Source: an uncultured Methanosarcinaceae archaeon
GTDB taxonomy: Archaea; Halobacteriota; Methanosarcinia; Methanosarcinales; Methanosarcinaceae
Assembly: GCA_963727895.1 (NCBI GenBank)
Contig: CAVSHT010000015.1
Location: 1 to 62,522, forward strand
Length of the DNA stretch: 62,522 nt
Direction of reading: 5' to 3'
Below are positions 1 to 62,522 of the stretch, one piece after another. The position numbers were made by a program, and so were the translations under genes. Numbering within the stretch: position 1 is the stretch's first letter; each line of letters opens with the position of its first letter. The notes beneath the pieces are model-generated. The model did not search any database, was not told the origin of the DNA, and saw only the letters and a list, made by a program, of their open reading frames with translations.

Positions 1-59
1 ACAAAGATAACATGATACATTAACAAAAATTTGCTATGAGTTAGTGTATCGTATTTCAT
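1..59 (-). CDS. tnpA: IS200-type Y1 transposase, N-terminal fragment (runs off window)
   Basis: Encodes MKYDTLTHSKFLLMYHVIF, identical to the start of tnpA at 5091. Confidence 0.8.
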   Translation of the reverse strand, partial: MKYDTLTHSKFLLMYHVIF

Positions 60-103
60 GTTTACAGATAAATATAAGTATCTGTAAGTATATAATAAGT
101 ACT

Positions 104-1216
104 ATGTTAAAAGCCTTTAAGTTCAGGCTATATCCTACAGCAGAACAGAAAACGTTAACAGAAAAACACCTCGGTAGCTGTAGGTTTGTCTATAACTGGG
201 CTTTAGCAGAGAAGATTAAAACTTACGAACAGACAAATCATTCCATTTCTCAGTTTGACTTAAACAAGAAGATAACTGCACTTAAAGAAGATAAAACGTG
301 GTTAACTGAAGTTAATTCTCAATCGTTGCAGGGAATGACGAGAAACCTTGAATCTGCTTTCACTAAATTCTTTCGAGAAAAGACCGGATTCCCTAATTTC
401 AAATCAAAAAAGAATCCAATCCAATCATTTCCTATACCACAACATTATACTGTAGATTTTAATGCTAATATTATTAAACTTCCTAAAATCGGGAAAGTTA
501 AAGCCGTCATTCATAGGAAGTTTGAAGGTGCACTAAGGGTAGCAACTCTTTCAAAGACGTGTACTGGAAAGTACTTCATATCAATTCTCGTGGAAGACAA
601 TACAGAAATTCCAACTAAACACGGATTTACAGCAGATACAACTATAGGTATTGACGTAGGTATAAAGGATTTTGCAGTTCTCTCTAATGGCGAAAAAATA
701 GATAATCCAAAATATCTTAAAACATCTTTACAAACACTCAAAGTACTACAGAAGCAAGTAAGTCGAAAGGTAAAAGGCTCTAACCGCAGAAGGAAAGCCA
801 TAATTAGACTTGCAAAGCTCCATGAAAAAGTTACCAATCAACGTAATGATTTCCAGAACAAACTTTCTTTTAAACTTGTTAGCGAAAACCAAGCAATATC
901 TCTGGAAACTCTAAACGTTAAAGGTATGGTAAAGAATCATTGTTTAGCTCAGGCAATTTCAGATGCAGGATGGTCAAGCTTTGTAACAAAGTTAGAGTAT
1001 AAAACTGAATGGTTTGGAAAAACTATTCTAAGGATTGGAAGATTTGAGCCTTCTTCAAAGATATGTAATTTCTGCGGTTATCATAATGGTGATTTGACCT
1101 TGAAAGATAGAGAATGGACTTGTCCAGATTGCAAAACAAATCACGATAGAGATGTCAATGCTGCAATCAATATCAAGAAATTCGCATTACAATCTCAAAA
1201 TTTGGTAGTAATCTAA
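104..1216 (+). CDS. tnpB: TnpB RNA-guided endonuclease
   Basis: Start taken at ATG 104 (MLKAFKFRLYPT); RuvC motifs GIDVG, SLETLN, DRDVNAA; CxxC...CxxC zinc finger. Confidence 0.95.
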   Translation: MLKAFKFRLYPTAEQKTLTEKHLGSCRFVYNWALAEKIKTYEQTNHSISQFDLNKKITALKEDKTWLTEVNSQSLQGMTRNLESAFTKFFREKTGFPNFKSKKNPIQSFPIPQHYTVDFNANIIKLPKIGKVKAVIHRKFEGALRVATLSKTCTGKYFISILVEDNTEIPTKHGFTADTTIGIDVGIKDFAVLSNGEKIDNPKYLKTSLQTLKVLQKQVSRKVKGSNRRRKAIIRLAKLHEKVTNQRNDFQNKLSFKLVSENQAISLETLNVKGMVKNHCLAQAISDAGWSSFVTKLEYKTEWFGKTILRIGRFEPSSKICNFCGYHNGDLTLKDREWTCPDCKTNHDRDVNAAINIKKFALQSQNLVVI

Positions 1217-1331
1217 TTCACCTATGGGACGTAGGGTAGAGCTCGTGGACTTACGAACAATGGTTCGGAGTATGAAACGAGAAGCCACTCAGTCTTTAGC
1301 TGAGTGGTAGTTCACTTCAAGCAACCAGTTA
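1150..1331 (+). ncRNA. Predicted omegaRNA (reRNA) of element A copy 1; guide starts at 1316 (TTCAAGCAACCAGTTA...)
   Basis: Known TnpB locus architecture and hairpins between the tnpB stop and the TTCAC end; 5' boundary is approximate. Confidence 0.55.
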
Positions 1332-1542
1332 TATTCTCATGCCAAAAATCCAGTTTTTAGAAACAACCTTAAGAATTCAATTATTGGAAACAACTGCAAG
1401 TTACTTTTTGTTATTTTACTTTTTCTGCAATTGAGTGAACTACCACGAGGCTGAAGACCTCGTGGCTTCCTAGTTCATTCCTCTTTCTACTGAAAGCAAG
1501 TCCCTAGGCTCTTCCCCACGTTCCGCAGGTGTTGAATAGGTT

Positions 1543-2655
1543 TCAAACCCCTATTAGGTTTTGATCTATGAGAGCAAATTTCTTAATGTTAATAGCTGCG
1601 TTAATGTCTCTATCGTGTTCTGTTTTACACTCAGGACAAGTCCACTCTCTATATTTCAAAGTTAGCTCAGAGTTGTGGAATCCACACACATTGCAAAGCT
1701 TTGAAGAAGGCTCAAACCTACCTATTCTTAGAATGGTTTTTCCGTACCATTCAGCTTTATATTCTAATTTTGTTACAAAACTACTCCAAGCAGAATCTCC
1801 TATAGCCTGTGCTAAGTGGTGGTTCTTCTGCATACCTTTAACATTCAGAGTTTCCAGAGCTATAGCTTGGTTTTCGCTAATAAGTTTAAAAGAGAGTTTG
1901 TTCTGAAAATCGTTTCTCTGGTTTGTTATCTTTTCATGGAGTACAGCAAGTCTTTGCTTTGCTTTTGCTCTATTCTTTGAACCTTTCTGTTTCCTTGAAA
2001 CTCTTTTCTGAAGGACTTTAAGTCTTTTAAGAGAGTTTTTCAAGTATTTAGGATTCTCAATCTTTTCTCCTGTAGAGAGTACTGCAAAGTCTTTGATACC
2101 GACGTCTATACCTATTGTAGTTGATTCTGAGAAAGTTTGATTAACCGGAAGCTCTTCATTATTTTCCACAAGAATACTAATGAAGTACTCTCCTGTGCAG
2201 GTCTTAGAAACTGTTGCAGTCTTAAGCTCTCCAGTGAAGTTCCTATGGAGTTTTGCTTTAATCTCTCCTATTTTTGGAAGTCTCACTGCATTAGCTTCAA
2301 AATTAACGTTATAGTGTTGTGGTACTAGAAAAGCTTGAACAGGATTCTTTTTAGATTTAAATTTAGGAAAGCCTTTCTTTTCTCTAAAAAACCGAGTGAA
2401 TGCTGATTCAACTTGTTTTGTCATGCCCTGCAAAGACTGAGAGTTAACGTCAGCTAACCAAGGATTATCTGTTTTTAGAGCAGGCATTAGTTTGTTTAAA
2501 TCAAATCTTGATATAGATTTTTTAGTTTGTTCATACGTTTTAATTTTCTTGTCAAGTGCCCAGTTGTAGACAAACCTACAGCTACCAATGTGTTGATCTA
2601 ATTTATTAGATTGTTCTACTGTAGGATATAGTCTAAAACGGTACGCTTTCATCAT
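1543..2655 (-). CDS. tnpB: TnpB RNA-guided endonuclease
   Basis: MMKAYRFRLYPT start; GIDVG, ALETLN, DRDINAA; zinc finger. Confidence 0.95.
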   Translation of the reverse strand: MMKAYRFRLYPTVEQSNKLDQHIGSCRFVYNWALDKKIKTYEQTKKSISRFDLNKLMPALKTDNPWLADVNSQSLQGMTKQVESAFTRFFREKKGFPKFKSKKNPVQAFLVPQHYNVNFEANAVRLPKIGEIKAKLHRNFTGELKTATVSKTCTGEYFISILVENNEELPVNQTFSESTTIGIDVGIKDFAVLSTGEKIENPKYLKNSLKRLKVLQKRVSRKQKGSKNRAKAKQRLAVLHEKITNQRNDFQNKLSFKLISENQAIALETLNVKGMQKNHHLAQAIGDSAWSSFVTKLEYKAEWYGKTILRIGRFEPSSKLCNVCGFHNSELTLKYREWTCPECKTEHDRDINAAINIKKFALIDQNLIGV

Positions 2656-2700
2656 ACATACTATTATATGTTTTACCAACTTATATAGTTTTTAGTAAAT

Positions 2701-3098
2701 ATGGAGTATTAACACAAAAATCACAGCAAATATTTGCTAATGTACCATATTATTTTTGTTTGCAAGTATCGAAAAAAGATCTTAGAACCTATTAGTAGTG
2801 AGCTCAAGCTCACTATATCAGATATTGAAAAAGAGTCAGATTTTGAAGTATTGGAGATGGAAACAGACAAAGACCATATACACCTGCTTGTGAAAAGTGA
2901 GCCAAAAATTTCTATCCGATCTATTGTTAGAAAACTGAAACAGGAAACTACAGTTAGATTATGGGAAAGCCAAGGCAAGTACCCCTGAAAAGATTCTATT
3001 GGGGAGAAAAGACATTATGGAGTGATGGATATTTTGCCTCAACAATAGGGAACGTGAGCAAAGAAATAGCTGAAGCATATATTAGGAATCAAGGGTGA
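2701..3098 (+). pseudogene. tnpA: IS200 Y1 transposase pseudogene
   Basis: ATG GAG TAT TAA (stop at codon 4); HUH motif DHIHLL; frameshift near 2983; C-terminus YWGEKTLWSDGYFASTIG...YIRNQG* in another frame. Confidence 0.88.
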
Positions 3099-3269
3099 AG
3101 TTTACGCTTACATTCCCTGGGCTAAAGACCCAGGGGTTTTACGCTTTGTTCTATAAAATATCAGACTATAAACAAAACTTTATATAATATTCACAATAAG
3201 AATTCGTAGAAAATCAGGCAGGTCTGAATAAATAGGTCTTAATCGGTAAAGTGAAAAGGAGTAAATTCG

Positions 3270-4610
3270 ATGAAAAAAGGAATTTTTCGTGAAAAACAAA
3301 AAAAACTGAATTTTCTAATAATTATTTCAGTTTTAAGCCTGGCTTTATTGACAAGTTCCATTGCATGCGCTAGTGATTCAAATAATTACTCCTCTTCACA
3401 TACAGGATTAATTCTAAAACCAATAAATGACACCCATATAGGAGAACCAGGATTTTCTAAACTTGAATTAGTACCAGATGAGAATACTGGACCTCTACAA
3501 GAAGTAAGCCAATATTTAGATCCCAGATACGCTTTTGGAGGCATCGGGGCAGCACTTCTTATTATTTTGATTTATAGATATATGGCTTCAAAAGAAAAGG
3601 AAATGATAGAAAAGCCTTCCAAAAAACTATATCAACCCAGGGAAATAACAGAACTCGAAGAAATAAAAGAAACAGAACTGATAGAAAAGCCTCCCAAAGA
3701 ACTATATCAACCCAGGGAAATAACAGAGTTCGAAGAAATAAAAGAAAACGAACTGGCAGAAAATCTCCCCAAAGAACAATATCAACCCAGAGAAATAACA
3801 GAACTCAAAGAAATAAGTCAGGAAAAATTCGATGCTAAGAAAACCTGGCTCTTCATTTTAGTACCTTCTGCGTTCATAGCTCTAGCCGAGTTTTTGATAT
3901 TTGCAGGAAAAATGAAATACGCTGTCGGGATACATATTGGAATTTTGATTGTGTTATCCCTTTCCAACACGTTTGTAAAAGATCTTAAAGTCTACAGGGT
4001 TTATCAGGCACTAATGCTTCTCCCGATTCTAAGATTGGTAAATCTTTCTATGCCTATATTCTTTACAACTACCCTTTATACATTCGTTTTTGTCTACGCT
4101 CCTCTTTTAATTTCCCTGGCGATTATAATAACTCATCAACAATACTCTTATGAGAAAGTAGGGCTTACTTCAAAGCATCTCCCAGGTTATTTGATTCTCA
4201 GTATCCCACTGGGTTTTCTGCTTGGGCTTGGAGAATACTCAATCATCCATCCCCAAAACCTGATACCTGATCTTTCCATCATAAACATGCTTAAACTTAC
4301 TATTATAATGGTCTTTTTCGTGGGCTTAACTGAGGAACTGATATTCAGATCAATCTTACAGATCAGGCTTTCTGAGGCAATAGGTGCAAGAGATGCACTT
4401 ATAGTTACATGTATTTTATTCGGATTTATGCACTCAGGATATGGAACCTTTCACGAAATGCTCTACACAGGCTTTGTAGCATTTATCATAGGCTCAATTT
4501 TTAACAAAACAAAAAGTCTACCATTTGTTGCTATTTTGCACGGCTTAATCAATGTGTTCCTATTTGGAATTTTGCCCTATTATTATCTGAAAGGCGGAAT
4601 AGGCTTCTGA
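3270..4610 (+). CDS. CPBP (Abi/CAAX-II) intramembrane glutamic protease with signal peptide and repeat-rich N-terminal extension
   Basis: Motifs EELIFR, FGFMH, HGLIN; multiple TM helices; N-terminal hydrophobic signal. Confidence 0.88.
   Translation: MKKGIFREKQKKLNFLIIISVLSLALLTSSIACASDSNNYSSSHTGLILKPINDTHIGEPGFSKLELVPDENTGPLQEVSQYLDPRYAFGGIGAALLIILIYRYMASKEKEMIEKPSKKLYQPREITELEEIKETELIEKPPKELYQPREITEFEEIKENELAENLPKEQYQPREITELKEISQEKFDAKKTWLFILVPSAFIALAEFLIFAGKMKYAVGIHIGILIVLSLSNTFVKDLKVYRVYQALMLLPILRLVNLSMPIFFTTTLYTFVFVYAPLLISLAIIITHQQYSYEKVGLTSKHLPGYLILSIPLGFLLGLGEYSIIHPQNLIPDLSIINMLKLTIIMVFFVGLTEELIFRSILQIRLSEAIGARDALIVTCILFGFMHSGYGTFHEMLYTGFVAFIIGSIFNKTKSLPFVAILHGLINVFLFGILPYYYLKGGIGF
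3603..3816 (+). repeat. In-frame 75-bp tandem repeat, about 3 copies (IEKPxKxLYQPREITELEEIKExEL)
   Basis: TATCAACCCAGRGAAATAACAGA recurs with a 75-bp period. Confidence 0.9.
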
Positions 4611-4695
4611 TATTTCATAAAATTAATTCTAAAAACTTTATATGAAGAAGCGTAAAACCGGTTGGTATTTAGCCAAGCGGATATAAGCGTCAATT

Positions 4696-5091
4696 TCAAC
4701 CCTGATTCCATATATAGTATTCAGCGGCTTCTTTACTAACATTTTCGATAGTAGACACAAAATATCCATCACTCCATAACGTATTTTCACCCCAATAATA
4801 TTTTTACAGGTATTCTTTTTGAGTTTTCCATAACCTAATAGTTGATTCTTGTTTCAACCTTCTAACAATTGCAAGAACACTAACTTTAGGTTCGCTCTTA
4901 ATCACGAAATGGATGTGATCTTTGTCTGTTTCCATCTCTAATATTTCAAAGTCGGATTCTTTTGAAATATCATATATAATTTGTTTAAGCTCTTCGCTGA
5001 TTGGTTCGAGTATCGTTTTCCGATACTTGCAAACAAAGATAACATGATACATTAACAAAAATTTGCTATGAGTTAGTGTATCGTATTTCAT
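4696..5091 (-). pseudogene. tnpA: IS200 Y1 transposase with in-frame nonsense codon
   Basis: DHIHF HUH motif; TAA at 4804-4806, after which the same frame continues KYYWGENTLWSDGYFVSTIENVSKEAAEYYIWNQG*, so the catalytic-Tyr helix is cut off. Confidence 0.9.
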
Positions 5092-5135
5092 GTTTACAGA
5101 TAAGTATAAGTATCTGTAAGTATATAATAAGTACT

Positions 5136-6248
5136 ATGTTAAAAGCCTTTAAGTTCAGGCTATATCCTACAGCAGAACAGAAAACGTTAATAGAAAAACA
5201 CATCGGTAGCTGTAGGTTTGTCTATAACTGGGCTTTAGCAGAGAAGATTAAAACTTACGAACAGACAAATTATTCCATTTCTCAGTTTGACTTAAACAAG
5301 AAGATAACTGCACTTAAAGAAGATAAAACGTGGTTAACTGAAGTTAATTCTCAATCGTTGCAGGGAATGACGAGAAACCTTGAATCTGCGTTCACTAAAT
5401 TCTTTAGAGAAAAGACCGGATTCCCTAATTTCAAATCAAAAAAGAATCCAATCCAATCATTTCCTATACCACAACATTATACTGTAGATTTTGATGCTAA
5501 TATTATTAAACTTCCTAAAATCGGGAAAGTTAAAGCCGTCATTCATAGGAAGTTTGAAGGTACACTAAGGGTAGCAACTTTTTCAAAAACGTGTACTGGA
5601 AAGTACTTCATATCAATTCTCGTGGAAGACAATACAGAAATTCCAACTAAACAAGAATTTACAGCAGATACAACTATAGGTATTGACGTAGGTATAAAGG
5701 ATTTTGCAGTTCTCTCTAATGGCGAAAAAATAGATAATCCAAAATATCTTAAAACATCTTTACAAACACTCAAAGTACTACAGAAGCAAGTAAGTCGAAA
5801 GGTAAAAGGCTCTAACCGCAGAAGGAAAGCCATAATTAGACTTGCAAAGCTCCATGAAAAAGTTACCAATCAACGTAATGATTTCCAGAACAAACTTTCT
5901 TTTAAACTCGTTAGCGAAAACCAAGCAATATCTCTGGAAACTCTAAACGTTAAAGGTATGGTAAAGAATCATTGTTTAGCTCAGGCAATTTCAGATGCAG
6001 GATGGTCGAGCTTTGTAACAAAGTTAGAGTATAAAACTGAATGGTTTGGAAAAACTATTCTAAGGATTGGAAGATTTGAGCCTTCTTCAAAGATATGTAA
6101 TTTCTGCGGTTATCATAATGGTGATTTGACCTTGAAAGATAGAGAATGGACTTGTCCAGATTGCAAAACAAATCACGATAGAGATGTCAATGCTGCAATC
6201 AATATCAAGAAATTCGCATTACAATCTCAAAATTTGGTAGTAATCTAA
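5136..6248 (+). CDS. tnpB: TnpB RNA-guided endonuclease
   Basis: Differs from 104-1216 by only a handful of amino acids; RuvC D/E/D intact. Confidence 0.95.
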   Translation: MLKAFKFRLYPTAEQKTLIEKHIGSCRFVYNWALAEKIKTYEQTNYSISQFDLNKKITALKEDKTWLTEVNSQSLQGMTRNLESAFTKFFREKTGFPNFKSKKNPIQSFPIPQHYTVDFDANIIKLPKIGKVKAVIHRKFEGTLRVATFSKTCTGKYFISILVEDNTEIPTKQEFTADTTIGIDVGIKDFAVLSNGEKIDNPKYLKTSLQTLKVLQKQVSRKVKGSNRRRKAIIRLAKLHEKVTNQRNDFQNKLSFKLVSENQAISLETLNVKGMVKNHCLAQAISDAGWSSFVTKLEYKTEWFGKTILRIGRFEPSSKICNFCGYHNGDLTLKDREWTCPDCKTNHDRDVNAAINIKKFALQSQNLVVI

Positions 6249-6363
6249 TTCACCTATGGGACGTAGGGTAGAGCTCGGGGACTTACGAACAATGGTTCGG
6301 AGTATGAAACGAGAAGCCACTCAGTCTTTAGCTGAGTGGTAGTTCACAAAAAAGAAAAACAGA
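6182..6363 (+). ncRNA. Predicted omegaRNA of element A copy 2; guide starts at 6348 (AAAAAAGAAAAACAGA...)
   Basis: Same scaffold as copy 1 with a different 3' flank; 5' boundary is approximate. Confidence 0.55.
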
Positions 6364-6386
6364 AGTAATTATAATAAAAACTGCAA

Positions 6387-6650
6387 TTAAGTAAGGGCAT
6401 TAACTCTAAAAGCAACAGATAATACAAAGCAGATGAGCAAAGGAAGAATAGCCACATTGAAAGAGTTATTAAGATATCTGTTCCATTTTTCAGATGCTGA
6501 AAGAACCTCTTTTAGAGAGAGGAGAACTATAAGTCCAACAACTATTGCCGCCCCATATTGAGGAAGACCAGGGGTCGTGATCATTGTAACTGCGCTCGAA
6601 GCAGCAGCACTTGAGATAACAGTACTTGAAACTATACTAGATAATAACAT
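6387..6650 (-). CDS. Small membrane protein (Ser/Thr/Ala-rich N-terminus, two TM helices)
   Basis: 87-aa ORF with GGGTG RBS-like motif upstream and two hydrophobic segments. Confidence 0.8.
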   Translation of the reverse strand: MLLSSIVSSTVISSAAASSAVTMITTPGLPQYGAAIVVGLIVLLSLKEVLSASEKWNRYLNNSFNVAILPLLICFVLSVAFRVNALT

Positions 6651-6792
6651 ATTAACACCCTACCGATAAAACCTTATTCGATTAATAAAGAAGTATATTT
6701 ACTGATATTGAAAGACCATTGAAATAATATTACAGTTTTTAAAATAACAATAACTCCATAGTATAAAAAAGTTTTCTTTCAAGTTATAGTTA

Positions 6793-8297
6793 GTGAACTA
6801 CCCCTCCTTGCCTGATGGCGAGGAAGGGGCTTCCTTCGAGTATTTACGTCATTTGGGGAAAAGATTCTAAGAACCTTTTCGAAATCGGTAAACCTGTTTG
6901 TCGAAGATTTTCAGCAAATTGCTGAAAGCTTGTCCACAAAGCATTTTGTGATAGGAAATTATACATGATATTGATTGCACTATTTTGATCTCTATCAATA
7001 TAATTACCACAATCACATTCCATATTTTGCATCCACAATGGCATTTCATGGAGTTTTCCACAAACATAACACATTTTGGAAGTATAGCTTTCATCAATTT
7101 TTATTACTCTTTTACCTATAAGTTCTGCTTTATAGGTCAAAAATTCGATGAAGCGAGATAAATAACCTTGATTTTGAGTAGATCTATTCATAGCTCTTTT
7201 TCGTTTACCTTTGAGTTTTTTGGATTGAGCCATTTTCTTAACTGCAAGTTTTCCAATAACAATAGTATTAGCTTTAGTATTATTTACCATTTTTTTAGCT
7301 AATTTGTGTTGGAAATCTTTCAGTTGATTGGATTTTTTTCTTTCCATTTTTCTATAATTGCTATGAAGTTTCAGGTATCTCCTACTCCTTTTAGACCCTT
7401 TTTTCTTTCCTATACAATGATCCCTTCGAGATTTGATTTTATCCATTTTTGGTTGCCAGTACTTATCAGGTCTAGGAGATTGTATTTCGTGGATTTTTCC
7501 TTTGAGATTAATACAGGTTACTATCTTTGTTACTCCCGCATCAATAGCTTGATACTGATTATTATCAACATATTCAGGAACAGCTATCTCATAGGTTACA
7601 AAAATATAGAAATTTCCCTTTCCATGATAGGGATCATCATTATAGATTTCCACTTGTTTGATGTTAGGAAATACCTTAGCAATTTCAAAATCAAGAGGAA
7701 CATTATTAACATTATGAGAAAAACTAATAACATATTTGTTATATAATGTTCTCCATATTTTGAATCCACTTTGATTATATGGAATAGTTCGGAAATAATT
7801 TCTACTACGATAATTTGGAGGTTTTGCAGTCAAATCTCCATTCTTCCTTAGAGCAAAAAAAGACTTATAATTAGCATCAAGTTTTTTCAGGATACCTTGC
7901 AGAGTTTTGGAGTAAACTATTTTGTATTCAGGATTCTTTTTCTTGAATTCAGATAGCTTATTTTGTTGATCAATATACTTGATACTTTTTCGATTATTTT
8001 TCCATACATCTTTTCTTTCAGCTAAAGCTAAGTTATAAAGAGAACAACATCTATCTGAAAGTTCCCAAAGAACTTCCTGCTGTTCTTCTGTTGGATATAT
8101 CTTAACTTTAGCTGTTAGATGCAGATTCGTATATAAATAGGGGGTTTGAGAATAAATAGATATTCAGGATTAATAAAGGTTAATTGTAATAAAATTGGAT
8201 AATATTTTTTTGACTGTGCGAGGCTTCGCTTTCATCCCCCACCTGTCGCTTCGCTCCGAGGAAGGGGACTTCTCGCTGTGCTTCCGCACTCCCAAAG
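6793..8297 (-). mobile_element. TnpB-only (IS1341-like) element C
   Basis: Right end TTCAC at 6793 with hairpin CCCCTCCTTGCC..GGCGAGGAAGGGG; related left-end hairpin at about 8235-8268; no tnpA; left boundary approximate. Confidence 0.82.
6844..8124 (-). CDS. tnpB: TnpB, divergent clade, 426 aa, probable CTG start
   Basis: Frame is open 97 codons upstream of the ORF-track start, to CTG-HLTAKVKIYPTEEQ; AIDAG, IVIGKL, IDESYTSK, CxxC...CxC, DRDQNSA. Confidence 0.88.
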   Translation of the reverse strand: MHLTAKVKIYPTEEQQEVLWELSDRCCSLYNLALAERKDVWKNNRKSIKYIDQQNKLSEFKKKNPEYKIVYSKTLQGILKKLDANYKSFFALRKNGDLTAKPPNYRSRNYFRTIPYNQSGFKIWRTLYNKYVISFSHNVNNVPLDFEIAKVFPNIKQVEIYNDDPYHGKGNFYIFVTYEIAVPEYVDNNQYQAIDAGVTKIVTCINLKGKIHEIQSPRPDKYWQPKMDKIKSRRDHCIGKKKGSKRSRRYLKLHSNYRKMERKKSNQLKDFQHKLAKKMVNNTKANTIVIGKLAVKKMAQSKKLKGKRKRAMNRSTQNQGYLSRFIEFLTYKAELIGKRVIKIDESYTSKMCYVCGKLHEMPLWMQNMECDCGNYIDRDQNSAINIMYNFLSQNALWTSFQQFAENLRQTGLPISKRFLESFPQMT

Positions 8298-8401
8298 TTA
8301 AAATTAGTAAATACACATTCAATTTTTTAGATATATTAACATGTATTTTGAAAATTTGATGTCAATAAGTATACTTATTATAAACTAACGCCAGAAAACT
8401 T

Positions 8402-9259
8402 TTAGAATTTATTGTTCATTACTTTTTTTCTTAGGGTAGCCATATAAAAATTATAAAAAATAACTCCTGCCATCAACAAGGCAAGTCCAATTAAGAAATA
8501 AAGAGATGTGATAATATCCCATCTACTAGACCATATAAGAAATCCAATAAGGAAAAGAACTGAAGAACTGACAACTCCTGAAACTTCAACCGGAATTTTC
8601 AGAGAACCAATGGTACACTTATTTTGCTTTTCGAGAATTTCTAGACGGAACTCAAGCTCCTTTATATATGCATTTTTTGTATCCTGTTGAGCCTTGAAAT
8701 CATACAGCTCCATGTATAGTTTTTTGATATTAGGTTGAAGGTCGTTATGAGTAAAATTTGAGAGCTCTAAGATAGCAGCTTGAAGAGAACGAAGACTTTC
8801 AGAGAGATTGTAAAAAACCTTGTTAGCACTTTGGACACTATAACCAGTTCCAGCAACTTCAGGGGAGTTATCAGCAGAAATTATAGAAAGATTTGAGGTT
8901 TCATCAGAAGGCAAGATTGCATTGAAAGTAAAATTTGAAAAATTTCCTTCTAAAATCGAAGGAACTAAGTCAGAAAGAAAAGAACTTCTGTGAATAGAAG
9001 AGTCAGGAATAACCGAGGGAATGTGACAAAAAATTGAAGACCCTGTAGCAATATTTTCGGTATTTCCTTCAAGAAAAAAAACTGAAGAACACCCAGAGAA
9101 AACACCATTATTTTGTAATCCAAAGGGAACTTCCATTGAAAGATATCTTTCGACTAACTCGAATCGTTTTTCAAAACTCCTTACGTTCTGATCAAAAATC
9201 CCAATCTCTCCTTGGAAATCTCCTAAGTTTTCTGGCTCTACCTGATATAGTTTCTCCAA
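8402..9259 (-). CDS. Hypothetical protein with coiled coil and two C-terminal TM helices
   Basis: 285-aa ORF downstream of PINA; heptad-like region followed by a hydrophobic hairpin. Confidence 0.65.
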   Translation of the reverse strand: MEKLYQVEPENLGDFQGEIGIFDQNVRSFEKRFELVERYLSMEVPFGLQNNGVFSGCSSVFFLEGNTENIATGSSIFCHIPSVIPDSSIHRSSFLSDLVPSILEGNFSNFTFNAILPSDETSNLSIISADNSPEVAGTGYSVQSANKVFYNLSESLRSLQAAILELSNFTHNDLQPNIKKLYMELYDFKAQQDTKNAYIKELEFRLEILEKQNKCTIGSLKIPVEVSGVVSSSVLFLIGFLIWSSRWDIITSLYFLIGLALLMAGVIFYNFYMATLRKKVMNNKF

Positions 9260-9381
9260 TTAGACCATAACCCATATTGTTGTCTAATAAGAATCAGGCA
9301 TAACAGTATTTAAAATTTTTTGAATGTTGAGACGAATAACAAAAAAGGAAAAATAGATCCAAAAAAGAAAATAAAGGAAAG

Positions 9382-11304
9382 TTAAATTAGCCTTATCTCA
9401 ATTGATTCTCCCTTATCCTGAGCATCCAGAATATTTGATGCAAGATCCGAGTTTGCCCGAAGTTTCACATCTCCATGCCGACTTACGGTTGCACTGAAAA
9501 GATACTGATCTTCGATGTATATTTCAACGTCCTTTCCTGAAAGTTCCGGTGCCACAAGAATAAGGTGTTTTTTGTCCTTTTCAATGAAAGGATGAACTGA
9601 AGAAACACCAGGCATCTCTTCAAAGCTGGATGTCTTTCGTTTCTCTCTGAGAGCTTTACTTTCAGCTCCGTATTTCCGGCCTTTTTCGATTCTTGGAGAT
9701 TCAACTTCCAGTTCTCTTACATCAATATGGAGTCCAAGTATATTTTCTATCCTATCAATTACATTTCCACCCTTGCCAATAACTTTTCGTACTTCTTCTT
9801 CCCGAACTTTCACGATTGCGCTATCGTCAGAGGTTACTTCTACTTCAACAGGACCAGAGGCATACCTTCCAATGACGTTTCTTATTTCTTCTTCCGCAAG
9901 TTTCCAAGCAGGTTTTCTGAGTTCGGTCGGCGCTCCTATTGGCATAACGACAACCTGCTCTCCATAAGTATAGATTTCATACTCTACTTTTCGGGTCTCA
10001 AAATCTGCAATAACAATTACGGGTCTTGCAAGATCCTGTTCAGTCATTCCATGAGGAACTTTAACAGTAAATTCAAGCACAAGAACCTTTGCGACTTCTC
10101 CTTTATCAATAAAAATAACGGTATCTACCACTTGAGGAATTACGCCAAGTTCAACCCTTCCAATCAGACGTTGAATTGCGTCTACTGCTCTGGTTGCATG
10201 AACTACCCCAATCATTCCCACACCTGCAAGCCGCATATCGGCAAAAATGAGGAAATCTCTAGTCTTCCGGACTTCATCATAGATTGTATAATCCGGCCTG
10301 ACCAGAAGTAAAAGGTCCGCAGTGTTTTCCATTTTACCATTAAGAGGTGAATACTGAGTAATTTCAGGAGGTACCTGAAGGTCTCTTGGAGACTCCATAG
10401 TTTTGACCACTTGCCCATGGTCATTAAGGTATCTTGCAACCCCAGCAGCAAAAGTGGATTTCCCAGCTCCTGGAGATCCAGCAATAAGAATACCACGCTG
10501 GCTTACAATTCGTTCTTTGAGTTTATCACTCAGTCGATAATGCTCAATATCCACAATTACAGTTGGCCTGACAATTGTAATTTCCATGTCATCGGAAAAA
10601 GGTGGGTGAGTAATTGCGATTCTCATATTTCGAATTTGCAGGACGGTAGCTCCACTTGAAGATAATTCTATAAAAGATTCGGCGTCCAGCCTAGCCCTTT
10701 CAATTAGTTCTCTTGATATGCTGGACAGTTCCGAAAAAGTAACAGGTTCATCACGAATTTTTACATAGCGTATATCCCCTACAGGCCCTTTCTTGGCCAT
10801 AGGAGAAACTCCATTTTTTAGATGCACGGACATTGTATCGTCCGTAAAAAAATGTTCTACTTTAAGATGAGTAAACTCTGACTGATCCAGAGTCTTGGGG
10901 TGTATGTATTCAACATTAATCCCTTTTGCTTTAGCTATTAGAGACTGAACCCTGTCTTCGCTTACAAATAGCCCACCAACCTCAATAGCCGTCCTTCGGA
11001 TAAGAGCATCTACTCTACCCTCTTTAGAGAGCTTGATTTCTTCAAGTGTAGGCTGAACCCCGCTGAATTGAAGAAGAATTTCATCCCTTTCTGCCAGCCT
11101 GCGTAGTTCCAAAAGTTCTTCAAGCCCTTTAAACCCTATTTCTCTGCCTTTATTTGCCTGGGCTTCAAGTTCCGAGACCACAGCTTCTGGAACAATAATT
11201 TCAGTACCCTTGAAATCTCCGCGTTTAATACGAGAAGAAAGCCTCCCGTCAATAATTACACTTGTATCCGGAACGATCCTCCATATCCGCTTGTCTTCAG
11301 CCAT
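9382..11304 (-). CDS. PINc/VapC-family ATPase (PINA type: PIN + PilT-like ATPase + KH)
   Basis: VPDTSVII PIN motif, Walker A GSPGAGKST, DEVR, KH GKGG. Confidence 0.92.
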   Translation of the reverse strand: MAEDKRIWRIVPDTSVIIDGRLSSRIKRGDFKGTEIIVPEAVVSELEAQANKGREIGFKGLEELLELRRLAERDEILLQFSGVQPTLEEIKLSKEGRVDALIRRTAIEVGGLFVSEDRVQSLIAKAKGINVEYIHPKTLDQSEFTHLKVEHFFTDDTMSVHLKNGVSPMAKKGPVGDIRYVKIRDEPVTFSELSSISRELIERARLDAESFIELSSSGATVLQIRNMRIAITHPPFSDDMEITIVRPTVIVDIEHYRLSDKLKERIVSQRGILIAGSPGAGKSTFAAGVARYLNDHGQVVKTMESPRDLQVPPEITQYSPLNGKMENTADLLLLVRPDYTIYDEVRKTRDFLIFADMRLAGVGMIGVVHATRAVDAIQRLIGRVELGVIPQVVDTVIFIDKGEVAKVLVLEFTVKVPHGMTEQDLARPVIVIADFETRKVEYEIYTYGEQVVVMPIGAPTELRKPAWKLAEEEIRNVIGRYASGPVEVEVTSDDSAIVKVREEEVRKVIGKGGNVIDRIENILGLHIDVRELEVESPRIEKGRKYGAESKALREKRKTSSFEEMPGVSSVHPFIEKDKKHLILVAPELSGKDVEIYIEDQYLFSATVSRHGDVKLRANSDLASNILDAQDKGESIEIRLI

Positions 11305-11900
11305 ATAAGGGGGTATAGAGCCAGAAAGTATATAATATAACTCTTCAATTATTCAACATATTAAGTATATAATATAAAATAGTTTTAAATATATAATATA
11401 AAATAGTTTAATAAAGGAAAAAAGATAGTACCTTAATATTACGGCAATATTTACTGAGCTCATCACAAAATCTATTTTCATTTTCGATTGTTAGAATAAT
11501 TCTGGATTACTTCATGGATTTGAAGCTCTATTGATTACTCAAAATTAAAAATCGAAAAAGCAAATTTTGATTTTGGTTATAGCTCACAAATAATTAAATA
11601 AGATGAAAACCTGTGCAGAATACTTCAGCATTTTAGGAGCAAATAAAGGCTAATCCCCGCCATTTCAATGGTGGGATACAGCCCGTCATCTCCAACATAA
11701 TATCGTTAAATTAATACACATTTGTATTCGGTTAAGGAATCTGTTAACGTTACAATGACTACTGCAATAATCTGCACATCTCGATTTACATTTATAGGTT
11801 TACAGAAATAGCAACAAAAATAACACATTCCTTATAGATCGTATCTTAACCGAATACAAATGAATTAATACATGCATGGTTACCATATGTATATACTAAT

Positions 11901-12326
11901 ATGGCAAGAAAAGAACACTGGATAAGTGCAAGAGGGTGTGTATAACACAAATTGCCATTTCGTATGATCAACAAAATATAGACGAAAAGTCTTAACAGGA
12001 AAAATAGCTGAAGACCTGAAAACTCTTCACGAAAAGATAGCAAAAGAAAAAAGTGTAACTCTTGTCACTCAAGAAGTAATGCCGGATCATGTGCATCTTT
12101 GGATCATGTGCATCTTTTCATCATCATGCATCCAAAGTTTGCACCTGTTGATATTGTGAAAATATTCAAAGGAATCACTGCAAAGAAACTCTTTGAAATA
12201 CATCCTGAAATAAGGAGCAGATTATGGAATGGTCATCTATGGAATCCTTCTTATTATGTTGGAACGTGCGGAGATACAACAAAAGAAACTGTAAAAATGT
12301 ATATTGAAACCCAAAAGGTGAAATGA
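11901..12326 (+). pseudogene. tnpA: IS200 Y1 transposase pseudogene
   Basis: MARKEHWISARGCV start, frameshift, TGA in place of Trp, 17-bp duplication over DHVHLF; intact LWNPSYYVGT...YIETQK tail. Confidence 0.88.
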
Positions 12327-13448
12327 ATGTTGAAAGTGCTTCGGTATAGAATCTATCCTACAAAGGCTCAAAAATTAAATATGAATAATACTCTTGAGCT
12401 TTGCAGGTGGACGTATAACGAAACACTTGCACTCCGGAAAAACGCATGGGAATCAGAACAAAAGAAAATAGGTTACTATGATTCTAAGAAAATGATTCCT
12501 GAATGGAAGAAAGAAAAGCCTGAATTGAAAACTGTTCATTCACAGGTACTATAGGAAGTAGTCAAGAGAGTAGACCTTGCATTTCAAGCCTTTTTCCGAA
12601 GAGTGAAAACAGGAGAAAAAGCAGGTTATCCTAGATTCCGGGGATATGGAAGGTATGACAGTTTCACCCATACTCAGTCAGGTTTTTCTCTTGATTCTGA
12701 TAGATTAACATTGTCAAAAATAGGTGACATTAAGATCAAATTGCACAGACCAGTAGAAGGAGAAATTAAAAGACTCAATGTTCGTAAGATGCCTATAGGA
12801 AAATGGTTCGTTTCTTTTCTTGTTGAAACTGATGCTCCAATTGTATTACAAAATACCGGATTATCTGTAGGTGTAGACGTAGGTGTCAAGAGTTTCTTAA
12901 CGCTTTCTGATGGTAATTATGTACCTAATCCTAGATTCTTTGTTACAGAAGAAAAGTTTATGGCAAAAGTTCAAAGAAAGCTCTCCAAACTTGAAAAAGG
13001 AACACTTGAAAGAGCAAAGGCTTTAAAAGCTGTTCAACGTGTTCACGAAAGAATAGCAAACAAGAGAGAAGATTTTGTACAAAAAGTAAGTCTTGATCTT
13101 GTCAGAGCTTACGATTTAATTACTTTTGAAGACTTGAACATCAAAGGAATGATTAAAAACCACAAACTAGCAAAACACATAGTTGATGTTGCATGGAATA
13201 AGCTTGTAACTATCACGTCTTACAAGGCAGAATGGGCTGGTAAACGTGTAGAGCTTGTGAATCCATGTAACACATCCCAAATGTGTTCAGGATGCGGTGA
13301 AATAGTTAAAAAAGAACTATCAGAGAGAATACACAGTTGTCCTTTCTGTGGTCTTACTCTTGATAGGGATCACAATGCCGCTATTAACATTATGAGATTG
13401 GGATTACAATCTCTCCAGAATTCTGGTAGATGCCCGTCACTTCAGTGA
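12327..13448 (+). CDS. tnpB: TnpB with a single in-frame TAG at codon 76 (pseudogene or pyrrolysine read-through)
   Basis: HSQVL-TAG-EVVKRVD in one continuous frame; GVDVG, TFEDLN, DRDHNAA; zinc finger. Confidence 0.85.
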
Positions 13449-13520
13449 TGGGAGTAGTCACATGATTAACAACCAGAAAAAAGAAGTACAGAAGTTTACC
13501 TATTCTGCAATTCACTAGAT

Positions 13521-13650
13521 GAGCCGATCCCAAAACTCAAAATCGTTTATTTAGATCTTGAATTTGCAATCATTAATTGAGCTTCGGATAATGAAAACAA
13601 TACTGAAAATTTTATGATTTTGAGAATAAAATTGGTTTTGGGATGGCCTC
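13521..13650. mobile_element. 130-bp MITE
   Basis: Imperfect 16-bp terminal inverted repeats GAGCCGATCCCAAAAC / GTTTTGGGATGGCCTC; GAT on both flanks; non-coding. Confidence 0.75.
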
Positions 13651-13914
13651 GATAATAAGGATTGGAAAAAGAAGGAATATTAAGAAACACATACTTTTAA
13701 GTTTTTTACGATATTCTGCATAATAAGAACATTGTTTACAATACTAGAAGTAAAGAGTTTATTTTTAAGAGCTAAAGTAAATATAAAAAAAGTGTGAGCA
13801 GAATTATTCAGAAACTTTTTATAATCGAAAACCCGATTGACTGCCTTAAATACGAGAATTGGGAGAGACAATTTTGAGTATTAGGATAAATTCTTAAAAA
13901 CAGTTGGTGATATT

Positions 13915-15318
13915 TTGGAAATTAATTGTATTGACTGTTTGAAAAAAATAAAACATCGAACGTTTAAAAACACGTTCGAATGGAGCATACTTATTACGTT
14001 ATTAATAGCTCCAGTAATAATTGGAGCTGTATATATTCGTACATATGGAGTTAACGTTCCTTATTGGGATCAATGGGATACAGTGCCAGTTTTTCTAGAG
14101 AAATTATATAACTCAAAATTGACTTTTTTTGACCTGGTGGCACAACATAACGAAAGCCGACCTTTTTTCCCCAATGTAGTTATGATTATATTGGCTATGC
14201 TTACCCATTATAACGTCTTATACGAAATGTATTTTATGTACGGATTATATTGCGTTTCATTTGTTATTTTATACTTGATGTATATAAGCGACCACCCTAT
14301 AAGCAAATCTTCCTGCTTAAAATTCATACCAGTTGCGTGGTTCTTTTTTAATTTGTTTCAAATGAGCAATATGCTTTTTGGTGTCCGAATAGGACAATCC
14401 ATGGAAATATTTGGATTAATATCTGCATTGTATCTGATGGATAAAAGTAAAAAATTTGATATAAAGTTTTTAGGCGCAATTATAGCAGCAATTGTTTCTA
14501 CATTTTCTTTTGTAGCTGGAATATCAACATGGGCTGTATGTTTACCGTTGATTTTTTTAAAGAATTCAGAGCAAAAAAGAAAAAAAATAGTATTTTGGTG
14601 TCTTAGTGCAATAACAGTAATTGGACTATATCATCATAACTATGAAAAGCCCAGTCAAAGTCCATCTCTTTTATACTCGCTTCAAAATCCTGTAGGTGGA
14701 ATCCTGGACTTTATTAGCTCACTTGGTTCCCCGATAGTCCAAGATATAGATACTTCTCGAGTAATAGGCATTTTGATGTTAATTCTATTATTTTGTGTAA
14801 TCTTCTTGAATAGAAAGAGCCTTATGATAAATAAGAATGCAAAATGGTACTCTGTAATGTTATATTCTCTGCTCATTTCTCTAGAGCTCTCTATAGGAAG
14901 ATCAGGATTTGGAACTGAATCAATGCTGTCACAGAGGTACTATTTACTTACTTATTGGAGTATAATTACACTATATTTAATAGAACTAAACTATTTGAAC
15001 TTAGAAATTCCAGGCTGTAAAAATAACATAAAACTCCATGAAACCCTAAGTTTACAGAAAAAATCAAACCATAATTATTTGTTAATAGGTATGATATTGA
15101 CTTTACTATTTATTGGTATCACAGCACATTTAATGGTGGGAATCGAGCAAGGCAAAGAGCTAAAAATTGAAAGAGAAAACATGGTTAACTATCTTGAAAA
15201 TTATACGGCTCAACCAGATAATAATTTGAAAACTCTATACCCGGATTCGGATGCTGTCCGCCATAGAGCCTCTTTCCTTGAGAGTAAAAACTTATCTGTG
15301 TTTTATAACAAAGGATAA
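13915..15318 (+). CDS. Multi-pass membrane protein, probable GT-C-fold glycosyltransferase
   Basis: First-loop motifs VPYWDQW and QHNESR, about 11-13 TM segments, GR..RY motif in a late loop. Confidence 0.65.
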   Translation: MEINCIDCLKKIKHRTFKNTFEWSILITLLIAPVIIGAVYIRTYGVNVPYWDQWDTVPVFLEKLYNSKLTFFDLVAQHNESRPFFPNVVMIILAMLTHYNVLYEMYFMYGLYCVSFVILYLMYISDHPISKSSCLKFIPVAWFFFNLFQMSNMLFGVRIGQSMEIFGLISALYLMDKSKKFDIKFLGAIIAAIVSTFSFVAGISTWAVCLPLIFLKNSEQKRKKIVFWCLSAITVIGLYHHNYEKPSQSPSLLYSLQNPVGGILDFISSLGSPIVQDIDTSRVIGILMLILLFCVIFLNRKSLMINKNAKWYSVMLYSLLISLELSIGRSGFGTESMLSQRYYLLTYWSIITLYLIELNYLNLEIPGCKNNIKLHETLSLQKKSNHNYLLIGMILTLLFIGITAHLMVGIEQGKELKIERENMVNYLENYTAQPDNNLKTLYPDSDAVRHRASFLESKNLSVFYNKG

Positions 15319-15571
15319 CGATTAGATTAGGCTGGTATCACATTAACATCAAATACCCATAAGATGGATTAAAATATTAAGAATAATTAAGTTTCTGAGT
15401 TTTGTAATGACAAGACTCATCACTAATTATTAATTATTGTTATGGTATACAAGGTTCGTAATTTATATAAATATAGAGTTTCAAGACCAATTGAATATTT
15501 GAGGATGAAAATGAGAGCCTTAAAAACTCTAAATTAGAATAAAAAAGATAGACAATTAAAATCAAAGATGT

Positions 15572-15856
15572 AAAATAGGATTAAATATATAAAAAGAAAG
15601 TAAGAAATTAAGGATAAAAGTAAAAATTTCTTTTTTATTTGAATAATTTTGTTAAATATATGATAAAAAATAGAATTAAATTTATAAAAAGAAAGTAAGA
15701 AATTAAGGATAAAAGTAAAAATTTCTTTTTTATTTGAATAATTTTGTTAAATATATGATAAAAAATAGAATTAAATTTATAAAAAGAAAGTAAGAAATTA
15801 AGGATAAAAGTAAAAATTTCTTTTTTATTTGAATAATTTTGTTAAATATATGATAA
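15572..15856. repeat. AT-rich tandem repeat, 95-bp unit, about 3 copies
   Basis: TATAAAAAGAAAGTAAGAAATTAAGG at 15588, 15683 and 15778. Confidence 0.92.
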
Positions 15857-16153
15857 CCAGTTATATTTATGAGGAATAGGCATATACAAAACCAGGTTTT
15901 GGTTAATATCGGTTTCTAATTTATATTTCGTTAATTATTATATTTGCTCGATAATAATACACTAACGATACAATAAAAAATCACTTTTATCGGCAAATGA
16001 TAAGAAAACGTAATTTAACAATTTGGTAGTCTTCCAAAAAGGTATATGGATTATTGATCCTTAAATCAAGTATATTCGCCAATAAACAGTGAATTTTGGA
16101 ACCAAGAGAGGTATAATTGTATCGAATCAAGTAAAATGATGGAGACGATATAG

Positions 16154-16510
16154 ATGAGGAAACAAAACTCTAACAAAATAAAAAAGACAATTATTATTTT
16201 GTTAGCCGTCTTTTTTGTAGTAGCCATGACAGCTGCATCAGCAAGTGCATGCACTTCAAAAGACAAGGATGGTAAATGTACAAGCAGTCATAAAGAAAAG
16301 ATAACTAAAGAGAAAATATGTAAAAAAATAGCAACGCCTGTTAAAGAAATTGCTAAACCGACAGTGGTTGCTCAGAAACCCGTCAGTAAAAAGATAGGAA
16401 ATAACTTGTTAGACTTTTTAGATAATAACTGGTGCGGCAGCGGTTGTGGAACCAGTTGTGACAATGGATGTAATATCTATTGTACCGAATGCTGGTTCAG
16501 TAACGATTGA
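16154..16510 (+). CDS. Small secreted protein with Lys-rich middle and Cys-rich C-terminus
   Basis: Signal peptide KKTIIILLAVFFVVAMTAASASA; GGAG RBS; WCGSGCGTSCDNGCNIYCTECW tail. Confidence 0.75.
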   Translation: MRKQNSNKIKKTIIILLAVFFVVAMTAASASACTSKDKDGKCTSSHKEKITKEKICKKIATPVKEIAKPTVVAQKPVSKKIGNNLLDFLDNNWCGSGCGTSCDNGCNIYCTECWFSND

Positions 16511-16798
16511 AGCAATTGTTGGTACTGTTAATTGTTGACAAGTCTAGACATAAGCTGTGAATAGTAGAAATAAACCTATTTGTATAATTGCGCATAGATT
16601 ACAGAAGCAATGAGACTCTCAAAATATATCGAAGTATTTTCCCGATAAGACTTATGCAATAAAAAAGAAAACATGAGTAGTTTTCTACAAAACATTAGGG
16701 AAAGAAAATTTAGGGTTTCATGCTTCCGTTTTTCAATTTAACCATGTAAGTACTAATTATAAGAAATAAATAAATGAATAAATAGATAAATAAATAAT

Positions 16799-17185
16799 TC
16801 AATATTTCTTAAATTTTAAGGTTTTATATATATCATCAGGTTCAAAAACCTTTTCTCCTACAATTTCTCCTTCAAGATTTCGATAAAAACAGGACCTGTA
16901 CCCCATATGACAGGCTCCTCCAACTTGTTCCACCAGCAAAAGAAGAGAGTCCATATCACAGTCGATTCTGATATCTTTTACTTTCTGTATATGTCCCGAA
17001 GTTTCTCCTTTTTTCCATAATTGTTGCCTACTTCGGCTCCAGAAATGTGCGATTCCGGTCTCTACAGTTTTCTCAAGAGCTTCTCGGTTCATATAGGCGC
17101 ACATCAGCACCTCCCTGCTAAGTTGGTCCTGAACGACAGCAAGGACCAAACCATTTTCGGATTTCAAGGTATCAAAATCGATCAT
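16799..17185 (-). CDS. hisI: Phosphoribosyl-AMP cyclohydrolase
   Basis: [21 protein letters not shown] and [10 protein letters not shown] motifs. Confidence 0.96.
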
Positions 17186-17271
17186 GGGAGATAAATTGAA
17201 AAACAAGTATAAAAAATAGAGGGAAATTAAATAAAAGGTATAGAAAAAAACAGCAGATAACCTGATACTTT

Positions 17272-19251
17272 TTAAGGTTTGATTCCCAGAACATCCTCAA
17301 CATACGCTCTGAGAATTTCCGCAACGCTCCATGCCTGAGCAATACAGCCTCCAGGCAAGTAAGGATAATCACCATCAAAGACTTCTGAAATGGTGCCTAC
17401 ACCTGCAGTTTCAAGGTGTACATCAAAACCCTGCAGAAGAGTTCGCATGGTTTCAAGGCTTTCTTTTGAATAATTGTGAACTTTTCGGTAAGCTGTGACA
17501 TAAGCTCCAAGAAGCCAGGGCCAAGCTGTTCCGTTATGATAAGCTGTATCTCTGGTTACTGTATTCCCATGATAATGTCCTTTATATAATGGATGATCGG
17601 TTGAAAGAGTTCTAAGCCCAAAAGGAGTTAAAAGGTCTTTTTCAACTCGATCCACAATTGCTTTTTCTTTCTCAGAGGAAAGCATGGTATAGGGAAGTGA
17701 TACAGCAAAAATTTGATTTGGGCGGATTGCAGGGTCTTTAACTTCATTTCCGGCTTCATCCTGAGATACGAGGTCAAAAAGACAATTAGTTTCCGGGTTC
17801 CAGAAAGTGTCCTCAAAATTGGAAGCAACACCATCTGCAAGCATCTCGTATGATGAAACATTTTTATCTAGAAGAATACCCAGATTTGAGGCAGTTTTCA
17901 GGGCATTATACCAGAGAGCATTGATTTCACAGGCTTTACCTGCTCTCGGGGTTACTGCCATATTACCGACTTTAGCATCCATCCAGGTTAGCTGAGACCC
18001 CTGTTGAAGAAGATAATCAGAGTCTATTCCGATTCCAAAATCTGTACCCTTATAGTAATTGTCTATTATACTATCTACAGTATCCCAGACATCTGAAACA
18101 AAAAAGAAGTCTTTAGTATATGCAAAATATCGACCCACCATATGAATAAACCATAGAGAAGCGTCCACAGTGTTATAAATTGGTTCTCCTCCAAATGCCA
18201 TAAAAGCATTAGGAATTAGTCCTCTTCTACAAAATTTGGAAAAATTTTTGAGAATGGACTTTGCTTCTTCAAAGCGACGGGGGATTAAAAGCAGGCCAGC
18301 CATAGAAATCATGGTATCACGTCCCCAATCAGAAAACCAGTGATATCCTGCAATGACCGTATTTTCACCTGAAGAAGGATTTTTCACTATAAATGGGTCA
18401 GTAGCCCTTAGAAGATTGAGAGCAAAGAACTCGGTTAATCTTGAATTAAAGACCAGGAGATTTTGGCGATAGGTTTCCCTTGTATATAGCTCTTCTACCT
18501 GTTCGAGTGTTAGAGAAAAAGTATCTTCTGTTGAAGCAACAATAAAAAAATGGGAAGTTCCAGGTTTGAGTTTACTTTCAAAATAACCTGGATTGAAATT
18601 GTCTTCCTGGAAATTGAGTCCCCTTTGTTTTTCAGCATCATACTCAAAGTTATAGTACCATTTAGGATCAGGGTGATACTGAAGATTGGATGAAAGTGAA
18701 AAAGTGAAGCCGTTAGAACTTTCCAGTTTTACTCCAGCAGGAGATGCTTTTTGAGAGAAAGACAGATCTTCTGAGCGAACAGTTTTATGAAAATCTCTAG
18801 AATTTACCAGTGGAAAAATCCTTAGCACAGATCCTTCTCTTCTAGATCTTATATCATAGAGAATGCATGTTATGTTGCTGTTATGAATCGTAAAAACTTT
18901 TTTCTTCACGGTAAAAGTGTCTGGACGGTAAATCCAGAGAGGAAAAGGTGTAAGAATAAATTTGGAGAGGTAACTAAAGCCTGAAGGAAAAACAGTGCCT
19001 GGATATTTATGGGTTGCAAGCCGATAAACGTCTTTATTAATCGAAATTTCCTCATCAAGAGATGAAAGCAGTACAAATCTTCCAGGAGAGTTTTCTGGAG
19101 CTACGACAAGCAGTCCGTGATAGGTCCTTGTGCCTGCTCCTATGACTGTAGATGAGGCATATCCTCCAAGCCCATTTCCTACTATCCACTCTTTTTTAAT
19201 TCCGTCCTCGTATGTGAGAAAAGAATCTGCTTCAAACCTGATACCACTCAT
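17272..19251 (-). CDS. Amylo-alpha-1,6-glucosidase (glycogen debranching enzyme)
   Basis: [43 protein letters not shown]. Confidence 0.93.
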
Positions 19252-19420
19252 AGATATCTGATTAGGGTTTAATTTTTTAAATATTTGTACCTTTGGAAAA
19301 AGCGCTGAGAAAGTATAAAAAATGGAGAAAAGCCAGATTATAGCAAAAGATTCTAATTATTATATTTAAGATGCGGACATAAACTATTTTATTTGTGCAA
19401 GATATAAGAAAGTGAGAATT

Positions 19421-20575
19421 ATGAAGCAAGACCTTTTAGAAATCCTTGTTGATATCTTCAAATACTCCGGATACAATGTCACACTATCCAGTCAATGTGA
19501 CATGTTTGTAGAAAAAAACGGACATAAGGCTTATGTTAGATATGCATCCCAACCAGATTGTGAGGAATTAAAAGCCTTTTATGAAAATATTGGGGACTGC
19601 ACAGGAATCTATGTAATAACCCAGAAAGGGTCTGAGGAATTAATTGATTATGCAACTGGGCTTGGCATCTATATTTGGGATAGGGATGAACTGGCTCTTC
19701 AAATTGGAAGAGCAATTCTTGTAAGTATGGAACAAGTACCAGAGAATTCATGTTCTAAACAACAGATTCCACCAGCAAATAAAAAAATAGATCCGTGTAG
19801 GCAACCAGCATTAGAAGTACCTATAAAAAGATGGAAATTAAAGGAAGAGATTAAAGAGGGACCTCACTTTAAAGGAGATATATTGCAGTTTAAGAAACAA
19901 AAATCAGAAGTAGAAAAAATATCTATTGAAAACGGATGCTTAACACAGAACTTTCAGGGAAGAAAAAATTTAAGGAATCAAGAGCAGGTTGAAATTCCAG
20001 AGACCGAATCTTACGAAATGCTGAATATAATGTCTGTAGAGCCAAGGATATCTAAGGATCAGGCAATTATCATTGCAAAACCCTATATAAGCAGCCCTAA
20101 AGATGCAATTTTGAAGTTTGTACCTTTTTGGAGATATAAATATAGCGTTGAAGCAGAAAAACGCTTCAGGTCAAAAGTTCTGAGCATTATTGGAAAAGGA
20201 GACGGATTTCTTAATGCTCTGAATAAATCAAAAGAAGAGATGGAAATAAAAGGGTTTGCTGCACCTATAAAGATTCCTGCTGTGCAGTATGAGTTAAAAA
20301 GACCGAACATAGATAAAAATCAGGCAGAAAAGATTCTTTTAAGTTTAATTATAGAAGAAAATACACGTGAGTTACGCTTTAATAACACGGAAGGACAGGC
20401 AGTTATATACGAACACAAGAGCATAAGCCCAAGACCTGAAGAAATACAACTTGATATTGAGCTTGTGTATATTCCTTTTTGGGAAGTAAAGGGAAAGCGT
20501 AATTCTCTGGAAATTAATACTTATAATGCGAAGGTTCTTGAGGAGCCTGTTGATGAAGATGCGGAATTTTTATGA
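19421..20575 (+). CDS. Conserved hypothetical protein; N-terminus resembles a degenerate restriction-endonuclease-like fold
   Basis: Long clean ORF; GYNV...DMFVEK...AxGLGIYIWDR pattern; two PFW motifs. Confidence 0.7.
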   Translation: MKQDLLEILVDIFKYSGYNVTLSSQCDMFVEKNGHKAYVRYASQPDCEELKAFYENIGDCTGIYVITQKGSEELIDYATGLGIYIWDRDELALQIGRAILVSMEQVPENSCSKQQIPPANKKIDPCRQPALEVPIKRWKLKEEIKEGPHFKGDILQFKKQKSEVEKISIENGCLTQNFQGRKNLRNQEQVEIPETESYEMLNIMSVEPRISKDQAIIIAKPYISSPKDAILKFVPFWRYKYSVEAEKRFRSKVLSIIGKGDGFLNALNKSKEEMEIKGFAAPIKIPAVQYELKRPNIDKNQAEKILLSLIIEENTRELRFNNTEGQAVIYEHKSISPRPEEIQLDIELVYIPFWEVKGKRNSLEINTYNAKVLEEPVDEDAEFL

Positions 20576-20866
20576 ATTGGAATATGAAAAAGTATTAGAA
20601 AAAAAATATATAAAATATAAAATATATTAGGATATAATGGCAGAGTAATAGGATTCATTGAAAACGAATCAAAATTCAATCTCCCATATTCCTGGGGAAA
20701 ATCCATTTTCAGGAAAAAAGTGCAATTTTACGATAAACGTTATATTCGCTCGATGCAAGAGTATATAACGTTTAAAAATTATCTGTGGGCTGTAATTGAC
20801 GGCATTTTATTAGAACAAAATATATAAACATTTTATAATTATAGAAATTAAAAAAGAGGTGCGTAA

Positions 20867-21187
20867 ATGATCGAAGTAACAGACAGGGCTGCTGCAGAAT
20901 TGAAAACACTGATTGAACAGGAAGAAAAACCTGAACTTGCTCTCAGAATTTTTGTTGCTGGGGTTGCTTGCAGTGGAGTTCAATATGGATTAGCTTTTGA
21001 TGATGAATTGAAAGAAGACGATGTGACTATGGAAAGTAACGGGATCAAACTCGTTATGGCAAAAGACATTGAAAGAAGCTTCTCTGAAGGCAGCATTGAC
21101 TTTGTTGAAGATGAAAATGGACAGGGATTCCTTATCCGCAACCCTACAGCCGGCGGCGGATGTGGTACCTGTGGCGGATGCCATTAA
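20867..21187 (+). CDS. HesB/IscA-family Fe-S cluster assembly accessory protein
   Basis: IEVTDRAA, GVACSGVQY, C-terminal CGTCGGC. Confidence 0.92.
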   Translation: MIEVTDRAAAELKTLIEQEEKPELALRIFVAGVACSGVQYGLAFDDELKEDDVTMESNGIKLVMAKDIERSFSEGSIDFVEDENGQGFLIRNPTAGGGCGTCGGCH

Positions 21188-21263
21188 ATAAAAGTAAAAT
21201 CGCGCTGAAGTATTAAACCTTAACCTGAAAAATAAAAGAAAAAAATAAAGGAGAAGTAAATCT

Positions 21264-21626
21264 ATGTTCCCAGGAATGGGAGGCGTCGGAGGTCGGGGAA
21301 TGAACCCGGCCAAGATGAAGCAGATGATGAAACAGATGGGAATTGATGTTAAAGAGCTAAAGGATGTTCAGGAAGTAGTTATAAAGACTGCAGACTCTGA
21401 TATCATAATAGAGAATGCAAATGTTACTATCATGAAAGTCCAGGGTTCGGAAACATACCAGATTGTAGGTGACGTTAAAGAAGTCACAAAAGAACTGGAG
21501 ATCTCAACTGAAGATATAAAGCTCGTAATGGAGCAAACCGGTGTTTCTGAAGAAGAGGCCCGGCAAGCCTTAACGAATTCAAACGGAGACCTGGCAGAAG
21601 CCATTGTGGCACTTTCTTCTGCCTGA
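21264..21626 (+). CDS. nac: Nascent polypeptide-associated complex protein
   Basis: MNPAKMKQMMKQMGI NAC domain plus UBA-like C-terminus (GDLAEAI). Confidence 0.95.
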   Translation: MFPGMGGVGGRGMNPAKMKQMMKQMGIDVKELKDVQEVVIKTADSDIIIENANVTIMKVQGSETYQIVGDVKEVTKELEISTEDIKLVMEQTGVSEEEARQALTNSNGDLAEAIVALSSA

Positions 21627-22954
21627 ATCTTTTTTTAATTTTCAACTTTTAGAGATACACTGGAATACTCATGTAGAATACTTCACTTTGAAGTATCAGT
21701 ATTAAATTTTAGTAGTATTAAATTTTAGTTTAAGAAGTAAATTTGAAGAAGTAAATTTGAAGTTTTTTTTCAGTATTGTAACTTAGGCATATGTAAATTT
21801 AGGTTAATAATTCTCTTTTTCGTAAAATCTTGAAATATTGCAGGTAAATAATATTCTGGAAAAAATATCAACTTTTTGATAGATTACTTATTTAAAATTT
21901 CAATTAAATTAAAATTAATTAATAGAAGTTACTCTAAACATTTATTGATTTTGAATGTATACCCTGATTTTGATTTCAATATTGACAAACTCATCGGAGA
22001 TAAGAACAATTGTTTATCCATATGAAAAAGATATTTCTTTAATAAATAATACACTTGGTGTACTATTTAATACTGGCAGGACTGATAGGCTTTTTATTTA
22101 GGAACATCATTTTGAATTTTTTGAAATTTAGTTATAAGAAATTCTTAACTCCAAAGGATACAGAGGCACTTGTAGAATACAACAAGTATTTTACAGAAAA
22201 GGAACTGGAAAAACTTGATACTCCTTATGTTCAACGAATAGAAAATAATATTGAAGGTAATGTGATCAAAGAATCAACCGATTTTTTAAAGAGTTCAGAG
22301 CAAGTCCTTATAATATCAGGGGAAAGCGGAATAGGAAAAACCTTGCAATTGAAATATCCAAAAGAATTAATGAATAAGGGAAACTTGCAGGGAACTGCAA
22401 ATTCAAAGAGAAGTGCCTATTTGTAAATTTAAGACACTATAAAAATCAAAAAGATATTGAAGACAAGTTAAATGCCGAACTTTCTGAAAAAACGGCACTC
22501 ATTTTTGATGATTATCAGTATAATATGGGTTTATTCAACGAAATAAGAAATACTGCATTCAAAAAAAATTCAAAACTCATTATTACTACCAGACCGATAT
22601 TTGTTGAAGCTTTGAAGGAAAGAATAGGAGCAGCTTCAATAAGAGAAATCAAATTGGGAAGAATGGATATAACCGGAATACTGCAAGATATAGAAGATGA
22701 AGATTTAAAAGAGAAAATTGAAAGAATATAAGAAGGAAACCCTGCAATAGCTATTCTGGTTCTTGATTACTTAAGAGAATACCCTGATAGAAATGCAAAA
22801 GAGATTTTTCAAGATATCATAACAAGTGAAGAATTCTTTGACAAAATCATAAGAGATTTCCAGAAAGAATACGGGGAAGATTTTATAGAATTCCTCGCAG
22901 GAGGAGAACTTACTGGTGGAGTCATAGACATTCCACAAAAGTATGAAAAAATAA

Positions 22955-23694
22955 GGCATTGTTACTTAACTATATCTAGTTCTTTATTTCTTTATTTCAT
23001 CAATAGAATAACCGAGTACTTTAGCATTTCAAGACTTTTTGTATAACACTTTGTCTTTCTTCTCAATCTTGCTAAAAAATGCCTCAATATGCTGTTATAT
23101 CCCTCAACTGTAAATGTTTCTGCTTTTGATTGAGTATGAATCTTTTCTGGAAGAAACTCTGCATATGCTCTCCAGTGATCTGTCATCACTTCTCCAATGT
23201 CTTTTTTCTTCACTTTTTCCCAGAGTAGTTTTCCAGTTTCCGTTCCTCTGCTACCAAAAGAGCAGTTGATGAACTTTTTCCCAACTCTATCAACAGCAAT
23301 CTAGATCCAGCAATATTTTTGTTATTACCGATGTAAGTGTGCATTTCATCCAGTTCAACAATAGATATCTCATTTTCGCTTTTTAGGTCCTCTAACTCCT
23401 GACCAAATTTCTTTATCCATCTTTGGACAGAAACATGACTTACCCCTAAAACTCTTCCTATTGAACGAAAGCCCAATCCTTCAAGATAGAGTTGTAAAGC
23501 CTGTCTTTTTACAGAAGCGGAAAAAGCAGTTGATTTTAGCTCTACTGTATAGTTATATCCACAATCAGAGCATTTGTACCGTTGACGCCCGCCAACTATA
23601 CCATTATTTTTGTGACTGGAACTATTGCATCTGGGGCAGTTAATGAAGAAATATACTTTCTAATAGTATATAACAATGTTTAATTACCAATGCC
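22955..23694 (-). mobile_element. IS1-family element, copy 1 (740 bp)
   Basis: Terminal inverted repeats GGCATTG..., 8-bp TSD AAAAATAA; InsA zinc finger/HTH and InsB DDE fragments. Confidence 0.93.
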
Positions 23695-24510
23695 AAAAAT
23701 AATTATCGAAATGGAGAAAAGCGGTCATATTTCCACGCAAGAATCAAAATATCACCTTACTCCCGACATCTTATCTGAATATCTCATTAACCGCGAGTTC
23801 TTGACCGGAACAATCCTGAAGCACAGCTTTGAAGAACTTGCCAAAGCAGAAAATGGTGCTTACATTCCAGAAATACTCAACTCTATAATAAAAATCAATG
23901 ATAACAGGGAAATATACCAGAAAGCCGTAGAAAAACTGATGGAAATCGTTGACAATCTCGAACCCGATATCGAACAAAAGAAAAAAAGGATAAAAACAGG
24001 AACAATGGTTTATGACGGATTTGGTAACTTAAACCTTGTTACAGAAAGACTTGGAGAATTCTGGACGAATTATGAAATTCTGGATGACGGAAACGATCTT
24101 CTGGATATGGGCATATTCCTTATAGAGATATCAAAACCATGTGAAGCCAGAAAATGCCTAGAAAAAGCTAAAGAGATATTCACAAGAAAGCATGAAAATG
24201 TCGGAATTTCTTCTACAAGTGTTAATCTGGGAATCATTCATCAGGATCAGGGCAACTACGAAGAAGCAGTCAAAAAGTATAACCAGTCAATGAAAATTGA
24301 AGAAGAGCTGGGAGACAAAAGCGGAATTGCAAGAACACTGCACCAGATTGAAAGAATAGATGAAGAAGAGGGAGAATGTGACAGTGCTCTCAGGAATTAT
24401 TTAATTTCTTTGTCAATCTTCGAAAAGTTGAATTCACCAGACAAAGAGATTGTCGCAAGATCCATTTAAAGATTAAAAGAAAAAATGGGAGACGAAAAAT
24501 TTAAAGAAAC

Positions 24511-25250
24511 GGCTTTGCTAATTAACTATAGTTATTTATTATGAGAACCTCTATTTCTTCATTAACTGCCCCAGATGCAATAGTTCCAGTCACAAAAAGA
24601 ACGGTATAGTTGGTGGGCGTCAACGCTACAAATGCCATGATTGTGGATATAACTATACAGTAGAGCTAAAATCAACTGCTTTTTCCGCCTCTGTTAAAAA
24701 ACAGGCTTTACAACTCTATCTTGAAGGATTGGGCTTTCGTTCAATAGGAAGAGTTTTAGGGGTAAGTCATGTTTCTGTCCAAAGATGGATAAAGAAATTT
24801 GGTCAGGAGTTAGAGGACCTAAAAAGCGAAAATGAGATATCTATTGTTGAACTGGATGAAATGCACACTTACATCGGTAATAACAAAAATATTGCTGGAT
24901 CTAGATTGCTGTTGATAGAGTTGGGAAAAAGTTCATCAACTGCTCTTTTGGTAGCAGAGGAACGGAAACTGGAAAACTACTCTGGGAAAAAGTGAAGAAA
25001 AAAGACATTGGAGAAGTGATGACAGATCACTGGAGAGCATATGCAGAGTTTCTTCCAGAAAAGATTCATACTCAATCAAAAGCAGAAACATTTACAGTTG
25101 AGGGATATAACAGCATATTGAGGCATTTTCTAGCAAGATTGAGAAGAAAGACAAAGTGTTATACAAAAAGTCTTGAAATGCTAAAGTACTCGGTTATTCT
25201 ATTGATGAAATAAAGAAATAAAGAACTAGATATATTTAAGTAACAATGCC
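24511..25250 (+). mobile_element. IS1-family element, copy 2 (740 bp)
   Basis: Terminal inverted repeats GGCTTTGCTAATTAA / TTAAGTAACAATGCC; 8-bp TSD AAAGAAAC. Confidence 0.93.
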
Positions 25251-25496
25251 AAAGAAACATATCAAGAACTTGAGATTGGTGAGAAAATATTTTGAACTTC
25301 ATCTAAGTTCAAAACTAATTTTTATTTTGTGAGTTAAGACTTCTTTGAGAATTCAAGTAAGTAAAGAAATAAGAAAAGAATGAAAATATTGAAAATTAAG
25401 AGTAAATTACAAAGAAGCAAAACAACAGTAAATGAGCAGAAAACGATATTGAAAAGAAGTAAAAACGAGATAGAGAAATAATAGAGTAATATAGTG

Positions 25497-25622
25497 AGAA
25501 TGGCAGCGATCCAGAGTTCCCGAAGACTCGCGTACTTCAGTACAGTAAGGAACGTGGGCAGGCTTATCTACTGTGTTCGGGATGGGTACAGGAGTGACAC
25601 TGCCGCTATGGCCGCCAGACTC
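25497..25622 (-). rRNA. rrf: 5S rRNA
   Basis: GGCGGCCATAGCGGC...CCCATCCCGAACAC on the minus strand; ends approximate. Confidence 0.93.
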
Positions 25623-25708
25623 AATATATGAAGGGGATTGCGGAATTGATGAGGAAATGAAGTCATGTATAGATGTGCTGCATAATGGATTTCGCCTGGA
25701 CTTGATTA

Positions 25709-28600
<2,892 letters not shown>

Positions 28601-28825
28601 ATTCCTGTGTATCCTAACCAGGTCCAGTAAGCGTCCAATATACAGCACTTATACATGACTTCATGTACCTGAGTGTCAACACAGGCAATCAGCCCTTCCC
28701 CGAAAATTTACTTTCCGGGTGCATTTGATGAGTATGATGAATTGATCATTTGTGATGATCAATTGTTTAATGGGTTGAGGATTTTGTATCGGTTTATCGG
28801 CATCTGGGCAGTCGGTTTTTTTGCT

Positions 28826-30301
<1,476 letters not shown>

Positions 30302-30540
30302 TGTTAATGTATCGCACACTTCAAATTAAAGGTCTTGGTCGCAGAAACTTGCACTAACAACTATCAATTCAGTTATTATTCGTTTCGCGATGATTGTTGT
30401 ATGAAAAAACTCTCACCGCCCAGAATTAACCGAACCGACAAAAATCCTCGTCAGACAAGAAAAAACTCTTGTCTCCATTAAAAGATGAAAGAAATTTGTA
30501 ATTGCTGCATTAATGATGCAGGAAATTATAGTTATGTGTT

Positions 30541-30562
30541 CATAGTATTTAAGGATATTGGA
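30541..30562 (-). promoter_or_regulatory. Putative rRNA operon TATA box
   Basis: CCTTAAATA on the minus strand about 250 bp upstream of 16S, before the processing-stem leader. Confidence 0.5.
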
Positions 30563-31031
30563 TATAAGTGAGAAAAGGAAGAAACCTTAACTCAAAGACT
30601 ATGAGAAAAACCGCTCAGCACAAAAAACTCATGCTGACACGAGAATACACATACATCAGTTTTAATATATAAAGCTTATTCTTCAGGAAAATTCTAAAAA
30701 AACAAATTAAACATAGATGAAAATCTGTTTTGTAAAATCCCCGAGTTTCACCCTTGAATCTTAAATTCAAGAGCGCTCCACACTTGCTGCGTGTGTGAGA
30801 CATACAAAGGAACATATGATATAAATATCTGTTGCTTGCCCAGGCACTTAAAAAAATAAGGATAAGAGAAAAATAAAATAAAGCAAAAAAGCATAGCATT
30901 AAAATAATAGCAGAAAGTTGAAAGCTGCAGAACAAATAACCTTAAAAATCGAAAAAACGATATATAAGGGATTAAAGGATAAAAGATAAAAGGGAAATAA
31001 TAAAATAAGCTAGATATAAAGAGGTATCAAA

Positions 31032-31361
31032 CTGGTAGACTTAAAGAAACCAACATCTAAAGCCAAACCCCAGACAGAAGAAACCTTTACAAGAGTGCGC
31101 ACTCCACGCAGAGAAAATAACGAGATTCTAGCAACTGTTGAGAGTTTGCTGGGCGCAAATCGACTGAGGCTCCGTTGCATGGATGGGGTAGTTCGTATGG
31201 GAAGGATTCCAGGTTCAATGAAGAAAAAAACCTGGATTAGAGAAGGAGATGTCGTTATTGTTGTGCCCTGGGAATTCCAGAATGAAAAGGCAGATGTGAT
31301 CTGGAAATACACAAGGCCACAGGTAGACTGGCTTGAGAGAAAAGGATACCTGAAAGGATAA
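31032..31361 (+). CDS. eif1a: Translation initiation factor aIF-1A
   Basis: [30 protein letters not shown]; in-frame CTG at 31032 after GAGGT RBS. Confidence 0.93.
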
Positions 31362-31362
31362 C

Positions 31363-32145
31363 ATGGGAATGGACCAAGACGAAAAAATACGGCGTATTGA
31401 TAGCGCCAAAGATAAAGCTCGGGCAAGAGATAAAGACTCCGAGCGATTAAAGGTAGAAGAAAACGTATTCGATATACCTACTCTTAAGATTCTTTATACC
31501 TTATCTAATAAGGGCATAATAAAGGCAATGGGTGGATCGATCAGTACTGGAAAAGAAGCAAATGTATTCTATGCTGAAGGCTCGGAAAAAGAGCTGGCTA
31601 TAAAGATATATAGAATTGCCAGCAGCACCTTTAGAGCTATGGATGCTTACATTATGAAGGACCCTCGCTTCACAAACATTAGAAATAATAAAAGAGACAT
31701 TATTTTTGCATGGACGCGCAAGGAACTTCAGAACCTGAAACGTGCTAAAAGTGCAGGCGTTCGGGTTCCTGAGCCCATGCTTGCCGAAAAGAACATTCTT
31801 ATCATGGAATTTATGGGAGAAAAACAGGTACCTTATCCGCTCCTTAAAAACATGCATCTTGAAAATGAAGAGGCAAAAAATATTTATGAGACAGTTACTG
31901 AATACATGCGTCTCCTCTATAAAAAAGCAAATCTTGTACATGCTGATCTGAGCGAATATAATATCCTGATCGACCCAAATGACCTTACTCCCATATTCAT
32001 TGATATGGGGCAATCTGTGACTTTGGAGCATCCCAACGCCCGGGAGTTCCTCTACAGGGACGTGCAAAATATACTCAGGTTCTTTAGCCGCTATGGGATA
32101 AAGGACAAACCGGAAGAACTATTAAAAAAAATACAGGTGGAATAA
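31363..32145 (+). CDS. rio1: RIO1-family Ser/Thr kinase
   Basis: STGKEANV, VHADLSEYNIL, IDMGQ. Confidence 0.95.
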   Translation: MGMDQDEKIRRIDSAKDKARARDKDSERLKVEENVFDIPTLKILYTLSNKGIIKAMGGSISTGKEANVFYAEGSEKELAIKIYRIASSTFRAMDAYIMKDPRFTNIRNNKRDIIFAWTRKELQNLKRAKSAGVRVPEPMLAEKNILIMEFMGEKQVPYPLLKNMHLENEEAKNIYETVTEYMRLLYKKANLVHADLSEYNILIDPNDLTPIFIDMGQSVTLEHPNAREFLYRDVQNILRFFSRYGIKDKPEELLKKIQVE

Positions 32146-32146
32146 C

Positions 32147-32695
32147 ATGACCCAGTATGTCAAAATCCCTAAAGAAAGAATCGGAGTAATTATAGGTCCG
32201 AAAGGAGAAACAAAAAAGCTTATTGAAGACAAAACTACGTGCCAGCTGGAAATTGACAGCGATAGTGGAAAAATAGATATCACCTGTGAGGAAGACCCAT
32301 TAAAAGAGTTCAGAGTACTCGAAACCCTCAAAGCAATAGGAAGAGGATTCAATCCTGAAAAAGCTCTCAAACTTCTGGACGATGATATGCTCATGCTTGA
32401 AATTATCGACCTTTCAGACATTGCTAATACTCCAAAAGAGCTGCAACGGATAAAGGGTCGAATAATAGGAAGAAATGGAAGAACCAGAGAGCTTGCAGAA
32501 ACTCTGATAAACGTTAATATTTCAATATATGGAAAAACTGTATCCATACTTGGATATTCAGAGCAAAATACTATAATCCGAACAGCCATAAGAATGCTTC
32601 TTGATGGGGCTACCCATGGTGCAGTCTATAAATTCTTGGAAAAAAAACATCAAGAGCTTTTGCAATCTCAAATGGACTCAGTTGACTTTTATTAA
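32147..32695 (+). CDS. KH-domain rRNA-processing protein (Dim2/Pno1)
   Basis: IGVIIGPKG and KGRIIGRNG KH motifs; conserved eIF1A-RIO1-KH gene order. Confidence 0.93.
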   Translation: MTQYVKIPKERIGVIIGPKGETKKLIEDKTTCQLEIDSDSGKIDITCEEDPLKEFRVLETLKAIGRGFNPEKALKLLDDDMLMLEIIDLSDIANTPKELQRIKGRIIGRNGRTRELAETLINVNISIYGKTVSILGYSEQNTIIRTAIRMLLDGATHGAVYKFLEKKHQELLQSQMDSVDFY

Positions 32696-32832
32696 GAAAA
32701 CCAAATCATTAAGAAAAAAGCAAGTTTCCATGGCCTTAGAATCTGATACAATCTCAAGGCACATGATATTATTTCGGAGACTAGCTTTTATTCTCCTTTT
32801 TTGCTAAACCATTCAGCTAAACTTTCTCAAAA

Positions 32833-34245
32833 TCATGTTTTTAAGTCGTGAACCTCATCAATATCTTCAAGTTCGTCTTCCTCTTTGGATTTTTTTCCAT
32901 TTCCTTCGATGAAATTTCCTCGTCCTGGTTTTGCGTTAATTGACTCTTCAATCCAGATCACTTCACCCCTGGAAAGAGTATACTTAGGAAAAATGCCATC
33001 CATGCCTTCAAAAGGAGTCCATCCTGCTTTACTATGCAGAAGTTCAGCCTTTATTGGACGAAGCTCGCGAGGATCTGCAATAATTAGATCTGCATCAAAC
33101 CCTACCTCAAGCCTGCCTTTAGACTGGCGGTCCAATCCAAAGGCTTTTGCAGGGTTCCAGCTTGTAAGCATAATCATTCGTGAAAGCGGCAAAATGTTTT
33201 TTCTTACTGCAGCAAGCATAAGAGGCATAAGTGTCTCGACCCCCGGTACTCCAGAAGGAGCAACTCTGATACTTACATCTTTTTCGGATTCCAGATGTGG
33301 GGCATGATCTGAAGCCACCATGTCAATAGTGCCATCATTAATTCCATTAATGAGAGCTTTAATACTCTGACCTCCACGGAGAGGAGGATTCATTTTTCCA
33401 AAAGATCTGAGTTTTTCCCAATCTCGTGTAGAAAGAAAAAGGTGATGAGGAGTGACTTCACAGGTAAAAAAAGGTTCCTTATTTTCCCTTTTTGCAAGAT
33501 ATTTTTCCTTTCTTATGATACCTGTAGCTTCAAGCGTACTAATATGGCAAAGATGAGCCCTAACTTTCATTTTGGAAACAAGTTCCAGGGCTTTTAGAAC
33601 AGCAGATGCCTCACAAGCATTGGGACGTACTCTTGAATGAGACTCATAGGAAATATCTTCTTTTAACAGTTTTTCTAGCTCAAGACGCATTTTCTCGTCT
33701 TCGGCATGAATGGTAGCAATTGCACCAAGACGTTTGATTTCAGCCAATGCTTCTTCAAAGGATTCCTCATTGATATTCAGCCCACCTGTGGACTCTGCCA
33801 TGAAGATCTCTCCAAAAGCAGTAACACCAAGATTCCAGAGTTCTTCTAATTTCTCGAGATTTCCTGTTACCCCACCATTAATTCCAAAATCAACAATAGA
33901 TTTCCCCCTGGCGAGTTTAAGTTTTTGTTCGAAAGTCCGCCTGTCTGTAGTAGGAGGCACTGTATTAGGCTGGTCGATTACAGTAGTAATTCCTCCGGCA
34001 GCTGCCGCACACGAGCCCGTATACCAGTTTTCCTTTGAGGTCATACCGGGTTCTCTGAAATGAACATGTACATCGATTCCAGCAGGCAGGGTAAGAGCTC
34101 CTTCTGCATCAATTATCATATCCGAGCTTGAGACTCTGAGATCTTTGCCTATCTTAGTAACTTTACTATTATCAATAATGATCTCCGCAGGCTGAAGCGA
34201 ATTATTATAATAAATCCGTGTATTTTTGATCAAAATATCAGGCAT
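32833..34245 (-). CDS. pyrC: Dihydroorotase
   Basis: DVHVHFREPG, CEVTPHHL, KMNPPLR, SDHAPH. Confidence 0.92.
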   Translation of the reverse strand: MPDILIKNTRIYYNNSLQPAEIIIDNSKVTKIGKDLRVSSSDMIIDAEGALTLPAGIDVHVHFREPGMTSKENWYTGSCAAAAGGITTVIDQPNTVPPTTDRRTFEQKLKLARGKSIVDFGINGGVTGNLEKLEELWNLGVTAFGEIFMAESTGGLNINEESFEEALAEIKRLGAIATIHAEDEKMRLELEKLLKEDISYESHSRVRPNACEASAVLKALELVSKMKVRAHLCHISTLEATGIIRKEKYLAKRENKEPFFTCEVTPHHLFLSTRDWEKLRSFGKMNPPLRGGQSIKALINGINDGTIDMVASDHAPHLESEKDVSIRVAPSGVPGVETLMPLMLAAVRKNILPLSRMIMLTSWNPAKAFGLDRQSKGRLEVGFDADLIIADPRELRPIKAELLHSKAGWTPFEGMDGIFPKYTLSRGEVIWIEESINAKPGRGNFIEGNGKKSKEEDELEDIDEVHDLKT

Positions 34246-34533
34246 GGGCGTCTATATGCTTATAAATGTACTTAAAACATGTACATAAAAGAGAATAGGA
34301 AATAGACAGAAGAAAAAGTCAAAAACTATCTTAAAAATCAACAAAGTAAAAATCCTTTAAGGAAATATGAAAAAATGACTAAAAACATGAATTAAAAATA
34401 AATAGGCACCTGTGAGAGACAAATAGACGTTTATGAGAAATAAATAGACATAGAAAGAAAAAAATGAAGATTCAAACTCGATAAAATGAGAAAAATGAAA
34501 ATCTGAATGAGAAGAGAAAAACTAAAATTCCTT

Positions 34534-35184
34534 TCAATTCAGTTTGACTCTCTCAGCGGTAGAAAGATAAACTACACTTTCACAGATGTTGCAACAATGG
34601 TCTGCAATTCTTTCCAGGTAGCGGATCAAGAAAAGCAAATATGTAGCTTTGGAAATAATACTGGTATCTTTTGCCATCATTTCTATTAGCTCTACCCAGA
34701 CTGCGTAAAAGAGTTTATCTACTTCTTCATCCTTTTCTGCTACTTCTCTTGCAAGCTTAACGTCCTGAGACTCAAAAGCCCTTAGAGAATTTTCAAGCAT
34801 AAAATAGGCAATATCTGCCATTTTTTTCGTATCAATAAGAGGTTTCACATGCTCTCCTTCGATTCTTTCGGGTATCTTGGCAATATTCATTGATAACCCC
34901 AAAATTCTTCGTAGATCTGATGTGATTTTGAGTGCAGATATGACAAGCCGGAGATCACTGGCCATAGGCTGTTGAAGTGCAAGAAGATCAAAAATAGAAG
35001 TTTCAATTCCTTCTTCAAGTTTATCTACTTCTGCCTCAAAAGCAAGAGTTTTTACAGCAAGGTTGACATCAAGATCTAGAACTGCATTCATTGAATCCTT
35101 GAAAGCCAACTCAACGGTTTCTCCAAGAGAAAAAACGGATTCCTTGAGCAGATCCAGCTGCTTTACATATTGTTCTCGAGTCAT
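34534..35184 (-). CDS. phoU: Phosphate uptake regulator PhoU
   Basis: LQQPMASDLR, YLERIADH; last gene of the pst operon. Confidence 0.95.
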   Translation of the reverse strand: MTREQYVKQLDLLKESVFSLGETVELAFKDSMNAVLDLDVNLAVKTLAFEAEVDKLEEGIETSIFDLLALQQPMASDLRLVISALKITSDLRRILGLSMNIAKIPERIEGEHVKPLIDTKKMADIAYFMLENSLRAFESQDVKLAREVAEKDEEVDKLFYAVWVELIEMMAKDTSIISKATYLLFLIRYLERIADHCCNICESVVYLSTAERVKLN

Positions 35185-35188
35185 TCAA

Positions 35189-35965
35189 TCACCCAAACCT
35201 GCCTGTAATATAATCCTCAGTCCTCTTTTCCCTTGGATTTTGAAAAATCTGTCTGGTCTGCCCAAACTCAATAAGTTCCCCCATAAGGAAAAAAGCGGTG
35301 TAATCTGAAATCCTCGCTGCCTGCTGCATATTATGAGTTACAATTACTATCGTATAATCTTTTTTAAGACTCATAATTAGATCTTCAATCCTTAAGGTAG
35401 AAATAGGATCAAGAGCACTTGTAGGCTCATCGAAAAGAATTGTTTTTGGTTTTACTGCCAGAGTTCTGGCAATGCAAAGCCTCTGTTGTTGTCCCCCACT
35501 TAAAGAGAGAGCAGGAGACTTAAGTCTGTCTGAAATTTCGTCCCAGATCGCACCAGAGTGGAGGGCTTGCTCAACAATTTCATCAAGATCTTTTTTGTTT
35601 ACACCATGTATGCGCGGGCCGTATGCAACATTATCATAAATAGACATAGGAAAAGGATTGGGTTTCTGAAAAACCATCCCAACTTTTTTGCGAAGATCTA
35701 CAACATCCACATCTGGCGCGTAAATATTCTTTTCTTCTATCGTAACTTTACCTTTGATCCTGCAGTTCTTAATAAGATCATTCATTCTGTTTAAGCAACG
35801 GAGAAAAGTGGATTTGCCACAGCCTGAAGGGCCTATAAGGGCAGTTATGCTGTTTTTGGGGATTTGCATAGAAATATTTTTAAGCGCCTGTTTTTCCCCA
35901 TACCACAGATTAAGGTTTTCTACTTTAATTTGGGGTTGAGATACGTTTTGAACATCCTCAGTCAT
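35189..35965 (-). CDS. pstB: Phosphate ABC transporter ATPase
   Basis: [35 protein letters not shown]. Confidence 0.97.
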
Positions 35966-36013
35966 TTAGGAACCTCATTATCACATAAACGAGTTAGGTT
36001 AGCAAAATTTTAG

Positions 36014-36943
36014 TCAAACTTTCAATTTATTTCTGTAATGCCTGCGAATCAGAACAGCTACAAAATTCAAAATTAAAACAATAAATAGCAGAACCAGAGC
36101 TGTTCCATACTGAATAGGCCTGGTTTTTTCAATATTTGTCCCAGACGTTGCAAGCACAAAAAGATGGTAAGGAAGCGCCATAAACTGAGAAGAGAGCGAA
36201 TCTGGAATCCTTGGCAAATAGTAAGCAACCCCTGTAAAAAGAATAGGAGCTGTTTCTCCTGCAACTCTCCCTATGCTCAGAACTGAGCCTGTAGCAATTC
36301 CCGGTATAGCTGCAGGCAGTACTACATGCCTTATCGTCTGCCATTTACCGGCACCAAGTGCAAGAGATGAGTCTCGGTACTCTTTTGGAACTGCAATCAG
36401 TGCTTCTTCAGTAGAGCGAATAATCACGGGAATAATTAGTAACGCAAGTGTAAGGGATGCAGAAAGTATGGAAGAACCAAAATCAAAGTACTTTACAAAC
36501 AAAGCTAGCCCAAAAAGTCCAAAAACTACCGACGGAATTCCTGCTAGATTATTGACCGCCATCTCTATAAGCCAGGTGGTCCGGCTCTCTTCGGCATATT
36601 CATTCAGGTAAATAGCAGCCATAACTCCCATTGGAAGAGCTACAGCCATGGATCCTATGATTAGAGCTATAGTGCCTATAATTGCTGGATAGATTCCACC
36701 TTCAGTCATCATGAATCTGGGCATTTCAGTAAGAAACCCAATGTTAATTACACTATACCCATTGTAAATAATATAACCAAGGATAACCAGTACAAATCCC
36801 ACTACTGTCAAAGTTGAAAGACCAAGCAGTGCAAAGGCGATTTTTTCACATGTCTTTGCACTAAATCCCATACTCAGCCCCCCCTGAACCTTAGTAACGT
36901 TATGATCAGTTTCTTTTGCTTTTGCATTTAGCTCCATGCTCAA
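36014..36943 (-). CDS. pstA: Phosphate ABC transporter permease
   Basis: LAGIPSVVFGLFG, GRVAGETAP. Confidence 0.95.
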   Translation of the reverse strand: MSMELNAKAKETDHNVTKVQGGLSMGFSAKTCEKIAFALLGLSTLTVVGFVLVILGYIIYNGYSVINIGFLTEMPRFMMTEGGIYPAIIGTIALIIGSMAVALPMGVMAAIYLNEYAEESRTTWLIEMAVNNLAGIPSVVFGLFGLALFVKYFDFGSSILSASLTLALLIIPVIIRSTEEALIAVPKEYRDSSLALGAGKWQTIRHVVLPAAIPGIATGSVLSIGRVAGETAPILFTGVAYYLPRIPDSLSSQFMALPYHLFVLATSGTNIEKTRPIQYGTALVLLFIVLILNFVAVLIRRHYRNKLKV

Positions 36944-37830
36944 TCCACCTTGAATCTGTATCGTTTTTTAATTGAATCAGCAATCAGGTTAATCAGGAAA
37001 GTTACGATGAAAAGTACAGACCCAACAGCAAAGAGAGCATGGAAATGAGCACTTCCCTGAGGGACTTCTCCCATTTCAAGTGCAATTGTAGCAGTCATTG
37101 TCCTTACAGAAGCGAAAAACCCTCCTGGAAAAGAAGGAATTATTGCAGTATTTCCAGTTACCATCATAAGGGTCATAGTCTCCCCTATAGCTCTTCCTAC
37201 GCCAAGCATCACAGCCGCTGAGATTCCTGATAATGCTGCAGGAACTACGACTCTATATATGGTCTGCCATTTTGTAGCTCCAAGAGCCAGGGAGCCGTGT
37301 TCAAGAGTGCTGGGAACAGAGCTAATAGCATCCTCTGAGATAGTAATAATCGTAGGGAGTGCCATAATTCCCAACATAATAGAACCTGCAAGAGCAGTTT
37401 GACCGGTTGGCAAGTTAAAGCTATGCTGTATAATTGGAACCAGTACAACAAGCCCGAAGAACCCAAACACAACAGAAGGAATTCCTGCCAGGATCTCAAT
37501 AAATGGCTTCAGGAAATCTGCAACCTTTGGGTCAGCAATTTTAGAAATATAGATGGCAGAAGCAATTCCTATAGGTACAGCAAAAAGAATAGCTCCGAAA
37601 GTAACAATAAGAGACCCCAAGAACAGAGGTAACAAACCGAACTGCCTGTTTACAGATTCTGGATACCAGAACTTTCCTGTAAGAAAGTCCATTAGAGACG
37701 TATCTTTAAAAAGAAGTAAACTGTCTCTAAACAAAAAAAGACATATAAGGAAGAGAATAATGACCGTAAGGATACTGACTGTAAACAGAGCCCATTCGAT
37801 CGTTTTTTCCTTATAATTTCTGTTTAACAT
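36940..37830 (-). CDS. pstC: Phosphate ABC transporter permease
   Basis: EILAGIPSVVFG, GRAIGETM. Confidence 0.95.
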   Translation of the reverse strand: MLNRNYKEKTIEWALFTVSILTVIILFLICLFLFRDSLLLFKDTSLMDFLTGKFWYPESVNRQFGLLPLFLGSLIVTFGAILFAVPIGIASAIYISKIADPKVADFLKPFIEILAGIPSVVFGFFGLVVLVPIIQHSFNLPTGQTALAGSIMLGIMALPTIITISEDAISSVPSTLEHGSLALGATKWQTIYRVVVPAALSGISAAVMLGVGRAIGETMTLMMVTGNTAIIPSFPGGFFASVRTMTATIALEMGEVPQGSAHFHALFAVGSVLFIVTFLINLIADSIKKRYRFKVD

Positions 37831-37859
37831 TTTGTCCCCTTAAAGATTTTTGGCGGCTA

Positions 37860-38786
37860 TTACTTCTTTAGTGGGATATATCCAATTTTACTTACAACTT
37901 TTTGCCCTTGATCACTCAAGATAAAGTTGATGAATTCTTTTGTGAGGCCTGAAGGTTCTCCATTGGTGTACATGTAGAGAGCCCTCGAAAGTGGGTATGT
38001 ACCATCAAGGATGGTCTGAGGAGTCGGAGATACAGACCCATTCCCTTTGTCTAGACTTAAGGCCTTTGTACTGTTATCAAGGTACGCAAAGCCTATGTAT
38101 CCAATTGCATTAGTGTTCTGAGAAACTTCAGAAACTATTCCTCCTGTAGCAGACTGGGCAAGGGCATCGGGTCGGTAATTATCCTTGTTCATAGCAAGTT
38201 CCTGGAAATCTTTGTAAGTTCCTGAACTGCTGTCTCTTGAAACTACTGTAATTGGACTATCTTGACCACCAACTTCCTTCCAGTTGCTGATAGTTCCGTT
38301 GTAGATACCGCGTAATTGGGCAAAGGTAAGATTAGAGACAGGGTTTTTGGGATTTACAACCACTGTAATCCCATCATGAGCAATAGTAGTCGCAACAGGA
38401 TTGATCCCATTCTGTTTTGCATTTTGGGTTTCATTATCAGTGATTTCTCGAGATGCATCAGCAATGTCTACTTCCCCATCAATGAGAGCTGCAAGCCCAA
38501 CACCGGACCCTCCTCCAGCAACTGATATACTTTTTCCGGAATTCTGATTCATAAATTCCTCAGCTTCAGCTTGTGCTAGAGGTAAAATTGTATCAGAACC
38601 TTTCACTGAAATACTTCCAGATCCAGAAGGATTAGCATTTTCAGAAACATTAGCATTTGAAGAGACACTGGCATTTTCTGTAGAAGAAGATACATCACTA
38701 TTTTTAGTTCCTGTACATCCTATTCCCAGAAACACAAGTCCAATCATTAATAATATGAGAATTGTATATCTCAACTTAATTTTCAT
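37860..38786 (-). CDS. pstS: Phosphate-binding lipoprotein
   Basis: Lipobox LGIGC, GSDT, GGGSGVG, RDSSSGT, YPLSR; start taken at ATG 38786. Confidence 0.94.
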   Translation of the reverse strand: MKIKLRYTILILLMIGLVFLGIGCTGTKNSDVSSSTENASVSSNANVSENANPSGSGSISVKGSDTILPLAQAEAEEFMNQNSGKSISVAGGGSGVGLAALIDGEVDIADASREITDNETQNAKQNGINPVATTIAHDGITVVVNPKNPVSNLTFAQLRGIYNGTISNWKEVGGQDSPITVVSRDSSSGTYKDFQELAMNKDNYRPDALAQSATGGIVSEVSQNTNAIGYIGFAYLDNSTKALSLDKGNGSVSPTPQTILDGTYPLSRALYMYTNGEPSGLTKEFINFILSDQGQKVVSKIGYIPLKK

Positions 38787-39000
38787 ATATACAGACACTC
38801 CTCTAGATAATAGATCAAAGTTACACTCGTCGAAGTTATTTTCAGTTATGCACAATAAGTGAGAAATATATAAAGATTCGCGTTATATAATATAGAGAAG
38901 AATATACCAGAAAGTAAGAATATATAAAAACATAGAATAGATAGATATTGAAAAAAGAATATAGATTATGAAGGAAATAGTATTTAGAAAAAAGTATAAG

Positions 39001-39739
39001 GGCATTGGTAATTAAACATTGTTATATGCTATTAGAAAGTATATTTCTTCATGAACTGCCCCAGATGTAATAGTTCCAGTCACAAAAATAATGGTATAGT
39101 TGGTGGTTGTCAACGGTACAAATGCTCTGATTGTGGATATAACTATATAGTAGAGCTAAAATCAACTGATTTTTCCGCTTCTGTAAAAAGACAGGCTTTA
39201 CAACTCTATCTTGAAGGATTGGGCTTTCGTTCAATAGGAAGAGTTTTAGGGGTGAGTCATGTTTCTGTCCAAAGATGGATCAAGAAATTTGGTCAGGAGT
39301 GAGAGAACCTAAAAAGTGAAAGTGAGATATCTATTGTTGAAATGGATGAAATGCACACTTACATCGGTAACAAAAAAAATATTGCTGGATCTGGATTGCT
39401 GTTGATAGAGTTGGGAAAAAGTTCATCAACTGCTCTTTTGGCATCAGAGGAACGGAAACTGGAAAACGACTATGGAAAAATTGAAGAAAAAATAGATCGG
39501 AGAAGTGATGACCGATCACTGGAGAGCATATGCAGAGTTTATTCCAGAAAAGATCCATACTCAATCAAAAGCAGAAACGTATACTGTTGAAGGATATAAC
39601 AGCATATTGAGGCACTTTCTGGCAAGGTTGAGAAGAAAGACAAAGTGTTATACGAAGAGTCTTGAAATGCTAAAGTACTCGGTTATTCTATTGATGAAAT
39701 AAAGAAATAAAGAACTAGATATATTCAGTTAACAATGTC
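39001..39739 (+). mobile_element. IS1-family element, copy 3 (degenerate)
   Basis: GGCATTGGTAATTAA ... AACAATGTC ends; 8-bp TSD AGTATAAG; TGA at 39300 and a frameshift. Confidence 0.92.
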
Positions 39740-39877
39740 AGTATAAGAAATCAATAGCAGATAAAAAGTTACTAAAACCTAGAACAAAAGAGATAGAAAT
39801 TCAAACAAATTTATAAATAGATAAGGAATAAACAAATACTCAAAAGAGACAGAAACTCAAAACAGAAAAATGCAGGC

Positions 39878-42673
39878 TCAGAAATCAAAGAGTGAACTCT
39901 GCTCTGCATGTCCATTTTCCTTACATAAATCCTGTTCCTGAATCTTTTTTTTATCCTCTTTTTCGGAAAGAGACTTTTGCTGCTTCTTTACTTCAGGTTT
40001 TTTAACTTCAAAATCAAATAGTCCTTTTTGCTTGGAATCAAAGTCAAGAGAAGAGGTCTTAACCCCAAAAACTTCCAGAATACGCTCCACAGGAGGCAGA
40101 ATCTGCTTTTTAATATAGTAATCGACATCAATTGGAATATTTTGTTCCCTGACGTAATCCGGATCTTCAGCCCGATCGACAAAAAGACCTTTTCCTGCAG
40201 TAATAACAAAAGGTATCCTTGTTCCTATAGAAGGCACTACACCAGTTCGTTTTTTTAGATTTTCCACAACTGTAAGGTGAGGCTGCTTGTTTTTATAACT
40301 CTCTGTCTTCTTTGTAAGGGTGCGCGTGAGAATTAAACTTTCAATAATGTCGGAATCTTTTTTTGGGTCAAGGTTCCTAACCTTACTAACGATATCACGA
40401 ACATACTCCACAGCCTGGTCAACATCACCTTTTATAAGCACAAGCTCTAGCACCCTATTGAGAGTTACAGAAGTTAGTTCGCACCAGTCCCTTCGGATAG
40501 TCTCCATACCTTTAACCTTAATTTTATTTTCCCAGCCCGAATTTTTGGGCTCAAAAAGCCAGAGAGCATAACGTTTTTTTGCAATAAGAAGAGCACGTTT
40601 AGCGATAGATTCAAATTCAAGTTCCATTGGATCAGGCAAGGAAGCAGAAACGATATTTGAAAGCCTGTTACCTATAAGACTAATATCCTCAAGAGACAGA
40701 TCTCCTTTGGACATACAATGAACAAAGACACTATCTGTATCGCCATAGGCAACCGACAGTTCAATTATTCTGTCTGAAGAAGAAATTTCTCCGGCTTCAT
40801 TAAGGAGAAAAGCCGTTTTATTCCGGAGAACGATTTTTCCAATAGTACTGTTGATAATTTCTCTAGTATTGAGAATATTGCTTCGTCCAAAACTTGTTAC
40901 CGCATTGGCAAGAGTCAGGCTGTAAAGCCTTGCCCGAGCATATCCGGAATAACCATAAAAGCTATTCAACAGGATTTTCAGAGCAAGCTGAGTAGCATCA
41001 AGTACTCTATATTCATTTTCATCTGAAGATCCTCTCATCCTCTTTTTTGTCTGTGTCCTCTTATTAAGCAGATCTTCAAGGATAGAGGGTACAATTCCTT
41101 TATAAACGTCAGGAGACACAAACTCTCCTCCCGACGGAGGTCTGATAGTCATATTCTCAGGCCTATCACCTGTAACTACTGTAGTATAACAAAGGTTGTG
41201 TGCCATCATTATAGTTGGGTAAAGAGACTTGTAGTCAAGGATAAGCACATTTTCCAAAAGCCCTTTCTGAGGTTCCAGAACTTCTCCTCCTTTGAGGTCG
41301 GAGCTCATTTCATACCTCTCAGCCGAAACGCCGTCATTAGGTTTTGGAAGGAGAACTCTATCGTGAAGCCCAAACTCTCTTAGAAGAAGCGTTTCAACCA
41401 TAGAAGTCTGGCCTCCATCAACGACTTCTTGAAGCAGGCTTCCGCTTACCCGGGCAAGAGCGACATATTTATCAAGTAGTCTCAAATTAAGGATAAGTTC
41501 TAGAGCTAGCTCTGCATCCCTTCGTGAGTAATCAACGAATTTTTTGAATTTTTCTCCTGTATCGAGCCAGTATTCTTCCATTTCAAGAGGAGGCACATCC
41601 AGCTTTTCCCTGCTGAGGAGTTCCTTTGAAACTGCACGCAGAGTATACTGCTTGAGACTGAAAGCCCTTCTTACAAGAGGAAGAGCGTCTACAACCACCC
41701 GGCCTTTCATTTCAGTGCGGGTAATGAGTCCGAATTTTCTGTAACCTATTTTGCCGCCATCCCTACCGACAACAGGGTTTACTGATTTCCCTTCCGCAAC
41801 CAGAGTTTTGACTCTGTCCGTTATGTAAGGAATATCAAAATCCTGGTGATTATATCCAATTACAATGTCAGGGTCATAATCGCAGAAGATCTCGAAAAAA
41901 CGATTTAGCATTTCGGTTTCGTTCTTAAAGGAAAAAACATCAGAATTCAGACCTTCTACAGGTTTTGCCAGAAGCACAAGAGTTTTATGCCCTTTATACT
42001 CTGGCTCGAAGGAGAAACTGATCATGATTATAGGAGAAACATCAGGAGATGGCATTCCCCCATCGAAAGGCAGGCACTCTATGTCAAAAGAGAGATACTT
42101 CAATGGAGCAAGGGAGAGATTTTCAACTTTATTGAATCTGGACGCAAGGATTGAAGCATCACATGTAAAATTCTCGCAGCGAGAACTACCTGAATTACTT
42201 GCCTGACTATATCTTGCAGGATCAACGGGTTCACTTTCTGTAGATACCCAGACCATACCTCCAAGATCGTTGTCAATTAAAAAACGATTGCGGAAGAGGA
42301 TATCAGTTTCATAGATTTCCCATTTGCTTTCTGCCCTCATCACTTCCTGGAGTTTCAAAATCTCGTCCCTGATCTCAGGAACCTCTCTTGGCAGGTGGGT
42401 AGTAACCCTTAGCATCTTTGTTTTTGTTTTCTGATACCCAATAGGCTCAAATTTTTCTACGATTTCTACTTTTTTAACTTGTTCAAAAGTATCTTTTATA
42501 AGCCTGGATACGGCATGAAGATCTCCAGAAGCCTTAAGATAAAAGTAAGGCTCAAAATCGGGAACAAAACAGCAAACACTTTTCCCGTCCGCTCCCCTTC
42601 CAAAGAGGCGGATTATGGGGTTGTTATTAATTACGTCATAATCTGCATCCAAAATCTGGAAATCCATAGGCAT
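39878..42673 (-). CDS. polB: Family B DNA polymerase
   Basis: Exo I FDIE, Exo II GYNHQDFD, Pol A DYKSLYP, Pol B KILLNSFYG, Pol C YGDTDS. Confidence 0.97.
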   Translation of the reverse strand: MPMDFQILDADYDVINNNPIIRLFGRGADGKSVCCFVPDFEPYFYLKASGDLHAVSRLIKDTFEQVKKVEIVEKFEPIGYQKTKTKMLRVTTHLPREVPEIRDEILKLQEVMRAESKWEIYETDILFRNRFLIDNDLGGMVWVSTESEPVDPARYSQASNSGSSRCENFTCDASILASRFNKVENLSLAPLKYLSFDIECLPFDGGMPSPDVSPIIMISFSFEPEYKGHKTLVLLAKPVEGLNSDVFSFKNETEMLNRFFEIFCDYDPDIVIGYNHQDFDIPYITDRVKTLVAEGKSVNPVVGRDGGKIGYRKFGLITRTEMKGRVVVDALPLVRRAFSLKQYTLRAVSKELLSREKLDVPPLEMEEYWLDTGEKFKKFVDYSRRDAELALELILNLRLLDKYVALARVSGSLLQEVVDGGQTSMVETLLLREFGLHDRVLLPKPNDGVSAERYEMSSDLKGGEVLEPQKGLLENVLILDYKSLYPTIMMAHNLCYTTVVTGDRPENMTIRPPSGGEFVSPDVYKGIVPSILEDLLNKRTQTKKRMRGSSDENEYRVLDATQLALKILLNSFYGYSGYARARLYSLTLANAVTSFGRSNILNTREIINSTIGKIVLRNKTAFLLNEAGEISSSDRIIELSVAYGDTDSVFVHCMSKGDLSLEDISLIGNRLSNIVSASLPDPMELEFESIAKRALLIAKKRYALWLFEPKNSGWENKIKVKGMETIRRDWCELTSVTLNRVLELVLIKGDVDQAVEYVRDIVSKVRNLDPKKDSDIIESLILTRTLTKKTESYKNKQPHLTVVENLKKRTGVVPSIGTRIPFVITAGKGLFVDRAEDPDYVREQNIPIDVDYYIKKQILPPVERILEVFGVKTSSLDFDSKQKGLFDFEVKKPEVKKQQKSLSEKEDKKKIQEQDLCKENGHAEQSSLFDF

Positions 42674-42797
42674 GGTTTAGGTTTTTAGATAGACATATAA
42701 CTTTTGTTGTATGCTGGAAAAAAGCAGTACAGAAATAAAGAAAAAAAGAAGTTCAAAATATGAAAGAGAGAAGAATTTTGGAAAAAGAAATTAAATC

Positions 42798-44326
42798 TTA
42801 TTTATTTGCTTTTTGAAAAGAGTTTAGTTGGAGTTCACAAAAATCAATTATTATAGGATCTCTGAGTTCTTTACCTATAAGAAGAGACATTTTGAGAAAC
42901 TCAATCGCTTTCGTTAGATCAACAAATTGCAGATAAATAATGCCAAGATTGAAAAGCCAACTAGCTTCCCCATGTCGATCACTTACTTCACGTGAAATTA
43001 AAAGAGCCTGTTCATAATATTCAATAGCTTTCTTGATTTCACCAAGACGATAGTAAGAGTTACCAAGGTTATTCAAGATGACTTCCTTCTCCGCGTCGGT
43101 CACCAATTTCACGTGAAATTAAAAGAGCCTGCTCATAACATTCAATAGCTTTAGCAATTTCACCAAGATCATGTATAGATATTACCGAGGTCGCCAAGGT
43201 AAGTTTCTTCTCCACGCCTATCACCAATTTCTCGTGAAATTAAAAGAGCCTGTTCATAAAATTTTATTGCTTTAGTAACCTCACCTAGATAGAAGTAGGA
43301 ACTACCAAGGTTGCTAAGGAGCCCACCCTCATTGCGCCGATCACCAATTTCTCGCGAAACTACAAGAGCCTGCTCATAATAGTCAATAGCTTTAGTAACT
43401 TCACCGAGATGCAGGTAGGAACTACCAAGGTTGCCAAGAAGTACTCTCATCGCTGTGTTGATCATCGACTTCATGTGAAATAAAAAGAGCACGCTCATAA
43501 TATTCAATTGCTTGTCTTCACTTCGCCAACGTCACTAGCAGGCATTCCCAAGTTTTCCAAGGACTTCGCATTCTCTACGCCGATCCCCTATCTGCCGGGA
43601 AATTTTAAGAGATTCTTGAAAATAGGTTATCGCTTCTTTAGGATAGCCTCTGAGCAATTTAATCATTCCAAGCTTGTAATTCCAGTAAGCAAACTTTTGA
43701 GAATCAGTTGTTCCTTTTTCGTGATATTCTTTCAATAGGCGAGAGTAATACTCCCACCTATCTTCAAGTTCCTTTTTGCTTAAGGATTCAAGCTCCGTGT
43801 CACCAAAATCAATAGCTGCTCTTACAACTTCTTCTTTTTTCATGTCAAATTCAAGAACGGTGGTACGCCACGAAAAAAAATCCGGAGCTTCCTTGAGAAG
43901 TTTTTGAAAAGAAAGACTATTAATCCAAATTATTACAGGATTTTCAATAGTCAGAAAGCGCTCTCGCATCATATTTAAAAGTAGAAGCGCTTCAGATTTT
44001 CCCTCACTGGTCTTTTTCTCTATTGCTTTATCCAACCCGAAAACGAAGAATGCTACTTTTCTATTTTCTTTCATATTTAGAGCATATAATTCCGATGCTT
44101 TCGCCTCGTTTAGCAACTTAAAAAGATCAAGAGAAGACTTACTCATGTTGATATCATAAATAAAAAGTTCGCCTTCCAACCTTCTAATAGTCTCCGTATA
44201 GAGCGCATTGCAGAGAACTGGTTCGTTGCAACGCACAAATACAATTGTAAGGTCTTCTGAGATACGTAGGAGAGTGACTAGTTTATCCAGTTTGTAAAGT
44301 TGTTCAGGTTCAAGCTCCACATTCAC
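42798..44326 (-). pseudogene. TPR-repeat protein with an N-terminal degenerate NTPase-like domain, frameshifted
   Basis: Three ORF fragments; repeats of about 120 bp encoding NLGxxYxxLGExxKAIxYYEQALxISREIGDRRxE; N-terminus has LNMMRERF and APDFFSW. Confidence 0.82.
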
Positions 44327-44451
44327 ACCTCTTTTGAAGGCCTACAACATTGATTTCATTTATTTCGTGTAATGCAAATTTGGATAAAAAATTTGGATAA
44401 TACAAAATCCAATTTACCTTCCCATCAGAGGATAAATTAACAAAAATAGAA

Positions 44452-45756
44452 TTAATCGCTGCTTGCATCCTGCTGTAGCAAATGTTTTTCTTCAAGAATG
44501 GTACGGACAATAGGACGCAGGTCACACCAGCTTCTCCCGTTTGTATATTCCAGGACGCTCAAATTGTGAAGCAGGCCTACAAGATCTCGATCCCTTTTTA
44601 TATTTTTGGAACGGGAAACTTCACGAAGAACTTCATAGTCTTCATCGCTGAGCTGAGCCTGATAGGTATTTTTGAGATCATTTACCACTTCTTCTGCAAC
44701 AGCCTTATCAATAACCGTTTTTCCTCTCGTAAGGGCAGTGACAGCCGAATCTCGAATAATTCTGATGTAGTCCCTCAGAACTCCCCCACTCATATCAATG
44801 ATATATTCAAGGGCTTCAAGTTCAAAAAGGTTAGAATTCACCCTTTTTGCGACGATCTCTTTCATGAGCGTACGCTCTTTTGATTCCCGATTCACACTAC
44901 CATCTGGTTCATGAACTTTGATATTGGGATACATGATATCGTCGCTGAAATTCATACGGATCTGTGTAAATCTATCCGAACTTTTCAATGAGATCGGAAA
45001 GGTATATATGATCTTGCACATTGGCTGAGATAGCTGTGTACCATGATTCCCAAATAAATCCAGGGCTTTATTAGGATCAGATTTTTACAGATTATCAATA
45101 ATTACAAGCACTTGCTTTCCGGTATATTCAATTTCAATAACAATATCATTGATGATGCTGATTAATTCTGAAACTCGAGGACCGATTTCTTTTCGAATTT
45201 CTTTTCGGGTCTCCGTTTCGTTTTTCATCCATGTGAAAATATTGATAAGAGCAGGTAAGCCAACTCCAAAACCAAGACCAGCCTTTTTACTGGAAATTAG
45301 ATTTTCAGTTATTGTCTGGCCCCATTTATTTGCTCGCTCAACTAAATCGCTTCTGAGAAATATTTTATTTACCTTAGAGCTTTCAATCAGTTGTGCGAGA
45401 ATAGAAAGAAGTACATCAGTATAATTGATATCATTCAGATATTGATATCATTCAGATCCAGTAAGTCCAGAACATTATAGTTTACAACGAAAAACTTATC
45501 ATTTAAATGTGAAACAAGCCGATTTAAAGCAGTTGATTTTCCTGAACCCCTGTGACCAGTGAACAGGACTTTAATGGGTTCTCCGGTCTCCAGTCCCAGC
45601 TCCAAGCGTGTCTTAAGCTTTGAAATCCATGTCTCGTTTTCCCCAATCTCAACATAGTATTTCTTCAATCTCAACATAGTATTTCTTCAGTTCCTCGTCA
45701 AAAAGCGCCTTATCGAGGTTAAACAAGTGATAAACAGATTTCAGATCATCAGTCAT
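44452..45756 (-). pseudogene. P-loop ATPase, frameshifted
   Basis: Walker A GHRGSGKST, Walker B-like LVIIDNL, SGGVLRD, LLHNLSVLEY; 22-bp and 17-bp duplications break the frame. Confidence 0.82.
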
Positions 45757-45971
45757 TACCGAGACTTCCTGTAAAATGCTTAATTTGGGTTCTGTAAATA
45801 ATCATTATTAGGAGTAATATTATAAGTATATGTACGTTTCCGGAACTGAAAGTAAAAGATGAATCAACTATAGAAAGACATAGTATTGAGATAAGGAAGA
45901 TAAAAAAAGTAAAGATTGACAGCTATAACCCTATGATTTAAGATATTGGAAACTTCCATTGACAAGTTTCT

Positions 45972-47325
45972 TCAAGTCAAAAAGCTGCCTGAAGAAAACG
46001 AAAGTTCAAAAGGAGCCGAAGATCGAACAGCTTCAACTATTGGATCTGCCTTTAGATCCTCAAGTGCAATATATCTGGCTCCGAGTGCACTGGAAATTTC
46101 CTGAGCAAGCCCAAACTTAATCATGCTGTTTTCAGTATCAATAACCGCAGATTGTATGTATTCTTTTCGGAACATAGAAGCTATTGTTTTTGTTTCCTGA
46201 ATAGGAGGTTCCCCGTTCATACTGACATTTGCCCTTCCATCAGAGATCAAAACCATAAAAGGACAAATACCAGGATCACGTTGAAGCTCTGTTTTTATAG
46301 TTTCATAACCTTTCATTAATCCTTGAGAAAGAGGAGTCTTTCCACCTGTAGGTAATTCCTGTAAATACTTTTGTGCCAGTTCTACACTGGAAGTTGGAGG
46401 CAAAACCAATTCTGCACTATTACCTCTAAAAGCAATAAGTCCCACTTTATCCCTTTTTTGATAAGCATCCATCAGCATTGAAAGAACTGCACCTTTAGAA
46501 GCTACCATCCGTTGCTGAGCCCCCATAGAACCACTGGCATCAACAACAAAAAGTACAAGATTGCCTATCTTTTTCTCCCGTATTTTAGTTCTAAAATCCG
46601 ATTCATGAATTATTATGGAGTTACCATTTTTTTCCCTTACGAGCTGGTAAGGTGCGGCTGCCCTCAATGTGGCATCAAAAGCAAGATCAATGTTTTTTTC
46701 ATAGGGAATTTCACTCTTTATATACTTTCCCTGTTTGGATTTTGTTAGAGTTTTGCTGCGCCGACCTGATCCATTTCGGTAATTCCTACGAAAATCAGTA
46801 GATAACTGCTTTATCTGATAACTTTCTCCTGTTGAAAAAAGAGCTTCAGAGGAAGCATCTGACTGTTCCTCATTATTATCTTGTGAATTATTTATATCAT
46901 CAGATTTCTTATCTTCAGGCTGAGCTTGAGATTTTCCTGAATGCTCATTATTCTCTTTATTTTGCTGCTCTCTTTTATTTTTTTTCTGATCTTTCTCTTT
47001 TTCCCTTTGTTTATCTATACTCTCATTCAGCTTATCCTGATTATTAGAAGGATTATCAAATGGCTTTTTACGCATACGATGTGAAAGAACTAGTTCTGCA
47101 GCTTCTTTTACATCTTCCTCAAAGACTTCAGTCCTCCCTTTTAAAGCTGCAAGTGTGATTGAAGTTTTCATCATTGTGATGTCCGCCCTGTGTCCATCGA
47201 CTCCCATATCAACACAGATCTGGCTAATCAATTCAAGCATATTATCTGAGATATTAACTTTAGAAAGCAATTCCTGCGCCCGGAGAATCTGCCCGCAAAG
47301 CTCGGACTCTGCAACCTGCCAGTTT
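45972..47325 (-). pseudogene. C-terminal half of a ChlD/BchD-like chelatase subunit (AAA lid, charged linker, vWA)
   Basis: VDGHRAD, DATLRAAAP, MIDAS DASGSM, GGKTPL, ISDGRAN; N-terminal AAA core absent. Confidence 0.88.
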
Positions 47326-48376
47326 TATAAGGAACCTTGACAGGAGAGGATTCATAAACCAGACCTCCTTCCGGAATCCAAGAATTGTTGGCATCAAGAT
47401 TAAGTTCAAGCCTTTCTGTGCTAATATTATATTTGGGATCATAAAATAACATGCCAAAAGAATCTGCTGTCCAGACACAGGAGTCAGGAATCGAATCAGA
47501 ACGGTTTACAGTAAGGGATGTGCCTTTAATCTGATACGATTTAATTTCATTTTTAGTCATATTGTAAGAACACGCCTGATACACATTATCAGCAACTTTG
47601 AAATCGATTAAATCATCGAGAATAGTGACATAATCTCCAGGCTGCATCTGTATAGGCACTCTATTTTTCAATACAATCTTTTTATCTGTAACTTCTGTGA
47701 CCTCAAACTTCCCATATTTATCTCCCACATTAATACTGATAGGTTCACTAGAATACTGATTTACGCTTGTAAGACTCACAATGGGATCTGTTCCATTAAG
47801 AACCCGACCAAGAGTTCCTTCAAGAATTGTACATTTAGTGCCGTTTATTGTTGTATTGAAGTTGAAATCTGAACCTTCTTCAAGAGACTTCGTAGTAATT
47901 GAAGTGGAATTTTTTTGAAGTTCAATGAGAGCAGAATTATTGTTCACTCCCTGAAGCACCAATTTGTAGCCATTTCCAAGATCGTAATCATTTCCCTGCT
48001 GAAGATCCCGACTTCCATAGCTAATCAGGCTCTCACTAAGCAAACCATTGTAAAAAACCTTATATTTTTTTCCAAAAAACGCAGTCGAGCCATAAGTTAT
48101 TTTCGAAGTGTATGTTGCATTTCCAGTATCAATAAGCCCATTTTCTGATAAATTAAGTTCCAACGACTCATAGTACGTACCAGAAGTAGTTGAATAATAA
48201 AATCCAGGGCAATTTTCTCCATTGAGAATTGTATGTTGTCCTGCTGAAATATTTACCCGAGGGCCACGTTGTTCAATAGCACTATTAGCAGGAATGATAA
48301 CAACTAAAACCATTGAAATAAAAAAAATAATGCAAAAATGGATAAAAGACTTGTTATTTTTGAGATATTTAATCAT
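47326..48376 (-). pseudogene. Methanosarcina-type S-layer-domain protein, C-terminally truncated
   Basis: Signal peptide, GPR start, GFYY...ESLEL, FKVAD, WTADSFGMLFYD...TERLEL duplicated-domain pattern; runs abruptly into chelatase sequence. Confidence 0.72.
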
Positions 48377-48743
48377 AAATTAAAAAAATAATGTAGCAAT
48401 ATATGTCAATTTCGTTTTTGACAAATAGAAAAGGAATTTATATAATAGTAGAGAAACTTTGATACTGAAAAAATACGACAAGATGAAGGATAATCTTTCC
48501 AAATATAAAGCATAAAAGATAATTGTAAAATAAGTAGGTAGATAATGAAATAATAATATAATATGAGAAAGATAATTTTGAAAATCAATAAATTATAAGA
48601 AAAAAATAGAAGACAATATATTGTTATCATAAAAGATTTAGATAAAATTTAGTATTCACAAATTTAATTTTATTATTACCATATATGGCAAAATAAAGAA
48701 TATTTTCGAAATAGTTATTAATTACTTACTATATTGGTCAATT

Positions 48744-49326
48744 ATGATATATAGAAAGGCTACAATATTCGGAATTGTTGCCCTGATTCTTATAGGCCTG
48801 ATAATATATTTTCAAATCACTCCACAAAAAAGTAGTATATCAGGAAAATTTCGAAAATTGTAATTTTGAAGGAGATCTTCTAAAATGTAAAGACGGTACA
48901 CTTTATCTTGATACTAAAAATTCGGCACAGACAGGGGAAGGGATCTGGAGTAAAAACGTGAGCCTGCCTCCAGAAAAAATTTCTTGGAAATGGGATGGAC
49001 AGGATCTTGATAAATTTAGTCTATGGTTAAAAGTGACATTCAGTGATCATAAATCTATTTACTATGTTGCAGCCGGGAGCAGGAATCCACAATCTGAAGG
49101 TGAATACTATCGGGATCAAGAAGATCGAAGACGCTTTTCACCATCTATTATAATTTCAGGAATTCCGATGAGTACGGTTGAAAAAGATCTCTTTGAAGAT
49201 TACGAAAAATATTGTGGGTCTGCTGAAAACATAAAGATTGAAAAAATAAGTGCAGGGTTTGGAGACAACAGTACGCTACATCAGAACATTTTGTGTATTT
49301 CAGACCTGAAGATGTATGAAAAATAA
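48744..49326 (+). pseudogene. Membrane-anchored hypothetical protein, one frameshift
   Basis: MIYRKATIFGIVALILIGLIIYF joins the 48958 ORF frame via a frameshift near 48843. Confidence 0.6.
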
Positions 49327-49353
49327 TAAAAATGTAATCATGGGAGTTTGGAA

Positions 49354-50887
49354 ATGAAAAAGAACAGTATCGTACTGGTGATTATATTTTCATTAATTTG
49401 TCTGAGTATGTTCAGGATGCACATCTTCACACATCGTGAATTCAGATCAAAAAGAAAATAGCAGTGGAGAAATCTCAAAAACAGAAATAGGTCAGACAAG
49501 TGATTAATTGAATCAAGGAAATATAAGCTCTTCGGAAAAAGTCTTCCCCTTACATTTACTGGGAGTATGACCTTGGAGATACAAATCCAGAAAATCTCAG
49601 TGAAGGAAAATCGAATGTTCAGGATTATGTTACATATTCCCTGGATGGAAGATCTGTAGCTGTTGGAACAGGAGAAAACCTGACAGTTGTTGATGTTCCA
49701 GACAAAAAAGTACTCTGGAAAAAGAACTTGGAAGGAAATGTTTCAGACATTTCATTTTCAAGAGACGGAAAATACTTGCTTGTAGGGGAAAAAAGTACTG
49801 ATGGGTACATTTATTCTCTGGATGCTGGCACAGGAGAAGAAATTCAAACAGTATAGAAGTGCAGATGACCTTGGTACCAGTACAAACCCAAAATATCAAC
49901 CCTGTATATACAAAATAACCGCTTCCAATGATTCCATATATGTTGCAGCAGGAAGATACTGGAAAGATACAGGATATGGACTGGCTTCAAGAGTATACAG
50001 ATTTAGTCCAAATGGCACTCTTTCCTGGAAACTCCCGAAAACAGAAAACTATGCCAGTAGTGTAAACTGGATTGACTCAAGCCTGGATGGGAAAAAAGTA
50101 GTTTTTTCAACAGGAGACTGGACAAATTCCCTTGAAATGGATGCAATGGTTTATTCTGTAGATGAAAATGGAAATCTGCGCTGGAAATACGATATTCCTC
50201 CTCTTAAACCTTATTTTGTTTCTGCAGCCATCTGGCACGGACTTGATATTTCAGATGATGGATCTATGATAACTGCCTACACAGGTGATGGAAGAAAATA
50301 CCTTTTTAATGACTCTAAGATGAAAAAATCTGGAGATGGCAGCTCTGAATGGAACCCTAAAGACTGGATATCCAATGTTACATCTCCAGAGAAAGTAGAG
50401 GGAAGTTATATCTATGCCTATGGAGAAGCTGCAAAAATTTCCAGTAAAAATGAGATACTCTACCTTACAGGAGCCACACTTCCTGCTTATTATCCCGATA
50501 ACATACCAGTGGCACATCCTCTTGAAAATTCTCTTGTAGCATGTGGGGTTGAAGAAGGAAACACTTCCTGGACCTATAATCTTGGAGGACGCTGTGCAGG
50601 GATCTTCTTTTCTCCAGATATGAGATTCTTTGTCCTGCCAGTAGGAAAAGACTCGTCTTCAGGCAATACTAATTTTCAAGGGATCTATGTCTTTGACAAC
50701 CAAAAATTGGGAGATGGAAATTCAAAGTTACTCTGGAAATTCAAAGTTACTCTGGAAATTTAATACAGAAGGTGTTGTTGTGGATGCTGCGATTTCTTCC
50801 GACTGTACAGTAGCGGCAGTTGAAGCTCCTCTAAAGCTTGAAAATGGAAACGTAACTGGGAAACACAGGTTAATAATTGTCAGGTGA
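49354..50887 (+). pseudogene. WD40/PQQ-like beta-propeller lipoprotein 1, frameshifted
   Basis: Signal/lipobox (GC), repeated SxDG and W-terminated blades; several indels including a 19-bp duplication. Confidence 0.75.
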
Positions 50888-50891
50888 GAGA

Positions 50892-52612
50892 ATGAAATGG
50901 AAAATTTTGATAATTCTGCTTATCTTAACTATAATCACTGCTGGATGTACTGAAAAAGCTCAGGATTCCGGAAACAGCAAAATAGCCCAGGGTTCGGAAG
51001 GATGCACAGAGTACACAGGAAATAAATAGTTCCGATGCCGGAGTGTCCATAGACTCGGTAGTATTTTCCAGGACTGGGGCTCTGATTACTCTAAAAAATG
51101 AGGCAAACATCTCACAGATAAAAATTAGCTCTGAAAATAATTAAACTGAATCAATAAATATTGAAAAAACGGAAAAACAAGCATTTGCCTCCTTTGACTG
51201 GACTCCTGAAGTTCAATACCAGTTTGAAGTGATAACAGACCATGGGAAAACCAGTTCTCTGGAAGTGTATGCTCCTGAAAAACCCGCTTTGAAAGAGGAG
51301 TATTCTATAAAACTTGAGGATGTAGATCCCGGATCTATTGAAAAAACTACAGAAAATGTAGAAGGTCTGGTAAAATTATCTCCTGACAGCAAGTATCTTG
51401 CTATCGGAACTCAAGGAGGTTCTCTGAAACTTATAGATCTTGCAACAGGTGAAAAAGTTTGGAAAAAACAGCTTGTTAAAGGCATAGCTGATGCAAGAAT
51501 TTCAGATATAGAGTTTTCAAAGGATGGAAAACGTCTTATTGTAGGAGAAGAGAGTCCTGATGCTTTTATTTATTGTTTTGATACGAATGGCACTGAAATC
51601 TGGAAATATGGAGCAGGTAAGGATCTGGGTTCAGATCTTGACCACATGCCAGCCATTAAAAAAATAAAACTGGATTCAAAAGGGAATATCTATGTTGCTG
51701 CCAGTAGAGCTTGCGGTTACATCGGATGAGAAATACAAGTATCTGGGAAAAATTTATTCCTTTGACCCTGAAGGCAACATGCGCTGGGAATTCCCAGAAT
51801 CAGAACTAATGGACTCTGGAGTTACATGGATTGATACAACCCCTGACGGAAAATACTCTGTTTTCGGCACTACCAACTTTGCAAAAGCAGACAAATGGAA
51901 AGATGGAACTGTACATGTTCTGGACGGAAATACCGGAAAAGAATATTGGAACTATTCAATCCAGCCACTTGAACCATTTTTTGACTATACTGCAATATGG
52001 TACAGTACCCAGATTACTCCTGATGGCAAAGATATAATAACCATGACCAGTGATGGACGAGCCTTTTTATTTAATAATTCCAGGATCATGGAAACTGGTT
52101 TCCCGGAAATAGAATGGCAAACAAACATTTCAACACCGGTTGTAGTAAGTGGAGTCCCTATTTACGGCAGTGCAAATTATGCATATATTGTCAACAACAC
52201 CCTTATTTTCTCAATAGGGAGCACTTTCTCCAAAGATAAGAACCAAAGATGCTCCAATAGAACATCCCAACGGAAACAGTCTTTTTGCCTATGATACTGA
52301 TGGCAACTTGCTGTGGAAATGGAGACTTGACGGCTATGCAGGAGAATGTGCACATGAATGACCGGTATCTTGTGATTCCGATAGCACAAAACCTGGTGAC
52401 TGAGGATAGAAGTGTTCACGGAGTATATGTTTTTGACTTATCAAAAAGCGGAGGTTCAAACTCTAAACTTGATCCAGATTTATAATACCAAAGGAATCAC
52501 AGTAGCTGCTGATATTTCTCCAGATGGCAAATATATTGCAGCCTTAGAAGCTCCTGCAAGACTTGATGACGGCACAGTGCTTGGAGAATATAAAGTGCAT
52601 ATTCTTACATGA
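50892..52612 (+). pseudogene. WD40/PQQ-like beta-propeller lipoprotein 2, frameshifted
   Basis: MKWKILIILLILTIITAGC lipobox; SPDSKY, TPDGKY, SPDGKY blades; paralogous to propeller 1. Confidence 0.78.
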
Positions 52613-52623
52613 GAGGAGAAAAA

Positions 52624-55600
52624 ATGAAAATTGTTTCAATAACGTGGAATTCCTACATTCCCACCCTCCTCAAAGCAGCCGACGATCTTGGTATAGAGCT
52701 TGAAGCCCACTATTCAAAGATTCTGGAAGATAATCCGGAAGAAGCTGAGAAAGTGCTATCTGCATGTGAACATGCAGACGCTATCTTTCTATATTATATA
52801 TCAAATCCTTTCTGGGAAGAGTTCTATGAAAAACTTGAACCATTAAAAACAAGGATACCTGTAATCTGTGTAGGGAGTGACCCTTCCTCATTGACTCTTT
52901 CTTCGGTGAAACTTGAGATTGCAGCTACATGTTTTTCTTACATCATATATGGAGGGCAGGAAAACTTTGGCAATATGCTGCGTTATATTTTAAAGGAAGT
53001 TTTGGGACGTGAGGTTGAAGCAAAACCTCCAGAAAAGATACCATGGGATGGGTTATATCATCCGGATGCAGAGAAAATATTCTCAAATGTTGAAGAGTAT
53101 CTCAACTGGTACGGACCTTTGAAAGATAAAACCGTGGGTCTGCTTATCTCCAGGACTTCCTGGGTAAACAATGAACTTGAGATTGAGAAAGCCCTGATAA
53201 AAAAGTTAGAAAATCTCGGACTTATCTGTTGTTCCTGTTTTTGCATATTCTTTGAAAGACGAGGAACTTGGAAGCAGGGGAATGGATGAGGTCATAGAGG
53301 ACTATTTCATAGAAAACGGCAGACCTATCATAGATTGCCTTGTAAAACTTTCTCCTTTCTTTATTGCAAGCCGTAAAACCTAAGAGAGAAGTACCTCATG
53401 CGCAGCAAAAGGCATAGAAGTCCTGAGAAAACTTGACGTTCCCGTATTCCAACCTGTGATTTCACATTATATGACTGTTGAAGAATGGCAGGAGTCAATG
53501 GGATTAAGCACTGAGATTGGATGGAGTGTAGCTCTACCTGAATTTGAGGGTGGAATTGAACCCATTATAATAGGAGCAGGTAAAAAAGAAGGAAATTACA
53601 TGGGGCGTTTTCCTATCGAAGACCGCTGCTCAAAACTTGCATCCAGAATTTCAAAATGGATCGAACTTCGGAAAAAGCCAGTCAACCAGAGAAAAGTTGC
53701 CTTTATCCTGCATAATAGACCCTGCACAGGGGTTGAGGGTTCGGTAGGAGATGCTGCAAATCTTGATTCCCTTGAAAGCGTGGCAAGAATACTGAACCGG
53801 ATGCAAGAGGCAGGTTATGACGTCAATCCTCCCGAAGACGGAAAAGCTCTTATTGAGACTATTCTCAAGAAAAAAGCAATTTCCGAGTTCAGATGGACTC
53901 CCATTAATGAGATTGTGAAAAATGGAGGGGTTCTGGCTTTTGTGGAAAAAGAGGAATATGAGAAATTTTTCAATACCCTGAGCCCTAAAGTCAGACAAAG
54001 AGTGATTGAGAGTTGGGGAAATCCTCCTGGAGAAGAAGTAAACGGTATTCCTGCTGCCATGGTCTACGATAACAAAATCGTTGTGACAGGAATACAGTAT
54101 GGAAATGCAGTGGTCTGCGTGCAGCCAAAAAGAGGATGTGCAGGTGCCAGATGTGATGGAAAAGTCTGCAAGATCCTGCACGACCCGGAAGTTCCACCAA
54201 CCCATCAGTACCTTGCAACTTACAGGTATCTTGAAAACACTTTTGGAGCCGATGTACTCGTACATGTGGGAACTCACGGAAACCTTGAGTTCCTGCCGGG
54301 AAAAGGAGTTGGGCTTTCAGAAGACTGCTATCCTGACATAAGTATCGGGACTATTCCTCATCTATATATTTACAACTCCGACAATCCTCCAGAAGGCACT
54401 GTTGCCAAACGCCGGAGCCTTGCTTGTCTGATAGACCATATGCAGACTGTCATGACCTCAGGAGGTCTTTATGAAAACCTGGCAGAACTTGACAGGCTGC
54501 TTGGAGAATACGAACAGGTAAAACACGATAAGGGACGGGCACATGCTCTCAAGCACCTGATCCTTGACGAGATTAAAAAATCGAATCTGGATTCCGAGAT
54601 AAAAGCTGATCATCAGACTCCTTTTGAAGAAATTATAAGAAAAGCACATGAAGCTCTTGGAAGGATAAGGAACAGTCAGATCCAAAATGGAATGCATATC
54701 TTCGGACAGATCCCAGAGGGCGAGAAAAAAGTTGAGTTCATAAACTCAATTTTGAGGTATGATGACCAGGGAAGTGTGGAGAACAAAGTTTCGATTAGAA
54801 GGTTGATTGCAGGACTTCTGGAACTTGACCTTGATGAAATGATCTCTGACCAGAGCCGGATTTCCAGAAAATGGAAAATCAAACGGACAGAGACTTGAAG
54901 AGATTGATTCTCTTTCTAAAGACTTTATAAGGACATTCATAAATAACCCTGAAAAAGAGCCAGCCTGGATAATCAAAGAGATTTTTGAAGGAAAAATCCT
55001 TGGAGAGCAAAATATCAATAGAGAAATAAATAACCTAGAAATAGAACCAGCAAGAATAATCAAAGAGATCTTTGAAGGAAAAAGCTTTGAAAAGCAGAGA
55101 ATCAAAGAAAAAAGCTTTGAAAAGCAAGAAATCAAAGATTTGAGCATAAATTACACATTTCTTCAGGATGCTGCTTCTATCTGCAACAGAATCCTTGACC
55201 TTGAATCCAGAATAGATGATTCTCTGGAAATTGAAGCTCTTTTTCACGGTTTTGAAGGAGGATACATTCCCGCCGGTCCTTCAGGTCTTATCATGCGTGG
55301 GAGAGATGATGTACTGCCAACAGGCAGGAATTTCTATTCACTTGACCCAAAAAAGATTCCAACAAAAGCTGCCTGGAGAGTGGGACAGCAGCTTTCAAAG
55401 GTTCTGATTGAAAAGCACCTCAAAGATGAAGGACGTTGTCCTGAGAATGTGGCATTTTACTGGATGGCAAACGATGTAATGTGGGCAGACGGAGAAGGAA
55501 TGGCCCAGATTATGAGCTTGCTTGGAGTTGAACCGATCTGGCTAAGCAATGGTCAATCTGAAAGGGTTCTCTGTAATTCCTCTTGAAGAGTTAGGTAGGC

Positions 55601-56601
55601 CCAGGATAGATGTTACTGTAAGAGTCTCAGGAATTCTGAGGGATAATTTTCCAAATTGCCTCGAAGTCATAGACGAAGCAATCCAGGCTGTGGCATCTCT
55701 TGATGAACCTGAAGATATGAATTATCCAAGAAAACACAGTCTTCAGATGATTGAAGAAGGAGCGGATTCCAGAGACGCTACTTTAAAGATCTTTTCAAGC
55801 AAACCCGGGACTTATTCAGCCGGAGTCCAGCTTGCAGTCTACGCAAGTGCATGGAAAGATGAAAAAGATCTGGCAGATATTTTTCTTTACTGGAACGGAT
55901 ATGCTTATGGGAAAAATGTAAACGGTAAAGAAGCCCACACCCAGCTTGCTTCAAACCTTAAAACTGTTGATGCTACCTTTAATAAAGTGGTAAGTGACGA
56001 GTATGACCTATTAGGATGCTGCTGCTACTTTGGAGTTCATGGAGGCTTTACAGCTGCAGCCAGGCAGGCTTCAGGAAGAGATGTAAGAGTTTACTTTGGA
56101 GATACAAGAGAACCTCAACATGTTGAAGTCAGGGATATGGCTGATGAACTTCGAAGAGTTGTAAGAGCCAAGCTGTTAAATCCCAAGTGGATCGAAGGAA
56201 TGAAACAGCATGGGTATAAAGGTGCACAGGATATTTCAAAAAGAGTTGGAAGGGTCTATGGTTGGGAGGCTTCTACCCAGGAAGTGGACGACTGGATTTT
56301 TGATGATATTACAAAGACCTTTGTGCTCAATGAAGAAATGCGCCGCTTCTTTGAAGAAAACAATCCCTATGCTCTGGAGGAAATGTCCAGAAGGCTTCTT
56401 GAAGCTCAGTCAAGAGGACTATGGGATCCTGATCCTGAGCTTCTTGAAGAGTTGAAAAAGTCCTACCTTGAGATAGAGAGCTGGATGGAAGAACTTGCAG
56501 GTGAAGGAGAATTTCAGGGTGGAGCTGTTGACATAGTTAGCTCTGAAGACGTACCTGATTGGAACGCGAAAATGCAGGAAATTCGAAAACTCCTCAAATA
56601 A
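52624..56601 (+). pseudogene. cobN: CobN/ChlH-family chelatase large subunit, multiple frameshifts
   Basis: VALPEFEG, HVGTHGNLEFLPGK, PEGTVAKRR, LPTGRNFY, GRPRIDV, LNPKWIEGM. Confidence 0.9.
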
Positions 56602-56616
56602 GAAAAAGGTAGTGGA

Positions 56617-58194
56617 ATGAAAAACATAAGCTTTTTTCCTCCTTGTACTCGTGTTAATTATACAGCCCGTAGCTGCACAGGTTCAGCAGGAGGATTTCAA
56701 ACCTGAAGATATGACCACATTCACAATTCAGGTTCCCCATGGAGTAGAAGGAAATGGTCTTGCAGTTGTGAGACAGCACACTCTCTGCATATCTTTTCTT
56801 TGAAAGCTATTATGACGGCAATATGAATGTGACAATGGAACTTGACTTACCGAAAGGTTTTGTGCTTCATGAGCCTTCAGTTAATTCATTTTCACTTCAT
56901 ACCGATTATGATGATTGGTATAAGCTTGTTGATTTTTATATACCTTCAGATACGCCCTGCGGAACTTACAATATAACTGCAAAGGCGGTTGTTGATGTTA
57001 AGGGAACAAAACATACTATTGTGCGTACAACCCAGCTTAAAGTTGCTTCAAAAAAAGAAGTCGAAAATGAAGTATCAGTATCCCAACTCATAGTACCATC
57101 AGATGAAGATGGAAATGGAGATCCAAGTCATCCTTCCAATACTCTAGTCATTCAGGAAACTTCCCCTGCACTTAAAAAGTTGCTGAAGGTTACGGACCTG
57201 AAGATCACAGGAAAATGACCTCACTTCAACCTTATGGGAATAGAACTTACCAATACCGGAAATAGTACAATTCCTGTCATAGTCACATATGATATTCTAG
57301 ACATAAAAACAGGTGAACCTGTAAAAGCGTTTAAACCTGATATTATGGGAATGAAAGCAGACACGTTGTGTTATGCCACTGCAACTCTTTCTCCAGGATC
57401 AAGTTCACTGATAAGCCTTCCCTATATATATCTCCAGATGCGATGGGAGGAGACTACCTTCTCAGAGTTAAAGTAAAACTTACAGGCAGCGACTGGATTG
57501 CAGTAACAAAAGATCAGAAAATTAACTGCAATTTCAAGGAACTGGGGACCTATAATAACTACGTTTACCGCTTCTTTACTTGGAATTACTGCTCTGGGCT
57601 TTTATTTCTCAAGATCCAAGAAGATAATGGACAGGTTTAAAACCCGCAATCTTGTACTAATTGCCCTTTTCGGCACAGTTTCTTTTGCAGCGATAAACCT
57701 GCCTATGACCATCCTGTGGGACTTATCCCATGCAATTTTCGGACCATTCAGTTTCCTGTTTACAGGACTCTTCAATGAGATTCTTCTTTACATGCTCATT
57801 GCCTCTCTTGTGGTCCTGATCCCAAAACCAGGAACTATAAGCCTTTTTATGATGGTCAGGTTTCTGCTTGGAGGTTTTATAACAGGAAGTTTCACCCCTA
57901 TAATTTTTATAACACTGTCAGTCAACGCGATAATTCTGGAGCTTATGTTGTATGCTGCAGGTATAACCGGCAAAAATCCAGCTCCAGATAACAGGTTCAG
58001 AATGGGAATTGTTTGCGGATTTGCTGATATGGTCAGCGGGTATGTGTCCTTCAGTGTCTGGATGGTACTCTACAGACTTTTTTACAGCGACTGGTACATA
58101 GCTGCAAATATTGATCGACGGGTTTCTCTACACTTTCATAGGAACCTGGTTTGGAATAAGTCTTGGAAATAGACTGAAAAAGGTGGTAGAATGA
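56617..58194 (+). pseudogene. Secreted Ig-like region fused to a C-terminal multi-TM domain (putative ECF S component), frameshifted
   Basis: Signal peptide, beta-rich extracellular part, then FKTRNLVLIALF...PKPG TM domain; directly precedes the ECF ATPase and T genes. Confidence 0.6.
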
Positions 58195-58321
58195 CAGCAA
58201 CTTTGGTCAGCTTTTCCTGGTCTTTGAAAGACATTACTCTGATGCCAGAGTTTTCGATCAAACATTTTTTGAAAAGGTTTGTGATCAAGCCCTTTTTGAA
58301 AAGACATGTGGTTGTGATACA

Positions 58322-60160
58322 ATGATAGAGATTAAAGATTTATGGTACACTTATCCAGGAAGATCGGAGCCGACTTTAAAAGGAGTCAACCTTAAAGTCG
58401 AAAAAGGAGAATTTGTTCTCCTCACAGGGCCTACTGGCTGTGGAAAAAGTACTTTATTAAAAACACTTGAACGGGATAATTCCTCATGAATCTGGAGGAC
58501 TATTTTCAGGTAGTGTGAAAGTCAAAGGGATAGAAACAACAGATTCAAACCAGATGGAAATCTCGAAAGAAGTAGGTCTTGTATTTCAGAACCCAGATGA
58601 CCAGATTTTTTCTACAACCGTTGAGGATGAAGTAGCCTTTGGACCTGAAAACCTCTGCTTTGAGCAAAAAGAAATTGATAAAAAGGTAGGAGAAGCCCTT
58701 CAAATAGTAGGGATGTCCGGTCACAGGCTGGACTCGACAAATTCACTTTCCGGTGGACAGAAACAGAGAATCTGCATTGCAAGTATGCTTGCAATGATGC
58801 CTGAAATCCTTGCCATGGATGAACCTGTAAGCCAGATGGATCCCGTAGGTACACACGAAGTCCTGAATACGGTAAGAGAACTCAACAGGAAAATGAAAAT
58901 AACTATTCTGCTGGTTGAGCACAGGCTGCACGAGCTTGCACCTTTTGCAGACAGAATTGTCATAATGGACGACGGAAAAATAGTCTTTGATCAGCCAGCC
59001 TCAAAAGCTTTTGATCATCTTGAGATATTTTACAGGCTTGGACTTAGAATTCCCGAACCAGTCGAACTCTGCCACAGCCTGGGAATCAAAGCCAGCCCTT
59101 TGAGTGTCAGTGAGGCTCTTGCTGTACTGGACAAAGAAAACGTTAAAGAAAATACTATACCTCAACTTCTTCGGAATCCAGAAAATACGATAATAACCAG
59201 TTCAAGGAAAGCATCCGTTGAAAATAAGTATATGGAATAATGCATCGGAAAACAATGTTCATAGAAAGAATGCATTGGAAAAAAATGCTCATAGAAAGAA
59301 TGCTCGGAAAACAATGTTCATAGAAATGATGCTTCTGAAAACAATGCCTCTATTATTTCTATTCAAGATCTGTGGTCTGGATATGAGAAAAACAAAATGG
59401 TACTTAAAGGACATAAATCTGGAAATCCGTAAAGGTGAAAGGGTTGCAGTTATGGGCACAAACGGCTCAGGAAAATCAACTCTGCTTTTACACCTTGCAG
59501 CCATTCTAAAACCAGATAAAGGAAGCGTGAAAGGTTTTTGGAGAGGACACAAAATCCAAAAATCCATACTCATTTGCAGGCAAGAGTTGGATTTGTATTC
59601 CAGAACCCTGACCTTATGCTCTTCTGTGATTCAGCTGAGGAAGAAGTCAAGGTTTGGACCTGTTCAGTTAAAGTACAGTAATATTGAGGAAAGAGCAAGA
59701 ACCTCTCTTGAAGCCATGTCAATTCTGAACCTTTAAGGTAGGACCTTCCTCAGGCTCTTGAGCAGGGGACAGAGACTCAGGACAGCTGTTGCTTCAGTAC
59801 TTTCCATAAATCCCGAACTTATTCTTCTTGATGAACCCACAACAGGGCAGGATAGGGTGAATATAGAACAGATGATGGATTATTTTCAAAAATAACAATT
59901 CGACATTGATTTTCTGCACACACGATATTGAGGTAGCCATGTCTCTATGCTACAAGAATCCTTGTGATGAATGAAGGGCAGATCATAGCAGATGGGAAGG
60001 GAAAAGAAGTTATAAAGAACACCGAAATCCTCAGAAAGGCCTCGCTTACCCAGCCTCCAGTTGTTGAGATTGCAAATCATCTGGGAATCGACGCCTTTTC
60101 AGTTAAAGAACTTGTGAGAAACGCTGACCTCCAGAAATGTTGAAGGGATGAAGTGTTAAA
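58322..60160 (+). pseudogene. ECF transporter double ATPase (A-A' fusion), frameshifted
   Basis: [23 protein letters not shown], second Walker A GTNGSGKS, DEPTTGQD; end approximate. Confidence 0.85.
59235..59350 (+). repeat. Degenerate 15/30-bp tandem repeats in the ATPase linker
   Basis: GGAAAACAATGTTCATAGAAAGAATGC-like units. Confidence 0.7.
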
Positions 60161-60175
60161 GGGGATGATATATGG

Positions 60176-61070
60176 ATGATAGGTGCCAGATCAATTGCAG
60201 AACCGACAATTAAAGATACGGTTATTCACAGGATGGATCCGAGGGCAAAGATTCTGATTCTGATATCAACTGCTTTTGTTGCTGTGACCCTGGATAACCA
60301 GAAGACAATGTTTTTGTTGTTTCTGATCGTACTTTCCGGATTTGCACTTGCAAGAATGCCGGCAATAAAGATCAAGACCCTGGCTTTATTGCTCATACTT
60401 TTGATCTGGGGAACTATTTACTCTCAGGCTCTCTTTTATTCTCAACTTCCGAGGACTGTGATTTTTACCATAATCAGTCCTGATTTTCCGGTTCTGGGTC
60501 GGTTGACAGACGGAGGGCTGTTTGTATATGAAGAAGGGCTCCATCACGGTGCAGTTCAGGGTCTTAGATCAGCTTCAATTCTTTCTCTGGGGCTATTGAT
60601 GTGCTGGACCACGGACTCAAGGGATATGTTAAACGGTCTGGTTGGGCTCAAGGTTCCTTACAGCGTGGCTTTTATGGTGATCACAGCAGTCAGATTTCTG
60701 CCAATAATAATCACCGAAGTAGCTACCGTGATAACAGTCCAGACGACTCAGGGGATTTAATCCAAAAAAACTTGGGTCAGGAATCATAAAAACATTACTC
60801 AATATATTGACCCCAACTCTCGCAAACTGCGTAAGGAGAACCGGAACTCTTGCAGTTTCAATTCAGAGTAGAGCTTTTCGGGCAAATCCTAATCGGACAT
60901 CTCTCAAAAAGCTAGAGTTTTCAAACATTGACAAAATAATGGTTGCAGTCTGTATTTTTATAGCTATAAGTATTGTTATCGTGAAGCTTATTTACAACAT
61001 GTACACAAGCGGGATTTATTATACTTCAGGTTTAAGGCCTGTTTATGCAATTGCAGGAGGGTACCTGTGA
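60176..61070 (+). pseudogene. ECF transporter T component, one frameshift
   Basis: IHRMDPRAK, AVRFLP, QSRAF motifs; frameshift near 60745. Confidence 0.85.
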
Positions 61071-61834
61071 TAGAAATAAGAAAATTATCCCGATACTTCG
61101 GAAACTTGGTTGCTGTGGATAATCTTAATCTTGATGTTGGAAACGAGATCTTTGGCCTTCTGGGCCCCAACGGAGCAGGCAAAAGTACAACAGTTATGAT
61201 GCTTACAACCCTGCTAAAACCCAGCAGTGGCACTGCAAAAATCTGCGGGTATGATGTCGTAACAGAGTCAAAAAAAGTAAGGTCAAAGATAAGTTATGTA
61301 CCTCAAGATATGGCAGTTGACCGGAAACTCACAGGCAGAGAAAATGTAATGCTTTATGCGAAACTCTATGGCATCCCTAATAGGAATTCAAGGGTAGATG
61401 AGGTGATTGAAATGATGGGGCTTTCAGATCGTGCTGGTGATCTTGTAGCAACATACTCTGGAGGAATGAGGAGGCGCCTTGAACTTGCTCAGGCCCTTGT
61501 ACATGAACCTGAAGTTCTGTTTCTTGATGAACCTACTATTGGACTAGATGTGAGTGGCAGAAAGAAGATATGGGAGCATATCAGGATGCTTAAAGCAGAA
61601 GGAATGATTATTTTCATGACTACTCATTATCTTGAAGAGGCAGAGAAATATTGCAACAGGGTTGCTATTATTGATAAAGGTAGAATTGCAGTTGTTGGTT
61701 CTCCTGAAAACCTGATAAGTTCCATAGGTGAAGATGCTTCACTTAATGACGTCTTCCTTGAGAATGTAAAAACCCCTGAGGAACAGGCAGGGTTTAATTC
61801 AACCCAATTTAGGAATCTTCTGAGGCGAAGATGA
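61067..61834 (+). CDS. ABC-2 (DrrA-like) ATP-binding protein
   Basis: GPNGAGKS, YSGGMRRRLE, LDEPTIGLD, TTHYLEEA. Confidence 0.92.
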   Translation: MIEIRKLSRYFGNLVAVDNLNLDVGNEIFGLLGPNGAGKSTTVMMLTTLLKPSSGTAKICGYDVVTESKKVRSKISYVPQDMAVDRKLTGRENVMLYAKLYGIPNRNSRVDEVIEMMGLSDRAGDLVATYSGGMRRRLELAQALVHEPEVLFLDEPTIGLDVSGRKKIWEHIRMLKAEGMIIFMTTHYLEEAEKYCNRVAIIDKGRIAVVGSPENLISSIGEDASLNDVFLENVKTPEEQAGFNSTQFRNLLRRR

Positions 61835-62522
61835 TGAGAGCAGTACTCTATTATTTTGAAAGGGACCTCCTAAAATGGCTAAGAGGAAAGGTTTCTGTAA
61901 TTTCTTCTCTCGTAATGCCTGCAGCCTGGCTGATATTTGTAGGGCTTGCCCTGCCAACAAAGTTTACGGATAATTATCTTCGAGTATATCACCCCTGGTA
62001 TTCTTGTCATGACTATGCTCTTTTCTTCACTTGCAGGGAGGGTCTCTTATGATTTTCGATAAAATACTGGGTTTTTTGAATAAATTCCTCGCCATGCCTT
62101 CACCACGAGAAAGCATGCTGTATGGAAAAATTCTATTTATCAGTGTAAGAGGCCTGCTGCAGGCAACTGTGATACTCCTGATAGCTACTCTTCTTGGGAG
62201 TAAGGATATTGAACCCGATGAAGATAGTTTTGATATATCTTACACTGTTTTTGTTTTCAGTATTTTTTTCTGCGCTCTCAACCATGATAGGACTGTACTT
62301 AAGTGATCATGACAGCTATTCAGCTGTGAACAGCATGATCAGCATGCCTTTATTCTTTACCAGCAGTGCACTTATGCCTTATGATGTCATGCCTGCATGG
62401 TTAAGGACTCTGGCCAAACTCAATCCGGTAAGTTATGCAATAGATAGTACAAGAACTCTGTTTGAAGGAGGAATACCTGTTCATGGGCTTATAAGCCTGA
62501 CAATAGGAGCCGGAGTTATGGT
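61831..62522 (+). pseudogene. ABC-2 permease, frameshifted, runs off window
   Basis: TM fragments, PGIL, MPLFFTSSALMP, NPVSYA motifs across frames. Confidence 0.8.

Follow-up and report, generated by a model that had tools for sequence, protein, structure and literature searches.

A conserved Methanosarcinales gene unit with a candidate role in B12-family uptake and CobN/ChlI-D metal chelation

An archaeal operon in which surface proteins, an ECF importer and a CobN-type chelatase are encoded together raises the question of what is taken up and what the chelatase does with it. The locus studied occupies positions 45972-62522 of the window (the whole stretch analyzed, 62,522 nucleotides from an uncultured Methanosarcinaceae archaeon), where the listed gene set and gene order were confirmed by ORF and Pfam annotation (Table 1). 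The window is the whole of contig C15, and the operon extends past the contig end, which cuts the ABC-2 permease gene at 62522. The earlier note had described a tightly packed operon; this held for gene content and order but not for open genes, since eight of the nine operon genes are frame-broken, a state that the note does not mention, and only the ABC-2 ATPase gene is an open frame. As also claimed there, no other cobalamin-synthesis gene was found, either among the 17 larger ORFs scanned in 1-39 kb or in three further ORFs (44-1216, 3270-4610, and 39878-42673).

Table 1. Features of the locus, with positions in the window
Feature	Position	Strand	Domains and basis	Lesions
ChlI-ChlD fusion remnant, putative cobaltochelatase motor subunit	45972..47325	-	Pfam AAA_lid_2 + VWA_2	
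S-layer-domain protein remnant	47323..48409	-	Pfam S-layer PF07752; G004 orthologue 597 aa	
Divergent intergenic region	48410..48752	.	Alignment A1	
Small N-terminally anchored protein, no known family	48753..49316	+		1 frameshift
Beta-propeller lipoprotein 1	49354..50887	+	Lipobox	4 frameshifts
Beta-propeller lipoprotein 2	50877..52612	+	Lipobox, linker, beta-sandwich, propeller	Five +1 insertions
CobN-type class I chelatase large subunit, cytoplasmic	52624..56601	+	PF02514	5 frameshifts
Ig-like/S-component fusion	56617..58194	+	Signal peptide, two Ig-like sandwiches, TM helix, ECF S domain	7 frameshifts
Fused ECF ATPase A-A'	58307..60157	+	TIGR04520 (G004 orthologue)	10 frameshifts
ECF T component, CbiQ family	60176..61070	+	PF02361	One +1 insertion at 60743
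ABC-2-type (DrrA-like) ATPase	61067..61834	+	TIGR01188 (G004 orthologue)	Open frame, 255 aa
ABC-2 permease (DrrB-like)	61834..62522	+	PF01061	Three +1 insertions; cut by contig end

In Methanosarcinales, these genes form a single accessory unit. CobN was located directly upstream of the Ig-like/S-component gene in all 24 Methanosarcinales loci fetched, and where the loci extended far enough, the propellers (21 of 21), the T component with the ABC-2 pair (21 of 21), and the S-layer gene (19 of 19) were never missing. The gene set was thus kept as a unit in all 24 loci, contrary to the refuting case named in the earlier note, that of a set not conserved together. An intact orthologous locus is that of G004, used here as the reference, and the gene order is the same in G006 and G012. 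The CobN orthologue and the Ig-like/S gene co-occurred in the same 11 of 18 congeneric genomes, and neither was found in the other seven, three of which are 99% complete. A block around TTTCGAAATATTTATTAA, directly 5' of the operon's first gene, was kept in four species (alignment A1) and may represent a BRE/TATA-like promoter.

The unit is composed of three layers, followed by an ABC-2 pump. The extracytoplasmic layer comprises the small anchored protein, whose G004 orthologue had no Pfam or NCBIfam match, both beta-propeller lipoproteins, and the pair of Ig-like domains on the S component; the importer layer is a dedicated ECF transporter made up of S, the A-A' fusion, and T; and the cytoplasmic class I chelatase layer comprises the operon CobN and the divergently encoded ChlI-ChlD motor beside the S-layer-type protein. 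We tentatively read it as a B12-family uptake system, for a corrinoid or, less likely, cobalt, feeding a cytoplasmic ATP-driven CobN/ChlI-D chelatase, with most of the +1 insertions in the operon being consensus errors. In this reading, a scarce compound of the B12 family, with a corrinoid or a precursor of one as the likeliest candidate, would be captured by the surface proteins and imported by the ECF module, and CobN with ChlI-D would use ATP for cobalt insertion or metal correction, either in this cargo or in an intermediate of a pathway.

The model of the Ig-like/S protein (pLDDT 82.7) had the solved ECF S component 5edl_A as its top VIA-align match (Z 15.0, rmsd 2.6 Å, 172 residues), followed by RibU (Z 12.0), 4huq_S (11.6), and 4hzu_S (11.4), with the S-component fold at model residues 339-525. 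The predicted fold thereby supports the Ig-like/S-component fusion proposed in the earlier note. The invariant residues of the S domain are aromatic, Arg, Glu, and Asp, with no invariant His or Cys, a set more in keeping with an organic ligand than with a bare metal ion. The CbiM/NikM families gave no match. The G004 orthologue of the fused A-A' reached 452 bits with TIGR04520 (cut-off 315), and that of the ABC-2 ATPase 313.0 bits with TIGR01188 (cut-off 312.45). ECF-CbrT of Lactobacillus delbrueckii is reported to be an ECF-type cobalamin/cobinamide importer (Santos et al. 2018, cited in PMC6593275), and it shares with the predicted CbrUVT and the present module an ECF make-up of S, T, and two ATPase domains. 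In contrast to ECF-CbrT, the present system has an S component that bears a signal peptide and two Ig-like domains, a fused A-A', an obligate beta-propeller lipoprotein neighbor, and an attached class I chelatase, and no solved chain, that of CbrT among them, matched its S profile at E values up to 10.

The two propeller paralogues are 33% identical in their G004 orthologues. When the AlphaFold model of propeller 2 (G004 orthologue; pLDDT 85.9, pTM 0.80) was compared with Foldseek, the best 50 matches were generic WD40/PQQ propellers, so the analogy with BtuG drawn in the earlier note extends to the fold class, both being propellers, and no further. As far as the available part of PMC10404256 describes it, vitamin B12 capture by BtuB-BtuG in Bacteroides also places a lipid-anchored surface beta-propeller beside a B12-regulated transporter, and diderm relatives of the present module have a TonB-dependent receptor in the operon. 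The present partner is an ECF S component and not BtuB, however, and archaea have no outer membrane.

The G004 orthologue of CobN (1334 aa) scored 2536 bits with NF004646 (cut-off 1468) and that of ChlI-D 905 bits with TIGR02442 (cut-off 779), NCBI models that name them cobaltochelatase. Wherever the flank of a locus reached, CobN was accompanied by ChlI/D. Its full PF02514 large subunit and AAA+/vWA partner are shared with CobNST and CobN-ChlID of the aerobic, late-insertion B12 pathway. Unlike these, the present enzyme is tied to an importer and is equally close to CobN of Mycobacterium tuberculosis (579 bits) and ChlH of Synechocystis (572 bits), and its host has the early-insertion pathway, with CbiX and CbiD present and no CobG above cut-off, so no known late-cobaltochelatase substrate would be made there.

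With HmuS, CobN scored only 353 bits, and this distance, together with the retained AAA+/vWA partner, favors metal insertion over metal removal, both of which the earlier note had allowed for. The fullest form of the note's reading is harvesting of the HmuS/BtuS kind, in which CobN would strip the metal from imported heme, F430, or useless corrinoid and the ABC-2 pair would expel the ring. It appears very unlikely, even though HmuS, a CobN homologue encoded with a metallo-tetrapyrrole uptake system in the Bacteroidota hmu operon, is a proven heme dechelatase, and homologues in archaea are described as unexplained by the authors of that work (PMC12583661, available part). It would also be in line with the change of 'BtuS' CobN-like proteins of M. 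barkeri, which may differ from the CobN of this operon, with iron/sulfur source (PMC10846266, available part), and with the constancy of the ABC-2 pair in the Methanosarcinales loci. The same portion of PMC12583661 sets HmuS apart from ATP-driven chelatases and describes a membrane-anchored protein needing NADH and the membrane fraction, whereas the present CobN, read from its sequence, lacks a hydrophobic N-terminal stretch, keeps its ATPase partner, and has no hmu genes nearby. No heme-uptake or heme-degradation gene occurred in the annotated neighborhoods. For ring export by the ABC-2 pair, proposed in the earlier note, no support beyond co-location was found.

The link to B12 came from relatives. 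The core module of propeller, S, fused A-A', and T recurs in bacteria and Thermoproteota, being found in 13 of 15 non-Methanosarcinales genome loci, and a propeller gene accompanied S in 54 of 80 metagenome loci. We know of no B12 riboswitch in archaea; among the 20 bacterial loci scanned, a cobalamin riboswitch was located upstream on the same strand in five (L075, L088, L099, L107, and L129), the 12 metagenome loci scanned being a non-random sample picked from the 80 as long or varied. None was detected in any of the nine scanned loci that bear CobN (L067, L068, L070, L071, L072, L086, L087, L095, and L100). ChlI and ChlD directly precede the riboswitch in L107, and in L099, it precedes S by about 100 nt, in an operon that runs on into CbiD and a corrin methylase. 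TonB-dependent receptors with TonB/ExbBD adjoin the module in some bacterial loci and CbiZ in L067, while BtuR (L072, L081, L088, and L114) and CobQ (L072, L079, and L081) are encoded near it. All cofactor-related neighbors belong to the B12 pathway, and nothing pointing to heme or F430 was found in the analyzed loci; among the cargoes named in the earlier note, corrinoid gained support and heme and F430 did not. CbrT genes are likewise placed behind cobalamin riboswitches in the available parts of PMC6593275 and PMC8123684. L067, joining CbiZ, ChlI/D, CobN, and the module, resembles operon-2 of Dehalobacter restrictus, for which the accessible text of PMC4285132 gives a B12-riboswitch, two CbiZ, a corrinoid ABC transporter, CobN, and Mg-chelatase subunits, with 46-fold upregulation on corrinoid starvation; that transporter is BtuFCD-like and not ECF, and its CobN (Dehre_0287) is likened here by operon content and not by sequence.

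Acquisition of cobalt (or nickel) is a rather unlikely alternative, in which the surface proteins and ECF module would import a metal ion or small metal complex and CobN/ChlI-D would load it onto a tetrapyrrole as a high-affinity ATP-driven chelatase under metal scarcity, alongside class II CbiX/CfbA. B12 riboswitches also commonly control cobalt importers, the L099 module is located inside a cbi operon with CbiK, CbiD, and a corrin methylase, and L068 has a divergent CbiM-PDGLE gene. CbiD is present in the own genome and in all five bacterial genomes with both module and CobN, which marks the latter as de novo producers, and for these producers and L099, cobalt supply fits as well as salvage. 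An S domain with neither invariant His or Cys nor a CbiM/NikM match speaks against this alternative, as do the propeller and Ig domains, which to our knowledge CbiM-type S components do not need, and the salvage-only enzyme CbiZ beside the module in L067. The annotated loci also contained no nickel genes or NikR-type signals.

In its assembled form, the operon cannot be read as genes. Comparison of 48.8-62.5 kb with the intact G004 locus gave 36 frameshifting indels, 28 of them +1 insertions, with four differences at pairwise alignment ends left out. The lesion of the small anchored protein gene is a 2-nt deletion at 48824, and the four frameshifts of propeller 1 are three +1 insertions plus one perfect tandem duplication of 19 nt (50715-50760). 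The CobN gene is split into four open pieces and holds a length-variable 87/30-nt tandem-repeat insert (54939-55138), and the A-A' linker region has 30-nt repeats (59239-59346). A 1437-bp deletion at 47323-47325 fuses the S-layer remnant to the ChlD frame, removing residues 1-236 (AAA+ module) of ChlI-D, of which about 237-690 of 692 are left (AAA lid and vWA), and the C-terminal part of the S-layer gene (707 nt), of which the first 361 or so of 597 codons are left.

The 28 single-base insertions are for the most part probably errors in the assembly consensus, because an insertion of this type splits the only MCM helicase gene found in the genome, frameshifts occur in 33 of the 89 genes that were compared with G004, and amino acid changes are not in excess: dN/dS of broken genes is 0.05-0.19, as in intact G002, and CobN has seven private replacements versus 9-14 in peers. 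The commonest lesion across the 89 genes is a +1 insertion without an identical neighboring base, a kind seen twice in GroEL. Contigs of 90-99% alike relatives from four runs were without the insertions.

That the frameshifts are real mutations of a recently dead pseudogene cluster is improbable. Frameshift density in the operon, about 2.5 per kb, is about seven times that elsewhere (about 0.36 per kb, setting aside three other lesion-dense genes), and the unit is accessory in the genus; those three are single genes of accessory type, which encode a sensor kinase, a NosD-like surface protein, and a transposase. A pseudogene cluster would also fit the clean 1437-bp deletion, whose DNA was not found elsewhere in the whole assembly, where no second ChlI/D gene was found either, and the perfect duplications, of 19 nt in propeller 1 and of 17 and 22 nt in the neighboring broken AAA-TPR gene. 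Ordinary decay with 36 indels would, however, bring hundreds of substitutions by our estimate from usual indel-to-substitution ratios, and no excess was seen. There are about eight insertions for every deletion, and of the 25 single-base insertions that were scored, 20 do not repeat an adjacent base, which is unlike slippage, and the excess runs counter to the deletion bias of mutation in prokaryotes. The identical lesions in MCM and GroEL and a completeness of 84% in only 19 contigs also argue against it. A reading of errors only faces opposing signs in turn: the raised density, the cleaner neighbors of the three other dense genes, and perfect short tandem duplications in the last 20 kb (four versus about 0.8 expected from the genome-wide rate).

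With most insertions read as consensus errors, two lesions may still be real, namely, the deletion of 1437 bp and the duplication of 19 nt, in which case the chelatase motor of this strain would be dead. The useful part of the finding is the archaeal link of this ECF transporter family to CobN.

Open reading frame (ORF) fragments with the expected domains were found from 45,972 to the contig end, and their content and order agreed with those described in the earlier note. The plus strand carries, in order, an anchored protein, two beta-propeller lipoproteins, CobN, the Ig-like/S-component (Ig/S) protein, fused ECF ATPases (A-A'), a CbiQ-type T component, an ABC-2 ATPase and an ABC-2 permease, and the minus strand a ChlD-type AAA-lid/vWA protein and an S-layer-domain protein. 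As also claimed, none of the 20 larger ORFs scanned elsewhere in the window was a cobalamin-synthesis gene. The earlier note was silent on integrity, and alignment with the relative G004 showed the operon genes to be frame-broken in the window, the ABC-2 ATPase being the sole open frame of the operon. The relatives of the window genome are Methanosarcina species. The same eleven genes, all open, occur in G004, G006, and G012, whose CobN proteins are letter-identical to the NCBI entries of M. barkeri 3, M. horonobensis, and M. mazei, respectively. The host assembly comprises 3.67 Mb in 19 contigs with a marker completeness of 84%; the window makes up all of its contig C15 (62,522 bp), on which an archaeal rRNA operon lies. 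Upstream of the operon, a promoter-like block was seen and no operator was identified. Five TnpB/IS605-OrfB-type ORFs (OrfB_IS605 and Cas12f1-like TNB) are located at 44-1216, 1543-2679(-), 5076-6248, 6844-7833(-), and 12603-13448 of the window; judging by their equal length (390 aa) and start codon, two of them are likely copies of one element.

Genes of the locus as found in the three complete relatives
Feature	Length (aa)	Strand	Reading frame
Anchored protein	193-202	+	open in three complete relatives
Propellers	506-516 and 576-584	+	open in three complete relatives
CobN	1285-1334	+	open in three complete relatives
Ig/S protein	524-553	+	open in three complete relatives
A-A'	576-596	+	open in three complete relatives
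T component	297	+	open in three complete relatives
ABC-2 ATPase, permease	255, 241-242	+	open in three complete relatives
S-layer protein	585-608	divergent	open in three complete relatives
ChlI-D fusion	686-692	divergent	open in three complete relatives

The fusion of Ig-like and S-component domains was borne out by the AlphaFold model of the Ig/S protein (pLDDT 82.7), which consists of a signal peptide, two Ig-like sandwiches, a transmembrane helix, and a helical domain that adopts the six-helix S fold. Of 48,161 chains searched with VIA-align, the one closest in structure to the helical domain was 5edl_A, a solved ECF S component (Z 15.0, rmsd 2.6 Å, 172/197 residues); five further S components, among them RibU and FolT-, HmpT-, and NikM-type proteins, followed with Z 10.3-12.0. 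With Foldseek, the whole model gave Ig-like matches only. The T component is a PF02361 CbiQ protein, the fused ATPases scored above the cutoffs of TIGR04520 (452 bits) and TIGR04521 (430 bits), and a T component and two EcfA-type ATPase domains adjoin the S gene in every locus reaching them. The S fold, the T component, and the fused EcfA-type ATPases thus make up a complete dedicated (group I) ECF importer.

The S protein matched no Pfam or NCBIfam family model, and 16 family members yielded no MptD or other S-component model in NCBIfam; one NCBI record labels a family member "MptD family". In the ESM Atlas, the S domain gave only leads below 0.8, including PF09819 on 12% of one cluster. The domain has invariant aromatic, Arg, Glu, and Asp residues and lacks an invariant His or Cys. 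Assignment to the CbiM/NikM family was rejected, as the S protein lacks both a Pfam/NCBIfam match and an invariant His or Cys; 4m5c matched its fold with Z 10.3, lower than other S components.

The model of propeller 2 (pLDDT 85.9) comprises a lipobox, a linker, a beta-sandwich, and the propeller, with generic WD40/PQQ propellers as the closest solved folds among the best 50 Foldseek matches; BtuG was not among these 50, which neither shows nor excludes a relation. Comparison of the propeller and Ig/S profiles with hhalign gave a probability of 0.3%, and the predicted complex of Ig/S (residues 26-525) with the propeller (150-576) scored 0.01 against a mark of 0.32, which has no bearing either way. 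In M. mazei, MM1999 and MM2000 were among the concanavalin-A-bound surface proteins (PMC4350412), and from the gene numbering we infer that they are the two propellers.

CobN of G004 matched PF02514 with 1298 bits over profile positions 2-1088 of 1090, and the four pieces of the window CobN jointly cover positions 2-1088. The ChlI-D fusion of the relatives scored 905 bits with TIGR02442 (cutoff 779). A full PF02514 domain together with an AAA+ (ChlI/CobS)/vWA (ChlD/CobT) partner, the latter seen in the relatives, characterizes a class I (ATP-dependent) chelatase, and the NCBI models name both CobN and ChlI-D cobaltochelatase. The host pathway context speaks against a canonical late-insertion cobaltochelatase: the best CobG (TIGR02435) score was 52.9 bits against a cutoff of 234.8 in the 84% complete assembly, and the host has CbiX and CbiD, which mark the early-insertion route. 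The N-terminus of CobN lacks a hydrophobic segment, and the similarity of the protein was 579 bits to M. tuberculosis CobN, 572 to Synechocystis ChlH, and 353 to HmuS. Its ATPase partner and its sequence position argue for metal insertion. Within the clade, bacterial and archaeal CobN proteins share 54-62% identity. In some relatives (G014:C1:925120-942688, G008:C70:3163-20555, and G028:C6:1721-22334), a second CobN paralogue, 48-49% identical, lies approximately 16 kb from the orthologue, and G028 has a third copy, 40% identical, approximately 19 kb away; this arrangement suggests tandem paralogous chelatase clusters.

The earlier note had made its reading depend on conservation of the gene set, which was kept as a unit in all 24 Methanosarcinales loci (Methanosarcina, Methanococcoides, and Methanoperedens); CobN directly precedes the Ig/S gene in 24/24, and the other members are present wherever the fetched DNA reaches. 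Of 18 congeners, 11 had both the Ig/S gene and the CobN orthologue, and neither was found in the other 7, three of which are 99% complete, so the unit is accessory and gained or lost whole. Outside the Methanosarcinales, the core module of propeller, S, A-A', and T was also found in Firmicutes, Selenomonadales, Deltaproteobacteria, Omnitrophota, and Thermoproteota, with a propeller gene accompanying S in 54 of 80 metagenome loci, many from gut samples. Of 15 non-Methanosarcinales genome loci, 5 have CobN and/or ChlI/D alongside the module, as do 14 of the 80 metagenome loci.

Riboswitches were sought in 8 genome loci and 12 metagenome loci, the latter picked as long or varied. Cobalamin riboswitches were present in 1/8 and 5/12, respectively, and in five of the six positive loci (5/20 bacterial loci scanned) the element lay upstream on the operon strand. 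They are the sole direct regulatory evidence, come from bacterial relatives only, and are not applicable to archaea. Locus L075 of one relative has the order riboswitch, TonB-dependent receptor, S, A-A', T, TonB; in L099, the riboswitch directly precedes S, the operon continues into CbiD and a corrin methylase, and CbiK lies upstream; in L107, ChlI and ChlD stand directly before the riboswitch. Further neighbors of the module were TonB/ExbBD with receptors in diderms, CbiZ, BtuR, and CobQ. The bacterial riboswitches and B12-pathway neighbors place the family in the B12 regulon and leave a corrinoid or cobalt as cargo. The uptake of tetrapyrrole or metal proposed earlier is thereby supported in part and can be narrowed to the B12 family; no heme genes occurred in the annotated neighborhoods. 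Two gut-metagenome operons under riboswitch control encode, after the propeller, an ABC protein of the exporter fold (ABC_membrane and ABC_tran; L099:13468-15186 and L129:13038-14792), which brings to mind the exporter-fold B12 importer of mycobacteria.

A corrinoid-type cargo is tentatively favored over cobalt or nickel. It is in keeping with the salvage-only neighbor CbiZ, the capture proteins outside the membrane, the S domain with its invariant aromatic and charged residues in place of His or Cys, and, in Dehalobacter, a CobN with chelatase subunits in a corrinoid-starvation operon (PMC4285132). That cobalt or nickel is imported instead seems less likely, though the L099 module sits inside a cbi operon, all five bacterial hosts with module and CobN as well as the host archaeon have the de novo early-insertion pathway, and no riboswitch was found in the nine scanned loci containing CobN itself, all of which would suit cobalt; for nickel, no nickel genes occurred in the annotated neighborhoods. 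An HmuS-like dechelation of heme or F430 is very unlikely, given that CobN is much further from HmuS and its ATP-driven ChlI-D partner is kept.

On a more specific and doubtful reading of the corrinoid cargo, the unit would serve strict anaerobes as a "late-insertion salvage branch". It would import corrinoid precursors at the level of (hydrogeno)byrinic acid a,c-diamide that other microbes release and that carry no metal or the wrong one. CobN/ChlI-D would insert cobalt, and the product would feed into the shared late pathway, where BtuR/CobO and CobQ act next. In five loci (L072, L079, L081, L088, and L114), genes for BtuR/CobO or CobQ lie beside the module, and import of a metal-free precursor would explain why these next two steps of the late pathway are found there.

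In the window copy, gene-by-gene alignment of the plus-strand operon with G004, leaving out four alignment-end differences, gave 36 frameshifting indels: 28 single-base insertions, 2 single-base deletions, 3 two-base events, one 19-nt perfect tandem duplication (50715-50760), and 26-nt and 4-nt deletions within a repeat-rich, length-variable CobN insert. No motif shared by the insertion sites was apparent by eye. On the minus strand, 1437 bp are gone at 47323-47325, with loss of the ChlI-D AAA+ module and the S-layer gene end, and ChlI-D residues 237-690 remain. No clear microhomology was seen at this junction and no copy of the missing DNA or ChlI-D part elsewhere in the assembly; the deletion looks like a real event. 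Between PolB and ChlD, 3.2 kb (42711-45970) are absent from G004, G006, and G012. On its minus strand, this stretch contains an AAA (STAND-like)/TPR gene that is broken into at least five pieces and has perfect tandem duplications of 17 nt (45424-45457) and 22 nt (45638-45689); the PolB and pst genes just upstream are clean. The CobN insert at 54939-55138 has 87-nt and 30-nt tandem repeats, Lys/Glu-rich in translation, and varies in length by species, with 87 or 117 nt skipped in contigs of relatives. The A-A' linker (59239-59346) has 30-nt repeats and exceeds that of G004 by 48+12 nt; contigs of relatives lack 76-118 nt here.

Comparison of 89 long genes from a 434-kb stretch of G004 with their host counterparts showed at least one frameshift in 33. 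The commonest lesion genome-wide was a +1 insertion copying no neighboring base (27 outside the operon and 20 inside), and GroEL (contig C7:39063-40675) has two of the same kind. A one-base insertion near C7:96151, at about residue 441, splits the sole MCM helicase gene detected in the assembly (C7:94844-96947); MCM is indispensable for cell life, so at least part of the insertions must be false. With indels set aside, dN/dS of the operon genes against G004 was 0.05-0.19, equal to intact genes of G002, another genome compared. Private replacements at sites that are otherwise constant across as many as 25 orthologues numbered 7 in CobN, versus 9-14 in intact peers, and 21 over eight operon genes, no more frequent than in intact peers. 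The operon genes therefore look fully constrained, and ordinary decay yielding 36 indels would, by an estimate from indel-to-substitution ratios, bring many times more substitutions. The insertions were also absent from contigs 90-99% alike in four metagenome runs; the highest share of sampled words in any sequencing run compared was 0.21. Against errors alone stand a lesion density in the operon approximately 7 times that of most genes, the enrichment of perfect short duplications in the last 20 kb of the window, the large deletion, and three other lesion-dense genes that are isolated accessory genes. In our reading, most of the one-base insertions are errors of the consensus, clustered where the contig end has poor support, and a few larger lesions may be genuine. 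Private indels in the rRNA genes came to one 1-nt deletion in 23S (window 26959), with conserved sequence around it, and none in 16S, too few sites to gauge the error rate. A NosD-like parallel beta-helix surface-protein gene (C7:125649-128999) has 11 frameshifting indels, including inserted stretches of 620 and 68 nt, which at a guess are one IS-type insertion. Single-base calls of the assembly are untrustworthy, and pseudogene counts and completeness figures taken from it mislead.

Methanogens, acetogens, and sulfate reducers that insert Co and Ni with class II enzymes commonly have CobN-type chelatases as well, and a 2025 structural paper on HmuS calls the role of these chelatases unclear (PMC12583661). 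HmuS/BtuS belong to the hmu operon, whereas the present CobN adjoins ChlI-D and ECF genes and no hmu-type genes. Known B12 importers are ECF-CbrT, BtuM, and BtuBFCD/BtuG (PMC6593275, PMC8123684, and PMC10404256). ECF-CbrT is under cobalamin riboswitch control; among bacterial relatives of the present family, such an element was seen in 5 of 20 loci scanned. The S protein differs in architecture from these importers and shows no sequence relation to ECF-CbrT or other solved chains: its profile A2, searched against every chain sequence in the PDB, gave 0 matches with E values up to 10. In the literature searched, mostly outside subscription journals and supplements, no description of the module with CobN was found. 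The system is a variation on known kinds and forms no new category.

The window copy is a poor specimen, and the intact loci of G004, G006, and G012 are better for study; genetically tractable Methanosarcina species carry an intact copy. One CobN clade is now tied to an ECF importer family under bacterial B12 riboswitches, which turns an annotation problem into an assayable one. If the salvage branch were real, the CobN paralogues that have long been orphans in methanogens and other anaerobes would gain a defined substrate.
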